Below, one piece after another: positions 1-64,000 of a DNA stretch of 64,000 nucleotides. Numbering within the stretch: the first letter of the stretch is position 1; every line of letters starts with the position of its first letter. The stretch is from contig OX337236.1 of NCBI GenBank assembly GCA_946965045.2, forward strand, positions 2,914,001-2,978,000, written 5' to 3'. Source of the stretch: Epithemia pelagica (lineage: Eukaryota > Protista > Bacillariophyta). Both the position numbers and the translations under genes were made by a program. The notes below the pieces were generated by a model. The model searched no databases, was not told the origin of the DNA, and saw only the letters and a program-made list of their open reading frames with translations.

Positions 1-898
1 GATGTGTGTCATTGAACCAACTCAATTGACGACTTTCTGCACTGGGAAATTCCAAATGGTAGCCCACCATATTGTAATCGACGGCCAAGGTGGCCGCTTG
101 ATGGGCACAATAGTGAGCAAAACAAAAATCCAAGCCCCATCCACACCCCCCTCGGGCATGCAAAAAGGAATAAAAGCATTGCCAACTCGCTTGTGTAAAG
201 ACTTGACAAAAGGTTTCAATACTGGACGGACGAACCAAACAGTGCCGCGTGGATCGACCTCCATACTCGGCATGAGTACTCATTTCTCCATTAATCACAT
301 GCCACGTACAGCCCACTATGCTGGGGGAAATGGCGGACAAATTGTACTTTTCCATCGACTCCAACAATTTGGGAATGCGGACTGGATGGGGTCCAGCCGT
401 TGGCAAGAAAATATCATCCAACAAGAGGGCAATATACTGGTACTGTTGGACGAGGGGTGGAGCCAAATATTGCAAAAAGACTCCCCAGGCCACATTGGGC
501 GTTCGAATCACGGCACAGGCGGTCGAGTCGTGCTCCGTCGGCTGTTGCAATTGCCGCAAATGATAATCGTCTTCTGGCACAATCGATTCATCGACGTACA
601 AAAAGGCAATGCAATCCCAATGTGCGAAATGCTGTCGTTTGTGGAACCAACTGTACTGAATCGCTTCGCGGCGACCCAACGCGTCAAATACCACCAGATT
701 TTTGCTTCGGTTGGCAGTAACAGGATTGGGTGTCGTCCACCATGCCGGTGGAGGAGTCCAGACGGGAGGATCCACCGCGGTGTGGAGGTGGTGGTGGTGT
801 TCTTGTTCCGTCACTTGCAGCAATCGAGCTACTTGAAGAATCACCACCACACACAAGAGCAATACCACACACGCATTGTTGTTGCAACGACGAGGCAT
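1..898 (-). CDS. DUF707-like putative glycosyltransferase (type II membrane protein), 3' end runs off the window
   Basis: Manual translation of a minus frame absent from the ORF track: MPRRCNNNACVVLLLCVVVILQ (TM anchor) ... YQYIALLLDDIFLP ... LSAISPSIVG ... IETFCQVFTQASWQCFY ... GCGWGLDFC. This resembles the DUF707 motifs YIFxxDxD, ISQP, E..PVF....W.C and GWGLDF. No stop occurs before position 1. Confidence 0.7.
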   Translation of the reverse strand, partial: MPRRCNNNACVVLLLCVVVILQVARLLQVTEQEHHHHLHTAVDPPVWTPPPAWWTTPNPVTANRSKNLVVFDALGRREAIQYSWFHKRQHFAHWDCIAFLYVDESIVPEDDYHLRQLQQPTEHDSTACAVIRTPNVAWGVFLQYLAPPLVQQYQYIALLLDDIFLPTAGPHPVRIPKLLESMEKYNLSAISPSIVGCTWHVINGEMSTHAEYGGRSTRHCLVRPSSIETFCQVFTQASWQCFYSFLHARGGCGWGLDFCFAHYCAHQAATLAVDYNMVGYHLEFPSAESRQLSWFNDTH

Positions 899-1371
899 CC
901 ACCCGAATGGCTTGTGGTTGTTCTTATTGTCGTTGGAAGAAACCGAAAACGGTCTTGTCGTTGTCGTTGTCGTCGGCGTCGTCATGATTCGGTTTTGTCG
1001 TGCCGTTCTCGTCGTAGTCCTCACGTGGAGGAAAGAATAATCCAGGACTTGAATGAACCAGGGTTGTTACCGTGTGTTCGAGGACTCCTCTCATTGAGAA
1101 GAACAGGGAGAGATGAATGATGAATTGCTCCGTCCACGATTTACACCAATGCGATAAAAAAAACACAGTGCTGCCACATGTACCCGCTAGAGGGTATCGC
1201 CGACCGACGATAACCCACGCGCGTACGTTGCTACATGCGACCGATTGCTTGCGTCTTCATTCGACTCCCTGGCGTCTCGCGCATTGGTTCATGGTTCATC
1301 ATCACACCACCACAACCAGCACCTGTTGGTGGACAAAGCACAACCACCATTCGTCGTCTTGGAGAAGAAGA

Positions 1372-2411
1372 ATGATGATAATGAAGAAACAACGAGCCGG
1401 ACTCTTGGTTATGATTGGATTTACCATTTTGAATGGTTTCATGGTACTCCTCCAACTCCATGGAAGTGCCACGATACAGACTCGAACACAAGCATCCTAC
1501 CTCCATCTTTCGACAACTTCTTCTTCCTCATGTTTGTGGCCTTGGTCTTCTTCTTCTTCCTCTTCTTCTCGTGAAGTTGTCGTTGAATCTCTTTCCTTGC
1601 GTCAAGAGGCCATGGAATTGGCCGAACTACGACAAGCTGAATTGGACTATTGGACGCAGGGTTGCAACGCATTTATTACGTCAATTTGGACAAAAATGTC
1701 CAGCGTCGTAAGCAAATGGAAGACCAATTGCAAAAACTCGAGCCGTCCATTCCCTATTCTCGTGTTCCCGCCATGAGAGGTACGTCCAATGGAAATGCCT
1801 GCATTAAAGGATTGCAGGATCCCGATCGATGCATGGGTGTGTCTGGTTTGTCTCGGACCATGGTGAAAATTATGGATACGCAAAATGTGACGGGTTTAAC
1901 CTTGGTGTTGGAAGATGTTTTTGTGTTGGGAACCAACTTGACCAAAATTCATCAAGCACTGTCCATGGTACCGGACGATTGGGACCTTATTCGGTTTACC
2001 ATTAGTGGTTATGACAACAAAACTTTTCGTGCCATGAGTGGTAAGCGCAAAACCTTTGTGCCGATTCAGAATCCTATGAATTTGCAAGTGTATCGCATTC
2101 AAGGGCCGTCGGTGGTGTGTGGAGGCACGCATGCCATGGTTTGGCGGGCCAGCAGTCTGACCAAACTCCATCGGGTCTGGAGTCGACGCCCCTATTCCGA
2201 TATTGATTGTGTCCTGACTTGGGAACAAAATTTTAATTCCTATGGCATTGGACAAATGTATGAAACCGACTACTTGTTTTTGGGATGGGTCAAACAACCA
2301 CCCGGGGAAGTCACGGATATTCCGAAAGTTGATGATCCGAAAGTTGACGATACGGACCAGAAAAAAAAGCAAAGATCTACTGTGGCCGACGAACAGAGTA
2401 GAGACGTGTAG
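1372..2411 (+). pseudogene. Glycosyltransferase family 25-like gene, copy A, frameshifted
   Basis: N-terminal TM and Ser-rich stem lie in the frame of ORF 1117..1776. The catalytic part (IYYVNLDKNVQRR, LVLED, VCGGTHA, DIDC) lies in ORF 1650..2411. An 8-nt duplication (1648-1655), absent from copies B and C, shifts the frame. Confidence 0.75.
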
Positions 2412-3876
2412 AGCTTTTGAGTTCCATTGTTGTGTGACACCTTTATACGAGTACAAATAATGGAGGAAAAAGGATTGTGTTTTTACCTATGGCGTTTGAG
2501 ACATGAAGTAGTATGGCTACCGGTAGGAATCAACGGAATACACAGGATAGATAGAATAGACCTGTAAGGCCTGCGGAATGCGGAACGGTACTGGTTTGTT
2601 TGTCACGATCAGGATTTGTTTGTTGTTTCCGATGCTCATTGTCATTTTGTCAGTGTTGACAGGCATGACTGTTCTTGCTGGCCGTAATTCGGCTCGAACG
2701 TTCCCATTGCGCTCACTCCGCCAGTCCGGTTCGGTATGCCAGAGGTGTCGGCTATAGAATGAGTTCCTCACGCTCGTTACTTTTTCTAATCTTGTTTTTC
2801 GTGTCTTGGTGTCTTTCGGCTTTCCGACTAGAGCATCCCGGTATGACCGGATGCTTCCATCCTTTGTTATGGCCTCACCGCCATCACGGTCTTGGGGGTG
2901 CTTCCTTCTTGTCACACAGCTTCTCGGTTTTACTGGAACAATCGTCCCTTCATCTGGTCTTGAACCTCGTCTCTTGGACAGTCGATGAATCGTTGTCCTC
3001 ATTTTGGACGTTGGCTTCCGAATTGCTGCCCGCCTTAGAGTCGCGGCTCAACAGGTTCCCTCTTGTCTTGGCATGGGACATCCAGCAAGCGATCACCACT
3101 ACAATACGCAAGTTCCCCACTGAGCCGAACTTTCAACGCGTCAAAGGCCACCATGTCCGTCCGTTCTTGGCTTCTCACTTGGCGCCCAGTCATTCTCCAC
3201 TCCATTACCACACAACCATGATCTTTCTACTATCTGCTCTCACCTTTTAGTCCTCGCCTTGGGTAGCTACCAAGGCCCGGCGCGTCGGTCGGCGATACCC
3301 TAGCGGGTACGTGCGGCAGCGTTATAGACTGTTTTTTTTTGCCATCCTTGGTGTATACTACTTGTACTGCCATGTTGCTTCCATGACTCTTTGTCCTCCT
3401 CGAGGACAAGATGAGGAATCTCCAATGTTGCTGCTGCTTCCCTATGACCTGGTTCCGGAATGTCTGCCCTGTGCAACTCATGATTGTCAACACACTGTCA
3501 GTGCGACCTTGGTTGGATTCGATAACCATGCCATGCAGATGAGAAGAAGAATCTTTTCCAAGGTACAACACCGACACGTCCACGAATGCGCCACGTGACG
3601 GTAGTCTCATGAGCTGTGCAATGTCCCACAATTGGCTGATTCTGTACAGACCATGATGAATGGGATCGTTTGAGTGGGTAGTGGGTAGCTCTATTATCTA
3701 TTAGATTCTCCCAAGTTTTTCAACCTGCGTCATCTTCTGACTCCCTGGCGTCTCATTTTTCGCAGTCCTCCGCATTGGTCCGCCCGACTTGTGGACCACG
3801 CCAAAAGCACCACCATCCTGTTGGGGTAGAAAGCAGTCGGAACCATAACCTCCATTCGTCGTCTTGTAGAATAATA

Positions 3877-4872
3877 ATGATGAGGATGAAGCAACAACGA
3901 GCCGGAATCTTGTGGATGATTGGATTCACCATTTTGAATGGTTTCATGGTAGTCCTCCAACTCCATGGAAGTGCCACGATACAGACTCCACTACCACCAC
4001 CCTACCTCCATCTGTTGACAGCAACAACAACAACAACAACGAGCACCCCCACCGACTCGGCATCTTCCTTGTCTTCGTCGTCGTGGTCGTGGCTCTCTTC
4101 TTCTTCGTCATGTTTGTGGCCTTGGTCTTCTTCTTGTGGAGTTGTCGTATCTCCTACCTTGCGTCAAGAGGCCATGAAATTGGCCCAACTGCGACAAGCT
4201 GAATTGGACGCAGGGTTGCAACGCATTTATTACGTCAATTTGGACAAAAATGTCCAGCGTCGTAAGCAAATGGAAGACCAATTGCAAAAACTCGAGCCGT
4301 CCATTCCCTATTCTCGCTTTGCCGCCTTGCGAGGTACGTCCAATGGAACGGCCTGTATTCCAGGATTGCAAGATCCCAAACGATGCATGGGTGTGTCGGG
4401 TTTGTCTCGAACCATGGTGAAATTAATGGATACGCAAAATGTGACAGGTTTGACCTTGGTGTTGGAAGATGATTTTGTATTGGGAACCAACTTGACCAGA
4501 ATTCATCAAGCACTGTCCATGGTACCGGACGATTGGGACATTGTTCGGTTTGCCCTCGCTGGCTACGACAACAAAACGTTTTTACCGATCCGCAATCGAT
4601 TGAATTTGCAAGTGTATCGCCTTCAAGGACCGCCGGTCGTGTGTGGAGGCACGCATGCCATGGTGTGGCGGGGTAGCAGTGTGGCCAAATTGCATCGGAC
4701 CTGGAGTCGACGCCCCTATGCCGATATTGATTGTACCCTGAGTTGGGAACCCGGCCTGAAATCCTATGCCATTGGACGAATGGATAAACCCACACACTTG
4801 TTTTTGGGATCGCTCCAGTATCCAGCCGGGGAAGTCTCGGACATTCCGAAACATGACGATCCGAATCAGTAA
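3877..4872 (+). CDS. Glycosyltransferase family 25-like protein, copy B (intact)
   Basis: TM anchor, S/T-rich stem, YYVNLDKNVQRRKQMEDQL, RFAALRG, LVLEDD and GGTHAM are GT25-type motifs. Likely start is the ATG at 3877. Confidence 0.8.
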   Translation: MMRMKQQRAGILWMIGFTILNGFMVVLQLHGSATIQTPLPPPYLHLLTATTTTTTSTPTDSASSLSSSSWSWLSSSSSCLWPWSSSCGVVVSPTLRQEAMKLAQLRQAELDAGLQRIYYVNLDKNVQRRKQMEDQLQKLEPSIPYSRFAALRGTSNGTACIPGLQDPKRCMGVSGLSRTMVKLMDTQNVTGLTLVLEDDFVLGTNLTRIHQALSMVPDDWDIVRFALAGYDNKTFLPIRNRLNLQVYRLQGPPVVCGGTHAMVWRGSSVAKLHRTWSRRPYADIDCTLSWEPGLKSYAIGRMDKPTHLFLGSLQYPAGEVSDIPKHDDPNQ

Positions 4873-5281
4873 AAGGAAGAATAAGGATCTACAGCCCGTG
4901 TAGAGACTTTTTATTTCCAGTGTTGTTATGTGACATGTGACACCTACCTACATACGAGTACCAGTGAAGGAGGAAGAAGGATGGTGTTTTTACATCATGT
5001 GGAAGAGACTCCCTACAAGTGGTACGAATCAGCAGAATAGACAATATGCATAGTAATCGACGTGGTGGAGTGAATAAAGTGTGGTGGTGGTACCCCAGAC
5101 GGCACTGGTTGGATTGTGTGTGTTCCCAAGAATTGTTGTCGTCGTTGTCATGGTCGTCATTGGATTTTTTTATATGCCATTTGGAACAGAGTCGTGTACT
5201 AGAGCTTTTTTCACACTTGTTTTTGGGACGCCTGGCCCATCCGCCGGGAGAGAAAACGGATATTCCCAAGTAATACTAGGT

Positions 5282-5510
5282 AGTCCATGGCATTCCAGGG
5301 CCGCCGGTTGTCTGTGGAGGCGGCACATGGTATGGCGGGGCAGCCGTGTGGCGAAATTCCATTGGGCCTCGAGTCGACGCGACCATGCCGATAGTGGTTG
5401 CATACTTAGTTGGGAACCAAATTTTAAATCCTATGCCATTGGACGAATGAATCGCAAATCACACTTGTTTTGGGGACGCCTGGTCCATCCACCAGATTTA
5501 ACAACCCCTA
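5282..5510 (+). pseudogene. Diverged remnant of a GT25 C-terminus (repeated at ~8409-8560 and ~42863-43075)
   Basis: Translates to HMVWRGSRVAKFHWASSRRDHADSGCILSWEPNFKSYAIGRM, which aligns to HAMVWRGSSVAKLHRTWSRRPYADIDCTLSWEPGLKSYAIGRM of copy B. Confidence 0.7.
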
Positions 5511-5544
5511 CTTCTCTCCAATACCACTCCCATCTATAGGTAGG

Positions 5545-6652
5545 TGTGAGAGGTTCCATTTCATTGTGTCGGATGTTTTCCCACTCGAATACTTGCTTTG
5601 TCGCAGTTCGCTAAACTACTCCTAGGTACTCCTACGTAATCTAGAGGAGTCAGACTACCATCCGTAGGTAGTTCCACTCACAGTTTTTGTCCCGATTCCC
5701 GGCCGATTGTGAAAGGACCAAGCAGCGACCCCTTTTGGTCGCAGAATTGATTCGGATCCGTTGGGCCCAATCATGCGTTCCACGTCCAACCAAAGATCGG
5801 TCATGTTAAAGACTCGTAATCATAAAGAGTGACTATTAGGATCCTCTAGCCTAGAGGTCTATGTCTCGCTAAATCCTCGCTCACAAACGCGACCATTTCT
5901 CGGTCCCCTCGCGAATCCATAGTCCGCTTACTCTAGGGTATTCGTGCTTCATCTCTTATTCTCGTTCAGCTAGCTCCAAAACCTGCTTATAGCTCGTCTT
6001 CAATCGAGTGCAGGACGTACCCGATCCCAGAGAATCCATTCTGGTGGGAAACGCACTTAATAAAGGATCATTGATGCAAGTCTCGTTCGTTCTGTACCTG
6101 TCTGAATCTTAGTCAAAAGGTCAGCAAGGTTAGTCTTAGACGGCTCAAAGGCGATACGGCAACTTCCATTCGCAACATTCTCTCTGACAAAGTGGTAAGC
6201 AATAGCATTCGACTTCTTACGCAACACCGATTCGGGTTTTGAACTGTTGAGGACCACTGACATGTTATCAACACGAATGTGTGCATGTCCCTCAAGTCGT
6301 ACTCCCATCATCCGCAACTTATACCGTAGGCCCTTTATCATCTCGATGCCCACCTTCAATGCCATGAATTCCGAACCAAACGTCGAAGTCTCAACACTGG
6401 TTTGCTTCTTGCTATACCAGTTTACTGGAGCCCGATTCAAAAAGATGAGAACTCCTGTCCTTGAACGACGAGTTGCAAGGTCACCAGCATGATCGGCGTC
6501 AACAAACGCGGTCATTTGCACAGAACGGCCAAGAGGTTCTGGAGCATCCGGTGGTAAATCTTCCTTGGCATCCGGATAGTGTGCACTCCAATCGGCAGTC
6601 GGCTCCTCGCCATGAATGATGTGAGAGGGGTCAAGTACTAAGCGAGAACGGT
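5545..6652 (-). mobile_element. 3' fragment of a Copia element (RNase H end plus 3' terminal region), near-identical to 43125-44230
   Basis: ORF 6057..6659 has Copia RNase H motifs (FVDADHAGD, ETSTFGSE, VDNMSV, NLADLLTK). The sequence matches the 3' end of the element at 43-49 kb and stops abruptly at ~6652. Confidence 0.9.
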
Positions 6653-6985
6653 CCGTCAATTCCTGAGCTCATTTCGAAACTAACTGCATAAAATGGAGTC
6701 CATGTGTCTTGCTCTCTATTCTAGTTTGTGCTGTTACTTTGGACTACGGAACTCGCAATCAAGACATTTTGGAAGCCATTCATTGTCATTAAGAAAATGT
6801 GGGTTGAAGTGAAACTATGACGAAATCCTTAACCCTATACGGCCCCGTACGACGACCCTACGTCATCTTTTGACTCCCTGGCGTCTCATGCTTCGCAAGT
6901 TCGCCGCATTGGTCCGCGTCTTGGACCACGCCAACATCACCACAATCACCACCATCACCACCACAGTCGGAATTGAAGAATAATA

Positions 6986-7131
6986 ATGATGAGGATGAAG
7001 AAACAACGAGCCGGACTCTTATGGATAATTGGATTTACCATTTTGAATGGTTTCATGGTAGTCCTCCAACTCCATGGAAGTGCCACGATACAGACTCTAC
7101 AACCAGCACCCTACCTCCATCTGTCGACAGC

Positions 7132-7166
<35 letters not shown>

Positions 7167-7999
7167 CGAGCACCACCACAAACGCGGCATCCTCCTTATC
7201 CTCGTCGTCGTGGTCGTGGCTCTCTTCTTCTTCGTCATGTTTGTGGCCTTGGTCTTCTTCTTGTGGAGTTGTCGTATCTCCTACCTTGCGTCAAGAGGCC
7301 ATGAAATTGGCCCAACTGCGACAAGCTGAATTGGACGCAGGGTTGCAACGCATTTATTACGTCAATTTGGACAAAAATGTCCAGCGTCGTAAGCAAATGG
7401 AAGACCAATTGCGACAAGTCCAGCCGTCCATTCCCTATTCTCGCTTTGCCGCCATGAGAGGTACGTCCAATGGAACGGCCTGTATTCCAGGATTGCAAGA
7501 TCCCAAACGATGCATGGGTGTGTCTGGCTTGTCTCGGACCATGGTGAAATTAATGGATACGCAAAATGTGACGGGGTTGACCTTGGTCTTGGAAGATGAT
7601 TTCCTGTTGGGAACCAACTTGACCAGAATCCAGGAGGCCCTGTCCATGGTACCGGACGATTGGGACATTGTTCGGTTTGCCCTCGCTGGCTACGACAACA
7701 AAACGTTTTTACCGATCCGCAATCGATTGAATTTGCAAGTGTATCGCCTTCAAGGACCGCCGGTCGTGTGTGGAGGCACGCATGCCATGGTGTGGCGGGG
7801 TAGCAGTGTGGCCAAATTGCATCGGACCTGGAGTCGACGCCCCTATGCCGATATTGATTGTACCCTGAGTTGGGAACCCGGCCTGAAATCCTATGCCATT
7901 GGACGAATGGATAAACCCACACACTTGTTTTTGGGATCGCTCCAGTATCCAGCCGGGGAAGTCTCGGACATTCCGAAACATGACGATCCGAATCAGTAA
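6986..7999 (+). CDS. Glycosyltransferase family 25-like protein, copy C (intact)
   Basis: Same motifs as copy B, with a longer Thr tract from an (AAC)n expansion. The 3' half is identical to copy B. Confidence 0.8.
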
Positions 8000-8587
8000 A
8001 AGGAAGAATAAGGATCTACAGCCCGTGTAGAGACTTTTTATTTCCAGTGTTGTTATGTGACATGTGACACCTACCTACATACGAGTACCAGTGAAGGAGG
8101 AAGAAGGATGGTGTTTTTACATCATGTGGAAGAGACTCCCTACAAGTGGTACGAATCAGCAGAATAGACAATATGCATAGTAATAGACGTGGTGGAGTGA
8201 ATAAAGTGTGGTGGTGGTACCCCAGACGGCACTGGTTGGATTGTGTGTGTTCCCAAGAATTGTTGTCGTCGTTGTCATGGTCGTCATTGGATTTTTTTTA
8301 TATGCCATTTGGAACAGAGTCGTGTACTAGAGCTTTTTTCACACTTGTTTTTGGGACGCCTGGCCCATCCGCCGGGAGAGAAAACGGATATTCCCAAGTA
8401 ATACTAGGTAGTCCATGGCATTCCAGGGCCGCCGGTTGTCTGTGGAGGCGGCACATGGTATGGCGGGGCAGCCGTGTGGCGAAATTCCATTGGGCCTCGA
8501 GTCGACGCGACCATGCCGATAGTGGTTGCATACTTAGTTGGGAACCAAATTTTAAATCCTAAAAATAACCCTTCCCCTTGTCAAAAC

Positions 8588-8652
8588 GCTACTGGTCGAG
8601 TGGTCGGGCTTATTCCTATAACCCTTCCCCTTGTCAAAAGATAACACTGGGG
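8588..8652. repeat. 65-bp inverted repeat, left copy (partner 17749-17813)
   Basis: GCTA(C/T)TGGTCGAGTGGTCGGGCTTATTCCTATAACCCTTCCCCTTGTCAAAAGATAACACTGGGG is the reverse complement of 17749-17813 with one mismatch. Confidence 0.95.
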
Positions 8653-9379
8653 TCACAGGGTTGTGTGCTGTGAATCTCTTTTACTTAGAAGGTGGTGTGG
8701 GAGTATCCCTACCCACACAAAACTCCAAAACCGGCCCCTGTCCCGTCCCGGAGCAGCAGAATGCCTGTGTCCGTCGGTCGCACACGCAGTCGTGGGTACC
8801 GTCCGTCCACCTGCCGCGTTCCAAGGGACATTGCATAGGAGGCCGGTTCCAGGGTGGGTGGGCGGGAGATCGTTAAACTATCTAGCTTCTGCTTTTCCTT
8901 GCACAAGCGGTGGTTTCTCCAAAAAAGTGTCCTCTCGTTCTTGGTAGGGCCTCTTGGTCCTACTGACGTGAGTGACAGTTCGGTGTCACCCTTTGGTTGG
9001 GCCTGATGGTCCCGTGTCAAAGGGTGACACTTTCTGGTTCTGCGACATCGAGTCTTCGCGTCAGAACCTACCAATTTGGGTGAAGTGGTGAGGTTGTGTG
9101 CTGTGAATCTCTTTTACTTAGAAGGTGGTGTGGGAGTATCCCTACCCACACAAAACTCCAAAACCGGCCCCTGTCCCGTCCCGGAGCAGCAGAATGCCTG
9201 TGTCCGTCGGTCGCACACGCAGTCGTGGGTACCGTCCGTCCACCTGCCGCGTTCCAAGGGACATTGCATAGGAGGCCGGTTCCATCTTTCCCCCTCGCGT
9301 ATCTTTCTCACATGGATCTTCCTGTTGTGTCTTCTCTTTCTTCTCTTTTTCCATTCATCCACTTCTCCCCCCCACGCAA

Positions 9380-10957
9380 TTACATACAGTGTTGTGTCAG
9401 GGTCAAGCGTTGTCGGAGTGTCCATTGTCGGTAGAGAACGTCGACGGGCTCGCCAGAACGGCGACGGCGCCACCGGCCATGTTCATATACTTCATCGGGC
9501 GTCGCGGCCCGAGTTCCCAAGGTTCGATGCCGACGGGAGACGTGCGAGCGGGCGCCACGCCGGTAGCAGTGGAGAGACCAAAACTTGGCCCTCAAGTCGT
9601 CGTCTGTGGAGAAAGGACGAAGGTACGGATCCGTGGGGCGTTGAGCGCGAAGCGCCGGATAGAGGAAGTCTTCCCGATACCCGGCTGAAGTCCACCGACC
9701 ACCCTGGTCGGTGCGGAACAGGAATCGGTGGTCCAATTCTTGGCGGTTGTCATATGCCGCCAACCGAGTTAACCACTGGCCTAGGGACAGGCCGGTGAAA
9801 GATTGATGAGCCACGGCAACGTCCGCCGCGGATACCCTGTTGCTTTTGGTTTCCGGTGCCAGAGTAATCAATACGGCGCCGCTGCCCTGCGGTAAGTCGT
9901 ACCGTCGCCCGGCCCTGGGAGGGATGAGGAGGACTTGGGCCCAAGTTAATTCAAAAACCTCCCTCGACCGAAGCCAACCGAGCCAAAAGAGCAGGTTGGC
10001 CACAGCGGCCCGACACCAATACAGACGGCCCGCCGCATTGTCACAACAATCCAACGCCCGTCGGAAGTATCGGTCCATCCATTCGACATGGCGGTGAAGA
10101 AGGGCGAAAGAGGGCTGTGGGTTGTCTCCAATTCGGGCCCGCAGCCCTCGGGTGAAATACGTGTTGCCGGCGGCGTCGGTCGGGCGCACACCAGCTTCCA
10201 CGAGACGTTGTTGTCGATCCAACAAAAGCCGCCCATCGTGCGACGGCAGCATGGCGATCGTGTGGTAGTAGGAGGCCGCGCTGCGCAAGGCCCGGATGGT
10301 ACTGAAGGTGGCGGTGCTGTCGGGTTCTCGCCCCGGCATCAAGCAGTACGCTTCGGCCGCCCACATGAGTCGGATGTCCGGTCCACGGGGGGGCCTGTCC
10401 AGGCGAGTCAAAGGTAGGACTTTGAGTCCGTGGAACAAGTGCTCGAACTTCTGCAAATACCGCAGTTTTCGTTGGTAAGTTGCGTGTGTCCCTTCGGACC
10501 AAGCATGGGCTTGGTCTATCAATCGCATGCGTTCCAGCTGTAACAAAGCCACATCCCGAACCCCGTGGAGCTCTCGTTGTAGAACGGAGCGCACCGTACA
10601 GGCTTCACACACGAAATGCGGCCACTGCTGGACCTTGGGGAATGACAACCCGGCTTGGTGTCGCCGTCGCGAAACAAACGGTGGCCCGGCCCGGATGCAA
10701 TCCACATGATACCAAACCCCACATGGCCGTGCCTGGGTACCGTCGTCGAAGTGAAAACCTTTCCGCCAAAATTGACACACCAATTTGTGACGTTGCCGAC
10801 GTGGCCTGCCCTCATGGTGCCGCCCACAACCTGTGCAAGGCAGCGACCTGTTCCTTGTGCCACCGGTACCCGGTGGGTTGGGCAGGTTCGACCACCCCGG
10901 GATTTTCACTGTCAAGAGGGAGAGAACGCACGTGAGGGCCCAAGTACAGAACAACAA
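9380..10957 (-). CDS. Tyrosine recombinase with an N-terminal PHD-like zinc finger
   Basis: Catalytic motifs WLRSRE (R), HCYRRG (HxxR), HGRW and LY (Y) are present. The N-terminus reads CTGC...C...CGVWYHVDC...CEAC. The true start is uncertain and the ORF overlaps the end of pol. Confidence 0.88.
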   Translation of the reverse strand: MLFCTWALTCVLSLLTVKIPGWSNLPNPPGTGGTRNRSLPCTGCGRHHEGRPRRQRHKLVCQFWRKGFHFDDGTQARPCGVWYHVDCIRAGPPFVSRRRHQAGLSFPKVQQWPHFVCEACTVRSVLQRELHGVRDVALLQLERMRLIDQAHAWSEGTHATYQRKLRYLQKFEHLFHGLKVLPLTRLDRPPRGPDIRLMWAAEAYCLMPGREPDSTATFSTIRALRSAASYYHTIAMLPSHDGRLLLDRQQRLVEAGVRPTDAAGNTYFTRGLRARIGDNPQPSFALLHRHVEWMDRYFRRALDCCDNAAGRLYWCRAAVANLLFWLGWLRSREVFELTWAQVLLIPPRAGRRYDLPQGSGAVLITLAPETKSNRVSAADVAVAHQSFTGLSLGQWLTRLAAYDNRQELDHRFLFRTDQGGRWTSAGYREDFLYPALRAQRPTDPYLRPFSTDDDLRAKFWSLHCYRRGARSHVSRRHRTLGTRAATPDEVYEHGRWRRRRSGEPVDVLYRQWTLRQRLTLTQHCM

Positions 10958-13900
10958 CAGGGATGGGGAGGTACGGTTGTCGGGTCAAGGGGAGTTCCGA
11001 GGGGTCGAGCGTTTCTAATTCGACAACGTATTTTGACAAATGTTGCCAGGCCCCCGGAATGGTGCGAGGCACCACAAATAGGGCACTCGTGTCGAGAGGG
11101 CTCTCGCACCACATCTCGAGGGCCCAAATAATGCATTGGCGGGCGCCTTCCGGCGGCGGTACCCATACACTGAACTGATGGAGACCTTCGTATGCTTGAT
11201 GGGCCGAGGTCCATTCCTGCCAACGCCAGGGTCCGGTGAGAGAATGTCGAGCCAACAGCATTTCCACTACGTCACAATCAACCGCTAGCGGAGCGAAGAC
11301 CGATGCAGTAAGATGCGTCTGGTCCACTTGGGGATGCAGTTCTGTGCCCCAAACTCCGCGGCTTAGACCGTCCGTGCCTTGCCCAATCATGACGCGCCCA
11401 GGCACGTGCACTACTTGCAAACAACAATCTAAACCCAATTCGAGGAGTTTGATCGAGCGGACAAGGGTGTGGAGGTCGGGGTTTTTGCTCGTGCCATTGT
11501 TAACAACCCAATACGTGACCAGGTTGTCGGTGAAATAGAAGACGCTGGCACCCTCTACCTCGGATTGATAACTATCCCGGGCTTGCTGCAGAGTCAAAAG
11601 GAGCGTGCGAAGCTCCTTCCAATTGGAGGAATGGTGGAAAACAAAGGGACTCCACTGTCCCATCCAACACTGAAGCGCCTCTCCCGGGAGGGCCAAAGTA
11701 CCGCCCGTGCCCGTTCCACTTCCGTCGCCCCAAGTGGGCACCAGTGTCCCCGAGCGTTCACCGTAAGCCTCGCGGTAAATTCGGTGTTCTAGGATTTGTT
11801 TCCACCATCGCAAGTCCGCTCGTACCGCAGCAGGCACAACGATCCTGCGACAATACCGTTCGGCTCCCTTCAACGTCTCCGTTGCTTCTGTTGAGTGTAT
11901 GGCTTCGTGAAACCGGCGGACATAAGTTCGCCCCACGCGGCTCGGGGTCGCCTCGACCAAAGATTCTAAAACGCCCACAACGACCGCCAATGCTAGACCT
12001 GAGAACTCATATTCTTCCGGTGAATTAAGAATGTAATCCACCATACAGCGAGCCTTATCTCGCTTGTCCTCGGGTACACACAACGTCGGTACTCCTCGGG
12101 TGTCGAAGAGAAAACCAATATACTTCTGTACCTGACGGGGAGGGCTCAATTTCTTTGGGTGACATAACAATCCAACATCAACCGCGGCGTCTAAGAAGAG
12201 TGTGAGCGCCATGGACGTACTCTCCCAGTCGGGCCCGTGGACGAGGAAATCGTCCACGTGAACCCAGAGTCGTACAGCGGGGGCCCCATCGGGCCGTTCA
12301 ATCACTATTCCATACCCCAACCCAGGTTGGTATCCAACGCCTCGGAAGCCAGTATACCATGTGTTTTCACGGCACCGTCGGCCAAAAACCTCATGCCTCA
12401 TTCGCAACACTCGGAGGAACGATTGACCAATTCGACATGAGGCTGCTGGAGAGTTGGTTGCTCCCATGGGGAGTCCACAGTACACGTACACTTTACCTGT
12501 AACAGGGTGTATCGTGCCCAAGTACGGGCGATCGTCGGGGTGGGTACGAAACTGATAAAAATATTTGCTGGCGTCCACCACCGCCGAGTACCCGCCTCGG
12601 TACATCTGACCAAGTATATGAGCGGCCCGGTTGAGATACACCGGGTCGCCACAACTCACGCCGTTTTGGCCTCCTTCCTTCATATTGCAGATAATTCGTT
12701 GTTGTCCTGGTTGCCCAGGCTTGTCTATACTGAACAAGGGGGCTGTGGTGATGACTTTGTCCAAAGTGGTCTCCACTAGGACACCCAGCGTCACCAATTC
12801 ATCCACGAATTCTCCTGCCAATCGGAGACCTTCTTCATCCATTTCTCCATTCGCGTGAATGGCTGGGGCCGGAGGTACCATAAAGTTCATTCGGCTCCCC
12901 ACCCGGACGGATTCCCAGTGCTCCGGTGGAAACTCCCACCAGAGGACCTGCAACCGGGTTGGTTTAGGTCCTTTATCGTCGTAGTTTCCTTGATGTATAG
13001 TCAGTATTCTCATCCCTTCTTGCCTTAGTCCTTCTCTTTCCTCCTCTGGGTATCTGGCTATAGCCCTTTCCAAGCTAGCTACCCGCTGCCGGTGCCACTC
13101 TCCCCCGGCGCGTAGGTCCGGGGGTTCCCAGTGGAACTCAGGGTATTCTCGGTCCTTATCGCTCTCGGGTGTGGTCTTCCTCCCTGCTCGTTCTCTCAAG
13201 CAGCGGAAAGTTTTCATTTCTTCTTCACCTCTTAATCCTTGAAGATGCGTCTCCTCCCTTCGTGAATCCGAAGATGGTGGTGTACGGCTCAAGGCTCGGG
13301 TGATTGTGGGAGACAAATACTCCCAATGGAACAGACTCGTAGTGCGGAGCATGTCGCCGTGCTCTTTCCCCAGGTCCTGTCGTCGCCGAGATACATTCTC
13401 CAAATCTGCCTTCCCTATTCCAAGAGCGCGTCCCGTTTCATGGATACTTAGCTGCCGATACCCTTTCTTCTCGTCTTGAATCCAACCGCGGCGGTCGCTC
13501 TCGTGAGCCCAGGGCATAGCTTCCCGTCGATGATCTATTGGCCGCGTCACATGCCCTGGAAGAGTCTTTCGCCATTCTTGTCGGTCCACCAGACCAGGTG
13601 GAGTCAGTAGATTCCCCATGGCCCGTTCCTGGACCGTCGTAATCTCGGGAAGAGGCTCCCATTCCCAGTATGAGGCGAGCTCGTTGCTCACTCGCACCAC
13701 CAGGAGGCGTTCTTGTCGGATCGATCCTCCTACCTGTGTGGATCGGACCACTTGATATCGAGACTGATATCCCATCTCGTTCCATCGAACTTTTTCAATC
13801 TTGGCCACAGGACCGCACTCCCACATCAGAGCTCGACTGTCCCATGATTCAACAATCAATCGTGGTCGATGTCCCCGGCTCGTCTCTTCCACCACAGTTC

Positions 13901-14474
13901 TCCAACTTCGGGTGGATTCCTTCTTTTCTTCCTTCACGATGTGTCCTCGTTCTACGACCAACACATCTACGGGGCACTTCTCCATCAGCTTCTTCGAAAT
14001 CCTCGTTCCTTCTTGTTGTCGAGTATTGCCCTCTTCTATTTTCCTTCTGGCCCCGACCGTCCATCGGAGGTCAAAGGCCGCCCACGCTTCGGTTAGGGTA
14101 TGCCATCCACACTGGATGGTACCCATTCGTTGCCGTCTGACTCTGGAATGCTCGCCGGTGGGTGGGGCGCTCTTCCTCTTAAAGCCACACACTGCTTCCT
14201 CTTCCTCCACCCAACCATGTCCACCCTTTCCCCCCTCTCCCTCGTCTCCACCGTCCTGCTTACCTACACAGAAAAACACAAAAGGTGGGTTGATCGGTGA
14301 GTTTTTTAAACACAATTCTTTACTGGCACTAAAGGAGTTCTTGACTGGGAATGGGTGGTATGGTTTTGGGGGGGCGGTGGAGTACTCAATGGGATACATG
14401 CATAGACTTGTACTTCCTCTGCGGAAGCCATCCCCGTGGAGACTGTCAGACTTGGTCCATCCACGGGTTTGCAA
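10812..14474 (-). CDS. Pol: C5-MTase-like domain, reverse transcriptase, RNase H and a Dam-like MT remnant
   Basis: RT motifs DASKYFYQF, LPMGATNSP, HVDDFL. RNase H motifs GDGS, KEL, FTDN, DGLSRG. The C-terminal WVPPP...ALFVVP...W resembles the DIRS MT domain. The N-terminus has motifs resembling C5-MTase VI, VIII and IX. Confidence 0.88.
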   Translation of the reverse strand: MQTRGWTKSDSLHGDGFRRGSTSLCMYPIEYSTAPPKPYHPFPVKNSFSASKELCLKNSPINPPFVFFCVGKQDGGDEGEGGKGGHGWVEEEEAVCGFKRKSAPPTGEHSRVRRQRMGTIQCGWHTLTEAWAAFDLRWTVGARRKIEEGNTRQQEGTRISKKLMEKCPVDVLVVERGHIVKEEKKESTRSWRTVVEETSRGHRPRLIVESWDSRALMWECGPVAKIEKVRWNEMGYQSRYQVVRSTQVGGSIRQERLLVVRVSNELASYWEWEPLPEITTVQERAMGNLLTPPGLVDRQEWRKTLPGHVTRPIDHRREAMPWAHESDRRGWIQDEKKGYRQLSIHETGRALGIGKADLENVSRRRQDLGKEHGDMLRTTSLFHWEYLSPTITRALSRTPPSSDSRREETHLQGLRGEEEMKTFRCLRERAGRKTTPESDKDREYPEFHWEPPDLRAGGEWHRQRVASLERAIARYPEEEREGLRQEGMRILTIHQGNYDDKGPKPTRLQVLWWEFPPEHWESVRVGSRMNFMVPPAPAIHANGEMDEEGLRLAGEFVDELVTLGVLVETTLDKVITTAPLFSIDKPGQPGQQRIICNMKEGGQNGVSCGDPVYLNRAAHILGQMYRGGYSAVVDASKYFYQFRTHPDDRPYLGTIHPVTGKVYVYCGLPMGATNSPAASCRIGQSFLRVLRMRHEVFGRRCRENTWYTGFRGVGYQPGLGYGIVIERPDGAPAVRLWVHVDDFLVHGPDWESTSMALTLFLDAAVDVGLLCHPKKLSPPRQVQKYIGFLFDTRGVPTLCVPEDKRDKARCMVDYILNSPEEYEFSGLALAVVVGVLESLVEATPSRVGRTYVRRFHEAIHSTEATETLKGAERYCRRIVVPAAVRADLRWWKQILEHRIYREAYGERSGTLVPTWGDGSGTGTGGTLALPGEALQCWMGQWSPFVFHHSSNWKELRTLLLTLQQARDSYQSEVEGASVFYFTDNLVTYWVVNNGTSKNPDLHTLVRSIKLLELGLDCCLQVVHVPGRVMIGQGTDGLSRGVWGTELHPQVDQTHLTASVFAPLAVDCDVVEMLLARHSLTGPWRWQEWTSAHQAYEGLHQFSVWVPPPEGARQCIIWALEMWCESPLDTSALFVVPRTIPGAWQHLSKYVVELETLDPSELPLTRQPYLPIPVVVLYLGPHVRSLPLDSENPGVVEPAQPTGYRWHKEQVAALHRLWAAP

Positions 14475-14519
14475 GGGAGTTTCACAGGCACTAGATCCAC
14501 TCCCCGCATTGTTACTTGA

Positions 14520-16625
14520 TTACGACACCCCGACTTGCTCTCTGGCCTCGGTGAGGACATCCTTCTTAGCTTTGCCGGGGTCTTCTTGCATAATCTTTTT
14601 ACTAGCCTTGATGACTTGCTCAGCCTGCTTGTGCGAACAACCCATCACTAGTTTCTTGCCCTGGCTGTTTGTGAACCCTTCTGGGATTACACATTGCTCG
14701 GCTTTCGGCTCGGGGTGCAGGTCGGTCCTTCCACATCGCGGGCATCGTTTCGCCTTACTCTCTGTTTCCCGACTCGACCCGCCCTTGTTGCCGCTGGGGC
14801 TCGAGTTGGCAGTAGTTCGGCCGCCGTTTCCGGCACCACCGGTCGCTTGCAGGCCCGATATGCTAGCTGCCACTCGATCCATCGTTTTCCACAAGCTTCG
14901 AGTGACACTGTTGTTGACGTATTTTTCACTCTTGCTCTCGCGCAAGTAGACATAGCTTAGAATTAACCAATGTCGATAACTGGCTGCTCCTTGCCGCAAC
15001 GCCAATAACTTCTTGGTGTGGTATTTCCAGATGGCTTGGGGGTAGGAGTCGGTCCAGGAACCCTCGGCCGTGTGAATAAAGCTTCGGAGGGTATTTAGCA
15101 GACCAATATACGCCTGATATGAATCTTCCACGATTCGAGCCAGTACTCCCTGCTCCGCATACCTTTCTGCCACCACCAACTCATAGTTGGCTACCATCAG
15201 GGCCTCGACCATGGCGCTGCGTTGCCTCGTCCTCTCGTTTTCCATTGCGTCCTCCACGCTTTCGATGAAGTCATCAATTTCCGCCGGTGGATCCTTCATG
15301 CGTGCCAGACCGTTAAGCTTCACCGATGTGTAGTTAACGTGTCTCATCACTGTCGCCTTGGCTCTCATGCTTGCCACTAGGATTGCCTCCATATTTCCGC
15401 CGTCTTCTCCCATACAATCTCCGATTCCCGTCATTGCACCATTACACATACCTGGCAATGCCACTACGTCGGTCACGCAATCGAAAATCTTCTCCTTCGC
15501 TTCTGGATCCGTCAAACCTTCAGGTAACAAGAGCCTATCCAGCGCCGGTATGTCCTTGGTGTGTACGCCGAACACTTTATCCTTGTCCCCCGAAGACTCG
15601 TCCTTCCCAGTCCTGACCGTTTGGAACGGTTCCGTCTCATTCCGTCGTGGGTACGCCGAGGATCGTTCTCCTCGTCCCGACGGAACTGGATTCCGATCCC
15701 CCGGTCCACTCGTGTCGCTCGATCCGTCGGACGGTGACGGATCCCGTCCGCTGCGACGCGATGATCCTTTCTCCGGTCTCGTCCGTTGTTTTCTTTCCGA
15801 AACCCATCGTTTCTCACGCCGAGACCGAGCCTTTCCTTCATCCTTCCATGACCAGGCACTCGACTCATCCAAAAAGGTGGCTTGATAACGATAGCCCTTT
15901 TTCTTGAATTTCGAACGGTCCAATCGGGTTGTGGGAGCTCGCGTAACAATTCGCTTGCCTCCTTTGTTTTCCCAACCTTCCCAGTCATCGTCCTCTTCGT
16001 CCGATTCGTCTGTGCCTTCTTCACTCGATTCAGAGGAATAGTCTTCCTCCCTCTTTCGTGACACATTCTGAATGGACTCGTTTGACCGGCCCTGACCAAC
16101 CTTGGTGCGCGGTTGAGTTTCCTTTGTCGGACTCACCAGGTTCACTACGGATGTGCGACCTTTGTTCTGTTCGATTTCTGGACGGGGCGCGGTCTTCTTC
16201 GCTCCCAACCGTTTCTTAATCAAGACTCCTCGGTTGGTTGGTGTTGGTCCTTCCTTGGACGCTTCTCGCCACGTTGTGGCCATGTCCAGTTGAGTAAACA
16301 CATGTGCTAGTTCCCAGCCTGCTTCCATCAAAGGTCCCAAGGCCTGTGCACTTTCTAGCAGGATTCGACTCCCACTAAGGGGGTGGTTAACTCCGTACCA
16401 CACCTCCCCGTCTGGTTCCTGCCCTCCTGCGTTCGTAATCGCCTCTGCTCGATTCCCACGTTCGTCTGTAGGGGTGACCAGGGTCTGATCCACCCTGGGA
16501 TTTCGGACCATGGGCGTCTGGTTACCACGAGTACCATGCTCAGTTTCCCTGGGATCACTTCGCGGGACGACCTCTGCCCTGGTACTAGCAATCGCATTCG
16601 TGGGTTCCCCAGATTCAGCTGTCAA
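14520..16625 (-). CDS. Gag-like ORF2 of the YR retrotransposon
   Basis: 701-aa open frame upstream of pol, with a C-terminal CPRCGRTDLH...C zinc-knuckle-like motif and a helical core. Confidence 0.75.
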   Translation of the reverse strand: MTAESGEPTNAIASTRAEVVPRSDPRETEHGTRGNQTPMVRNPRVDQTLVTPTDERGNRAEAITNAGGQEPDGEVWYGVNHPLSGSRILLESAQALGPLMEAGWELAHVFTQLDMATTWREASKEGPTPTNRGVLIKKRLGAKKTAPRPEIEQNKGRTSVVNLVSPTKETQPRTKVGQGRSNESIQNVSRKREEDYSSESSEEGTDESDEEDDDWEGWENKGGKRIVTRAPTTRLDRSKFKKKGYRYQATFLDESSAWSWKDEGKARSRREKRWVSERKQRTRPEKGSSRRSGRDPSPSDGSSDTSGPGDRNPVPSGRGERSSAYPRRNETEPFQTVRTGKDESSGDKDKVFGVHTKDIPALDRLLLPEGLTDPEAKEKIFDCVTDVVALPGMCNGAMTGIGDCMGEDGGNMEAILVASMRAKATVMRHVNYTSVKLNGLARMKDPPAEIDDFIESVEDAMENERTRQRSAMVEALMVANYELVVAERYAEQGVLARIVEDSYQAYIGLLNTLRSFIHTAEGSWTDSYPQAIWKYHTKKLLALRQGAASYRHWLILSYVYLRESKSEKYVNNSVTRSLWKTMDRVAASISGLQATGGAGNGGRTTANSSPSGNKGGSSRETESKAKRCPRCGRTDLHPEPKAEQCVIPEGFTNSQGKKLVMGCSHKQAEQVIKASKKIMQEDPGKAKKDVLTEAREQVGVS

Positions 16626-17527
16626 GTCTTGGTAAGCTCTTGGCGTTCATCACGCTCCGCTGCCAATGTGAGTTCTTGGAGTCGGGCGGTCAGCGCGGCA
16701 TCTTGTTCCTGTCGTAGTGTTTCATGGTCCTCCGGTGTAAGGAAAGGTCCTGCCATCTTACCATCTACCACGAGAGGGGTTCCTGGTCGCGGGAAGCGAT
16801 GATAGTAACCACCGGGTGCCCGAGGAAAATCTTCTCGTTCGTGCCCGGCCTTGCGGCAATCGCCTTGTAAAGCTCCACAGACTGCAAGGACAGTTTCTCG
16901 ATTGTGCCTACGGCTGAAGATGCCTCGGCATACATCGTTACCACATAGATTCACAAAATCCCCCAAATCTTCGTAGGAGACTCGTTCTCGCCCTGCTCGC
17001 CCGGGAGTTCCCTCACTCGCAGTAGTGGCCTCGGAACGCGTGTCCGGTTCTTCAGATACTCCACCTGTCTCTTCAGGTTCTGTATCTGGCTCCGTCTCGG
17101 GTTCTTCCACACGGTCTGCCGCAGAGGCGAGCAAACTATCCAAGTCGGAACCATCTGCTTCTTCGAGTCTTCCGTCGTCTTCTTCGACGGTTTCAACTAG
17201 GACACCTGAACTTGCCGCAGGGCTGTTCTCGTCCTCGTGTCGTGGTACAGTTCCGGAGAAACGGGTTCCGGAGAAACGTGTGCCGCTCATGGTGCTGTTA
17301 AAGGAAAAGTCCCCCCAGCAGATCGTTAAACTATCTAGCTTCTGCTTTTCCTTGCACAAGCGGTGGTTTCTCCAAAAAAGTGTCCTCTCGTTCTTGGTAG
17401 GGCCTCTTGGTCCTACTGACGTGAGTGACAGTTCGGTGTCACCCTTTGGTTGGGCCTGATGGTCCCGTGTCAAAGGGTGACACTTTCTGGTTCTGCGACA
17501 TCGAGTCTTCGCGTCAGAACCTTCCAA
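16622..17527 (-). CDS. ORF1 of the YR retrotransposon (acidic, Cys/His motif)
   Basis: The likely start is an ATG just inside A1 (MSGTRF). It contains CGNDVC...CGALQGDC...GH and overlaps ORF2 by 4 nt in the -1 frame. Confidence 0.6.
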   Translation of the reverse strand: MEGSDAKTRCRRTRKCHPLTRDHQAQPKGDTELSLTSVGPRGPTKNERTLFWRNHRLCKEKQKLDSLTICWGDFSFNSTMSGTRFSGTRFSGTVPRHEDENSPAASSGVLVETVEEDDGRLEEADGSDLDSLLASAADRVEEPETEPDTEPEETGGVSEEPDTRSEATTASEGTPGRAGRERVSYEDLGDFVNLCGNDVCRGIFSRRHNRETVLAVCGALQGDCRKAGHEREDFPRAPGGYYHRFPRPGTPLVVDGKMAGPFLTPEDHETLRQEQDAALTARLQELTLAAERDERQELTKT

Positions 17528-17748
17528 TTTGGGTGAAGTGGTGAGATCGAGTCCCTGTGGAAAAGCAAATTAGTAGCGAGTGTGTAGAGTTTGGTAGCGA
17601 CTGACGTTGTAAAGCCTAAGAGTATGCCAGTAGAGCATGAGGTATCGCAGATTCGGCCACATTAAGGGGGCCACATCGGTAACCAATTAGCGCGAGTCCC
17701 TTCCAGGAGGGGCGGAGATATCCTGGGGCAGTGTCCACCAATGTGGCC

Positions 17749-17813
17749 CCCCAGTGTTATCTTTTGACAAGGGGAAGGGTTATAGGAATAAGCCCGACCA
17801 CTCGACCAATAGC
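17749..17813. repeat. 65-bp inverted repeat, right copy (partner 8588-8652)
   Basis: Reverse complement of 8588-8652 with one mismatch. Confidence 0.95.
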
Positions 17814-20800
17814 ACACTGGGTACCGAGGGTCATCATCAAAGTCACAAGGAGCCATGTTCTGCAGTGATAAGGGTGCAGAGTGCACCATGTACCACGAGA
17901 ACCATCAACTGGGTCACGAGTCACGACGAGAAAGCAACTTTGCTCTATCAGCTCTCTGATTTTTACATTCGGAATTCGCATTTTCATTGTGCATTCCCAG
18001 ATTTTCAGATGCCGGTTGGCATCAATCTTCACTTCTGACGACTGCCGCATTCGGAGCTCCGCAATTCGGTGCATATCATGAATCATACAACTCTCTATCT
18101 GCAAGTCGATGATGGTTTTATGCTGGTCATATCACTCGGTACTGGAACATCATGGTGCCTCCTACTATACTTGTTCCGAAACATGTCAACGATGTCGGTT
18201 ACTCCCGTGGCTTACTGCCGTCTGTCATGAACTTGGATCAACTCTCCAAACACAAACTTCGATGGTTGATCCTCTCATAAAATCTGATTCCACAAGTTTG
18301 CCGAGCCAATTGCATCGAGCAACCTTATCAGATTTTGAGTGAGATACCGGCCGAGTAATCAAGAAACCACTGTTTGAAGTACCATGAAGTTGTCAGCTGC
18401 CGTCGTTTTTCTTGCTGCGACTATCCACAAGAATGCCGCCGTGGAAGATAGTACGCATATGGTGTTTCCCGCTCCAGAACGCTCCCAACAGCAGCAACAG
18501 CAGCAACAGCAGAAGCTGCAGCAATCAAACAATACTGATGGCGCATCTTCGCTGTTACCGCCAGTGCTTGACGCCGGTCCCGACTCCATCGAACCTTGCG
18601 CCGTCGGCGTTACCAACTGCGACGAAACCGCGTTGGTTTGCGACGAAGAAAATGCTACCGATGTGATTGTAAGGCGGGGCGTACGTGGCGCTGGGTTCCA
18701 TTCGTACCTTCTCAATTCGACGATGGGATTATTGGGGGTGCAGTACTACGTCTGCGCTTGCAACATTTATTCGGCCCTTTTTAATCGCGCAATTCTTTCT
18801 TCCGTGCGAGCCGACTCGATCTGCAAAATCAATGAGCACCGGTTGCCCCTGCCGAAGGATTCAAACGAAACGTGCCCCGACGGCGCGGCGAGCGACTGCC
18901 TCAGTTACTGCAAGGACGTCACCTTCGGCGGGGACAGTTGGAAGGAAGCGAACACGCCGCCAGAGAATGGCGGTGGGATAGGCCCAGTCTCGGCTTTGGC
19001 CGACAATTCGACCGGTTGCGTTTGCTTCTGGGCCGACACGCGTATCCAAGGTTGCACCCTTCCACCTCCCAGCGATGATCCACCTCCCAGCGATGATGAT
19101 GATGGTGTTGTATCTGGCGCACACAAACCACTCGGCGCCGTCACACTAACTGCTGCTGCCGCTACGCTGCTCGGGATGGTGGGAAGCCATGGCCTTCTTT
19201 TTTGAGTTATAATTGATTGGTGGTAGTCTACTGCTCTAGCGAAACAGAATCAGGGATTCCGGCACTTACACAACTGGAGAATCAAGCGGGAATAATTTAG
19301 GCCTATGCTTATTACTGCCCTGTCCGCCAAGAGTGGTGTGGAGGAAAGTGGCTGGACCAAAGGCAGGCCTTATGTCTGAGCTAAAAGTAAAAGATATAGT
19401 CCAAGCACATATAAACTGAGCGTAGATCACAAATTTTGCTTTTGCTGCCTCTTGCTTAGCAAGCCTGGCAAGCAGCTTTGCAGCGCGGCGCCAAGCGCAA
19501 TGAGCTATGGCATTTGCCAATTTCCCCTCTTTCTCTTTGTAAAATATTTATTTCCCTTCATCATCACAGCAGCGATCCGGGGAGATCCAGACACCCCCGG
19601 ACTTGAAAAGCTTCGGCGTAAGCTAGGCTTGACGAGACCCGCGGAAGAATGCGTCACATTGTTAAAGGAGCTACTGCAGGAGCAAGAAGAGGGGAAACCG
19701 TCGTTGTCGGTGAACGATCCTCTGGAATACCTACCTCATTGCAAGAAAGGATGGCACCGTCCACGTGGGGTCCACTCCGAATCCGATGGTGCCAGTACCT
19801 CCAGGCACCTTCGCCAGGCACGCTGATATTTGACCATGCTGGCGAAACAAGTAAGAACCGATCTTTTAATAATAGTTTGACATAATATTTTTATTATTAA
19901 TTGATTTAAATCGAGCACTATCTAAATTTATAGCATAGGCACAGCTGCCCGCATTCAGCTGCGAAGGCTGCACTTTGAGGGAGCATCAATCTGCTTGCTC
20001 AACTAGGTATCCATGCAATCAGATGCAGGATCTTAATGTGCTGAGCACAAAGAGGCCATGGTCAGCTTGCCTGCGCGCAGCACAGCACTGAGCACTTGAA
20101 TCCTTCACGGACATTCGGTCGGAAGAACAGACCTTTATCACGGGTCGCACGTAGATAGCGGCAAATTCGTTTGACTGCCACCTCATGGGATAGCTTCGGA
20201 TCGTTACAGAACCTAGCACATTGATGCACAGCGTAGGATAGATCCGGGCGAGACATGGCTTGAAGATAATTGAGGGAACCAATCACGGCACGGTAGTTCC
20301 AATCTTGCTTCCGAGTGGGGCCATCAGAGTCCGCGTGTAGGATCTTATTGTCTTCGGCTGGAGTGTCATGCATCTTGAAATTTTCTTGAGAGAGGCCCAG
20401 ACCAAGATGATTCAAGCAGTTGTCGATCGACTTCTGTTGTTGCAACTCAACACACCCATCTTCATGTCGAATGAATCGGGCTCCAAGATAGTCTAACAGT
20501 GGACCATCGTCTGTCAGGTCAAAGGACTTTTGGAGCAGCGCTACTTCTCGGTCAATGGCTTTCGGATCCGGAGAGAAGAAGGCTGCGTCGTCAATATACA
20601 GGACGAGAAGAACGACGCCCTTTGAGAATAAACAGGGATCAACGTTGGATTGTTTGAAGCCTTGCTTGAGGAGTCCATCTTTTATGTGCTCATGCCAAGT
20701 CACTTGGCCGTCTTTCAAGCCATACAAGTTTTGTTGGAGCTTCAGCAAGTGTTTATTCGGGTCAAGGCCGGGCAATGTGGTACCTTTTGGCAATTGCATG

Positions 20801-22130
20801 AAGATATCAGTCTTCACCTTTGCTTGCGTGTACGCCATAATGAAGTCGATCGATCGCATGTCCCATCCCAAAATCAACGCCTGGATGAAGATGCACCGGA
20901 CGGTTGGCCATGCAACAACAGGGGAAAAAGTGGACCAGTAGGTATCACCAAAAACCTGTCTGTGGCCTCCAGCACAGAGGCGAGCTTTCCATTTAATGAT
21001 TGCTCCAGCTGGGTCCTTTTTGCGCATAAACGACCAAACCATGGGGATTGGTTTTGCGTTGGGTGGAACTTGAGCTTTATGCACGATCTTCCAATGCTTC
21101 AATTCGGCATGCTGTTTGAGTTCCTTCACCATGGCCTGAATGAACTTGTCGCTATCTTCTTGTTGGAGAGCGATATGCAAGGGCATAACATCTGGCTTGA
21201 TGGCGGCGGTGCTCATCATCTGCAGCAGTGCCAAAGGATGATAGTCGGCCAAAGTCTTGGCCACATCCTGAGCCATAAAACAACAATGATAAGCAATCAA
21301 CGACAATCGAGAAGGGGGACGCACTTGTCGACCGGTCCTGGTTTGCCCTGTGGGGGCAATGTCCACTGGGTATGGTTGTGGAGTCTCTTCTGGTGGAACA
21401 GAAGCTATCTGTGGCTCGGGTTCGGCATCAGGAAGAGGAGCTGGATCGTCAGCAGGCACTTGCGGAATTGCACCCGTCAAGAGATCGGGTAATTCGAGCA
21501 AGGCCTGTGGGATGTTGTTCCCAAAGTTGAGTAAGTTGGATTCTTGTTGTCGTTGTTGTTGTTGTGTACGTGATCGTCGTGTCAAGGGACGCGAGATCAG
21601 ATGGTCAGATCTATTTTCATCTCCTTTGTGCACTAACGCCTTTTGCTTCCAAATGCTTGTGTCATGTTGTTCGTTCTTCACTGTCTCGAATTTGTCGTCA
21701 TACACGCAATGGAATTGTGGGCTTACAAGACCAGTTTGCGTAGACAGGATGAGAGGAACAGAAGCAGCATGATGGGGCAAGTGACACAACAATACACCAA
21801 CTCGAGATCGTTCTGCCCATTTGGGATGAGGGCTTCCTGTTTGGAGTGGAGCTTGGAGCACATAAACGGGGCAACCAAAAGGATGAAAGTGTTTGGTGTT
21901 TGGTTCCACATCGGAGTTGGAAAAGATGGAGATGGGAGATTTTGCTTTGTTGTTACGTGGGAGTGCATTGCGAATGTTTGTTGCATGCTTCACCGCTTGT
22001 GGCCACAAATTTGCTGTGATGGTTTTCGGCCATCTGTGAGCAGCATGAAGGATCATCGTTCTTGCGCTTTCGGTAAGGTCTCGAATTCGCCTTTCCGCGA
22101 TCCCATTCTGATGGTGGGCTCCCACGCCAC
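17814..22130. repeat. Segmental duplication, copy 1 (copy 2 is 59697 to beyond 64000; offset ~41.88 kb)
   Basis: Colinear near-identity starts at ACACTGGGTACC and runs through the surface-protein gene and the Copia RT/IN. Confidence 0.95.
18384..19205 (+). CDS. Secreted Cys-rich, putatively GPI-anchored surface protein, copy 1 (273 aa)
   Basis: N-terminal signal (MKLSAAVVFLAATIH), poly-Q, multiple Cys, a PPPSDD linker and a hydrophobic C-terminal tail (LGAVTLTAAAATLLGMVGSHGLLF). No family was recognised. Confidence 0.75.
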   Translation: MKLSAAVVFLAATIHKNAAVEDSTHMVFPAPERSQQQQQQQQQKLQQSNNTDGASSLLPPVLDAGPDSIEPCAVGVTNCDETALVCDEENATDVIVRRGVRGAGFHSYLLNSTMGLLGVQYYVCACNIYSALFNRAILSSVRADSICKINEHRLPLPKDSNETCPDGAASDCLSYCKDVTFGGDSWKEANTPPENGGGIGPVSALADNSTGCVCFWADTRIQGCTLPPPSDDPPPSDDDDGVVSGAHKPLGAVTLTAAAATLLGMVGSHGLLF

Positions 22131-24076
22131 AGAAAGAAATTGTTTGGAGTGCGTTTTTGACATCGTTCACAAACTCCTTGTCCGCAAATCGTCCATTGTC
22201 ACAATGATAATGCTGGACGGTAACACCATGCCGTTGCGCGAATCTTTCGAACTCGTGTTTTGCTTCCAAGGTTTCTTCGGTGGTAATGGCGTGCATTAAA
22301 TGCACGTAAGTCAAATCGGACGCGTGGTCAACAAACACTGTGGCACCTTTGAATCTTTTCTTGGTCGGTTGGCCCTTTCCTGTTGGTACGAGACCAGGAA
22401 CTGGGGATTCCAACTGGTCCATGCTCACGACTGCGCCAGGGACTGTTGACGTGCGAATCTTCGGATCCACCTTGTGGGTGCACCAAGGTTTCTTGTGCGC
22501 TTTCCCATAGAGGCAGCTGGGACATTTGGGAGGCGCAACCTTTGTGAACTGTTTCGGGATCACGCCCTTTTCTGCTAGTTGTTTCAGTTGTTGAAAGGAG
22601 CAGTGACCCAATCGCTCGTGATATTGCATCAAGAGGTCTTGGTCCGAACGCAACAATGGTTCATCTTCCACAATGGGTGGCAAGACATTGGGATCCGTGG
22701 TGAAATCGGTTGTCACTCCCTCGGATGGTGACGACCGGATTGGATGAATCGGCTGGGGCTCTTGGTCTTCATCATCGGGCGGAGGATCAGGAGGCGGACG
22801 CTCAGGATCATCTTCATCTTCTGAGTCAGAGACTGGGTTGGCAGGCATTGCAAGAGCCATGAATGCACGGAAACGACGGAAACCAGGGGCTGTAAAGCAC
22901 ATACCGACGTTGTTCTTGTTGAGCGGTACGTATTTGCTCACTTTTTGATCCTTGGTACTGAGCCACTCTAACTCTATGCTCATACCGTCAATTGAACAGC
23001 GAGCTTTTGTGTCTCCTTCTACTCGTCCTTGTCGAACAAAGACTTGGGGCACCATAATGTTGAGAGGGGCAGAAGGTAAGTGCCGCACATCTCGCAATTC
23101 GATGGTGTGAATCATGTTCAAGTCATCTTCATACTTGATTGGAACGGTTCCTATGCCTTAGGGCATGACAGTTTCTCCATTTACGCCGAGCAAGGCTTCC
23201 TTCATTCTTTCTTCTTTGGTCAAGGGACGGTAGGATGTGAAGGCTCTACGGTACTTCCACAGGTGATGAGAGGCACCAGAGTCGATGAGAAACTTGTCGG
23301 CGTCAGAATCGAAGACGGCAGTACGAGGACGGTCATCCGAGCTTGTGGTGGACGTGCCATTCATAGCCAAATCAATCAATGGATTCTTGTTTGGGATGAA
23401 CAAGGATGCCAATTGTTTGGCCTGGCGGAAGAATGACTTCTTTTTGGTCCTATCTCGGGTGCGAGTGGTATCAACGCAACAATCAACGTCTTGGAAGTGA
23501 AACGTTTTGTTGGCTTGTTTGGAAAGATGACCCACTGCAATCCACCGAATCTTTTGGTCAATTTGCAGCGCCGCGAGACATAACAATATACGAGGCAATT
23601 TGATGGTGATGTCAACTGGGAGACGGCGGCCCACACTTGATCTGTGGATTCGAGTTCGGGGCGGACGACGTCGGAAAGGCTTGTTGGCGACTTTGAATGG
23701 TTTGGTTCGAGCGGAGAAAAATTTCACAATCCGCTTGATCCACGACAGAACCTCATGAAACGCGACAATATTCATTTTGATCGTAAGAAAAACAACAAAC
23801 GGCCAAAATGCCATGAATGCATCCCATGAGGGTAGCAGTCATTCACTGCCATTCTTGATGATGGCTGCAAGAGCATCGGCCAAATCATCAGTATCGAACT
23901 CGCCGCCAGGAAGGATTGCGGCCATTCCCTTTTTGAGCTTGTCCACATCGACAGCAACTTCGGCGGCCACACCAGAACCAATTTACTTCCTTCGTACCTT
24001 TTATTTCCACGTAGACTCTGGTACTAAAGCTACGGCCCATTTTATTGAACCATTTTGGTTCAATATCGCACACCGA
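20062..24076 (-). mobile_element. Truncated Ty1/Copia element (protease, integrase, RT; no RNase H, no LTRs seen)
   Basis: Protease FLIDSGASHH; GAG-pre-integrase HERLGH..C..C; integrase HCDNG and QNGIAERRIR; RT KWKARLCAGG, YGLK, LYIDD. The ORF breaks at GFKC, where the RNase H DAD motif should follow. There is an in-frame stop at 23158. Confidence 0.9.
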
Positions 24077-24345
24077 TTAACGCCACACGTAAAGAACGGG
24101 TTTAAGCTTATGAGAGCAGCATATAGTTGTCTCCCATAAATTTTATGGGCGTCAACGTGCTGCTCGAATTGTTGTCTCCCTTACTAAAACACTAATCCTA
24201 CCTGTGTTAAGCAATGACACTTGTGTCATTTTTCTCCTCATTCATCTTGACGACATTCATTCATTCTGTGAATGGTACGATCAATTCGTCGTTACTTTCA
24301 TTCTATATCACTTTCTTGTTCATCCCCACCTCCAAACTGACGGTC

Positions 24346-24978
24346 ATGAACGGTGAGTATATACTTGATTCATCAATTTCTTTGATACATTCGCACCTCA
24401 TGTTTGTTATGTTTTCCACTTTAGGACTCATTGATTCCATCGAGATTGCTGAGACGTACCTCGAAGAAGACAACAATCAAGCGCGTTCGGGTGTGATGGT
24501 TCCCTTTACCCTCAAGAAATCTCGAGTCATGATTACGGGTGAAACAGGCACTGTTATTGACGAAACCGCAGAAGCCACCGAGACGAGGTATCTTCCTGAG
24601 GAGTATGCGTCTTCCGAAAGTGTCCAGGTGATTCTTCACGAATTGAGCAACAATACTCCACCCTCCCAAACCCATGGCTACATGTATTGGGAGAGTGTGT
24701 GTGGAGTATGCCAACAAAATCCCTGCGTCATTGTTGACAATCTGCCCTATCTTCACGAACTCGTCACGCACATGAAAAACAAAGGCGAGACGAACCGCGC
24801 CATTCGTTACCAGCTCTATTGGCGCTTGTCAAATAAGCTTCACGGTCCCCTTGGACGTGGCCACCGTGTGCAACTCCCCGATTGTCTTGTTCAGTTTGTC
24901 CGTGACAACTTTCCTAACGAGAACCCAGAAGAAAAGTACGTCGGCTTTCAGGCAGGTCCCATCAATCACGACGAATAA
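24346..24978 (+). CDS. Passenger gene with a P2X7 C-terminal (ballast/NANOR)-like domain; probable 72-nt intron at 24353-24424
   Basis: ATGAACG|GTGAGT...CACTTTAG|GACTC gives a 186-aa product ending CGVCQQNPC...NRAIRYQLY...LHGPLGRGHRVQLPDCLVQFVRDNFP...YVGF. Confidence 0.6.
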   Translation: MNGEYILDSSISLIHSHLMFVMFSTLGLIDSIEIAETYLEEDNNQARSGVMVPFTLKKSRVMITGETGTVIDETAEATETRYLPEEYASSESVQVILHELSNNTPPSQTHGYMYWESVCGVCQQNPCVIVDNLPYLHELVTHMKNKGETNRAIRYQLYWRLSNKLHGPLGRGHRVQLPDCLVQFVRDNFPNENPEEKYVGFQAGPINHDE

Positions 24979-25155
24979 ACAAGCGATACGGTAATCGTTC
25001 CTAAGCTCACATTATTCTCTTACTTAGATTATTTAGTTGTCGTTTACAATTCATGAATTTCTCCACTGTTCTCTGTACTTTCGTTGTCATGATCATTGTC
25101 ATTCTCTACGTTCTCGTTATTTGTGTCTTCTTCTTCGTCGTCATCCTCTTTCATA

Positions 25156-27896
25156 TCATTTGGTCCGCGATTTGTCCGCTTTCTCTTCCTTGTAAACTCT
25201 GGAGACAGTCCATGCTTCTCTCGTAGATCCATTATAATTGGGTGGTTTTTTTTTTGTTGTGTACTTGTAGCGACTTCCCGGAGACAAAGCCGGACGACAC
25301 ATGAACATCTCTCTTCCCTGTGGTGAATGGAGAATTTCGAAGCAAGTGTGGTCTGTAAATTGTGGGAGCGTATGGATTTTCCAGCCATCCTCTCTGTCAT
25401 CCTTGCATGACACTAAATGTGCCACGAGTCCACACTTGGCACATCGACCTACGTTGGTAAACATTCCTTTCATGCCGAGCTCTTTGCGCCTCCACCGATA
25501 TTCCAACAAGCAAACTGTGCATCCGACACGTTTGTTCCCTTCCAATGGCACTGGATAATGCCTATCCTCACATGTTGGGCGACTGGCAACTCGAGTCCTC
25601 CTTGCTAAAGCGTCCACTTCTTCTTGTGCAACATAGCTACACATTGTTTGCGCAACAATAGTGTAGAACGTATGTCGCGACAGCTTGGTTCGTCTTGATC
25701 GTACTCGATCCCCAGACGACATGTTCCATCCGATGTAAGCATTCAATAGCATCACATCCATTATTGCCAATGCTGACTTCTTGTACCACTTTTTGTAATG
25801 TCCATGGGTTGCAAAACCTCCGAAATGGGAACGCATCTGATCTCCATGATCAATGCCCCCCATATTGTCCTGATAACGTATTAGAGGCATTGGACAATTG
25901 AAGTCCTCTTTATTTGGTCCCACTTGACGCTGCACTTCCCCTTTGCCGTTGCTTTCATAGCTGGAAACGAAATTGACGACTTTCGAGTCCACCTATTGGC
26001 CGATAACAATTCCATTCACTTCGTCGTGAGCCAGGTTGATTGTTCTGCGATTTGTTGCTGTTTTTCCAATGTCATCAGCGTCTTACTCCACCCCACTCGG
26101 TTTGTCCTCACAGTACCAGTAGCAAGGATCTTCAAACGGTCACGGAGGATAACCAGTAGCTGTGGGGCTGCGTACCGGTTATCCATAAACAAATGGCAGA
26201 ATCCGTTGGTTCCCTTGTGTAATTCTAATGCATAACATGCATTGACAACTGCTTTCATGGTCGTAGGTAGTTTCTTTGCCTCCTCTCGTATGTACGAGTT
26301 GGTCGCATTCTTTCCTTGATACACGTCGATATGAAGGATGGCGTATGATCTGGAAGAAGCCATGATGAAAAAATCGACCCGGAATTTTACCGGTTTATCT
26401 TTATTATACTGTCGGACGGGGCAGTATCTTGAGCGGCAGCCGATTCCTCCTTCATCGAAAGCCAAGTCTTCTGGTATTTTGAACGATCGTTTCGAAGCTC
26501 CATTTACTGCCTGAAGTAATTGCCGTTATTGGTAGCACTTGTCACCACCTCTCCCAGCACTTTTCTTTTGTGGATGAAACGCACCGCGAATCTGACGAAA
26601 TCGAGCAAGTCGCATGTATCTGGAAGCCCATCCCTCACTATCCAAAATTTCTACCGAAGGGAGAGCTGTCCCTAAGCTATACATCCGATTGGATGTTTGA
26701 AAATAGGTGGCATATCCACCTCCATCGATTGGTCGAAGAGACATCATCAGAATGATGCCTAAGAACCGCGTCATTTCTTGTTCCGTTACATCTTGCCACT
26801 TCTGTGAATGGAAGTAACCCCTGCGCCCCATCAACTTGGGACAGATTTTCTCGTGAAAATACTGATTGGTTGCGGCGGCCATATCGGAAATGAGAGCGGT
26901 TGATATGCCTCCGACCACACGCAAACTCTCCAACGGTGTGGTGAAATCTTCCGCAATACCTAATTTCAGACCGTCTTCTCCGCTAAACATATTTCTGTTG
27001 TGACGTTCCTTTCCAATCCAAGAGAGTCCGTTGTCGGAAGCATCAATAGACTTGTAATGGAAGTGCAGGTTGTCAATCAGAACTTTTAGGTTTGTTGTAT
27101 TGTTTGGGTCATCGTCGTCTGAATCTGAATCGCCAACACCGTTGTGCTCGTCGTGATCAGTCACGTCGTTGTCCTCGTTGTAATCGTTCTCATCTAGTGG
27201 ATTCTGAGGCCGTGCAGCTGATTCATTCAACTCAAGTTCGAAACCACCTTGATGGTCTTCATCAGAAGACGAACCACTGTCCTCATCGAGATTACCTACA
27301 TTCGTGTTGCGCTGTTGTTGTCGGGTTGTGACACTTGTTTGTCTCGTCGAGGCGGCGGCACTTGTTTGTCTCGTCGAGGCGGCCGTGCTCGTACTCCCAA
27401 ACAGACGTGTCGTTAGTTGGTTCATTGGAGTGTTATTGTTATCAGCATCTCCATTATCGACTCCATTATTGGCTTGGGCGTTATCTCCGGGAGAGGGTCC
27501 GACTTGTGGAGCCGTCATAAGAGTAGCGCGTCCTCGAGCCCACTCTTGTGTCGACGGCAGGTTTGTGTTTTGACGTGTACGTGAATTGCGGCTCGATCCA
27601 CGTAGAGAGGAGTTACTAGCATTCTTCAGTGCATCCCTCCTTTGTGCTCGTTCGGCTGTGGAAGGAGGTGGTGGTTGTGCTCGGCGTCGTCCCTTGTTAC
27701 GTCTGGGTGAACGTCGAACCGAAGGGGACTGTGTGATATTGTGGCTGTTCGGGTCGTTTCCTTTATCGGGTTGAGAAACATAGTTGAACTTGGTTGTTGG
27801 GTTCCAGTTCTCTGAGATTGTTGAGATTGAGTTGCCTGGTTCGTTCTATTAGTACTAGGAGGTGCATGATATGCTTCGATGAACTGTCGAAGCCTC
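25156..27896 (-). pseudogene. piggyBac transposase (DDE_Tnp_1_7-like), fragmented; N-terminal part continues at 36286-36910
   Basis: Motifs AFDE, CPVRQYNKDKPVKF, LFMDNRY, VRTNRVG, MGGIDHGDQ, KKWYKK and a C-terminal CxxC...CxxC...H...C. In-frame stops at 26526 and 25993 and a frameshift near 26050. Confidence 0.88.
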
Positions 27897-28680
27897 TGTT
27901 ACAATTCTCTTGGAATTGCAGTGGCGTTGATGCTCGGTAGAGCAGACAATCAGGTAGTCACCAACCGATACAAACCTCTCCACGGGTAAGAGAGGAAAGC
28001 AAGTCGTAGTCTATCAAAAGGATAGTCGGGACACAAAAGAGGATGTGATAAATGGTGATATTGTTAGATTGTGTGTTGATTACTACGATAGGTCTACGTG
28101 AAATGTTCGGTCCTGCCAAGGGTCATGTGTCATAGGTTCTTGGCGGCAACAGGTTTGGAATAGTTGGAGTTGATTCATGTGATGTATATGACATGTATAT
28201 GTGGACGGATAACATATATAGGGTCAACAGCTCTTGCTTTGGATTGGCATAGTTGTTTTCATGGCGCGCAGCTTGTTGACAATTTGGAGATTGTGGGAAT
28301 GGAAATATGGTCTCGCGTGATTGTGTGTCGTGCTTGGGATACTTAGACCGTTGGGTCGGATAGATGCCGACAGCGCTCGGATGTCGCGTGGGCGCGCTCG
28401 ATGATTTCGGGCGCGTACGCTTAGGGCGTTAGTATAATGTCCGAGCAACGGCCAAATTTACGTCCGTTGTAATACCGCACGACCCAGTTTAGTCTTGAGA
28501 GTGAGTTCGTCAATCTATTCTCACTTTTCATGATTTGCGAAGAAATATAGGTCAATATAGCGCAAAGCTAGGGAACATAGCTCGAAGCTAGATGGCATGA
28601 TGCGATAGCACGAGGCTATGTGACATGGGGAATCGATGAGATGTAGAATCTAACCACCATAGACAGTGAGAATTCTAACA
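27897..28680 (-). repeat. 3' LTR (784 bp)
   Basis: Direct repeat of 35499-36280, with about 7 substitutions and one 2-bp indel counted by eye. Confidence 0.95.
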
Positions 28681-31600
28681 CTCCCCACAACTCGTCCTTT
28701 CAGCCTTGTCATCATTGGATTTGTTGAGGTCTTGAACTTCTCCTTTCCAAAACAACAAGGGCTTGAGCATGGGCCAAATAGATACGAAATCCCAATGTTT
28801 GCTAAGGATATCGGCAGGGTTGGTCTTTCCATCTTTCCAGTAGAATGCAACATACTTTGCTGCGATGGCTTCACGAACTCGGTGGTATGACAGAAGATGG
28901 TGTCTCTTGGATAGTATGGAATGAGGAATGGTTGCATTGAGCACAACAGATCTGTTATCTCCGTACATGTAACTTCGCTCTCGGATAGGTACTCCAAGGT
29001 AGCGGAGAGAATGTCGTAATTCTGTAATCTGATCTATTGCTGTCCTTGCAGCCACAAACTCGGATCCATAGGTAGCAGTTTCCACCGTGCTCTGTCTCTT
29101 GCTGTACCAGTCAATAGGTGTTCCGTTCAACAAATGTAGAACAGCAGTGACGGATTTACCAGTGACTATGTCATGCATGAGATTGGCATCAACATAATGA
29201 GTTGTGGTAACATAGCGGCCAAGAGGTGTTGGGCAGTCTTCAGGAATACGTTCACTTGCATTCGAATAGACAGTGCGAGTCCAATCAAATTCTTGGGTAG
29301 GAAGACTTGAATAATCAGGCTCTCCAATCCTAAATCTGATTGCGCCTTCTGGGAGATGTGCAAGGTATCCATAGATACGCTTGGCTCTATCAAGATGTCC
29401 TTTCCTCGGAGCAGCACGAAAGCGTGATAGCGTCATTGTAGCGGTGAAGACGTCGAAACGACCAATAGTGATCACCCATTGGAGTTGTCCAATCAGAGTT
29501 TGGAAATGGCTAGTACCTTCTTCATCAAGGAGCTCAGAATCATCCAATTCAGGATGGTCTCCACCAATAAGAGGTGTTTTGGCTTTCTTGGGTTTCGCCT
29601 TGAAGATTCGTTCGAAAGTGTCCATCATCTTACCAATGTAGCGTCTTGGATCTGCTACTAATGTTCCATCAGAATCCTTGGTGTAACAACATCCCAAGTG
29701 GAAATCAATAGGTCCATCTCCTTTGAGTTTGAAGTTGTATTTCTCCTTCAGGATCTTGCAGATATTCCCAGGATCAGTAGAAATAATGGCTAAGTCATCA
29801 ACGTATACGGCAATGTATTCGTAACAGTCTTCTCCAGGTGCTTTCCTCATCCAGATATCCGGATCTGCTTTGCTTGGTGAAAATCCCATGTCTGTCAAAA
29901 CATCGAATAAGACATCATGTCAGCGTGCGCCTGATGACTTCAATCCATAAAGTGCCTTGTATATAATCAGGATGTGACCTTCTAATTCCTTGAATTCAGG
30001 TCCTGCGACAATGAAGATTTTCTCCCCTGTCAAGGCTTCCAGATATGCGTTTCCAATATCTGCTCCCCATATTTCCAAGTCATTCAAAGTACCCAGGAAT
30101 AAGGCAATGCGGAGGTTGCGAATGGAAACAACACCTGAATAGATTGTCTCAACAGGTTCTTTTGTGAGATGTCCATCTGCGACAAGTCTTGCTTTATGTC
30201 GTCCATCATGTTTTACGTCAAAGACAAGATGTACACGTATCTTATGATGTCCTTCAGGTGCATTGGATACTTTCCCTTTAATGAAGATGGCTTTCCAAAA
30301 ATCCTTGAATGTCTTGTAGGACTGGATCTGTGACAATTCTAATTCTGTTGCATCCTGCCACTTTGTGTTGCCATGCTGTTTATCAAGAGCGACAGCTTCC
30401 TCATAATTGCGTGGTACTTGTAATCCAAACTTATACTTGACGGAATGGTGAACTTGTTTAATCCTTGACTGTTTGGTTGCTCGAATGAGACGTTTGCTTG
30501 TTTTGACATAACGTTTCAAATGCTTCCATCCAGGTTCGTTGAGTAAACCATGTTTCTTTCCATAAATTGCTACAGTGATCGGATCATCATTGGCGATGAG
30601 TGATAAAGGTTCATAGGTAGTCTCCCCAGTTTCCCAATCAACAAGCAAATTATATTTGCTCCCCTTGTAATCTGGATCAGTTGTGTTCAGTGGGCCTTGA
30701 TGGGCAATGACGTCCCTGAACCTGAAAAGATTATCTCCAGAGGTTTGAGCTTGGTTATCTCGTTCGATATACTCCATGAGTTGATTATAGGATATCATCT
30801 CATCAACATCAGAATTTGTCTTTCGGTAGATGTACTTGACACGTTCTTCCTGTTTCGTTGCTTCTTCATTAAGATCAATGACTCGTTTGATGACACGTGC
30901 ACGGTGTCGCTCCCCATTTTCTTCTGTGTCGCATAGGAATGTGCGTCCTCTCATGTCGTCAAAATCGATCGTGGGCATTGGTTTGGATGGATCTTCACTA
31001 TCACTGCAAATGAAGACAGTGTCAGCTTGCTTATCATTGTCATCCTTCTCAGACAAATCCTCCCCTGAAGGTCGATCCACACGTAGGTTAGGTGTAGTGG
31101 ATTCAACACGGCAAACGGCAGAACGGTAGATTATCTGGTTATCCTGGGTGAGAATCTTCCAAGTAAAAGAATCACCAACGTTGTGAGCAAAACCAACCCA
31201 GTGGCCAAGTTTCTCATCAGAAGAAGATGGATATGAACCAGAATTGGGTTCAGCGGGGTCGACACGGTAGTATACCTCATCCCAGAAAGGAAAGAACAAG
31301 AGATGAGTAATGTCGGGTGGGCGTCCGGAGAGAGCCTCAAGAGGAGTGCGACCGGAATGGGTGGGTGATGATGTATGGTTCAATAAGTCACAGACATACT
31401 CAAGGCAAAGAAGCCAGGTGTTGGCAGGGCAACCAGTGGCATTCATGAGAGCGTTGGTCATACGTTTGACGGTCTGGTAACGGTTTTCAGCCTTATTCTG
31501 GTGTTGATGATAAGGTTCGGATCGATACTCCCCAATAAGCAAAGTGCGAAGAATGTCTTTGACCTTTTGAGAGATGAGAGATGAACCACCATCACTGATA

Positions 31601-32637
31601 AGAGTCTCCATGGCACCACGAAACCGGATGTTGTCCTGAAGAGTATTGACAAACTGTTTGGTTGACTTGATCCCATAGATATCAGTAACCAGAGTATCTC
31701 GACCAACAAAGATTTGTGCGACTTTACCGCCATGGTCAACAGCAGGGGTGTCGGAGAAAACCGAGTCAGTAGCAACGGGTTCATGACGTCGAGGTATATT
31801 AAGGACCGGATTGCGAGCCTTGAAATGTTTCTTGAGGGTGTCGTGGTCCAAAGTAATGCTACCATTACGTGTAGTGTGCTTGAACGTATCGGCAATAACA
31901 TCTTCAGATTGCCAACCAAAGAATGGACGGAACTTCTTCCAGTCATACGCTTCCTGGTAACGACGGTGGACAGAGGCATGAAGTGTAGGATCATTACCTT
32001 CTGCGTCAGCATAGATAGAAAAGAAGGGTGCGTCGTCAGGTCCATGATCGTATGGGAGATCCAAAAGGAGATTGAGGTTACAAACAACACGATCAGTGTA
32101 CTTCCCATAGTTGTCATATGGATGGTTTGACATACTACCATCAGTCTTGACGTGTTTCCAATCAGGATCATTGTCAGAGGGTGTGGGAGAATACGAATGG
32201 TCCAGAACACCAGGATCCCATGTGTCGGGTGACGTGAAGATGATCTGAGGTAAGGTATTCATGTCATCGTCGCTGGGGATACCCAAGGAGTGGATGTAGG
32301 CTAACCCATCCTTGATGTGAAGGGGTATAGCACGACCATCAAGTGTAGTGATGCGTTGTTTACCATCAACTTTAACAGATCGTTCGTCAACAGCAAGTCC
32401 AAAATGCTCAAATTGACCAGGAGCATGGATAGATAAGCCCTTTCCATAATAAGCATATTCATTGAAGATGCCGACAATAGGTCTATCATTGGTCTCAAAC
32501 TTTGCCGCACATGTGACGACAGGAAGTCCAGTAAGTTCATGGTTATCAATACCCACAATAGTGATATGGCGGCCAGTCTTAGAAATGATGCGCATGTCAG
32601 AACCAGCAAGTCCTCCATTAGCACCACGGTCAATCAA
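28675..32637 (-). pseudogene. Copia pol (PR-IN-RT-RNase H) split by one in-frame stop at 29920
   Basis: IDRGANGG, ISDGG, HQNKAE, KARLVADG, DIGNAYL, YVDD, YVDAN, DILSK. The TGA replaces the expected Trp of ARWHD. Confidence 0.92.
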
Positions 32638-32649
32638 TTGATTTCCTGG

Positions 32650-34362
32650 TTAAGTAGATTTCCTGGAAAACAAATAGCGTGGAACATGTCCTGCTTGTTT
32701 ATGCATGTTGGCTTTGAAAGTAACCTTCTTGCTCGTCTTGGACTTGGCGTTAGAAAGAACACTAGTCAGGTCAGTTGCCGGGTGATTGATATCAGTCGTC
32801 ATGGCTTGGTTGATAAATTGTGTAACCGGATCTGAATCATCTGGATGCTCAGGGACTACGCCAGGTGAGTCGTCATCAGATGCAACTTGGTTGGGGTCAG
32901 GATCAGGTTCCGGATCAATGTCGAGGGCATGTATTTGCACTTTCCTCGGTGTTGTTAATGAAGGTGCTTGAATCATCTTGTTATACTCAATGATCAACTT
33001 GCGATCTTCTTCAGAAAGTTTGAACCATAGGTCACGCGGTAGACTAACCTTGGACGAAGAGGATGGAGATTCAGATGTCACTTTGGTGTTGTGGACATGA
33101 TACTCCATATCATCTTGTGAGGTTATGTCAGCATCTGTATCTTGGCCATATAGTGATTCATGTTGTTTGACATGTCGACGGCGACTATGAACAGATGACT
33201 GGGTTGCTTGATCATGGTCATAAGCTGCGTCTAGAAGGAGACGGAAGTATGATTGATAGCAAAGGGATTTTGCACCGGATTTGGTGTTCACCACATTATC
33301 CAAGATCTTGACTCGGCGGAGATCAGGTACCTTTTCTACAGCTTGCATGAGGAAGGTCATCCTGGTATGATCAGGGATGCGATCAGACAATGTCACTAGA
33401 TTGTCTAGCAAACGTAGCTGCTCTTGAAAGTGTAGAAGAAATTGACGTGTTGTTCCGCGCCATGTGTCGTCAAGACGTAGATTGGAAATGTAGTTGGTTA
33501 AACGGAGGACTTCTCGTTTTGCTAGGTCGGATTCGGTATGCAAAGAGTGTAACTTCTGCAATACGGCACGTGCATCTTCATCATGTTCATGTTCACGTAC
33601 ATAGGCTCGACCTTGGTCAGTCTGAATGATACGGACAAGAACGGAGTAAGGAAATACTTGTTGCTCTTGAAAAAGTTCTTCGGCATACTCATCATCATGG
33701 GGTGGTGTGTATTTGAAATTCAGAACGTTGGATAGGCCTTGAGCCTTAGCTGTAGTCTTGAATACACGCCAGAATGAATCGTAGTTTCGTTCATCCTTGA
33801 ATACCTCATATGCAGTTGCGTCGCGCTTAGTTCCCTTTCTGAATGCTGTAAGGTCTTGTTGAGATTGGGATGCGGCAGTAACTGTGCTGACAGATTTCAC
33901 GGATGACGGTGACTTCATTGGCGAGACTGGAACTTGGCTAGGTGGTCCCTTAGAAAAATCTGTGTTGATCCTCCAAGTGTTGAACTCTTTCATCGTTAGG
34001 TTCATCCAGTCGCTATTGGATAGCTCGTCTTGAATTTCATTGGTCTTGTATATGGCCCAATAAGCCAAGAGCTTGATCTGCTGTCTTGTGGGGCCTTGTA
34101 GATCATGTGTCTGTTTGTTGACCTTGTATTGTGTCAGTTCATTCATGGATTCCTCGGTATTAGTTTGCATATACGAGATAACATGGGTAATGTTCTCAAA
34201 ACCATGGTATTTCATCCACTTCATTAAGTAGTCGGCCCTTTCCTTGGTAAAGAATTGGCAGACAGTAAATATGATGTGGTCGAATAGGTCTGTGTTCAAG
34301 ACATTGTCTTGGTTATCTTCTCCCTTAGGAGTCGTAGGTGTCTTGGGTGATTGAGGATCCAT
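32650..34362 (-). CDS. Copia gag
   Basis: 570-aa ORF directly upstream of and in frame with pol, separated by a single TAA. Confidence 0.85.
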   Translation of the reverse strand: MDPQSPKTPTTPKGEDNQDNVLNTDLFDHIIFTVCQFFTKERADYLMKWMKYHGFENITHVISYMQTNTEESMNELTQYKVNKQTHDLQGPTRQQIKLLAYWAIYKTNEIQDELSNSDWMNLTMKEFNTWRINTDFSKGPPSQVPVSPMKSPSSVKSVSTVTAASQSQQDLTAFRKGTKRDATAYEVFKDERNYDSFWRVFKTTAKAQGLSNVLNFKYTPPHDDEYAEELFQEQQVFPYSVLVRIIQTDQGRAYVREHEHDEDARAVLQKLHSLHTESDLAKREVLRLTNYISNLRLDDTWRGTTRQFLLHFQEQLRLLDNLVTLSDRIPDHTRMTFLMQAVEKVPDLRRVKILDNVVNTKSGAKSLCYQSYFRLLLDAAYDHDQATQSSVHSRRRHVKQHESLYGQDTDADITSQDDMEYHVHNTKVTSESPSSSSKVSLPRDLWFKLSEEDRKLIIEYNKMIQAPSLTTPRKVQIHALDIDPEPDPDPNQVASDDDSPGVVPEHPDDSDPVTQFINQAMTTDINHPATDLTSVLSNAKSKTSKKVTFKANMHKQAGHVPRYLFSRKST

Positions 34363-34550
34363 GGTGTTATTTGGTTGGTTCGATGTTTATTTAATGTGCG
34401 GTGTGATGTGGTTTATTTAATGTGTGATGTGCTGTGAACCCGGATGTACCACGTATGCCACGTATGTACCACGTATGTGATACCCGGATGTGTGTTGTGA
34501 TGTGCGACTCCTGGAAATTTCCGTTGATTCCGACAAATTTTCGCCGAGTC

Positions 34551-35462
34551 TCAACAAATTTTCGCCGAATTTTCGCGATTTGACGGGAATGTGTGGCGTG
34601 TTGTGCGACCAAGGGTACCCGGATGTGCGTTGAGTTTAAGTCGTGGAAAGGTTTTGAGAGGACGGGAGTTAACTATGAGTAATAAAGCTTCGGTTTCCGA
34701 ATCTCCACTCTCTTCCGAATAATCAGAGTCGTTTCCAGGCTCAGATGGGGCAGCACAAGCAACAGAAGAAGGGGTATCACCTTCAGCCAAGTGGTTCTCG
34801 ACCTCGGTACGCAAAGGGAAGATAGTTGCACGATGGTCCTCGATGGTATGGACCTCGTGGATGTAGGCAACGTAGTTATCTAGGCGTACAACGTTAGGAG
34901 GCAGAGGGCAAGTCGTCGCGTTCACGACGTAGATGGTATTGTAGTATCCAGTTGGGCGCTCGAAGGTTAGGAAGCGGAGGTGGACAGTACGGATGGGGTT
35001 GCCCGAGAGGGCGGCCAAGATGAGGCGACGCCTCGGAGAACGATGAAGTTGGTCGTTCAGACGGTCAATGTCTTCTTGGTCGACGATGTGGGTCACCGAT
35101 TGGAACTGGCGTTCGATCTGGGTCTCCCCACGGATGATCTCGGGATCGAAGGTCGAAGAAGTTGGTTGACGGAAGTACTTGATATGATCAGCAATCAACC
35201 GGGTGGTACGACGGGATCGAGAAGGGACGAGCCGACGAGGTGGACTCGGGGGCCGAAGCAACGGCGCAGGGATCGGAGCGTGAGGCTGGGTTGGAGTCTC
35301 GAATGGGTTGCTGTTGGAACTGTCGACGGAGATGTTGACCGATGTGTTGGCTGCCTTCGGCGTCGGCACCAGTTCCTGCTGCACCAGGGTATCGGGCTGC
35401 CCGGGATGCAGGTTGGCTTGATAGATCTGTCGTACAGGAGTGATAAGCTCGTTAGTATCCAT
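34551..35462 (-). CDS. Additional 303-aa ORF between the 5' LTR and gag, function unknown
   Basis: ATG-initiated uninterrupted ORF starting 36 nt after the 5' LTR, in the same sense as gag. No recognisable domain. Confidence 0.6.
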   Translation of the reverse strand: MDTNELITPVRQIYQANLHPGQPDTLVQQELVPTPKAANTSVNISVDSSNSNPFETPTQPHAPIPAPLLRPPSPPRRLVPSRSRRTTRLIADHIKYFRQPTSSTFDPEIIRGETQIERQFQSVTHIVDQEDIDRLNDQLHRSPRRRLILAALSGNPIRTVHLRFLTFERPTGYYNTIYVVNATTCPLPPNVVRLDNYVAYIHEVHTIEDHRATIFPLRTEVENHLAEGDTPSSVACAAPSEPGNDSDYSEESGDSETEALLLIVNSRPLKTFPRLKLNAHPGTLGRTTRHTFPSNRENSAKIC

Positions 35463-35498
35463 GAAACCACAAGGAAATAAGCTTTGAAACTGTTAATC

Positions 35499-36280
35499 TG
35501 TTACAATTCTCTTGGAATTGCAGTGGCGTTGATGCTCGGTAGAGCAGACAATCAGGTAGTCACCAACCGATACAAACCTCTCCACGGGTAAGAGAGGAAA
35601 GCAAGTCGTAGTCTATCAAAAGGATAGTCGGGACACAAAAGAGGATGTGATAAATGGTGATATTGTTAGATTGTGTGTTGATTACTACGATAGGTCTACG
35701 TGAAATGTTCGGTCCTGCCAAGGGTCATGTGTCATAGGTTCTTGGCGGCAACAGGTTTGGAATAGTTGGAGTTGATTCATGTGATGTATATGACATGTAT
35801 ATGTGGACGGATAACATATATAGGGTCAACAGCTGTTGCTTTGGATTGGCATAGTTGTTTTCAGGGCGCGCAGCTTGTTGACAATTTGGAGATTGTGGGA
35901 ATGGAAATATGGTCTCGCGTGATCGTGTGTCGTGCTTGGGATACTTAGACCGTTGGGTCGGATAGATGCCGACAGCGCTCGGATGTCGCTTGGGCGCGCT
36001 CGATGATTTCGGGCGCGTACGCTTTGGGCGTTAGTATAATGTCCGAGCAACGGCCAAATTTACGTCCGTTGTAATACCGCACGACCCAGTTTAGTCTTGA
36101 GAGTGAGTTCGTCAATCTATTCTCACTTTTCATGATTTGCGAAGAAATATAGGTCAATATAGCGCGAAGCTAGGGAACATAGCTCGAAGCTAGATGGCAT
36201 GATGCGATAGCACGAGGCTATGTGACATGGAATCGATGAGATGTAGAATCTAACCACCATAGACGGTGAGAATTCTAACA
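35499..36280 (-). repeat. 5' LTR (782 bp)
   Basis: Direct repeat of 27897-28680. Confidence 0.95.
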
Positions 36281-37209
36281 GCCTCTCTTTCAAAGACTTC
36301 GTTGCAACAAAGGATGACTTGATCCAGTTCGGTGGAACATTTGAGGCGGCTAATGCTCTCTTTTCCCAAAGAATGCAATAGCAATTTCCATTTTTCTTCG
36401 AGGGACATTCGATTATTTTGCCCTGAAGAGAAACAGGAGAGGCAGTTGGATTTGACCGAAAGCGACGGCAGAATTCTTGATGAAAGTTGTCGTGGCACCA
36501 GAAGTCGTCAGGTGCAACAAGCCACTTTTTGAGTAGGAGAATCGACTGCGCTGGTTATTGCCGGAAGATTTTCCTCGTGGTTTGTCCAAATGTGACAAAT
36601 GTGCAATAAGTCTTTCCAATTTGGGTGGGAGTTCTTCGATCTCATCTGTGGCGTTTTCTTGTGTCTGTGTTGTTTCTGTAGCGGCGACTGCTGCACGGGC
36701 AACGTTGGAACCCGAATCGGTGACATGTTCCTGTGTTGTAGTTGTTGTGGTAGTTGCAGGTGCAGTGTTGGTGGGTTCTTCTGAATTGCTGGGAGGAGGT
36801 GCGGCATCTTCGGTGGTATGGTCAATATCTGGTTCGATGAGCGGTTGCGACGAATTTGGTAGAGATGACTCAATTGCGTTTTGCTCCACAGGGGATGCTT
36901 CGTTCGACATTTCTTTCAGGACACCCCTTCTTCACCATGTACTCAGCTGGAATGGAAGATGTTGCAACGATCGGTCGGTCGGTGAATGATTACGAAGGGT
37001 GGGAAGTTGGGTCTTCGGCAATGGAAGATGAAGATGAGAGAAAATGAGGAAAATCGCCAATTTTTCAAAGTAACATAGCTCCGTGATATCTTCATTTCTA
37101 CTGTAGAGTATCATATACGAAGTTGTTCAGAATTTCAAGATCTATAGAACGATGAAGTCAGATCTGCATGAAATTGAATTTTGATGAAGCTATTGAAAGT
37201 CAAAGTTAA

Positions 37210-37262
37210 GGGAGTAGCGTATACGCTGCTCCCATATATGGGAGTAGCGTATACGCTACTCG
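37210..37262. repeat. Tandem palindromic subterminal repeat
   Basis: GGGAGTAGCGTATACGCT(G/A)CTC(C/G)C occurs twice, separated by ATATAT. Confidence 0.9.
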
Positions 37263-38859
37263 CTTACGAATGGCGTTAAGGGATAGGTATTGTACTCGTA
37301 GGAGTATAGGTATACATCATATCCCTCCGACTAGGTGTCCGCTTCTTAGCTCGTCTGTTTGGGCAAGACAAACCCAATCTCACAGACAAAAAAATCAATT
37401 GGAAATTTCTAAAAAAATGCTTTTTTCCAATTTGACCTACTGGAAACACGCCAGCCATCCCTTTCACATACCCTGCTCCAACTGTCAACTGTCATGTCAT
37501 GGTCCGTCTTCCCCATTCTTGATTGTCGTCCCAAATTTCGACCCACATTATTATTTTCACCATTCCCCATTCCCCATGAATGACCGATGTCAATGTCAAT
37601 TCTCCTTTTGTTATGGACAATGGACATGTACCATCACAATCCATTCTCCATCATTTGCATACCATAGACATTCGACAGATAGGCCATAGATAGAGTTTGG
37701 CCGTGCCCCCATCCTTTCTTTGTTTTTAGGAGTAGTGTTGTTGTTGCTAGTGTTTGTATCCATTTGACATCCACAACACCATGCTTTAGGCTTGTCTCTT
37801 TGTATCCACTTGACCTACTCGTGTGTTTCAGAATCATTCTCTTCCTTCTTGTGCTATGGAGCATGTTGTAGAGTCCCCTGTACTGCTTGGAAAGACAAGT
37901 CATGCTCCTGGCAACAGAAAAAGTACAAGAGGAGCAGGTCGACATCACAAGCCACTAAAGACTCAAACTGAGCGACAGATGAAAAATGGAAGGCTTCCTC
38001 ACCTAGTCCTATCTATTTGTGTAGTACAAGAATCCTACAAATGATGTCGGTTGCCACCTATGGCATCGACCAAAAATGGATGTTTATATGGCACAAACAC
38101 GTGACACACTATTCACTATGGCAAAGGCGTGAGAACCTTAAACTCGGCATTGCCCATTACAATGCAAGTATTAGACATTCTCCAGAACTTACCATCTTGG
38201 ATGTGCGACAAACATGAGATGCGCAGGGCCCAGGGACGAAGTATGAGGCCGGTTTTGGTGTTGGTTTGGTCATTGCGTTATTTTGTTGCGTCCTGCATCG
38301 ATTTTGTGGCCTCTGAACAACATAATTTTTAGTCTTGTTGAGCAGAACGCCGGCCATCTATCAACTGCCAAATCACGCCAGTCTTTCCAGACGGAAGTGA
38401 TCATTTTTGCTGGCGGAGTTGGAGTTTTTGGTGAGCAGGACAGACGATGATAGAGTTGACAGGCAGACGAGCTAAGAAGCGGACACATAGTCGAATCGGC
38501 TGTTGGCACGAATTTTTCGCCTGTGAGACAACGCGGTAGAACAAAATCTCTGATATTGTAGCGTCATTGCTGATGGGCAATGGAAACATATTCGTAGGAT
38601 TGTAATGGGACATTTGTCATCCATGAAATGATGAGACACCATGGTAAAAGAGGCATGACGAGAGGTGGTTGGGACGAGAAAGGGTACCCACGGCGGATTT
38701 GTGTGTGTATGCTTACCCACGACCGAATAATCGCCAAAACTCCGTATCGACTCAATGGGCCATTCACATGATGTCGTCGCGGAAACCTCTTACATTCAAT
38801 ACGATAGACGAACGATCGTTTGACGTCTGTCTTTCAAATAATATAGAGCCAACCATACC

Positions 38860-41775
38860 ATGACGAGCAGTGATGAGCCTCTGTCCGACGATGAAATCGT
38901 TCAAGAGAACAAACAAGCTGAAATCAGTGAAGGTGACCTGAACGACGAAGGCAGCCAAAGATCAAGACAAGACGAGCAGTGCTTCACAGATGACAGAGGA
39001 CTGGCAATACAAAGAAAACAAAGAAGTGAAAGCAAATCGTGGAGCCAACAATGGAGTCGAACGATTCGGGAACGGGTTCATCGCCCCATTTTGCGGGCAA
39101 TCCACCAAATGACAAAAGCTGTGGTGAAATATCCAAAGTCTACCTTGACTCTTATTGCATGCTTATCGATCCTCTTGTTCTGTGTTGGTCTGGCGACAAA
39201 CTTTACGCTCGTTGTAGATGAACACGAGTTGTGGACTCCATTCGATTCGCTTGCCACGCAAACACAGACATTGGATTAAACATGATTCGAACTTCCCCAA
39301 GGACTACTTGGAGTTTGTCATGTTTTTTATAGTGACGGCCAGGACGTCTTGGGACTAGATCAAGTTGCGAAAGTCTTTGAGGCCGTGGATGTAGTCCGTG
39401 GAGTTGACAAGTACGATGAAATGTGTGCTGACAGTCTTCATGTTGATCTTGTCACCAATCAAACGACATGTCCCATTTCCGGAATTGTTCAGTTTTGGAG
39501 TTCAGATTACAACCTTATGCGGCAACAAGTGTCTTCCGACGAAGAAGTTATAGAAGCCATGTCCGCGTCCAGTTTTCCCGATGGTATACCAGTCAATTAA
39601 GATCCAGTCTTTGGTAAGACTGAACGCGAAAACGACGGCTTTTCAGCTCTCAACTTGTTAACATTTTGCCAAGGGTATATGCTTGTCATTGGATTCCCCG
39701 ATACGAAGGTTGCAGAGTCAGTCGAAGATCAGGCTCTCGACGTCATATTAAGTCTTCGGCAGCAATGGGACAAAGATCCTGACAACCCTCTTCGCCTCGA
39801 AGTATGGGCCCATGGGTCATTTGCAGACGAGTAAGGGCCATGTACTGACTTTTCTCCTCTCACTCTGCTTTCTCGTCGCGTCAACCTCACCTAACTTGAA
39901 TAATTCGACTTCTTTTTTTCAGATTCGAACGAGCGATCGTTGAAGACATCCCCTTTGTTCCCATCGTCTTTCTGATAATGACAATTTTCACGTCCGCGAT
40001 TTTATGCTTTGGACAAAACAAGTTTCAATGGCGATGTTTGGTTGGTCTTGGTGGGGTTGTCGCAGTTCTCTTGAGTCTCTTTTCGGGATACGGCCTCTTG
40101 TTTATCATTGGAACACCCTTCACCTCCATCACTCAACTATTGACATTTGTGATTTTTGGGATTGGTCTTGATGATGCGATTATCATTTTTGGATCGTATT
40201 GCCGAACCAATGCCAACACGTCTATTGAGACACGGATTGCCGATGTAATCGAAGACGTGGGAATATCCATCACGTTGACATCAATAACTTCGTCAGTGGC
40301 ATTTGGTTTGGGATGCATGTCGAGTATCCCGGTAGTCCACTGGCTGTGTCTTTACGCATTTCCGACCGTGATCTTTGTTTATCTCTATCAGCTGACATTT
40401 TTCATCGCTTGCATTGTATTGCACGATCATCGTGTACAAGCAAGGAAGAACAATGATCACTCGACTTCTGATGTTGCTCCTAGTGGCATGTCGACAACTG
40501 AGGGTGCTTTTGAAGTACGAAATGAACCCAAAGGGGATGGCGGCGCATTCGACAAATTCATGATTGACTATGCCAAGATTCTGTTGAAGCCCGTCGTCCG
40601 TGTAGGCGTTGTTGTTGTCTTCCTAACTTTGGCAGTGGTGTGTGCCATAAGCGCATCTAACCTGTCTCAGGAGTTTGAGGTGACGGATATCCTTCCAGAT
40701 GACTCTTATGTTGCTGCCTTGCTTCGGGTGTACGATGAGTACGCCATAAATACAAGGATTAATGCCTTTGCCTACTTTCGAGACGTCGACCAATCCAATA
40801 AAACTATCCAGGATCACATGGAATCATACGTGGATGATCTCGTTGAAATGGAGGCTATTGAAGACCAACCCCAGTTCTTCTGGCTTCGCGACTTTCAACT
40901 TTTTGTGAAACTGAGCAATGAAACTGTGAGCAAGCTGCCATTTAACGATCAATTGGATCTTTTCTTGTCGGATCCTGTTTACAACTACCTCTACCAATAT
41001 CACATTGTACGTGATGACGACGGAAATATTACTGCTTCGCGTGTTGAGTTTTACTTTAACAACATAGATGTCGAAGACGTCTCCGAGCAGATAGACACTC
41101 TTTTGGAACAACGGGATCTTACTGCCCGACAAACGGTCAATGTTGATTCAGCGAGATTGAGCTTTTTCAACTACGAGGAATCCTACGATATTATTGAGTT
41201 CTTCCACCGAACGAGACAATAGCTGATTCTTACCAGTATCATCGGTGTTACAGCGGTGTCTGGTTTGGCGATTCTATTCATTCCACACTGGACTGCTGTA
41301 TTTTTTTGTCTTGCCTGTGATATGTCTTCTCTACGTGGATCTTTTGGGGGTGCTTCAATGGGCCAATGTTGATGTGAATGCCGTGACCTACGTCAGTGTC
41401 GTTATGGCGATTGGTTTGTACGTTGATTTTATCATGCACGTCCTTCCTCGATACTACGAATGCGACGGAAACCGGAAAGACAAGACCGTCGAAATGCTCC
41501 GGACGATGGGATCATCTGTTCTTGCAGGTGGAATCTCTACATTTCTGGTGATCTTACCGTTGGCGCTATCTACGAGCGCTGTGTTTTATACGGTCTTCAT
41601 AGCCTTTGTCAGCTTGGTCACCCTAGGAACAGGTCATGGTTTGATTCTCATCCCCGCCTTGTTGGCGACGGTCGGTCCGGAGGATGGAAATAGCTTTACA
41701 AGAGAGCAACAACCCAAATGCTGTGATGGTGTTAGCCAGCTATCCGACACATCTTCGCCAAACAATGACATGTGA
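38860..41775 (+). pseudogene. Patched/NPC1-family sterol-sensing-domain membrane protein, disrupted
   Basis: SSD motifs IFGIGLDDAII, GISITLTSITS, IGLYVDFIMH, MGSSVLAGGIST and GLILIP. GT-AG intron at 39831-39922. Frameshift at ~39265, stops at 39598 and 41220, and a frameshift in the T-run at ~41300. Confidence 0.85.
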
Positions 41776-42323
41776 TAAAGCCATCGGAAAACAAGTGAAC
41801 ATCGGAACGTTCTATCTGAGCATGATTAAGATAGACTGATAGTTGCTCCTGTCATCAATCTCGCAGGTGACGGTCTTGCGGATGTATTTGTTTCATTTGA
41901 TGACGAGATAGCCGAGTATCAATAGACCCAACAAGCGGTTGATCTGTAGTAGACTAAGAGCCACAAAACCGCTGACCAGGTAGACAGACTGTATGATTCA
42001 CAATATCTCACAATGTGTCCCTGATTATAATGTTTCTACATAAGTTCTACCCTGCATCCTCTTGAAACATTGAAACCTTTTGAAAGGTCTATTGAGGTAT
42101 ACAAGAAGTTGTGCCTTCTCGGACTTGGACTTTCGTCGCGGCGCTCAACAATATGAAGATCGGAGGACTACTGCGACTTGGCACTGGTCCATGTCGTCTG
42201 TATTCGGTTCTCACACAATGTTCGTCATGTATGGCCTTCTTGTTGCGATTGGTGTTGTTGTTGTTGGTTTGGTGCTCTCGTCATGTCGTTGTTTCACCAG
42301 TGGTAGAAGCCTTTGTCGCTATT

Positions 42324-42451
42324 GGGAACCCGGCCTGAAATCCTATGCCATTGGACGAATGGATAAACCCACACACTTGTTTTTGGGATCGCTCCAGTAT
42401 CCAGCCGGGGAAGTCTCGGACATTCCGAAACATGACGATCCGAATCAGTAA
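42324..42451 (+). pseudogene. 3' fragment of GT25 (copy D) fused to unrelated sequence
   Basis: Identical to the last ~128 nt of copies B and C (WEPGLKSYAIGRMDKP...HDDPNQ*). The downstream flank continues as in copy B. Confidence 0.85.
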
Positions 42452-43124
42452 AAGGAAGAATAAGGATCTACAGCCCGTGTAGAGATTTTTTATTTCCAGT
42501 GTTGTTATGTGACATGTGACACCTACCTACATACGAGTACCAGTGAAGGAGGAAGAGGGATGGTGTTTTTACATCATGTGGAAGAGACTCCCTACAAGTG
42601 GTACGAATCAGCAGAATAGACAATATGCATAGTAATAGACGTGGTGGAGTGAATAAAGTGTGGTGGTGGTACCCCAGACGGCACTGGTTGGATTGTGTGT
42701 GTTCCCAAGAATTGTTGTCGTCGTTGTCATGGTCGTCATTGGATTTTTTTTATATGCCATTTGGAACAGAGTCGTGTACTAGAGCTTTTTTCACACTTGT
42801 TTTTGGGACGCCTGGCCCATCCGCCGGGAGAGAAAACGGATATTCCCAAATAATACTAGGTAGTCCATGGCATTCCAGGGCCGCCGGTTGTCTGTGGAGG
42901 CGGCACATGGTATGGCGGGGCAGCCGTGTGGCGAAATTCCATTGGGCCTCGAGTCGACGCGACCATGCCGATAGTGGTTGCATACTTAGTTGGGAACCAA
43001 ATTTTAAATCCTATGCCATTGGACGAATGAATCGCAAATCACACTTGTTTTGGGGACGCCTGGTCCATCCACCAGATTTAACAACCCCTACTTCTCTCCA
43101 ATACCACTCCCACCTATAGGTAGG

Positions 43125-46100
43125 TGTGAGAGGTTCCATTTCATTGTGTCGGATGTTTTCCCACTCGAATACTTGCTTTGTCGCAGTTTGCTAAACTACT
43201 CCTAGGTACTCCTACGTAATCTAGAGGAGTCAGACTACCATCTGTAGGTAGTTCCACTCACAGTTTTTGTCCCGATTCCCGGCCGATTGTGAAAGGACCA
43301 AGCAGCGACCTCTTTGGTCGCAGAATTGATTCGGATCCGTTGGGCCCAATCATGCGTTCCACGTCCAACCAAAGATCGGTCATGTTAAAGACTCGTAATC
43401 ATAAAGAGTGACTTTTAGGATCCTCTAGCCTAGAGGTCTATGTCTCGCTAAATCCTCGCTCACAAACGCGACCATTTCTCGGTCCCCTCGCGAATCCATA
43501 GTCCGCTTACTCTAGGGTATTCGTGCTTCATCTCTTATTCTCGTTCAGCTAGCTCCAAAACCTGCTTATAGCTCGTCTTCAATCGAGTGCAGGACGTACC
43601 CGATCCCAGAGAATCCATTCTAGTGGGAAACGCACTTAATAAAGGATCATTGATGCAAGTCTCGTTCGTTCTGTACCTGTCTGAATCTTAGTCAAAAGGT
43701 CAGCAAGGTTAGTCTTAGACGGCTCAAAGGCGATACGGCAACTTCCATTCGCAACATTCTCTCTGACAAAGTGGTAAGCAATAGCATTCGACTTCTTACG
43801 CAACACCGATTCGGGTTTTGAACTGTTGAGGACCACTGACATGTTATCAACACGAATGTGTGCATGTCCCTCAAGTCGTACTCCCATCATCCGCAACTTA
43901 TACCGTAGGCCCTTTATCATCTCGATGCCCACCTTCAATGCCATGAATTCCAAACCAAACGTCGAAGTCTCAACACTGGTTTGCTTCTTGCTATACCAGT
44001 TTACTGGAGCCCGATTCAAAAAGATGAGAACTCCTGTCCTTGAACGACGAGTTGCAAGGTCACCAGCATGATCGGCGTCAACAAACGCGGTCATTTGCAC
44101 AGAACGGCCAAGAGGTTCTGGAGCATCCGGTGGTAAATCTTCCTTGGCATCCGGATAGTGTGCACTCCCATCGGCAGTCGGCTCCTCGCCATGAATGATG
44201 TAAGAGGGGCCAAGTACTAAGCGAGAATGGTCATGCGTATTGATGTATGCAAAAATGTGAAGCATCGCATGGACATGGCCTTCCCTTGGCCCTGCAAGAA
44301 AGGCTGCCAACATTGACACTTCCGCTGTGATGTCTATCCGTCCAAGCTCGACTAGCCATCGAAGCACACCCATTTGCTGCTGGAAGAAATTCATCCAGTC
44401 ACCATCACAATACGGACTAGTATCCAGTTCTGGCCTATACCCTGAAGGTAAGACTCCAGCTGTTCTCGTCTTGAATTTCATGCCGTGCTTTTCCATCCAC
44501 GTGCTCACATTGCGTATGGCTTCGCTTGCATATCTTTTTGAACTCAAGGCCCAACACCTCTTTGCACTATCACCATCGATGTCGAACGTTTCAACTTGGT
44601 TTCCAAGATATAGTTTGGGAGGGCCGATCGAATTTGGTTTCAATAAATAATGTTGATCTAACATTGTCAAGATGTCTCGTCCCCTGTGTGAGAGCACAAG
44701 GACGTCATCGATATAAATGAAAACATACTCGTAGTATTGTGTTCCATCTGGTTTTGTTGCATGGCGTAGGTAGACGTCTGGGTCTGCTCTACACGGAGAC
44801 AACCCCAAGGATTCTTGTAGGGTGGTAGAGAGATGCTCACGCCGTGCAAAGGCGCTTGTCTTTAATCCGTAGAGTGCCTTGGTGATGATTGCGAATCGCC
44901 ATTCAAATTCTTTGCCAAATTCCAGACCACAGCGGGTGCAAATCTTTTCATGACAAGGCGCGTTCAGGTACGCTCCTGCAATATCGGCTGCAATGATGTC
45001 TATGTCATTGAGGGCAGCCAGAAGGAAGCCGATCCTCACACTCTCTCGACTGACGACACTCGCGTAGGTCGGGGTTTCTGGTTCCCCTGTTTTGTGTCCG
45101 CCAGCAACATACCGAGCCTTCCGAGTGAAATCCATCTTCACATCGAAAACAATGTGGCAAGGTATAATCTGGTGGCCAACCGGCTGTGGTGAGCCTTCAT
45201 CCAAAATCTTCATGGCCGGAAAAATCTTCGACATTTCAAGTTGAAGGGCCTTAGCCCAGAAGTCGGTGCCACTTTCCTTATCGATTTCAAGTGCACGTTC
45301 GACAGTCTTTGGTAACTCGATACCATATTTCTGAAACTTCCGCATGTACCGTGTCGAAGTCGCTGCCTTGATCAATCAGTCACGTCTCTTTAAGGTGAAA
45401 TGAACCCACCAATCAAATGCCGGTTCTTTATCTATCTGGTTGGCTATCGCATATTCTGCGACCTCTAAAGGATTTGACTTCTTGAGATCTTTTAGATGCT
45501 CCCAGCTGGAAGAGCCATCTTTCCACTGAACGCACAATGACCATCCACGTGTCGTCCTTTTCTTGTGTTCTCGCCCATTGAGCATGATCGTCCCGTTGGA
45601 TGAGGTGATGGCACTCCCATCTTTCTTGTGATCTATGATCTGATCGATAATGCGGTACCGATTTCCTTCATCATCGAGTTGCTCATAAATATTCTCCGCG
45701 ATCAAATTCGCAGCATATGATTCCACATGCCCGTCCTGGAATTCTACTTCATACATGGAAGTGTCCAGTATCGGGTTGGTTGATGCTCTCCCAATGAGCT
45801 TCCCATCCGCGTCTCTCTTTCTTCTCACGACTTGTCCAGGGCGTAATGAATCGCCTAAAGGCAGCATGACTTTGGCTGAAATCAGCTTATCGTATGAGTC
45901 GGTAGTGTACTCATCCATCTCAGGTTTTGTCACGTCCTCTTGTTCGTCATCTTCATAGGGTTGATAATGTGGGGTTTCTGTTGCATATTCGTCGTCAACG
46001 TCGTCCCCTGGAGCGAGACCCTCCATCCTCTGGCCTAGGACTTGTCTGAGATTGTTGTCGAATTGTTCCTTTTGTGCTATGAAACTGGGATCATGAGACT

Positions 46101-49100
46101 TCTCAACTGACAAGGGCCACACTGATGTTCTGTGGATGACTTTGCCTTTGTCCGTCAATATTTTGGAACTCATGGCTTGTCCTACGCTGATACTTGGACC
46201 GAGCCAGCGCCCCAATTTTCTTCCTTCAAAGCCTGGGTTCGAATACCAGACCGGGTCATACCACTGATGCTCTATCAAGTGGGAGATATCAGGGGTGTCC
46301 CCTGTTAGAGTCTTCATTGGAGGCCCGTCCAGATGTGGACTAGAAGATAAGACGGTATGTGAACGTCGTCTTGCCACCAATTCCAAACAATGGTCCCACA
46401 GGACTGCCGGAGAATTCGCTCGCCTCATCTCTCTTCGGTACATTCTTTTAAGTTCCCGGATGTTAGCCTCAGCTAAATTTTGGTTGGGCGTCCACGCCTC
46501 TATCGGATGGATTTTGCACCCGTATTTGTATGCCGTCTTCCGAAAATTGCCTGTTGTGAGTTCTGGCGCATTGTCTGGGATCACGCTGTTAAAGATGCCA
46601 AATTCATCGAAGACACGCTCCAATGTCGTATACGCCTCTTTCTTCTTCTGCATAGCGTAAAATTGGACCCAGCCAAAATCCGTGGCATATACTTGGCCAC
46701 AAGTATTCTGTCCCAAAGACTTGACATCCGAGAAGAGAGTGTCAGTGTAGACATCTGCTCTTAGTCTGCGGTGCTTGAGTTGGTAAGCGGTGTGTTTGAG
46801 CCGCTTGCTCCCGATAGATTCCGAGAAATCTCGAACTCCCAACTGAGTAGTTTGTTGGTACGTTTTCTCGGCCATGGGAATCCCAATTCCCCATCGTTTT
46901 GAAAGCGTGATGGGATCAACAGTCCCCTTTCGCCCATGCCGCATGTCGGCAATGACTCTTGAGTTGACCCGGACTGTGGCTGCCATTCTCTTATGCAACT
47001 CTCTTGGTCCTTTCTTTCTTATCTGGTCGGACTCAACATAGGTTCTGAGTTTCCTTTCATTGACGTCTTCCGTCAAGTCATTCGGATTCCACTCAGGATC
47101 AGAGTTGGTCATGTCGATCCGGTTTGAGGGATCAATTTCTTTGATCTCATCCCAGCTTGGCTTACGAACCGTGAAGCCACTTATTACTCCTGTCAACTGA
47201 AAAGGGATCTTCATTTTCCCGTTTCCATCATTCAGTGGTGCGATTAGGGAATGTGACGTTCCTGTCCTGTTTTCTTCCTTGATGTATTTCAAGGGAACGT
47301 CATTTATTTCTATCCCTGCCTCCCGCATTTGATTCGGGTTTAGAAGGCACTTCTGCATCATTGGCAGATGCAAAGCTTGATGAAAGTAAAGCAAGTATGT
47401 TTCTCCTGATTCCGGGTCATCATATGCCACGACACCGGTCACAATTGGAGTCTCCTTGATACTTCCCAACGTATTTGTGAAACCACTAACTTTAGCATTG
47501 CCCGTTTCATGGAGTACAAGGCAAATGCTTCCGAGACAGCATGTATCTGCGTGGCTGTCAAGCTCGCATTGAGCTGTAGTGGCCACAATGTCGCTCGAGA
47601 CTCCTTGGATGGAGTGTCAGATTCGTTCTTTGCCTCTATTTTTGCGTTGACTCATGATGGCTCCAATTCCGGCATCTCTTGCTTCATTCTGGTCATCTTC
47701 ACTAGATGAGTGACTTTCATCAGTCGTCGAGGTCGACGAACCATCGTTATTCTTCTTCTTCTTGCTCCCTGACGAGACTGCTGATGCAGTACGCTTCTTT
47801 GTGCTGCTATTCTTGGCATCACGAGTTTCCCGGACAAGCTGTTGCTGTTCCTTGGACAGTTTAATCCATTCTTTATAAGGGAAGTACCGATTCGGGTTGA
47901 AGGATTTGTTACCATTCTTTCCATTCCCATTCCCGTTGTTCTTATTTCCTTTATTGTTCACGTGCACGGCTGAGATACGTGCTTTCCTGGTAGTGGCGCT
48001 ATAGGAGACCTTGTTGTCAAGGACCTCGGCCATATAACTTGATGCCAATTCAAAAGATGTACGTAGATTTGGCGTTGCCAGAATTTGATTCTTGGCACTC
48101 TCCAAACGAGGGTCGTGAATTCCTGTAAGAAGCACTCGAATCTTCCTTTCAGTACTGACCAATTCTCCAGTTGATTCTAAATCAGTGAAGGCTCGCTGGA
48201 GCTGTTCGGTGTACCTTTCGTAGGTAAAGTTACGTCTGGTTCCGTCGTAATAACTTGTTTCAAGGGTCTGGTCCGCTTTAGCACACAACCTTGTTTGGTA
48301 TGCGTCACCCAAATAGTGGCTTTTCAATGCTAAATATGCAGCACATCCACTTCTTGCTCGACTGTAGGATTGCACCCATCCCCATCCAGGTCCTCCATGC
48401 GTAATATGGCGGACAACATCCCATACGGCTTCATTATCTGTGAGGGCTGTCGGCCCGGAATGGGGAGCACGACGGATTTATTCATGGAGGTGAGAAGGCG
48501 TCGCATAACCTGGGTCAAGGTCGTCAGTTGGAATGGTTTGAATCATTCTGGTATAAGCAGCAAGAGGAATGCCTGTCACGCCTCTCTTCCTTTCCAAGTA
48601 GTCATCTAGATTTTCAAGGACACTTCGAATGTTCTCGACAGCTGTGAGGCGCTCAGGAAGTTCAATGTCGTTGTCATATTCCTCCTCACTTTCTTTGAAT
48701 CGATAGAGGGCTTGGAGATTCTCCAGACTAGCAGAGTTGGCTGCTGGGTCAAAGGTACGTGAGATCTTGGTGAGATGCTGGATGTAATATTGCAGCATTT
48801 TAAGACGCTTCTCAATGACATGTCCAACGAGAACTCCAGGGTTTTGAATCGTCGTTGGGATGCCTGCAACTGGGTTAGCCGCATTGTAAGCAGGGTTTGG
48901 GATCGTACCCCCTGGCTTACGGGCATTGGTACAAATTTCGGCGATATCATTTTCCGACAGGCGTTGGAAATTGCTGATGGAAGTTAGTCCTTGTCCATTC
49001 AAAGCATCCCGGACGCTCTGGTTGTTGATAAGGAGAGTGTTCTGCAAGTAATCGTTGAGGATTTCAAGCGGAGTCGGAGGAGCTGGAGGTGCGGCGTCCA

Positions 49101-49667
49101 TGGTTAGCTTTCAATTTGCAATACTTGTTGGTATTCTTTCAGACTTTCACGTATTCGGAAGAGTGAACGATCCTCATCTTTTGGGATTGTCATGTGAGCG
49201 ATTGAAAGGTAGAAAGCATGCACAGCTGCATTATTGTCCCGCGTCACATAAGTGATATTTGTTATCGCTGGGTCGCATGGCAGGCTTCTCTTTTCAACGG
49301 CAAAGATTGGCGCGTCCGCCATTGCCCAGGAGTGTGCGCATCGCAGACCACACTCCTTCACTAGTCCGGTCTGGCTCCGTTGCAAGTCAGATATTCTACG
49401 AGACTAGTGGAACAACCTCAAGGTTGACCATATGGGCGGATCATAGGGACATACTTAGTCCGATCCAGATATTTTTACTACCTTCCCAGGCCATTGTGCA
49501 AGCTTAGCTTTCTCATCCTTTCGTCATGGCTCAGAGTCTTGGGTCTGATAAACCAAAGATCGGTCATGTTAAAGACTCGTAATCATAAAGAGTGACTATT
49601 AGGATCCTCTAGCCTAGAGGTCTATGTCTCGCTAAATCCTCGCTCACAAACGCGACCATTTCTCGCA
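43125..49667 (-). mobile_element. Near-complete Ty1/Copia (CoDi-like) element, decayed, with discordant ends
   Basis: Gag 48478-49101 and 47617-48375; PR CELDSHADT; IN; RT KARYVAGGH, DIAGAYL, YIDD; RNase H. Only 115 bp are shared between the ends (43367-43481 and 49551-49665) and no TSD was found. The left boundary is approximate. Confidence 0.9.
43636..47586 (-). pseudogene. Copia pol split by an in-frame TGA at 45376
   Basis: ...TLKRRD*LIKAA... continues in the same frame, and all pol domains are present. Confidence 0.9.
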
Positions 49668-51294
49668 ACTTTTGTTGGTACACTGAAAAGGATGCGTTGG
49701 AGCCCCCAATAATAGACGCGCCGGGTGGTGATTCGATTCAAACACTCGCAATCGCAACCGCAACGTTGGACGACAAGAGACAAAACGACGAGTGTGTAGC
49801 ACAGTTGTGAGAAAAGAACATACCATGCCACGGGTGCAGTTATGGTGTCTCTTCTCCATCTCGCTCGCTGCTCTGTCCAAGTCACACGCCCGCTTGTCAA
49901 GTCCCCCCAACACAAAAAAGAACAACAACAAGACATTCGATGAAACTTGCCGGAAGAAGGGAACGAGAACCACAACTCTCTCTCGCAAACGACACGCACA
50001 CATTTTTGGGTGTCTGCGTGTGGACTCCAAACGGTTTTATTTGGTTGTGGAGAGGTTCGAGTGTGGAACCAAAAGCGTCGGTAGGATTGATACACCATGA
50101 GCTCAATGACTCAAGCTCCACAAGAACAAGAAACAACAAAGGAAGGAATCCTCATTGATTTGGAACAACAAGAACGCATGGAGGAGGACCAGCCGATCCA
50201 CATGGTTCCTGCACAACTAGAACAACCAGAAGGGATCCTGATTGAGTTACACCAAGAAACCATTCTGGAGAAGGAGAGAAAGGAGATCCGCAATGACCCG
50301 AACGACAGGGACGGCGACCAGAAGAAGAAGAAACGCCATTGGAAGTTGAAAGACCGATGCGAGTACGGTGAGCACCACCACGACCAGTCAAACCACGACT
50401 CGGTCTCCTCCTCCTGGAAGTAGTACTACTAGCATCATCAGTGCCTCCTCGCTGTCACACCACCATGCCGCAGCCGCAGTCGGCGACTACCATTGGTCCT
50501 CGAGGGATGTAGGATCCCTGCACGTGCCTATTTTCTATAGCCCATTTTGTACTGTACTCGGTTTTTAATTTTAGTGTACGTATGTATTTTAGCGGTCGTG
50601 GGAAATTCCGAGCGTAAAACCCAGGGTCACAAAATGGATCGAAACGCAACCGAAACAACGAGAGAACCGTAGTGAAAGAACCAAGGAACAGAGGCAGCAA
50701 GAAACATGACAATCAAACAAGCGAGGCAATAAGCACAACAGCGAGGAAAAGCAAACATCAATCACCAAAAAGGGCGGCCAAGGCAATAGAAGCAACAAAC
50801 ATCAAGAAGCAGCATGACAGAACAGCAGAGCGAAAAACAAAGGTAAAGCGACAGCAGAAGCATCAAGAGAGACAAGCAAAGCATCAAACAAAGAATCCAA
50901 AAGCGATGCAACAATCAACCAAGACAAATAGCAAAGCAGCAATCAACCAAAGGCAAAAACCAGCGCAATAAGCCAAGAAAGGCAAGAACCAACAATAGAA
51001 ACAGAGACGACGAAAATGAAACAAACAACAATCAACCAAATACAGAAACACAGAAGCATAACCAACAACAAAACAGAATGAATCAAAGAGCAGACCGAGA
51101 GAAAAGAGAATCAAGACAAAGGTTAGAGATGCATTGGTAATGGGAATGGTTGCAACAATCAAAAAGAGCGAAGAAAACACTTACATATTGAAGCGATCTA
51201 CACGAAGAGCTCAAGCAACAATCTGCAATGAAAAGGAAGTAGTGAGAACAAAGAAAAGACGAGACAACAATCAAACACAGAAAACTTACCTAGT

Positions 51295-51579
51295 TCAGTA
51301 GTATCGTCCACCATGGTGGTGTTGGTTGTAGTAATCGCCACCATGGTGGCGATTATCACCGCGAGGATAGTATGCCTCGGAGCGGTGGTGATGGTAGGAC
51401 GAACTGTACGTGGGAGGAGGCGGTGATTGGTGAAAGTGCTCCACTCTGCGGCGGTACACCGCCTCACCAATGAGACGAGAAGAGGGAGGAGGTGGTGGCG
51501 GAGGCGTGTACGGGCGAGGAGGTGGCGGTGGAGGAGATCGTCCACGCGGAGGATAGTAGTTGTTGTTGTTGTTGTGTGT

Positions 51580-51610
<31 letters not shown>

Positions 51611-54600
51611 GGGGACGTGGACTCCAATTGACCATGGCCCCATTTCCATTGTAATGAGAGGGCGAAGGTGGAGGGGGAGACCGCTGCCAGGAGCATGCGA
51701 CGGACGGCTGTTGTTGTTGTGTTGGTTGGGGTAGCATTGGTGGCCACTCTCCCACGATCCATGGTTGTTGTTGTTGTGGTGATGGGAGGGTTCGTCGTAG
51801 TATGACGGTCGGTTGTTGTTGTTGTTATTGTTGTTGTGGTGGTACTGGCTATTGTCGTAGGGAGGTCGGCCGTTGTTGTTGTTGTTGTTGTTGTTCTTCT
51901 CGTAGGGTGGTCGTCCGTGGTTGTTGTTGTTATTGTTGTGGTTTTGCCACTCGTAGGGAGGTCGGCCGTTGCTATTGTTGTTGTTGTTGTTTTGGCGCTC
52001 GTAGGCAGGTCGGCCGTTGTTGTTGTTGTTGTTGTTGTTCTCGTAGGGTGGTCGTCCGTGGTTGCCGTTGTTGTTGTTCTCGTAGGGTGGTCGGTCATTC
52101 TCAATCCAGTTGTCTTGGTACCAGCACCAGCAGCGTCAGACGATTGATTTGGAGCTAAAAAAAAAGAAGAAGAGTGAGAGACTGGTTACCAACAAAACAA
52201 CAATCAAACAACAAACTTACGTGATTTCTCCTTCGGCTGCTCGTCTTCGTCGTCCGACGGAATGTACCAGCACGCAGTCGACGCAGTCAGATTTGACTTG
52301 TTCGACATTTCTTGGTACTTGTAGTTGGTGATTGAATTTTTGTGGCGGCCAAAATCGTCTGCCAAAGCTTGTGGCACGCCGCTATTCGCAACTTTCGAGA
52401 TACCAGTTCGACGGGCCGTTCGGCCCGCAAAGTTTCCATCCTCGGGGAACTTACAACGAGCGGCCAATTCTTTTGTGTTTGAATTGGCAAAGTTGGATCC
52501 AAGTTTGCCGCCAGGACGCATGCCCGTGACCGGGTCAAACTTCTCTTGGGCACGGTCCTTCACCAAATCCGTCCAGCCGAGATGTTTCGATCCAGATTTT
52601 CGGGCCGCGATCACTTTGTTCGGCGCCTGGTATAAGAAAACCAATCCTTTCCAACCCGGCGGGTGCGCTACTTTAATGTAGTGCATAAACAACTTGTAGG
52701 TACTCCATGGGTCTTTTTCGTTCTCTATAATCATGTTGGAACGAGAATCGTGGGTTCGGTGAAATGTCGGCTTCGCCAACGTCAACTTGACGTTCTTGTG
52801 GTGGCCAGAATCAAGAGGAATGATCGCTGGCTTTCCCGCGTGTTCTCCATACGACTTGTCTAGTCTAGCTACGAAACGAAAGTCGGTCATCTTTGCTAAA
52901 TGTATCTGAATAGAAGTAGAAAAAACATCAGCAGAGGTGAGAAAACAAGTCTGAAAACCCAACAATCAACCGTTTCGGTACGTACCTCTAAACATCGAAA
53001 GCTAATATCGCGGCTCAGGTAGTAAAAGAGTAGTATGAGCAAATCGCAAAAGATCTCGAATGGTTTAAGAGCAGGATCAGCAAGCTTGCGAATATGGTAC
53101 TCGTCGTCCATAATCGCAGTTGCACGTTTCGGCAGCCGTCCGAATTCGGGGCGTGTTTTCGCCGTCTTCGACCATATCTTTTCTAAGTAGGCATGGTACG
53201 AACCTCTGCCCTTGAGGTCCGTTTGTCCGATGCAAATGCCGTTCGCGTGGAAGGTCGAGAACAGGTGGTTCAAGATCTTTGCCGTCGTGTTGGGCTGGTA
53301 GTGAAATTTGGGGTCGTGTGGATGATCACGCCCCTTCACATACCCTTCCATTCGTAGGTTCATACAGAAGATGGCTAGCAACGAGTTGAGTAGCCCCAAC
53401 TTTCTGTCCGTCTTGGCCCCGCGTAAAGCGACAAACAACTTGGGGACTTTCAGTCCGTCATCACGCTCGGGGTCAACAATCGGCTTCGCGAGTCCGCGGT
53501 ATTGCCGATGGCGGCGAATGATATCTAGGAATCGTTGAACGGAGTCTTGTTTTGCCTTGTTGTAGGACTCCGAAACGCCGGCAAGCAGTCGAACGTCGAA
53601 ATCACCCACCTCGTCTGCAAACACCTCGTCACTCACTTCTGCGAACGCGCCGTACCACCCGAGCCGGTTCTCATCGTGAGCTTCGTCGAGAGGGAGTGTT
53701 CGATACTCCGCAATCGAGATCTCGCCTTGCTCGTTTTCTTCGAGGTGTCGTCGTTCCACCATTGCGCGAGCAATCGTCTTCGTATCTAGTGGAGACGGAG
53801 GAGGCGGAGGGGCACGTCGAGCAAGAACACCACGTGCACGGGCATTCCGACGGCTGCGAACGGAAACAGAAGGGGCAAAATCTTCGTCCGCGTCGAGATC
53901 TTCCACTTCATCGAACACAGTATCTTCGTCATCCGAATCATCGTCAAGCGGATTCGTTTGATTGTTTCTGCAGAGAGACGGGGTGTGAGAGAAGGAAGAG
54001 TCAACAATCAACAAGAAGGTCGAGGGAAACAAACACTTGCCTGTTGGGTCTTCGTCGTTGTGGAATGAGGGGAGGAAGATCGTCGTCTTCGTCGTCGTCG
54101 TCGTCGTCGTCGTTCGGAGGGTTGGTGCTGTCGAGAGAAGAGACGGTGAGAGTGGAAGCAACAATCAAAAGGTAAAGGAAACACAGCAAACTTACCTCTC
54201 TGGTGGGCGACGAGAACGAGGAGGATCGTTCTCCTTGTTGGATTCCGAAGGACGAGGACGAGGAGGAGCCTTCTTCCTATTCTGCTTCTGCTTCTTCTTG
54301 TTGGTGGTCGTTCGGCGGGCGACCTTGCGAGCGGGAGACGATGAAGTGTTATTCGGCGCTTTGTTGCTTGCAGCTGCAGCTTGCCGTTTCGAGCGGCGGG
54401 TGGTGGGAGGAGGAGTCGCCATGGTCAAGAACTTCCTGTCGTCGAAATGGCAAGTGGAAGAAAAGTGAGAGGAGAGAGGGCGAGGACGATTTGAATGAGC
54501 ATTGAAAGGGCAGGCGCGCAGGAAGAAAAAGGAAGAAAAGGAAGAAAGGAAGACTTTTGACCATGGCGACGACGAAAAGGACGAAACAACAATCAACTTA

Positions 54601-54879
54601 CATTCTGTCGCGCCGCTCAAGGTACCAAGGATCGGAATGCAGGCTATGGAGATCGGTCTCTCCTGTGCATTCGTCGATCCTTGGTACGAAGGTGCCATCC
54701 CATTCGTCGACCGTTGGGTCATACGCTTCGAAGATCAAGGAGATGCCATCCGACGACGAATCGGAAGGCAACGACAACGACAACGACAACGAGGACGACG
54801 CAAGCGAGATCGGAGAAGCGGCAGTGCCGCGATGGGATGCGGAGCGGGGCATGGGGCTGACCACGGGACGATTCGTCAT
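51295..54879 (-). CDS. Crypton-like tyrosine recombinase gene, six exons, ~1043 aa
   Basis: Exons 54879-54602, 54435-54196, 54127-54041, 53967-52986, 52905-52221 and 52154-51295 splice in phase (3132 nt). Four introns are GT-AG and one is GC-AG. Motifs: LRMEG...YQPNT (Crypton/DUF3504-like), FRCLE (R), GRTARRTG, GRHKN...Y. No RT is nearby. Confidence 0.75.
51790..52100 (-). repeat. Coding minisatellite: ~7 units of GG(A/C)CGACC(A/T)(C/G)CCTACGA plus (AAC)n
   Basis: Repeated units are directly visible. Confidence 0.85.
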
Positions 54880-55062
54880 GGTGGCAACTCAACAATCAAA
54901 TGGATGAGGAAATGACGACGACGACAACAACAACAACAACGCCTACAACGATGCCTCTCACATTTTCAAAGACAGCCCTATGTAGCACCTAAGTATTTCG
55001 TTTGCCCCTAAATAGTGAGACGCTATGTGATCTTCTGTTCCTAAATAGTGAGATCCTAAGTG

Positions 55063-55192
55063 TTGTAAGTAATTTCCCCCAATAAGTGACTACATAGACT
55101 AAGTAGAGCAACGACTTTGAAAAATCATTGTAAGTAATTTCCCCCAATAAGTGACTACATAGACTAAGTAGAGCAACGACCTTGAAAAATCA
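55063..55192. repeat. 65-bp tandem duplication
   Basis: TTGTAAGTAATTTCCCCCAATAAGTGACTACATAGACTAAGTAGAGCAACGAC(T/C)TTGAAAAATCA x2. Confidence 0.95.
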
Positions 55193-55525
55193 ACGGAGGA
55201 AAAGCCTAACAAATTTTAATTCTGTGTGACACATACATCCCCCCTCGGACGCAACGGAAGCGCACGACATCTGCTCCTTGTCGTGATTCTCGTCGGGGGC
55301 ACTTCTCGGGGGCCTAACTCCTCGGCGGGCAATAGGTCCTCGTCGTGTACTGCCCCAAATCCGCTTATAGCGGATTTTTTGGGCAGTACACTCCTCGGAC
55401 CTATTGCCCTTCTCGGAGTTAGGCGCCCCTCGTCGTGCCCCACTCCTCGGATCACTCCGCGGAGCAGATGTAGAACTACGACACGAGTACCATTGTCACC
55501 AGCACCCACCAGTCGACCGTGACCA

Positions 55526-56239
55526 TTGCACTTTTGGAGGAGGAATCACAACAACAACAACAAGAAGATCCACAAGTCACTTCTTCTTCTTCTTCTTTGT
55601 TTTGGAATACTGGCGACGACACGGCTCCAGCAGGCTTGGATCACACGTACTACTACCAAAGATGAGGATTCCCTCATTTTGCGGCACATTCATTTGGACC
55701 ATGTGGCCCTGCAATGGTTGCGGAATCAATACCAGGTCTGGTGTTTGGAACGACGACGCCAACCCTGCCTCCCCACGGCCAGCCCCACCAAACTACAACG
55801 TCTCGTATTGGATCAGTGTTCCTACAGTGGCGATTGTTCCACCCGACAGGCCTTGCTCCAGTTTTTGAATCATGTGGGACCAGAACTGGTCGAACTGGTC
55901 GTTCAGGAAACCACCATTCCTTCCCGGATTATGGGCCACCCGCAAGATGCAGAACCACAACCAAATGAGGACGAGGACGAGGAGTTTCTGTCAGACGCCT
56001 CCTTGGCGGGTCCCATCTTGGCCGGCTTTCACACCATGGGTGCATCCTTGGAACGCTTGGTCTTGGATCATGCCGATTTGCGTCGTCAGGGCTATGCCTT
56101 GAGGTGTTTTTTGGCCAAGGCTCGGAACTTGCATTCCTTGACCTTGTCGTCCTGTCACGTTTCGGACGACACCTGTCGAGCCTTGACCACCACCACCACC
56201 AAGACTTGCAGCAAGACCAACCACCCTATTCCTGTCTGA
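55526..56239 (+). CDS. Possible RNI-like leucine-rich-repeat protein, probably truncated
   Basis: LQRLVLDQC, LERLVLDHADL and LHSLTLSSCHVSDD resemble LxxLxL repeats. The start is non-ATG and the ORF ends just before the microsatellite. Confidence 0.45.
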   Translation: MHFWRRNHNNNNKKIHKSLLLLLLCFGILATTRLQQAWITRTTTKDEDSLILRHIHLDHVALQWLRNQYQVWCLERRRQPCLPTASPTKLQRLVLDQCSYSGDCSTRQALLQFLNHVGPELVELVVQETTIPSRIMGHPQDAEPQPNEDEDEEFLSDASLAGPILAGFHTMGASLERLVLDHADLRRQGYALRCFLAKARNLHSLTLSSCHVSDDTCRALTTTTTKTCSKTNHPIPV

Positions 56240-56296
56240 TGCAGATGGAAGACACGTGTATTTGGGCCTATTTGCTCTGTCATGCCGAGTGAGGTG

Positions 56297-56428
<132 letters not shown>

Positions 56429-57372
56429 AACCGGAACGACAAGAGGAACGACAAGAAGGGCGGGCACCACCAGAGAAACACGGTCCTGTCCATGTGTCAT
56501 TCGGGAGCAGCCATCCAGCCAGCCACCACAGACTAGGGATTGCTCCAAGGAATGATGATGATGGTACAGGCATACAAAACAAAACAAAAAACGAAACAAA
56601 CAACAAAGGGACAATCCATTCTCGATTCTGCATACACTACACTCTACTGTATCTCTACTACTAGGATCCAGTGCTGCATGGAATTTCTTTTCGTTGTATG
56701 GCGTCTACGGATCCGCTATATCGTAGAACCAACTAGCTAGATGGGTCCCTCCAGATCTTGTGGCCATGTCGAGTCGTAGGAGGAACGAGCGTGGTCTACT
56801 CTCCAATACTCCTAAAGCCACTGTGTCCGGTCCATGTCATTGGACCACCACAGACACGGGGTGGGGTTGCTCCAATGGATGTGGTGGTACAGGCAAAGCA
56901 ACACACAACAACAACGGGACAATCAATTCTCTTTTCGGTATACTCACCACTCTGCTGCTGTTTCTCGACTACAGAGGATCCGTCCGTCTCGTCTTGTCTG
57001 AACGAAACAGAAACGCCATATTGCTGTACTGGGTGCAGGAGAAACTCCATTTTGTAGTAGATTGTCACGACGACGACAACAACAACATGAGAGAGAGACA
57101 CAGCCGTACAATAGCTTCATTCTCGTCATGCCATCCAGTCGTATACGTCTGTCTGATCGAGATACCACACTACGACTAGGGCGTTCAAACTTGATTATCA
57201 TTGTTAAATGTCAAATTCGAGAGTAATGCATTAATATATATTAGTAGTACTATGGACTGTTGTTTTTTTCTTGTTGCCTATCATTCTTCAATTCTTGTCG
57301 TGGGATATACTCGGCACGTTGTGTGTCTTGCTGGACGGGTCTCTTCCACGCTTTCTTCATCCTGGGAGTTGT

Positions 57373-58143
57373 TTAGTAACTTTTCTTTTCCTTTTCCTCG
57401 CAGGTCACGACAAAGGATGCGTGAAAGCCCTTCTCGTTGCATCCATTGAGAATCTCCGTACCATTGTAGACAAAACCAGGATGAGCCACGGCGGTAACAA
57501 TGACGGCACTCGATGCGGTCTTGGTAAACAAAGTACATTCCCCGGAATCATGAGGGTCGTTGCAGTCACAGCAGATACCCGAAATGGTTGGCTTTTGCGT
57601 TGCGCAGGGACAACTCACTCCCAGTTCGGCTCCAGGAGGTCCCGGCTTGATTTCTGTCATGGCCTGGTTCACGGCAAAGGTTTCGGCCACAGCCCCATCC
57701 GGAGGACCCTCCGGCATCGTCAAGGCCGCCTTGGAAATGGTCACGGGTTGAGTGGATGCCAGTGCTACCTTGAGGACATCATGCTTGGTCACTCCATCTT
57801 TGCCGAGTAGTGTCTCGCCTTTGACAATGGCATCGCCAAAGCCAAAACAAGTCTTGTGGGAACAAGAGGCAATGTTCTTGGACTCCGAGACGGCAAAGGG
57901 AACGACGGTCCCATTGATAAATTCTGTCATCAAGGATCGACCCACCAAACCAGGTGGTGTCAAGGGTGAATTCGGATCAATCTCGAAGTTCACGAAATAG
58001 AAGCACGGACGATCGTCCTTGGGAGGAGGAGGAGGGGGAACCTTGTCTTCGTTGTCGTCGTAGTGGTCCTTGGCAATGGTCAACGATGTCAAATAAAAGA
58101 GGGAGACAAGAACGGATGCAACGGATTTGGAGATCATGGTCAT
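57373..58143 (-). CDS. Secreted Cys-rich protein of unknown family (~256 aa)
   Basis: Signal-peptide-like MTMISKSVASVLVSLFYLTSLTIA, a poly-Pro linker and clustered Cys (CPC...CCDC...C). The ATG at 58143 is preferred over the ORF-track start. Confidence 0.65.
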   Translation of the reverse strand: MTMISKSVASVLVSLFYLTSLTIAKDHYDDNEDKVPPPPPPKDDRPCFYFVNFEIDPNSPLTPPGLVGRSLMTEFINGTVVPFAVSESKNIASCSHKTCFGFGDAIVKGETLLGKDGVTKHDVLKVALASTQPVTISKAALTMPEGPPDGAVAETFAVNQAMTEIKPGPPGAELGVSCPCATQKPTISGICCDCNDPHDSGECTLFTKTASSAVIVTAVAHPGFVYNGTEILNGCNEKGFHASFVVTCEEKEKKSY

Positions 58144-58292
58144 GTAGAAAGGATCAATGAATGGTTGGCGTCTTGGTCTGTTGCTTTGTTTGGTATCTTT
58201 TCGCGGTGTGGAAATCTGCAAATTGTGAGACCACCGACACGACGAGGGAGAGAGAACAACTCGTTTCCTTGTTCCTTGCTTCTTCGCTTCAA

Positions 58293-58370
58293 CGAATCTG
58301 GCGAGCGCGTCTGCGTGGTCTATTATTTTTTGGCCGAATCTGGCGAGCGCGTCTACATGATCTATTATTT
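58293..58370. repeat. Imperfect tandem duplication, 42-bp period
   Basis: CGAATCTGGCGAGCGCGTCT(G/A)C(G/A)TG(G/A)TCTATTATTT x2. Confidence 0.85.
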
Positions 58371-60266
58371 CCGGGTCCATAAGCTTGCATCATAAGAACA
58401 TTTGGTCTTGATTGGTTGTGCATGCTCGGACACGTGAAGGTATTATCGCGCGTGTTGTGCTGCGATATCGCTGCTTAAGCAATAAGATATCAAAGTTGTG
58501 CCTACTAAAAGAGCTATGCTATTGCGCAATGAGTGTAAGATGATGCCATGAATGGAGAAGCCTACCGAATCTTCTAGAATCAGAACATGATAAGAAATTC
58601 TGTGGAGAAGGCAGGAAGTTGCCAAGAAGAGCCTTGCTGCTGCTGATGCAGCTGGAAGCTATCAATGAAGCCTCTGGGTCAGCCTGGAGGCTTCCTTGGA
58701 TGCGGCAGGTGCAGCAGGCAGCTAAGAGCTGCGAGCTTCCGCGCTCAAGAGAGAGTTTGTTCCGTTCCCAGCTGTGCGCTCCGATATTGCAAGTGCGCTG
58801 CAGATGGCTTTGGCCCATTTGCTGCCAAGCCCACTCAGTTGTGGGCCCACAATGACTCGGGTTGCTCAGCCAGGGAGAGCTTTTGCTAGGCCGGGTAGCC
58901 CAGCACCGGCCTCAGGCCTTGCTGCTGCTCAGGAAGAGCCGCCAGGCTGCAGGAGGCAGGAGCAGCAGGCAAGGGCAGCAAGTGAGCTCGCCCACATGGC
59001 AAGCAGCTGCAACAGCGCCATGCGCGCTGCTAACGCGCTAGAAGGCCTGGCCATGGGGCGCTAGCCAGCCGCCAAGGCAGCCGCCAAAGAACCCGAGCAA
59101 GCACCTGCCAAGCAGGTGGCGAGCAAGAAGCCCAGCTGCAATGCACGCAAGCCGGCATGCATTCTCACCAATGCAATAGCACCAGTTCTTGCATATCGTG
59201 CGCGCGAGACGAGACAAAAATCTCCAAATGTCGCACCAGAAACTCCTTTTTTACTCTGGTTTTTTGTATGCTCCCATTTTTGTTAAATATAATAACCCAA
59301 AAATCTCCCCAAACGACTCACTTTTTTGTGCACGACCCCGACAACCCAAATTTCAACGCAACTGTCAGCCAACCATACAGTTCAATAGAAGAAGAATAGA
59401 ACAATTGCACTGTTTTGTCCGATTACAAAAAGACCGACAATTGACCGAGTCACGCCTTACACAAAACCGATCATCGAAATTTTGCTCCAATGAATGGATT
59501 CTCCACGAATCCATGCGCGCATACCGCACACAGTGTATAAAATATATACAAACCCTAATAAAGCATTACACCATAGTCGCATTTCAATCGTCTATCAATC
59601 ATTGATCTACCCATGAAGAAGCATCCTTTTCCCTCCAACCGAGTCCACTTTTCTCTGTTTGGACACTTTTACCGATGATTATTGTTGCATCTTTTTACAC
59701 TGGGTACCGAGGGTCATCATCAAAGTCACAAGGAGCCATGTTCTGCAGTGATAAGGGTGCAGAGTGCACCATGTACCACGAGAACCATCAACTGGGTCAC
59801 GAGTCACGACGAGAAAGCAACTTTGCTCCATCAGCTCTCTGATTTTTACATTCGGAATTAGCATTTTCATTGTGCATTCCCAGATTTTCAGATGCCGGTT
59901 GGCATCAATCTTCACTTCTGACGACTGCCGCATTCGGAGCTCCGCAATTCGGTGCATATCATGAATCATACAACTCTCTATCTGCAAGTCGATGATGGTT
60001 TTATGCTGGTCATATCACTCGGTACTGGAACATCATGGTGCCTCCTACTATACTTGTTCCGAAACATGTCAACGATGTCGGTTTCTCCCGTGGCTTACTG
60101 CCGTCTGTCATGAACTTGGATCAACTCTCCAAACACAAACTTCGATGGTTGATCCTCTCATAGAATCTGATTCCACAAGTTTGCCGAGCCAATTGCATCG
60201 AGCAACCTTATCAGATTTTGAGTGAGATACCGGCCGAGTAATCAAGAAACCACTGTTTGAAGTACC

Positions 60267-61076
60267 ATGAAGTTGTCAGCTGCCGTCGTTTTTCTTGCTG
60301 CGACTATCCACAAGAATGCCGCCGTGGAAGATAGTACGCATATGGTGTTTCCCGCTCCAGAACGCTCCCAACAGCAGCAACAGCAGCAACAGCACAAGCT
60401 GCAGCAATCAAACAATACTGATGGCGCATCTTCGCTGTTACCGCCAATGCTTGACGCCGGTCCCGACTCCATCGAACCTTGCGCCGTCGGCGTTACCAAC
60501 TGCGACGAAACCGCGTTGGTTTGCGACGAAGAAATGGCGCCCGATGTGAGTGGCACGCCGGGCGTATCCGGCGCTGGGTTCTATTCGTACCTTCTCAATT
60601 CGACGATGGGATTATTGGGGGTGCAGTACTACGTCTGCGCTTGCAACCGCCAATCGACCCATTTTGTTGGCGGAGAGCTTTCCGTGCGAGCCGACTCGAT
60701 CTGCAAAATCAATGAGCACCGGTTGCCCCTGCCGAAGGATTCAAACGAAACGTGCCCCGACGGCGCGGCGAGCGACTGCCTCAGTTACTGCAACGACGTC
60801 ACCTTCGGCGGGGACAGTTGGAAGGAAGCGAACACGATGCCAGAGAATGGCGGTGGGAAAGGCGCAGTCGGGGCTTTGGCCGACGGTTCGACCGGTTGCG
60901 TTTGCATCTGGGCCGACACGCGTATCCAAGGTTGCACCCTTCCACCTCCCAGCGATGATCCACCTCCCAGTGATGGTGTTGTATCTGGCGCACACAAACC
61001 ACTCGGCGCCGTCACACTAACTGCTGCTGCCGCTACGCTGCTCGGGATGGTGGGAAGCCATGGCCTTCTTTTTTGA
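60267..61076 (+). CDS. Secreted Cys-rich, putatively GPI-anchored surface protein, copy 2 (269 aa)
   Basis: Paralogue of 18384..19205 with all Cys conserved. Confidence 0.75.
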   Translation: MKLSAAVVFLAATIHKNAAVEDSTHMVFPAPERSQQQQQQQQHKLQQSNNTDGASSLLPPMLDAGPDSIEPCAVGVTNCDETALVCDEEMAPDVSGTPGVSGAGFYSYLLNSTMGLLGVQYYVCACNRQSTHFVGGELSVRADSICKINEHRLPLPKDSNETCPDGAASDCLSYCNDVTFGGDSWKEANTMPENGGGKGAVGALADGSTGCVCIWADTRIQGCTLPPPSDDPPPSDGVVSGAHKPLGAVTLTAAAATLLGMVGSHGLLF

Positions 61077-61928
61077 GTTATAATTGATTGGTGGTAGTCT
61101 ACTGCTCTAGCGAAACAGAATCAGGGATTCCGGCACTTGCACAACTGGAGAATCAAGCGGGAATAATTTAGGCCTATGCTTATTACTGCCCTGTCCGCCA
61201 AGAGTGGTGTGGAGGAAAGTGGCTGGACCAAAGGCAGGCATTATGTCTGAGCTAAAAGTAAAAGATATAGTCCAAGCACACACAAACTGAGCGTAGATCA
61301 CAAATTTTGCTTCTGCTGCCTCTTGCTTAGCAAGCCTGGCAAGCAGCCTTGCAGCGCGGCGCCAAGCGCAATGAGCTATGGCATTTGCCAATTTCCCCTC
61401 TTTCTCTTTGTAAAATATTTATTTCCCTTCATCATCACAGCAGCGATCCGGGGAGATCCAGACACCCCCGGACTTGAAAAGCTTCGGCGTAAGCTAGGCT
61501 TGACGAGACCCGCGGAAGAATGCGTCACATTGTTAAAGGAGCTACTGCAGGAGCAAGAAGAGGGGAAACCGTCGTTGTCGGTGAACGATCCTCTGGAATA
61601 CCTCATTGCAAGAAAGGATGGCACCGTCCACGTGGGGTCCACTCAGAATCCGATGGTGCCAGTACCTCCAGGCACCTTCGCCAGGCACGCTGATATTTGA
61701 CCATGCTGGCGAAACAAGTAAGAACCGATCTTTTAATAATAGTTTGACATAATATTTTTATTATTAATTGATTTAAATCGAGCACTATCTAAATTTATAT
61801 CATAGGCACAGCTGCCCGCATTCAGCTGTGAAGGCTGCACTTTGAGGGAGCATCAATCTGCTTGCTCAACTAGGTATCCATGCAATCAGATGCAGGATCT
61901 TAATGTGCTGAGCACAAAGAGGCCATGG

Positions 61929-64000
61929 TCAGCTTGCCTGCGCGCAGCACAGCACTGAGCACTTGAATCCTTCACGGACATTCGGTCGGAAGAACAGACC
62001 TTTATCACGGGTCGCACGTAGATAGCGGCAAATTCGTTTGACTGCCACCACATGGGATAGCTTCGGATCGTTACAGAACCTAGCACATTGATGCACAGCG
62101 TAGGATAGATCCGGGCGAGACATGGCTTGAAGATAATTGAGGGAACCAATCACGGCACGGTAGTTCCAATCTTGCTTCCGAGTGGGGCCATCAGAGTCCG
62201 CGTGTAGGATCTTATTGTCTTCGGCTGGAGTGTCATGCATCTTGAAATTTTCTTGAGAGAGGCCCAGACCAAGATGATTCAAGCAGTTGTCGATCGACTT
62301 CTGTTGTTGCAACTCAACACACCCATCTTCATGTCGAATGAATCGGGCTCCAAGATAGTCCAACAGTGGACCATCGTCTGTCAGGTCAAAGGACTTTTGG
62401 AGCAGCGCTACTTCTCGGTCAATGGCTTTCGGATCCGGAGAGAAGAAGGCTGCGTCGTCAATATACAGGACGAGAAGAACGACGCCCTTTGAGAATAAAC
62501 AGGGATCAACGTTGGATTGTTTGAAGCCTTGCTTGAGGAGTCCATCTTTTATGTGCTCATGCCAAGTCACTTGGCCGTCTTTCAAGCCATACAAGTTTTG
62601 TTGGAGCTTCAGCAAGTGTTTATTCGGGTCAAGGCCGGGCAATGTGGTACCTTTTGGCAATTGCATGAAGATATCAGTCTTCACCTTTGCTTGCGTGTAC
62701 GCCATAATGAAGTCGATCGATCGCATGTCCCATCCCAAAATCAACGCCTGGATGAAGATGCACCGGACGGTTGGCCATGCAACAACAGGGGAAAAAGTGG
62801 ACCAGTAGGTATCACCAAAAACCTGTCTGTGGCCTCCAGCACAGAGGCGAGCTTTCCATTTAATGATTGCTCCAGCTGGGTCCTTTTTGCGCATAAACGA
62901 CCAAACCATGGGGATTGGTTTTGCGTTGGGTGGAACTTGAGCTTTATGCACGATCTTCCAATGCTTCAATTCGGCATGCTGTTTGAGTTCCTTCACCATG
63001 GCCTGAATGAACTTGTCGCTATCTTCTTGTTGGAGAGCGATATGCAAGGGCATAACATCTGGCTTGATGGCGGCGGTGCTCATCATCTGCAGCAGTGCCA
63101 AAGGATGATAGTCGGCCAAAGTCTTGGCCACATCCTGAGCCATAAAACAACAATGATAAGCAATCAACGACAATCGAGAAGGGGGACGCACTTGTCGACT
63201 GGTCCTGGTTTGCCCTGTGGGGGCAATGTCCACTGGGTATGGTTGTGGAGTCTCTTCTGGTGGAACAGAAGCTATCTGTGGCTCGGGTTCGGCATCAGGA
63301 AGAGGAGCTTGATCGTCAGCAGGCACTTGCGGAATTGCACCCGTCAAGAGATCGGGTAATTCGAGCAAGGCCTGTGGGATGTTGTTCCCAAAGTTGAGTA
63401 AGTTGGATTCTTGTTGTCGTTGTTGTTGTTGTGTACGTGATCGTCGTGTCAAGGGACGCGAGATCAGATGGTCAGATCTATTTTCATCTCCTTTGTGCAC
63501 TAACGCATTTTGCTTCCAAATGCTTGTGTCATGTTGTTCGTTCTTCACTGTCTCGAATTTGTCGTCATACACGCAATGGAATTGTGGGCTTACAAGACCA
63601 GTTTGCGTAGACAGGATGAGAGGAACAGAAGCAGCATGATGGGGCGAGTGACACAACAATACACCAACTCGAGATCGTTCTGCCCATTTGGGATGAGGGC
63701 TTCCTGTTTGGAGTGGAGCTTGGAGCACATAAACGGGGCAACCAAAAGGATGAAAGTGTTTGGTGTTTGGTTCCACATCGGAGTTGGAAAAGATGGAGAT
63801 GGGAGATTTTGCTTTGTTGTTACGTGGGAGTGCATTGCGAATGTTTGTTGCATGCTTCACCGCTTGTGGCCACAAATTTGCTGTGATGGTTTTCGGCCAT
63901 CTGTGAGCAGCATGAAGGATCATCGTTCTTGCGCTTTCGGTAAGGTCTCGAATTCGCCTTTCCGCGATCCCATTCTGATGGTGGGCTCCCACGCCACAGA
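61929..64000 (-). mobile_element. Second copy of the truncated Copia IN-RT region
   Basis: Nearly identical to 20062-22130, with the same truncation before RNase H. Confidence 0.92.

Follow-up and report, generated by a model that had tools for sequence, protein, structure and literature searches.

Within the window (the whole 64,000-nucleotide stretch of Epithemia pelagica DNA that was analysed), a single-exon ORF on the forward strand (18384-19205, stop codon included, 273 aa) encodes a predicted secreted, probably GPI-tethered protein with a fixed set of cysteines, and the differences between its tandem copies are mostly amino acid changes gathered in three patches. The reading that we favour, with moderate confidence, is that three loop patches on a Cys scaffold are under diversifying selection, with short-tract shuffling of variants between copies or alleles. 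The scaffold would be held constant while the patches (codons 89-106, 128-139 and 192-215) are pushed apart by selection, probably of a frequency-dependent or balancing type, so that copies and alleles would display different surfaces, charges and glycan sites. New states would arise through mutation, and copies or haplotypes would seemingly exchange existing variants in very short tracts. The three-patch pattern may thus be the signature of a recognition surface pressed to diversify. As to the selective agent, our guess is a surface-binding biotic partner (a virus, a parasite or an algicidal bacterium), with gamete or mating-type recognition as a second choice.

The gene is the first feature of a tandem-repeat unit of about 42 kb, and starts 570 bp into it. 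Unit 1 (17814-59696) consists otherwise mostly of transposon DNA; unit 2 starts at 59697 and continues past the window end at 64000, and unit 3 starts outside the window, at the window-equivalent position 101816. The array is thus a triplication, with copy 2 of the gene at 60267-61076 on the forward strand (269 aa) and copy 3 just beyond the window (G000:C9:3016389-3017198). Gene models were drawn without stop read-through or splicing. The triplication is very young. Copies 1 and 2 lie within a 34.3-kb duplicated block of 99.5% identity, and a Patched/sterol-sensing gene piece in unit 1 (39978-41222) shows no difference between units 1 and 2. The near-identity of the flanks that had been pointed out earlier was recovered exactly upstream, where copy 1 has 4 differences from copy 2 in the 570 bp before the gene (17814-18383, forward strand), a promoter and 5'UTR candidate, and in the adjacent Copia ORF, with 6 differences in 2,072 bp. 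The reverse transcriptases encoded nearby belong to Copia and DIRS-like transposons. We rejected the possibility that the gene is a passenger or a part of the adjacent Copia, as no LTR pair was found around 19000-27900; the similarity between units was likewise rejected as that of a mobile element, since it corresponds to a 34-kb segmental duplication.

The gene is intact, and the encoded protein has the layout proposed in the preliminary description, that of a secreted protein, rich in Cys and ending in a GPI-type signal. The N-terminus resembles a signal peptide (18384-18443, forward strand, approximately residues 1-20). It is hydrophobic after the initial M-K, with a Kyte-Doolittle mean of 1.26 over residues 3-18 (a heuristic value rather than the output of a dedicated predictor), and is identical in the four close forms of the gene described below. 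Further on, a CAG/CAA run (18486-18512, forward strand) encodes a poly-Q stretch that does not occur in the homologues of other species; by chance, this run also matches other places of the genome over short stretches. A Pro/Ser/Asp-rich stalk (19059-19100, forward strand) varies in length in frame, copy 1 differing from copy 2 by an indel of 3 codons. The C-terminus (19104-19202, forward strand) resembles a GPI-attachment signal, in which the small residues S-G-A are followed by a short polar spacer, H-K-P-L-G, and this by a hydrophobic tail of about 22 residues that runs to the last residue of the protein (Kyte-Doolittle mean of the last 18 residues, 1.37). All 15 aligned members of the family have an N-terminus resembling a signal peptide, 10 invariant Cys and a hydrophobic C-terminus with the GPI-type tail layout, and the family consensus retains SGA. 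Copies 1 and 2 agree in all 12 Cys, throughout residues 1-42 and over the 34 C-terminal residues, in line with the conservation of cysteines, signal peptide and tail noted before. The protein is predicted to be secreted, N-glycosylated and disulfide-rich, with a beta-rich domain of about 170 residues held by up to six disulfides, and it would probably be GPI-anchored to the outside of the plasma membrane via its Pro/Ser/Asp stalk.

The preliminary description had claimed that the paralogues differ almost only by amino-acid-changing substitutions in three patches, and the codon alignment of copies 1 and 2 bore this out, with 25 nonsynonymous codons, two silent differences, at 18654 (GCT/GCG) and 19089 (AGC/AGT), and two in-frame indels of 1 and 3 codons. 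All three patches are on the forward strand. Patch 1 (18648-18701, codons 89-106) contains an N-glycosylation sequon, N90, which is present in copy 1 and absent from the other forms. Patch 2 (18765-18800, codons 128-139) lies immediately after an invariant YYVCACN motif and accumulates 14 substitutions in 30 nt, together with the 1-codon indel. Patch 3 (18957-19028, codons 192-215) shows three different residues among four forms at codons 192, 199, 208 and 215, and contains a sequon, N208, that is unique to copy 1. Two sequons are therefore gained or lost among the forms.

Collecting further paralogues and alleles, as had been proposed, yielded three genomic copies and a fourth form, carried by an ENA contig from another assembly, that differs in the same patches. 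Copies 2 and 3 differ by only three nucleotides (18667, 18670 and 18673), all amino-acid-changing and all located within 7 nt of patch 1, in units that differ by 0.08% (P = 2.5e-6). Copy 3 carries the copy-1 letters at 18667 and 18670 in an otherwise copy-2 background. The ENA form has flanks 99.3-99.4% identical to those of the array, an 8-codon in-frame deletion in patch 1 and a stalk shorter by 14 codons. It matches copy 1 at codons 98, 101, 131-132, 201 and 203, and copy 2 at codons 43, 61, 106, 128-129, 135-136 and 177. Among the four close forms, 25 of the 30 variable codons fall inside the patches, which represent 54 of 273 codons and whose limits were set after the data were seen. Six codons have three states among the four forms, as compared to 0.03 expected. 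Every indel in the ORF is a multiple of three, no stop or frameshift was detected, and all Cys are retained. The copy-1 and copy-2 forms were both found in contigs from independent public runs. One run with a flank haplotype unlike that of the assembly matches the copy-1 form exactly along 617 nt. This indicates that the forms are stable alleles and not somatic noise. In runs X1 and X2, the 3' flank haplotype combines letters of copy 1 with letters of copy 2 in a mosaic. Run X1, which is RNA-like although its kind is not on record, contains the copy-1 form only; all runs were available as contigs, from which neither expression level nor the absence of a form can be read.

We compared the ORF with the DNA that was duplicated along with it. 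Of the 120 substitutions that separate units 1 and 2, 39 fall in the ORF, that is 39 in 810 aligned nt versus 81 in 33,466 nt of flank, or a divergence of 4.8% versus 0.24%, a 20-fold excess (binomial P = 3e-33). When adjacent changed codons were merged into single events, 13 events remained where 1.96 were expected (P = 1.7e-7), and none of the other 822-bp stretches of the duplicated block exceeded about 9 substitutions. The excess affects amino acids, since nonsynonymous divergence reached 0.059 as against 0.0024 in the 33 kb of co-duplicated flank (about 25-fold, P = 6e-34). Codon-based tests gave less decisive values. The NG86 dN/dS was 2.0-3.3 (Fisher P 0.055-0.08) and the pairwise GY94 maximum-likelihood omega 2.3-4.0 (likelihood-ratio P 0.027-0.063), both borderline and biased by multi-nucleotide changes, which predominate in this gene and, when clustered, inflate codon models. 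No more than four close sequences exist. The earlier proposal of diversifying selection is thus sustained by the rate excess and by the repeated changes of the same codons, while dN/dS alone (2.0-4.0, P 0.03-0.08) leaves it borderline. We consider diversifying selection the best reading, as the replacement-dominated changes fall in the variable patches of the family and the same codons have been changed repeatedly in three or four lineages. Two further observations, the ratio of transitions to transversions (12:27 in the ORF versus 52:29 in the flank, P = 8e-4) and the synonymous change inside patch 1 (chance 0.014 at the flank rate), are explained equally well by selection and by a special mutational or replacement process.

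An AlphaFold model was built from a 15-sequence alignment, and its core reached a pLDDT of 85-95; an earlier model from 6 sequences (pLDDT 37) was discarded. In this confident model the variable codons sit in loops or in a hairpin, patch 2 being modelled as a beta-hairpin with a pLDDT above 90. This placement and the match with variable family columns (see below) serve as proxies for exposure, and the patches may lie at the surface. The fold appears to have no recognisable relative. None of the 15 members matched a Pfam family, a profile search of the PDB gave no match below E = 0.47, the best Foldseek match to the PDB had E = 0.37, and the best match in BFVD had E = 0.07. Matches in the ESM Atlas had a TM of at most 0.24, and a wide VIA-align search gave a best Z of 3.0, with the best defensin rows at 2.3; such an absence of matches is not proof of a new fold. 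A relation to immunoglobulins was rejected for want of support from the fold, a Fab heavy chain match in the PDB sequence search being equally weak.

The family is tiny and restricted to diatoms. It counted 19 matches among the 1.84 billion representatives searched, one of them a transcript in the MMETSP transcriptome of Corethron pennatum, and the homologues of other diatoms are colinear with copy 1 across its full length. Three weak profile matches were rejected as spurious (P0012, P0017 and P0018); P0017, an Ig V-set repeat protein, matched a Q-rich N-terminal stretch of the profile, and P0012, a repeat protein, matched the stretch ending in YYVCACN. A word-based protein search for additional alleles recovered only 3 relatives, a metagenome scan only two JGI contigs, both already known, and no other record of the exact copy-1 and copy-2 proteins was found. 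A full-text literature search returned nothing on this protein family. The codons that vary between the close forms coincide with the variable, indel-prone columns of the family alignment (entropy 2.10 versus 1.57, P = 0.0013). For one other species with a member of this family, a set of 13 near-identical environmental sequences contained no more than 4 polymorphisms, all conservative, which indicates that hypervariability is not a family-wide property. The 90%-identity clusters of the relatives are nearly invariant; this invariance is weak evidence, as alleles below 90% identity would fall outside the clusters.

Among the alternatives to recent diversification by selection and short-tract shuffling, the one that survives best assumes that the patches are old allelic lineages maintained by balancing selection, the remainder of the sequence having been homogenised by recent concerted evolution through unequal crossing-over or long-tract conversion. 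In this variant of the preferred explanation, selection keeps the same role, age and route are different, and the duplication would not be the clock of the divergence. We regard it as possible though unlikely. It would account for the four forms being fine-scale mosaics, as illustrated by the codons that the ENA form shares with copy 1 or copy 2, for the copy-1 letters in the copy-2 background of copy 3, for the haplotype mosaic of the X1 and X2 3' flanks, and for a substitution spectrum in the ORF that looks saturated. However, islands of 30-50 nt flanked by perfect identity would require conversion tracts to have ended, many times over, precisely where the patches do. Of the codons conserved within the patches, 7 of 8 also agree at their silent positions, which is unexpected for very old alleles, and the novel third states cannot be produced by shuffling two types.

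A second alternative, which we rate as rather unlikely, is that a localised mutational or repair process makes the patches while selection for diversity plays little or no part, purifying selection removing those outcomes that break the frame or change a Cys. Clustered multi-nucleotide mutagenesis, patchy heteroduplex mismatch repair between repeats and short templated replacement are the candidates for such a process. The tight multi-nucleotide clusters, up to the 14 changes in 30 nt of patch 2, are what it would produce, as is the synonymous change caught within patch 1, and the 12:27 ratio in the ORF is near that of unrelated sequence and unlike that of the flank. Against it, nothing similar was observed in the remaining 33 kb of the duplicated unit, coding or not, the patches match the naturally variable loops of the family, and the frame is always kept. 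The copy-1 form was identical in an independent run, which indicates that there is no ongoing instability of the patches. A search for a template, using variant-specific 12-14-mers, in the 144 kb around the array, in paralogous loci and in the ENA contig gave only chance matches and GAT repeats, and no patch template was found in the genome; local templated mutagenesis was rejected on this basis. We also rejected DGR-like mutagenesis, as the genome contains no second copy of the variable region and the changes involve all four bases and are not adenine-specific. RIP-like mutation was rejected as well, because the changes are not C-to-T, 69% of those in the ORF being transversions, and because they are confined to 2.4% of the repeat.

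A bolder version of the selective reading would make the tandem genes an allorecognition or pathogen-recognition locus, with a new disulfide-locked fold, three CDR-like loops, a short-tract and patch-restricted process (perhaps targeted and acting on several families) and the expression of one copy at a time; we consider this combination improbable.

The preliminary description had offered, as an alternative to selection, segmental gene conversion from a larger family. Such conversion from an archive of paralogues, in the style of variant antigens, would explain that the changes are patchy and mosaic, but this part of the proposal had to be abandoned, because the genome holds only three copies. 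When the whole 60.5-Mb assembly was searched by DNA, by protein and with the family profile, the three tandem copies and no others were recovered. No donor of the patches was found in it, the 60-mers of each patch-2 form occurring nowhere in the genome but in the copies with that form, and the first 97 nt of the ORF (the signal-peptide exon) were the sole part found elsewhere. We therefore hold an archive to be highly improbable. Equally improbable is relaxed constraint and decay of redundant duplicates, or an artefact of assembly or haplotype collapse, since, even if the duplicates are young and redundant and the region rich in transposons, neutral decay cannot outpace the flank rate, which nonsynonymous divergence exceeds about 25-fold, the four forms are free of stops and frameshifts, and independent runs and an ENA contig confirm the forms.

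The arrangement that we favour, a constant Cys scaffold bearing three diversifying patches, can be compared with several known systems. SCR/SP11, the pollen ligand of the Brassica S locus, is a secreted defensin-like peptide of about 50-60 aa, without membrane anchor, in which fixed disulfide Cys and conserved signal peptides are combined with hypervariable loops under balancing or frequency-dependent selection. The diatom protein resembles it in carrying variable loops on a fixed set of Cys, but its domain is much larger (about 170 aa), beta-rich and probably GPI-anchored, and its match to defensins is limited to the Z of 2.3. The immobilisation antigens of Paramecium and Tetrahymena and the VSPs of Giardia form large families with periodic Cys repeats and mutually exclusive expression, often with an archive of donors. 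Like them, the protein is Cys-rich and predicted to be anchored at the surface by lipid or membrane, with several variant genes per genome; unlike them, it is encoded by just three genes in tandem, consists of one compact domain and lacks an archive. Sig1 and other sexually induced genes of Thalassiosira are fast-evolving and extracellular, with a proposed role in gamete recognition. The likeness here, from description and not from sequence, is that of a Cys-containing diatom protein, in our case predicted to be extracellular, with unusually fast amino acid evolution. The divergence of Sig1 has been described between species and strains, whereas that reported here affects three loop patches between young tandem copies.

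Diatoms are major primary producers that viruses, parasites and algicidal bacteria attack, and mate recognition is a necessity for the pennate species; to our knowledge, almost no recognition molecules of the diatom cell surface have been described. The locus is a small and tractable candidate, with one exon, three copies, a compact fold without known relative and three defined variable loops, and the 33 kb duplicated with the gene provide it with a built-in neutral clock. If frequency-dependent selection acts on the loops as a binding surface, the gene could serve as a marker of resistance or compatibility groups at the level of strains in natural populations, and could give a handle on the molecules or organisms that bind the diatom surface. 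A mutational or conversion process restricted to the patches would instead be of interest in its own right for genome biology.

The 5' end of the locus is part of a more widespread sequence. A 667-bp module (17814-18480), which covers the upstream region and the signal-peptide exon, recurs at four further loci of the genome, at C6:888195 (98%), C6:1282466-1284653 and C18:1720284/1786115. An RNA contig from a marine metatranscriptome matches positions 18267-18483 and then diverges, indicating that it derives from a paralogue that shares the module.

Self-comparison of 80 kb around the window, which spans G000:C9:2914001-2978000 of a eukaryotic assembly of 60.5 Mb in 23 contigs, revealed a very young tandem triplication with a unit of about 42 kb (unit 1, 17814-59696; unit 2, 59697-101815; unit 3 starting at 101816), the array running on to G000:C9:3038000 on the same contig. 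Identity is 99.5% between units 1 and 2 over 34.3 kb, and 99.8% between units 2 and 3. The genes lie 570 bp inside the unit: copy 1 at 18384-19205 on the forward strand (273 amino acids), copy 2 at 60267-61076 (269 amino acids) and copy 3 outside the window at G000:C9:3016389-3017198. Codon alignment of copies 1 and 2 showed amino-acid changes at 25 codons, silent changes at 2, and 2 in-frame indels (1 and 3 codons), reproducing the counts of the preliminary description. That the cysteines, signal peptide and tail are conserved was also borne out, as the two copies share all 12 cysteines and do not differ in residues 1-42 or in the final 34 residues, and the three clusters of change that it had reported were located at codons 89-106, 128-139 and 192-215 (patches 1, 2 and 3). 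Its flank counts were exact: the 570 bp before the gene contain 4 differences, and the 2,072 bp of the adjoining Copia ORF compared between units contain 6. All ORF indels have lengths that are multiples of three; one flank indel is of 4 nt. The N-glycosylation sequons N90 and N208 are present in copy 1 only.

The co-duplicated DNA provided an external clock. Of the 120 substitutions between units 1 and 2, 39 fall in the 810 aligned nucleotides of the ORF, a rate of 4.8% versus 0.24% elsewhere in the block (binomial P = 3e-33), and none of the other 822-bp stretches came near this count. When neighbouring changed codons were merged to single events, 13 were observed for 1.96 expected (P = 1.7e-7). 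Nonsynonymous divergence reached 0.059, exceeding the neutral rate of the co-duplicated DNA about 25-fold (P = 6e-34). The ORFs of copies 2 and 3 differ at positions 18667, 18670 and 18673; all three changes alter the amino acid and fall inside a 7-nt stretch of patch 1 (P = 2.5e-6), for units that differ by only 15 substitutions in 18.2 kb. At codon 97, each of the three genomic copies has its own state.

A fourth close form, P0001, was retrieved by word-based protein search with 85% identity; it lies on an ENA contig of 25.9 kb, from another assembly and colinear with a unit junction. Relative to the window, the flanks of the contig reach 99.3-99.4% identity, but the gene region only 95.8%. 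This form differs again in patches 1, 2 and 3, and has deletions of 8 codons in patch 1 and 14 codons in the Pro/Asp stalk. Codons 134, 137, 192, 199, 208 and 215 each show three residues over three lineages (copy 1; copies 2 and 3; the ENA form), where 0.03 such codons were expected. The three loop patches diverge about 20 times faster than neutral, by amino-acid-changing substitutions that have struck repeatedly.

The best explanation, which we hold to be somewhat better than an even bet, is that diversifying selection would drive the three loop patches apart while short-tract shuffling mixes the variants. The biological partner may be a pathogen or a mate. Such selection had been proposed in the preliminary description, and is favoured by a dN/dS above 1, the excess over the neutral clock and the recurrently changed codons; the significance of dN/dS itself stayed borderline. 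The NG86 ratio was 2.0-3.3 (Fisher P 0.055-0.08) and our own implementation of pairwise GY94 likelihood gave an omega of 2.3-4.0 (likelihood-ratio P 0.027-0.063), both being biased upward by multi-nucleotide changes, so that the external clock is the stronger argument. At intervals of a few codons, the ENA form switches from the copy-1 to the copy-2 state or back, and copy 3 carries copy-1 letters at two positions on an otherwise copy-2 background. This mosaicism suggests an exchange of short tracts between alleles or copies, to which new mutation must be added because third states also occur. A variant of the diversifying-selection idea, in which old balanced alleles persist in a homogenised background, is possible but improbable. 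A mutational process restricted to the patches appears slightly less likely still. The ratio of transitions to transversions is 12:27 in the ORF versus 52:29 in the flank (P = 8e-4), patch 1 includes one silent change, and copy 1 has A/T where copy 2 has G/C at 17 sites, versus 6 in the opposite sense; these features complicate a reading by selection only. Segmental gene conversion from a larger family, also raised in the preliminary description, would need an archive. No further copy of the mature part beyond the three was found in the 60.5-Mb assembly by DNA, protein and family-profile searches, 60-mers around patch 2 were found in the genome only in their own copies, and variant-specific 12-14-mers had no template within 144 kb; archive-driven conversion is therefore rejected for this assembly. 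Relaxed constraint cannot yield a nonsynonymous divergence so far above the neutral rate.

The protein matched no Pfam family. When 1.84 billion representatives were searched exhaustively with a profile, a tiny family emerged (only 19 proteins at E <= 1e-3, 11 at E <= 1e-10). One member is a Corethron pennatum MMETSP transcript, which indicates a diatom family that is transcribed in that diatom; other members come from marine JGI contigs of roughly 1 kb with complete intronless ORFs. In an alignment of 15 members, 10 cysteines are invariant, C79 and C126 are present in most members, and the motifs PDSIEPC, QYYVCACN, ADSICKINE and LPLP are shared. All 15 have a signal-like start and a hydrophobic C-terminus after small residues (consensus SGA), the layout predicted for a GPI attachment signal. 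The gene is real and encodes a secreted disulfide-rich protein, probably, to judge from its sequence, a GPI-anchored glycoprotein. The poly-Q linker behind the signal peptide is found in this species only. The variable codons fall in high-entropy columns of the family (2.10 versus 1.57 bits, P = 0.0013). Hypervariability is apparently not a family trait: 13 environmental sequences of a relative in another species (P0010) differ at only four sites, all conservative, and the other clusters are nearly invariant, although alleles below 90% identity fall outside such clusters.

AlphaFold modelling with the 15-member alignment gave a confident core at residues 61-230, with block pLDDT of 76-95 (mostly 84-95), predicted to consist mainly of beta-strands with two helices. 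Searches with the model gave a best E of 0.37 against the PDB (Foldseek) and 0.07 against BFVD, TM <= 0.24 in the ESM Atlas, whose feature search was empty, and a best Z of 3.0 with VIA-align wide; a PDB sequence profile search gave a best E of 0.47. The modelled fold of this diatom-only family has no recognisable match in these searches. Patch 2, the most variable loop, directly follows a Y-Y-x-C motif (YYVCACN, 18744-18764), which recalls how CDR3 follows YYC in the V domains of immunoglobulins. However, weak profile matches to an Ig V-set repeat protein and a Fab heavy chain align elsewhere in the profile, and an Ig fold found no support in the structure searches (best Ig row Z 2.0).

Independent public runs were available as contigs only. 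Run X2 totals 120 Mb in contigs as long as 509 kb, hence evidently diploid DNA; it contains the copy-2 form across patches 1-2, and at patch 3 both. Run X1 (Illumina, to judge from adapter remains; 39 Mb, longest contig 19.6 kb) looks like a transcriptome; it contains the copy-1 form only, exact over 617 nt at a word depth of about 2,100, suggesting that copy 1 is expressed. These matches indicate that the forms are real and stable. The flank contigs of X1 carry letters unlike those of copy 1 in the assembly. Between units, the 3' flank of the gene shows four T>C differences in 68 bp (19410-19477) and a 4-nt indel (19728-19731); X1 and X2 contigs carry only 19410, 19412, 19442 and the 4-nt deletion, a mosaic haplotype absent from the assembly. 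Biofilm metagenomes gave low-depth matches, consistent with a benthic marine diatom.

Transposon DNA (Copia RVT_2, piggyBac-like PF13843) makes up most of the unit, and a piece of a Patched/sterol-sensing gene (39978-41222) shows zero differences between units 1 and 2. Directly beside the 3' flank of the gene lies a 1,019-aa Copia integrase/RT ORF (20062-23121, reverse strand), for which no LTR pair was detectable within 19000-27900. Direct repeats of 786 bp (27895-28680 and 35497-36280, 98.9% identical, with more copies in units 2 and 3) lie on either side of Copia-type reverse transcriptase ORFs (RVT_2, 29920-32637), probably delimiting an intact LTR retrotransposon. At 25156-27518 (reverse strand), two ORFs matching the C- and N-terminal parts of a PF13843 transposase look like a broken piggyBac-type gene.

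A 667-bp 5' module (17814-18480) combines 570 bp of upstream sequence with the first 97 nt of the ORF (signal peptide); it is a putative promoter, 5'UTR and signal-peptide exon, and on the left it shares its edge with the 42-kb tandem unit. The module recurs at four other loci with 83-98% identity: C6:888195-888860 (98%), C6:1282466-1284653, C18:1720284-1720797 and C18:1786115-1786628. At C6:888195 and the C18 loci, in which the reading frame was traced, it extends a few codons further to a GTAAGT donor site, and downstream at C6:888195 is an unrelated 268-aa Cys-rich ORF without Pfam match (positions 1935-2741 of locus L015). The presence of the module in front of different genes looks like shuffling of a signal-peptide exon. 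A contig of the marine metatranscriptome X6 that matches 18267-18483 and then diverges comes from a paralogue with the common module. At C6:1282964-1284653, module positions 21-471 occur in three head-to-tail copies (93-94% identity), with a truncated signal-peptide exon downstream of them.
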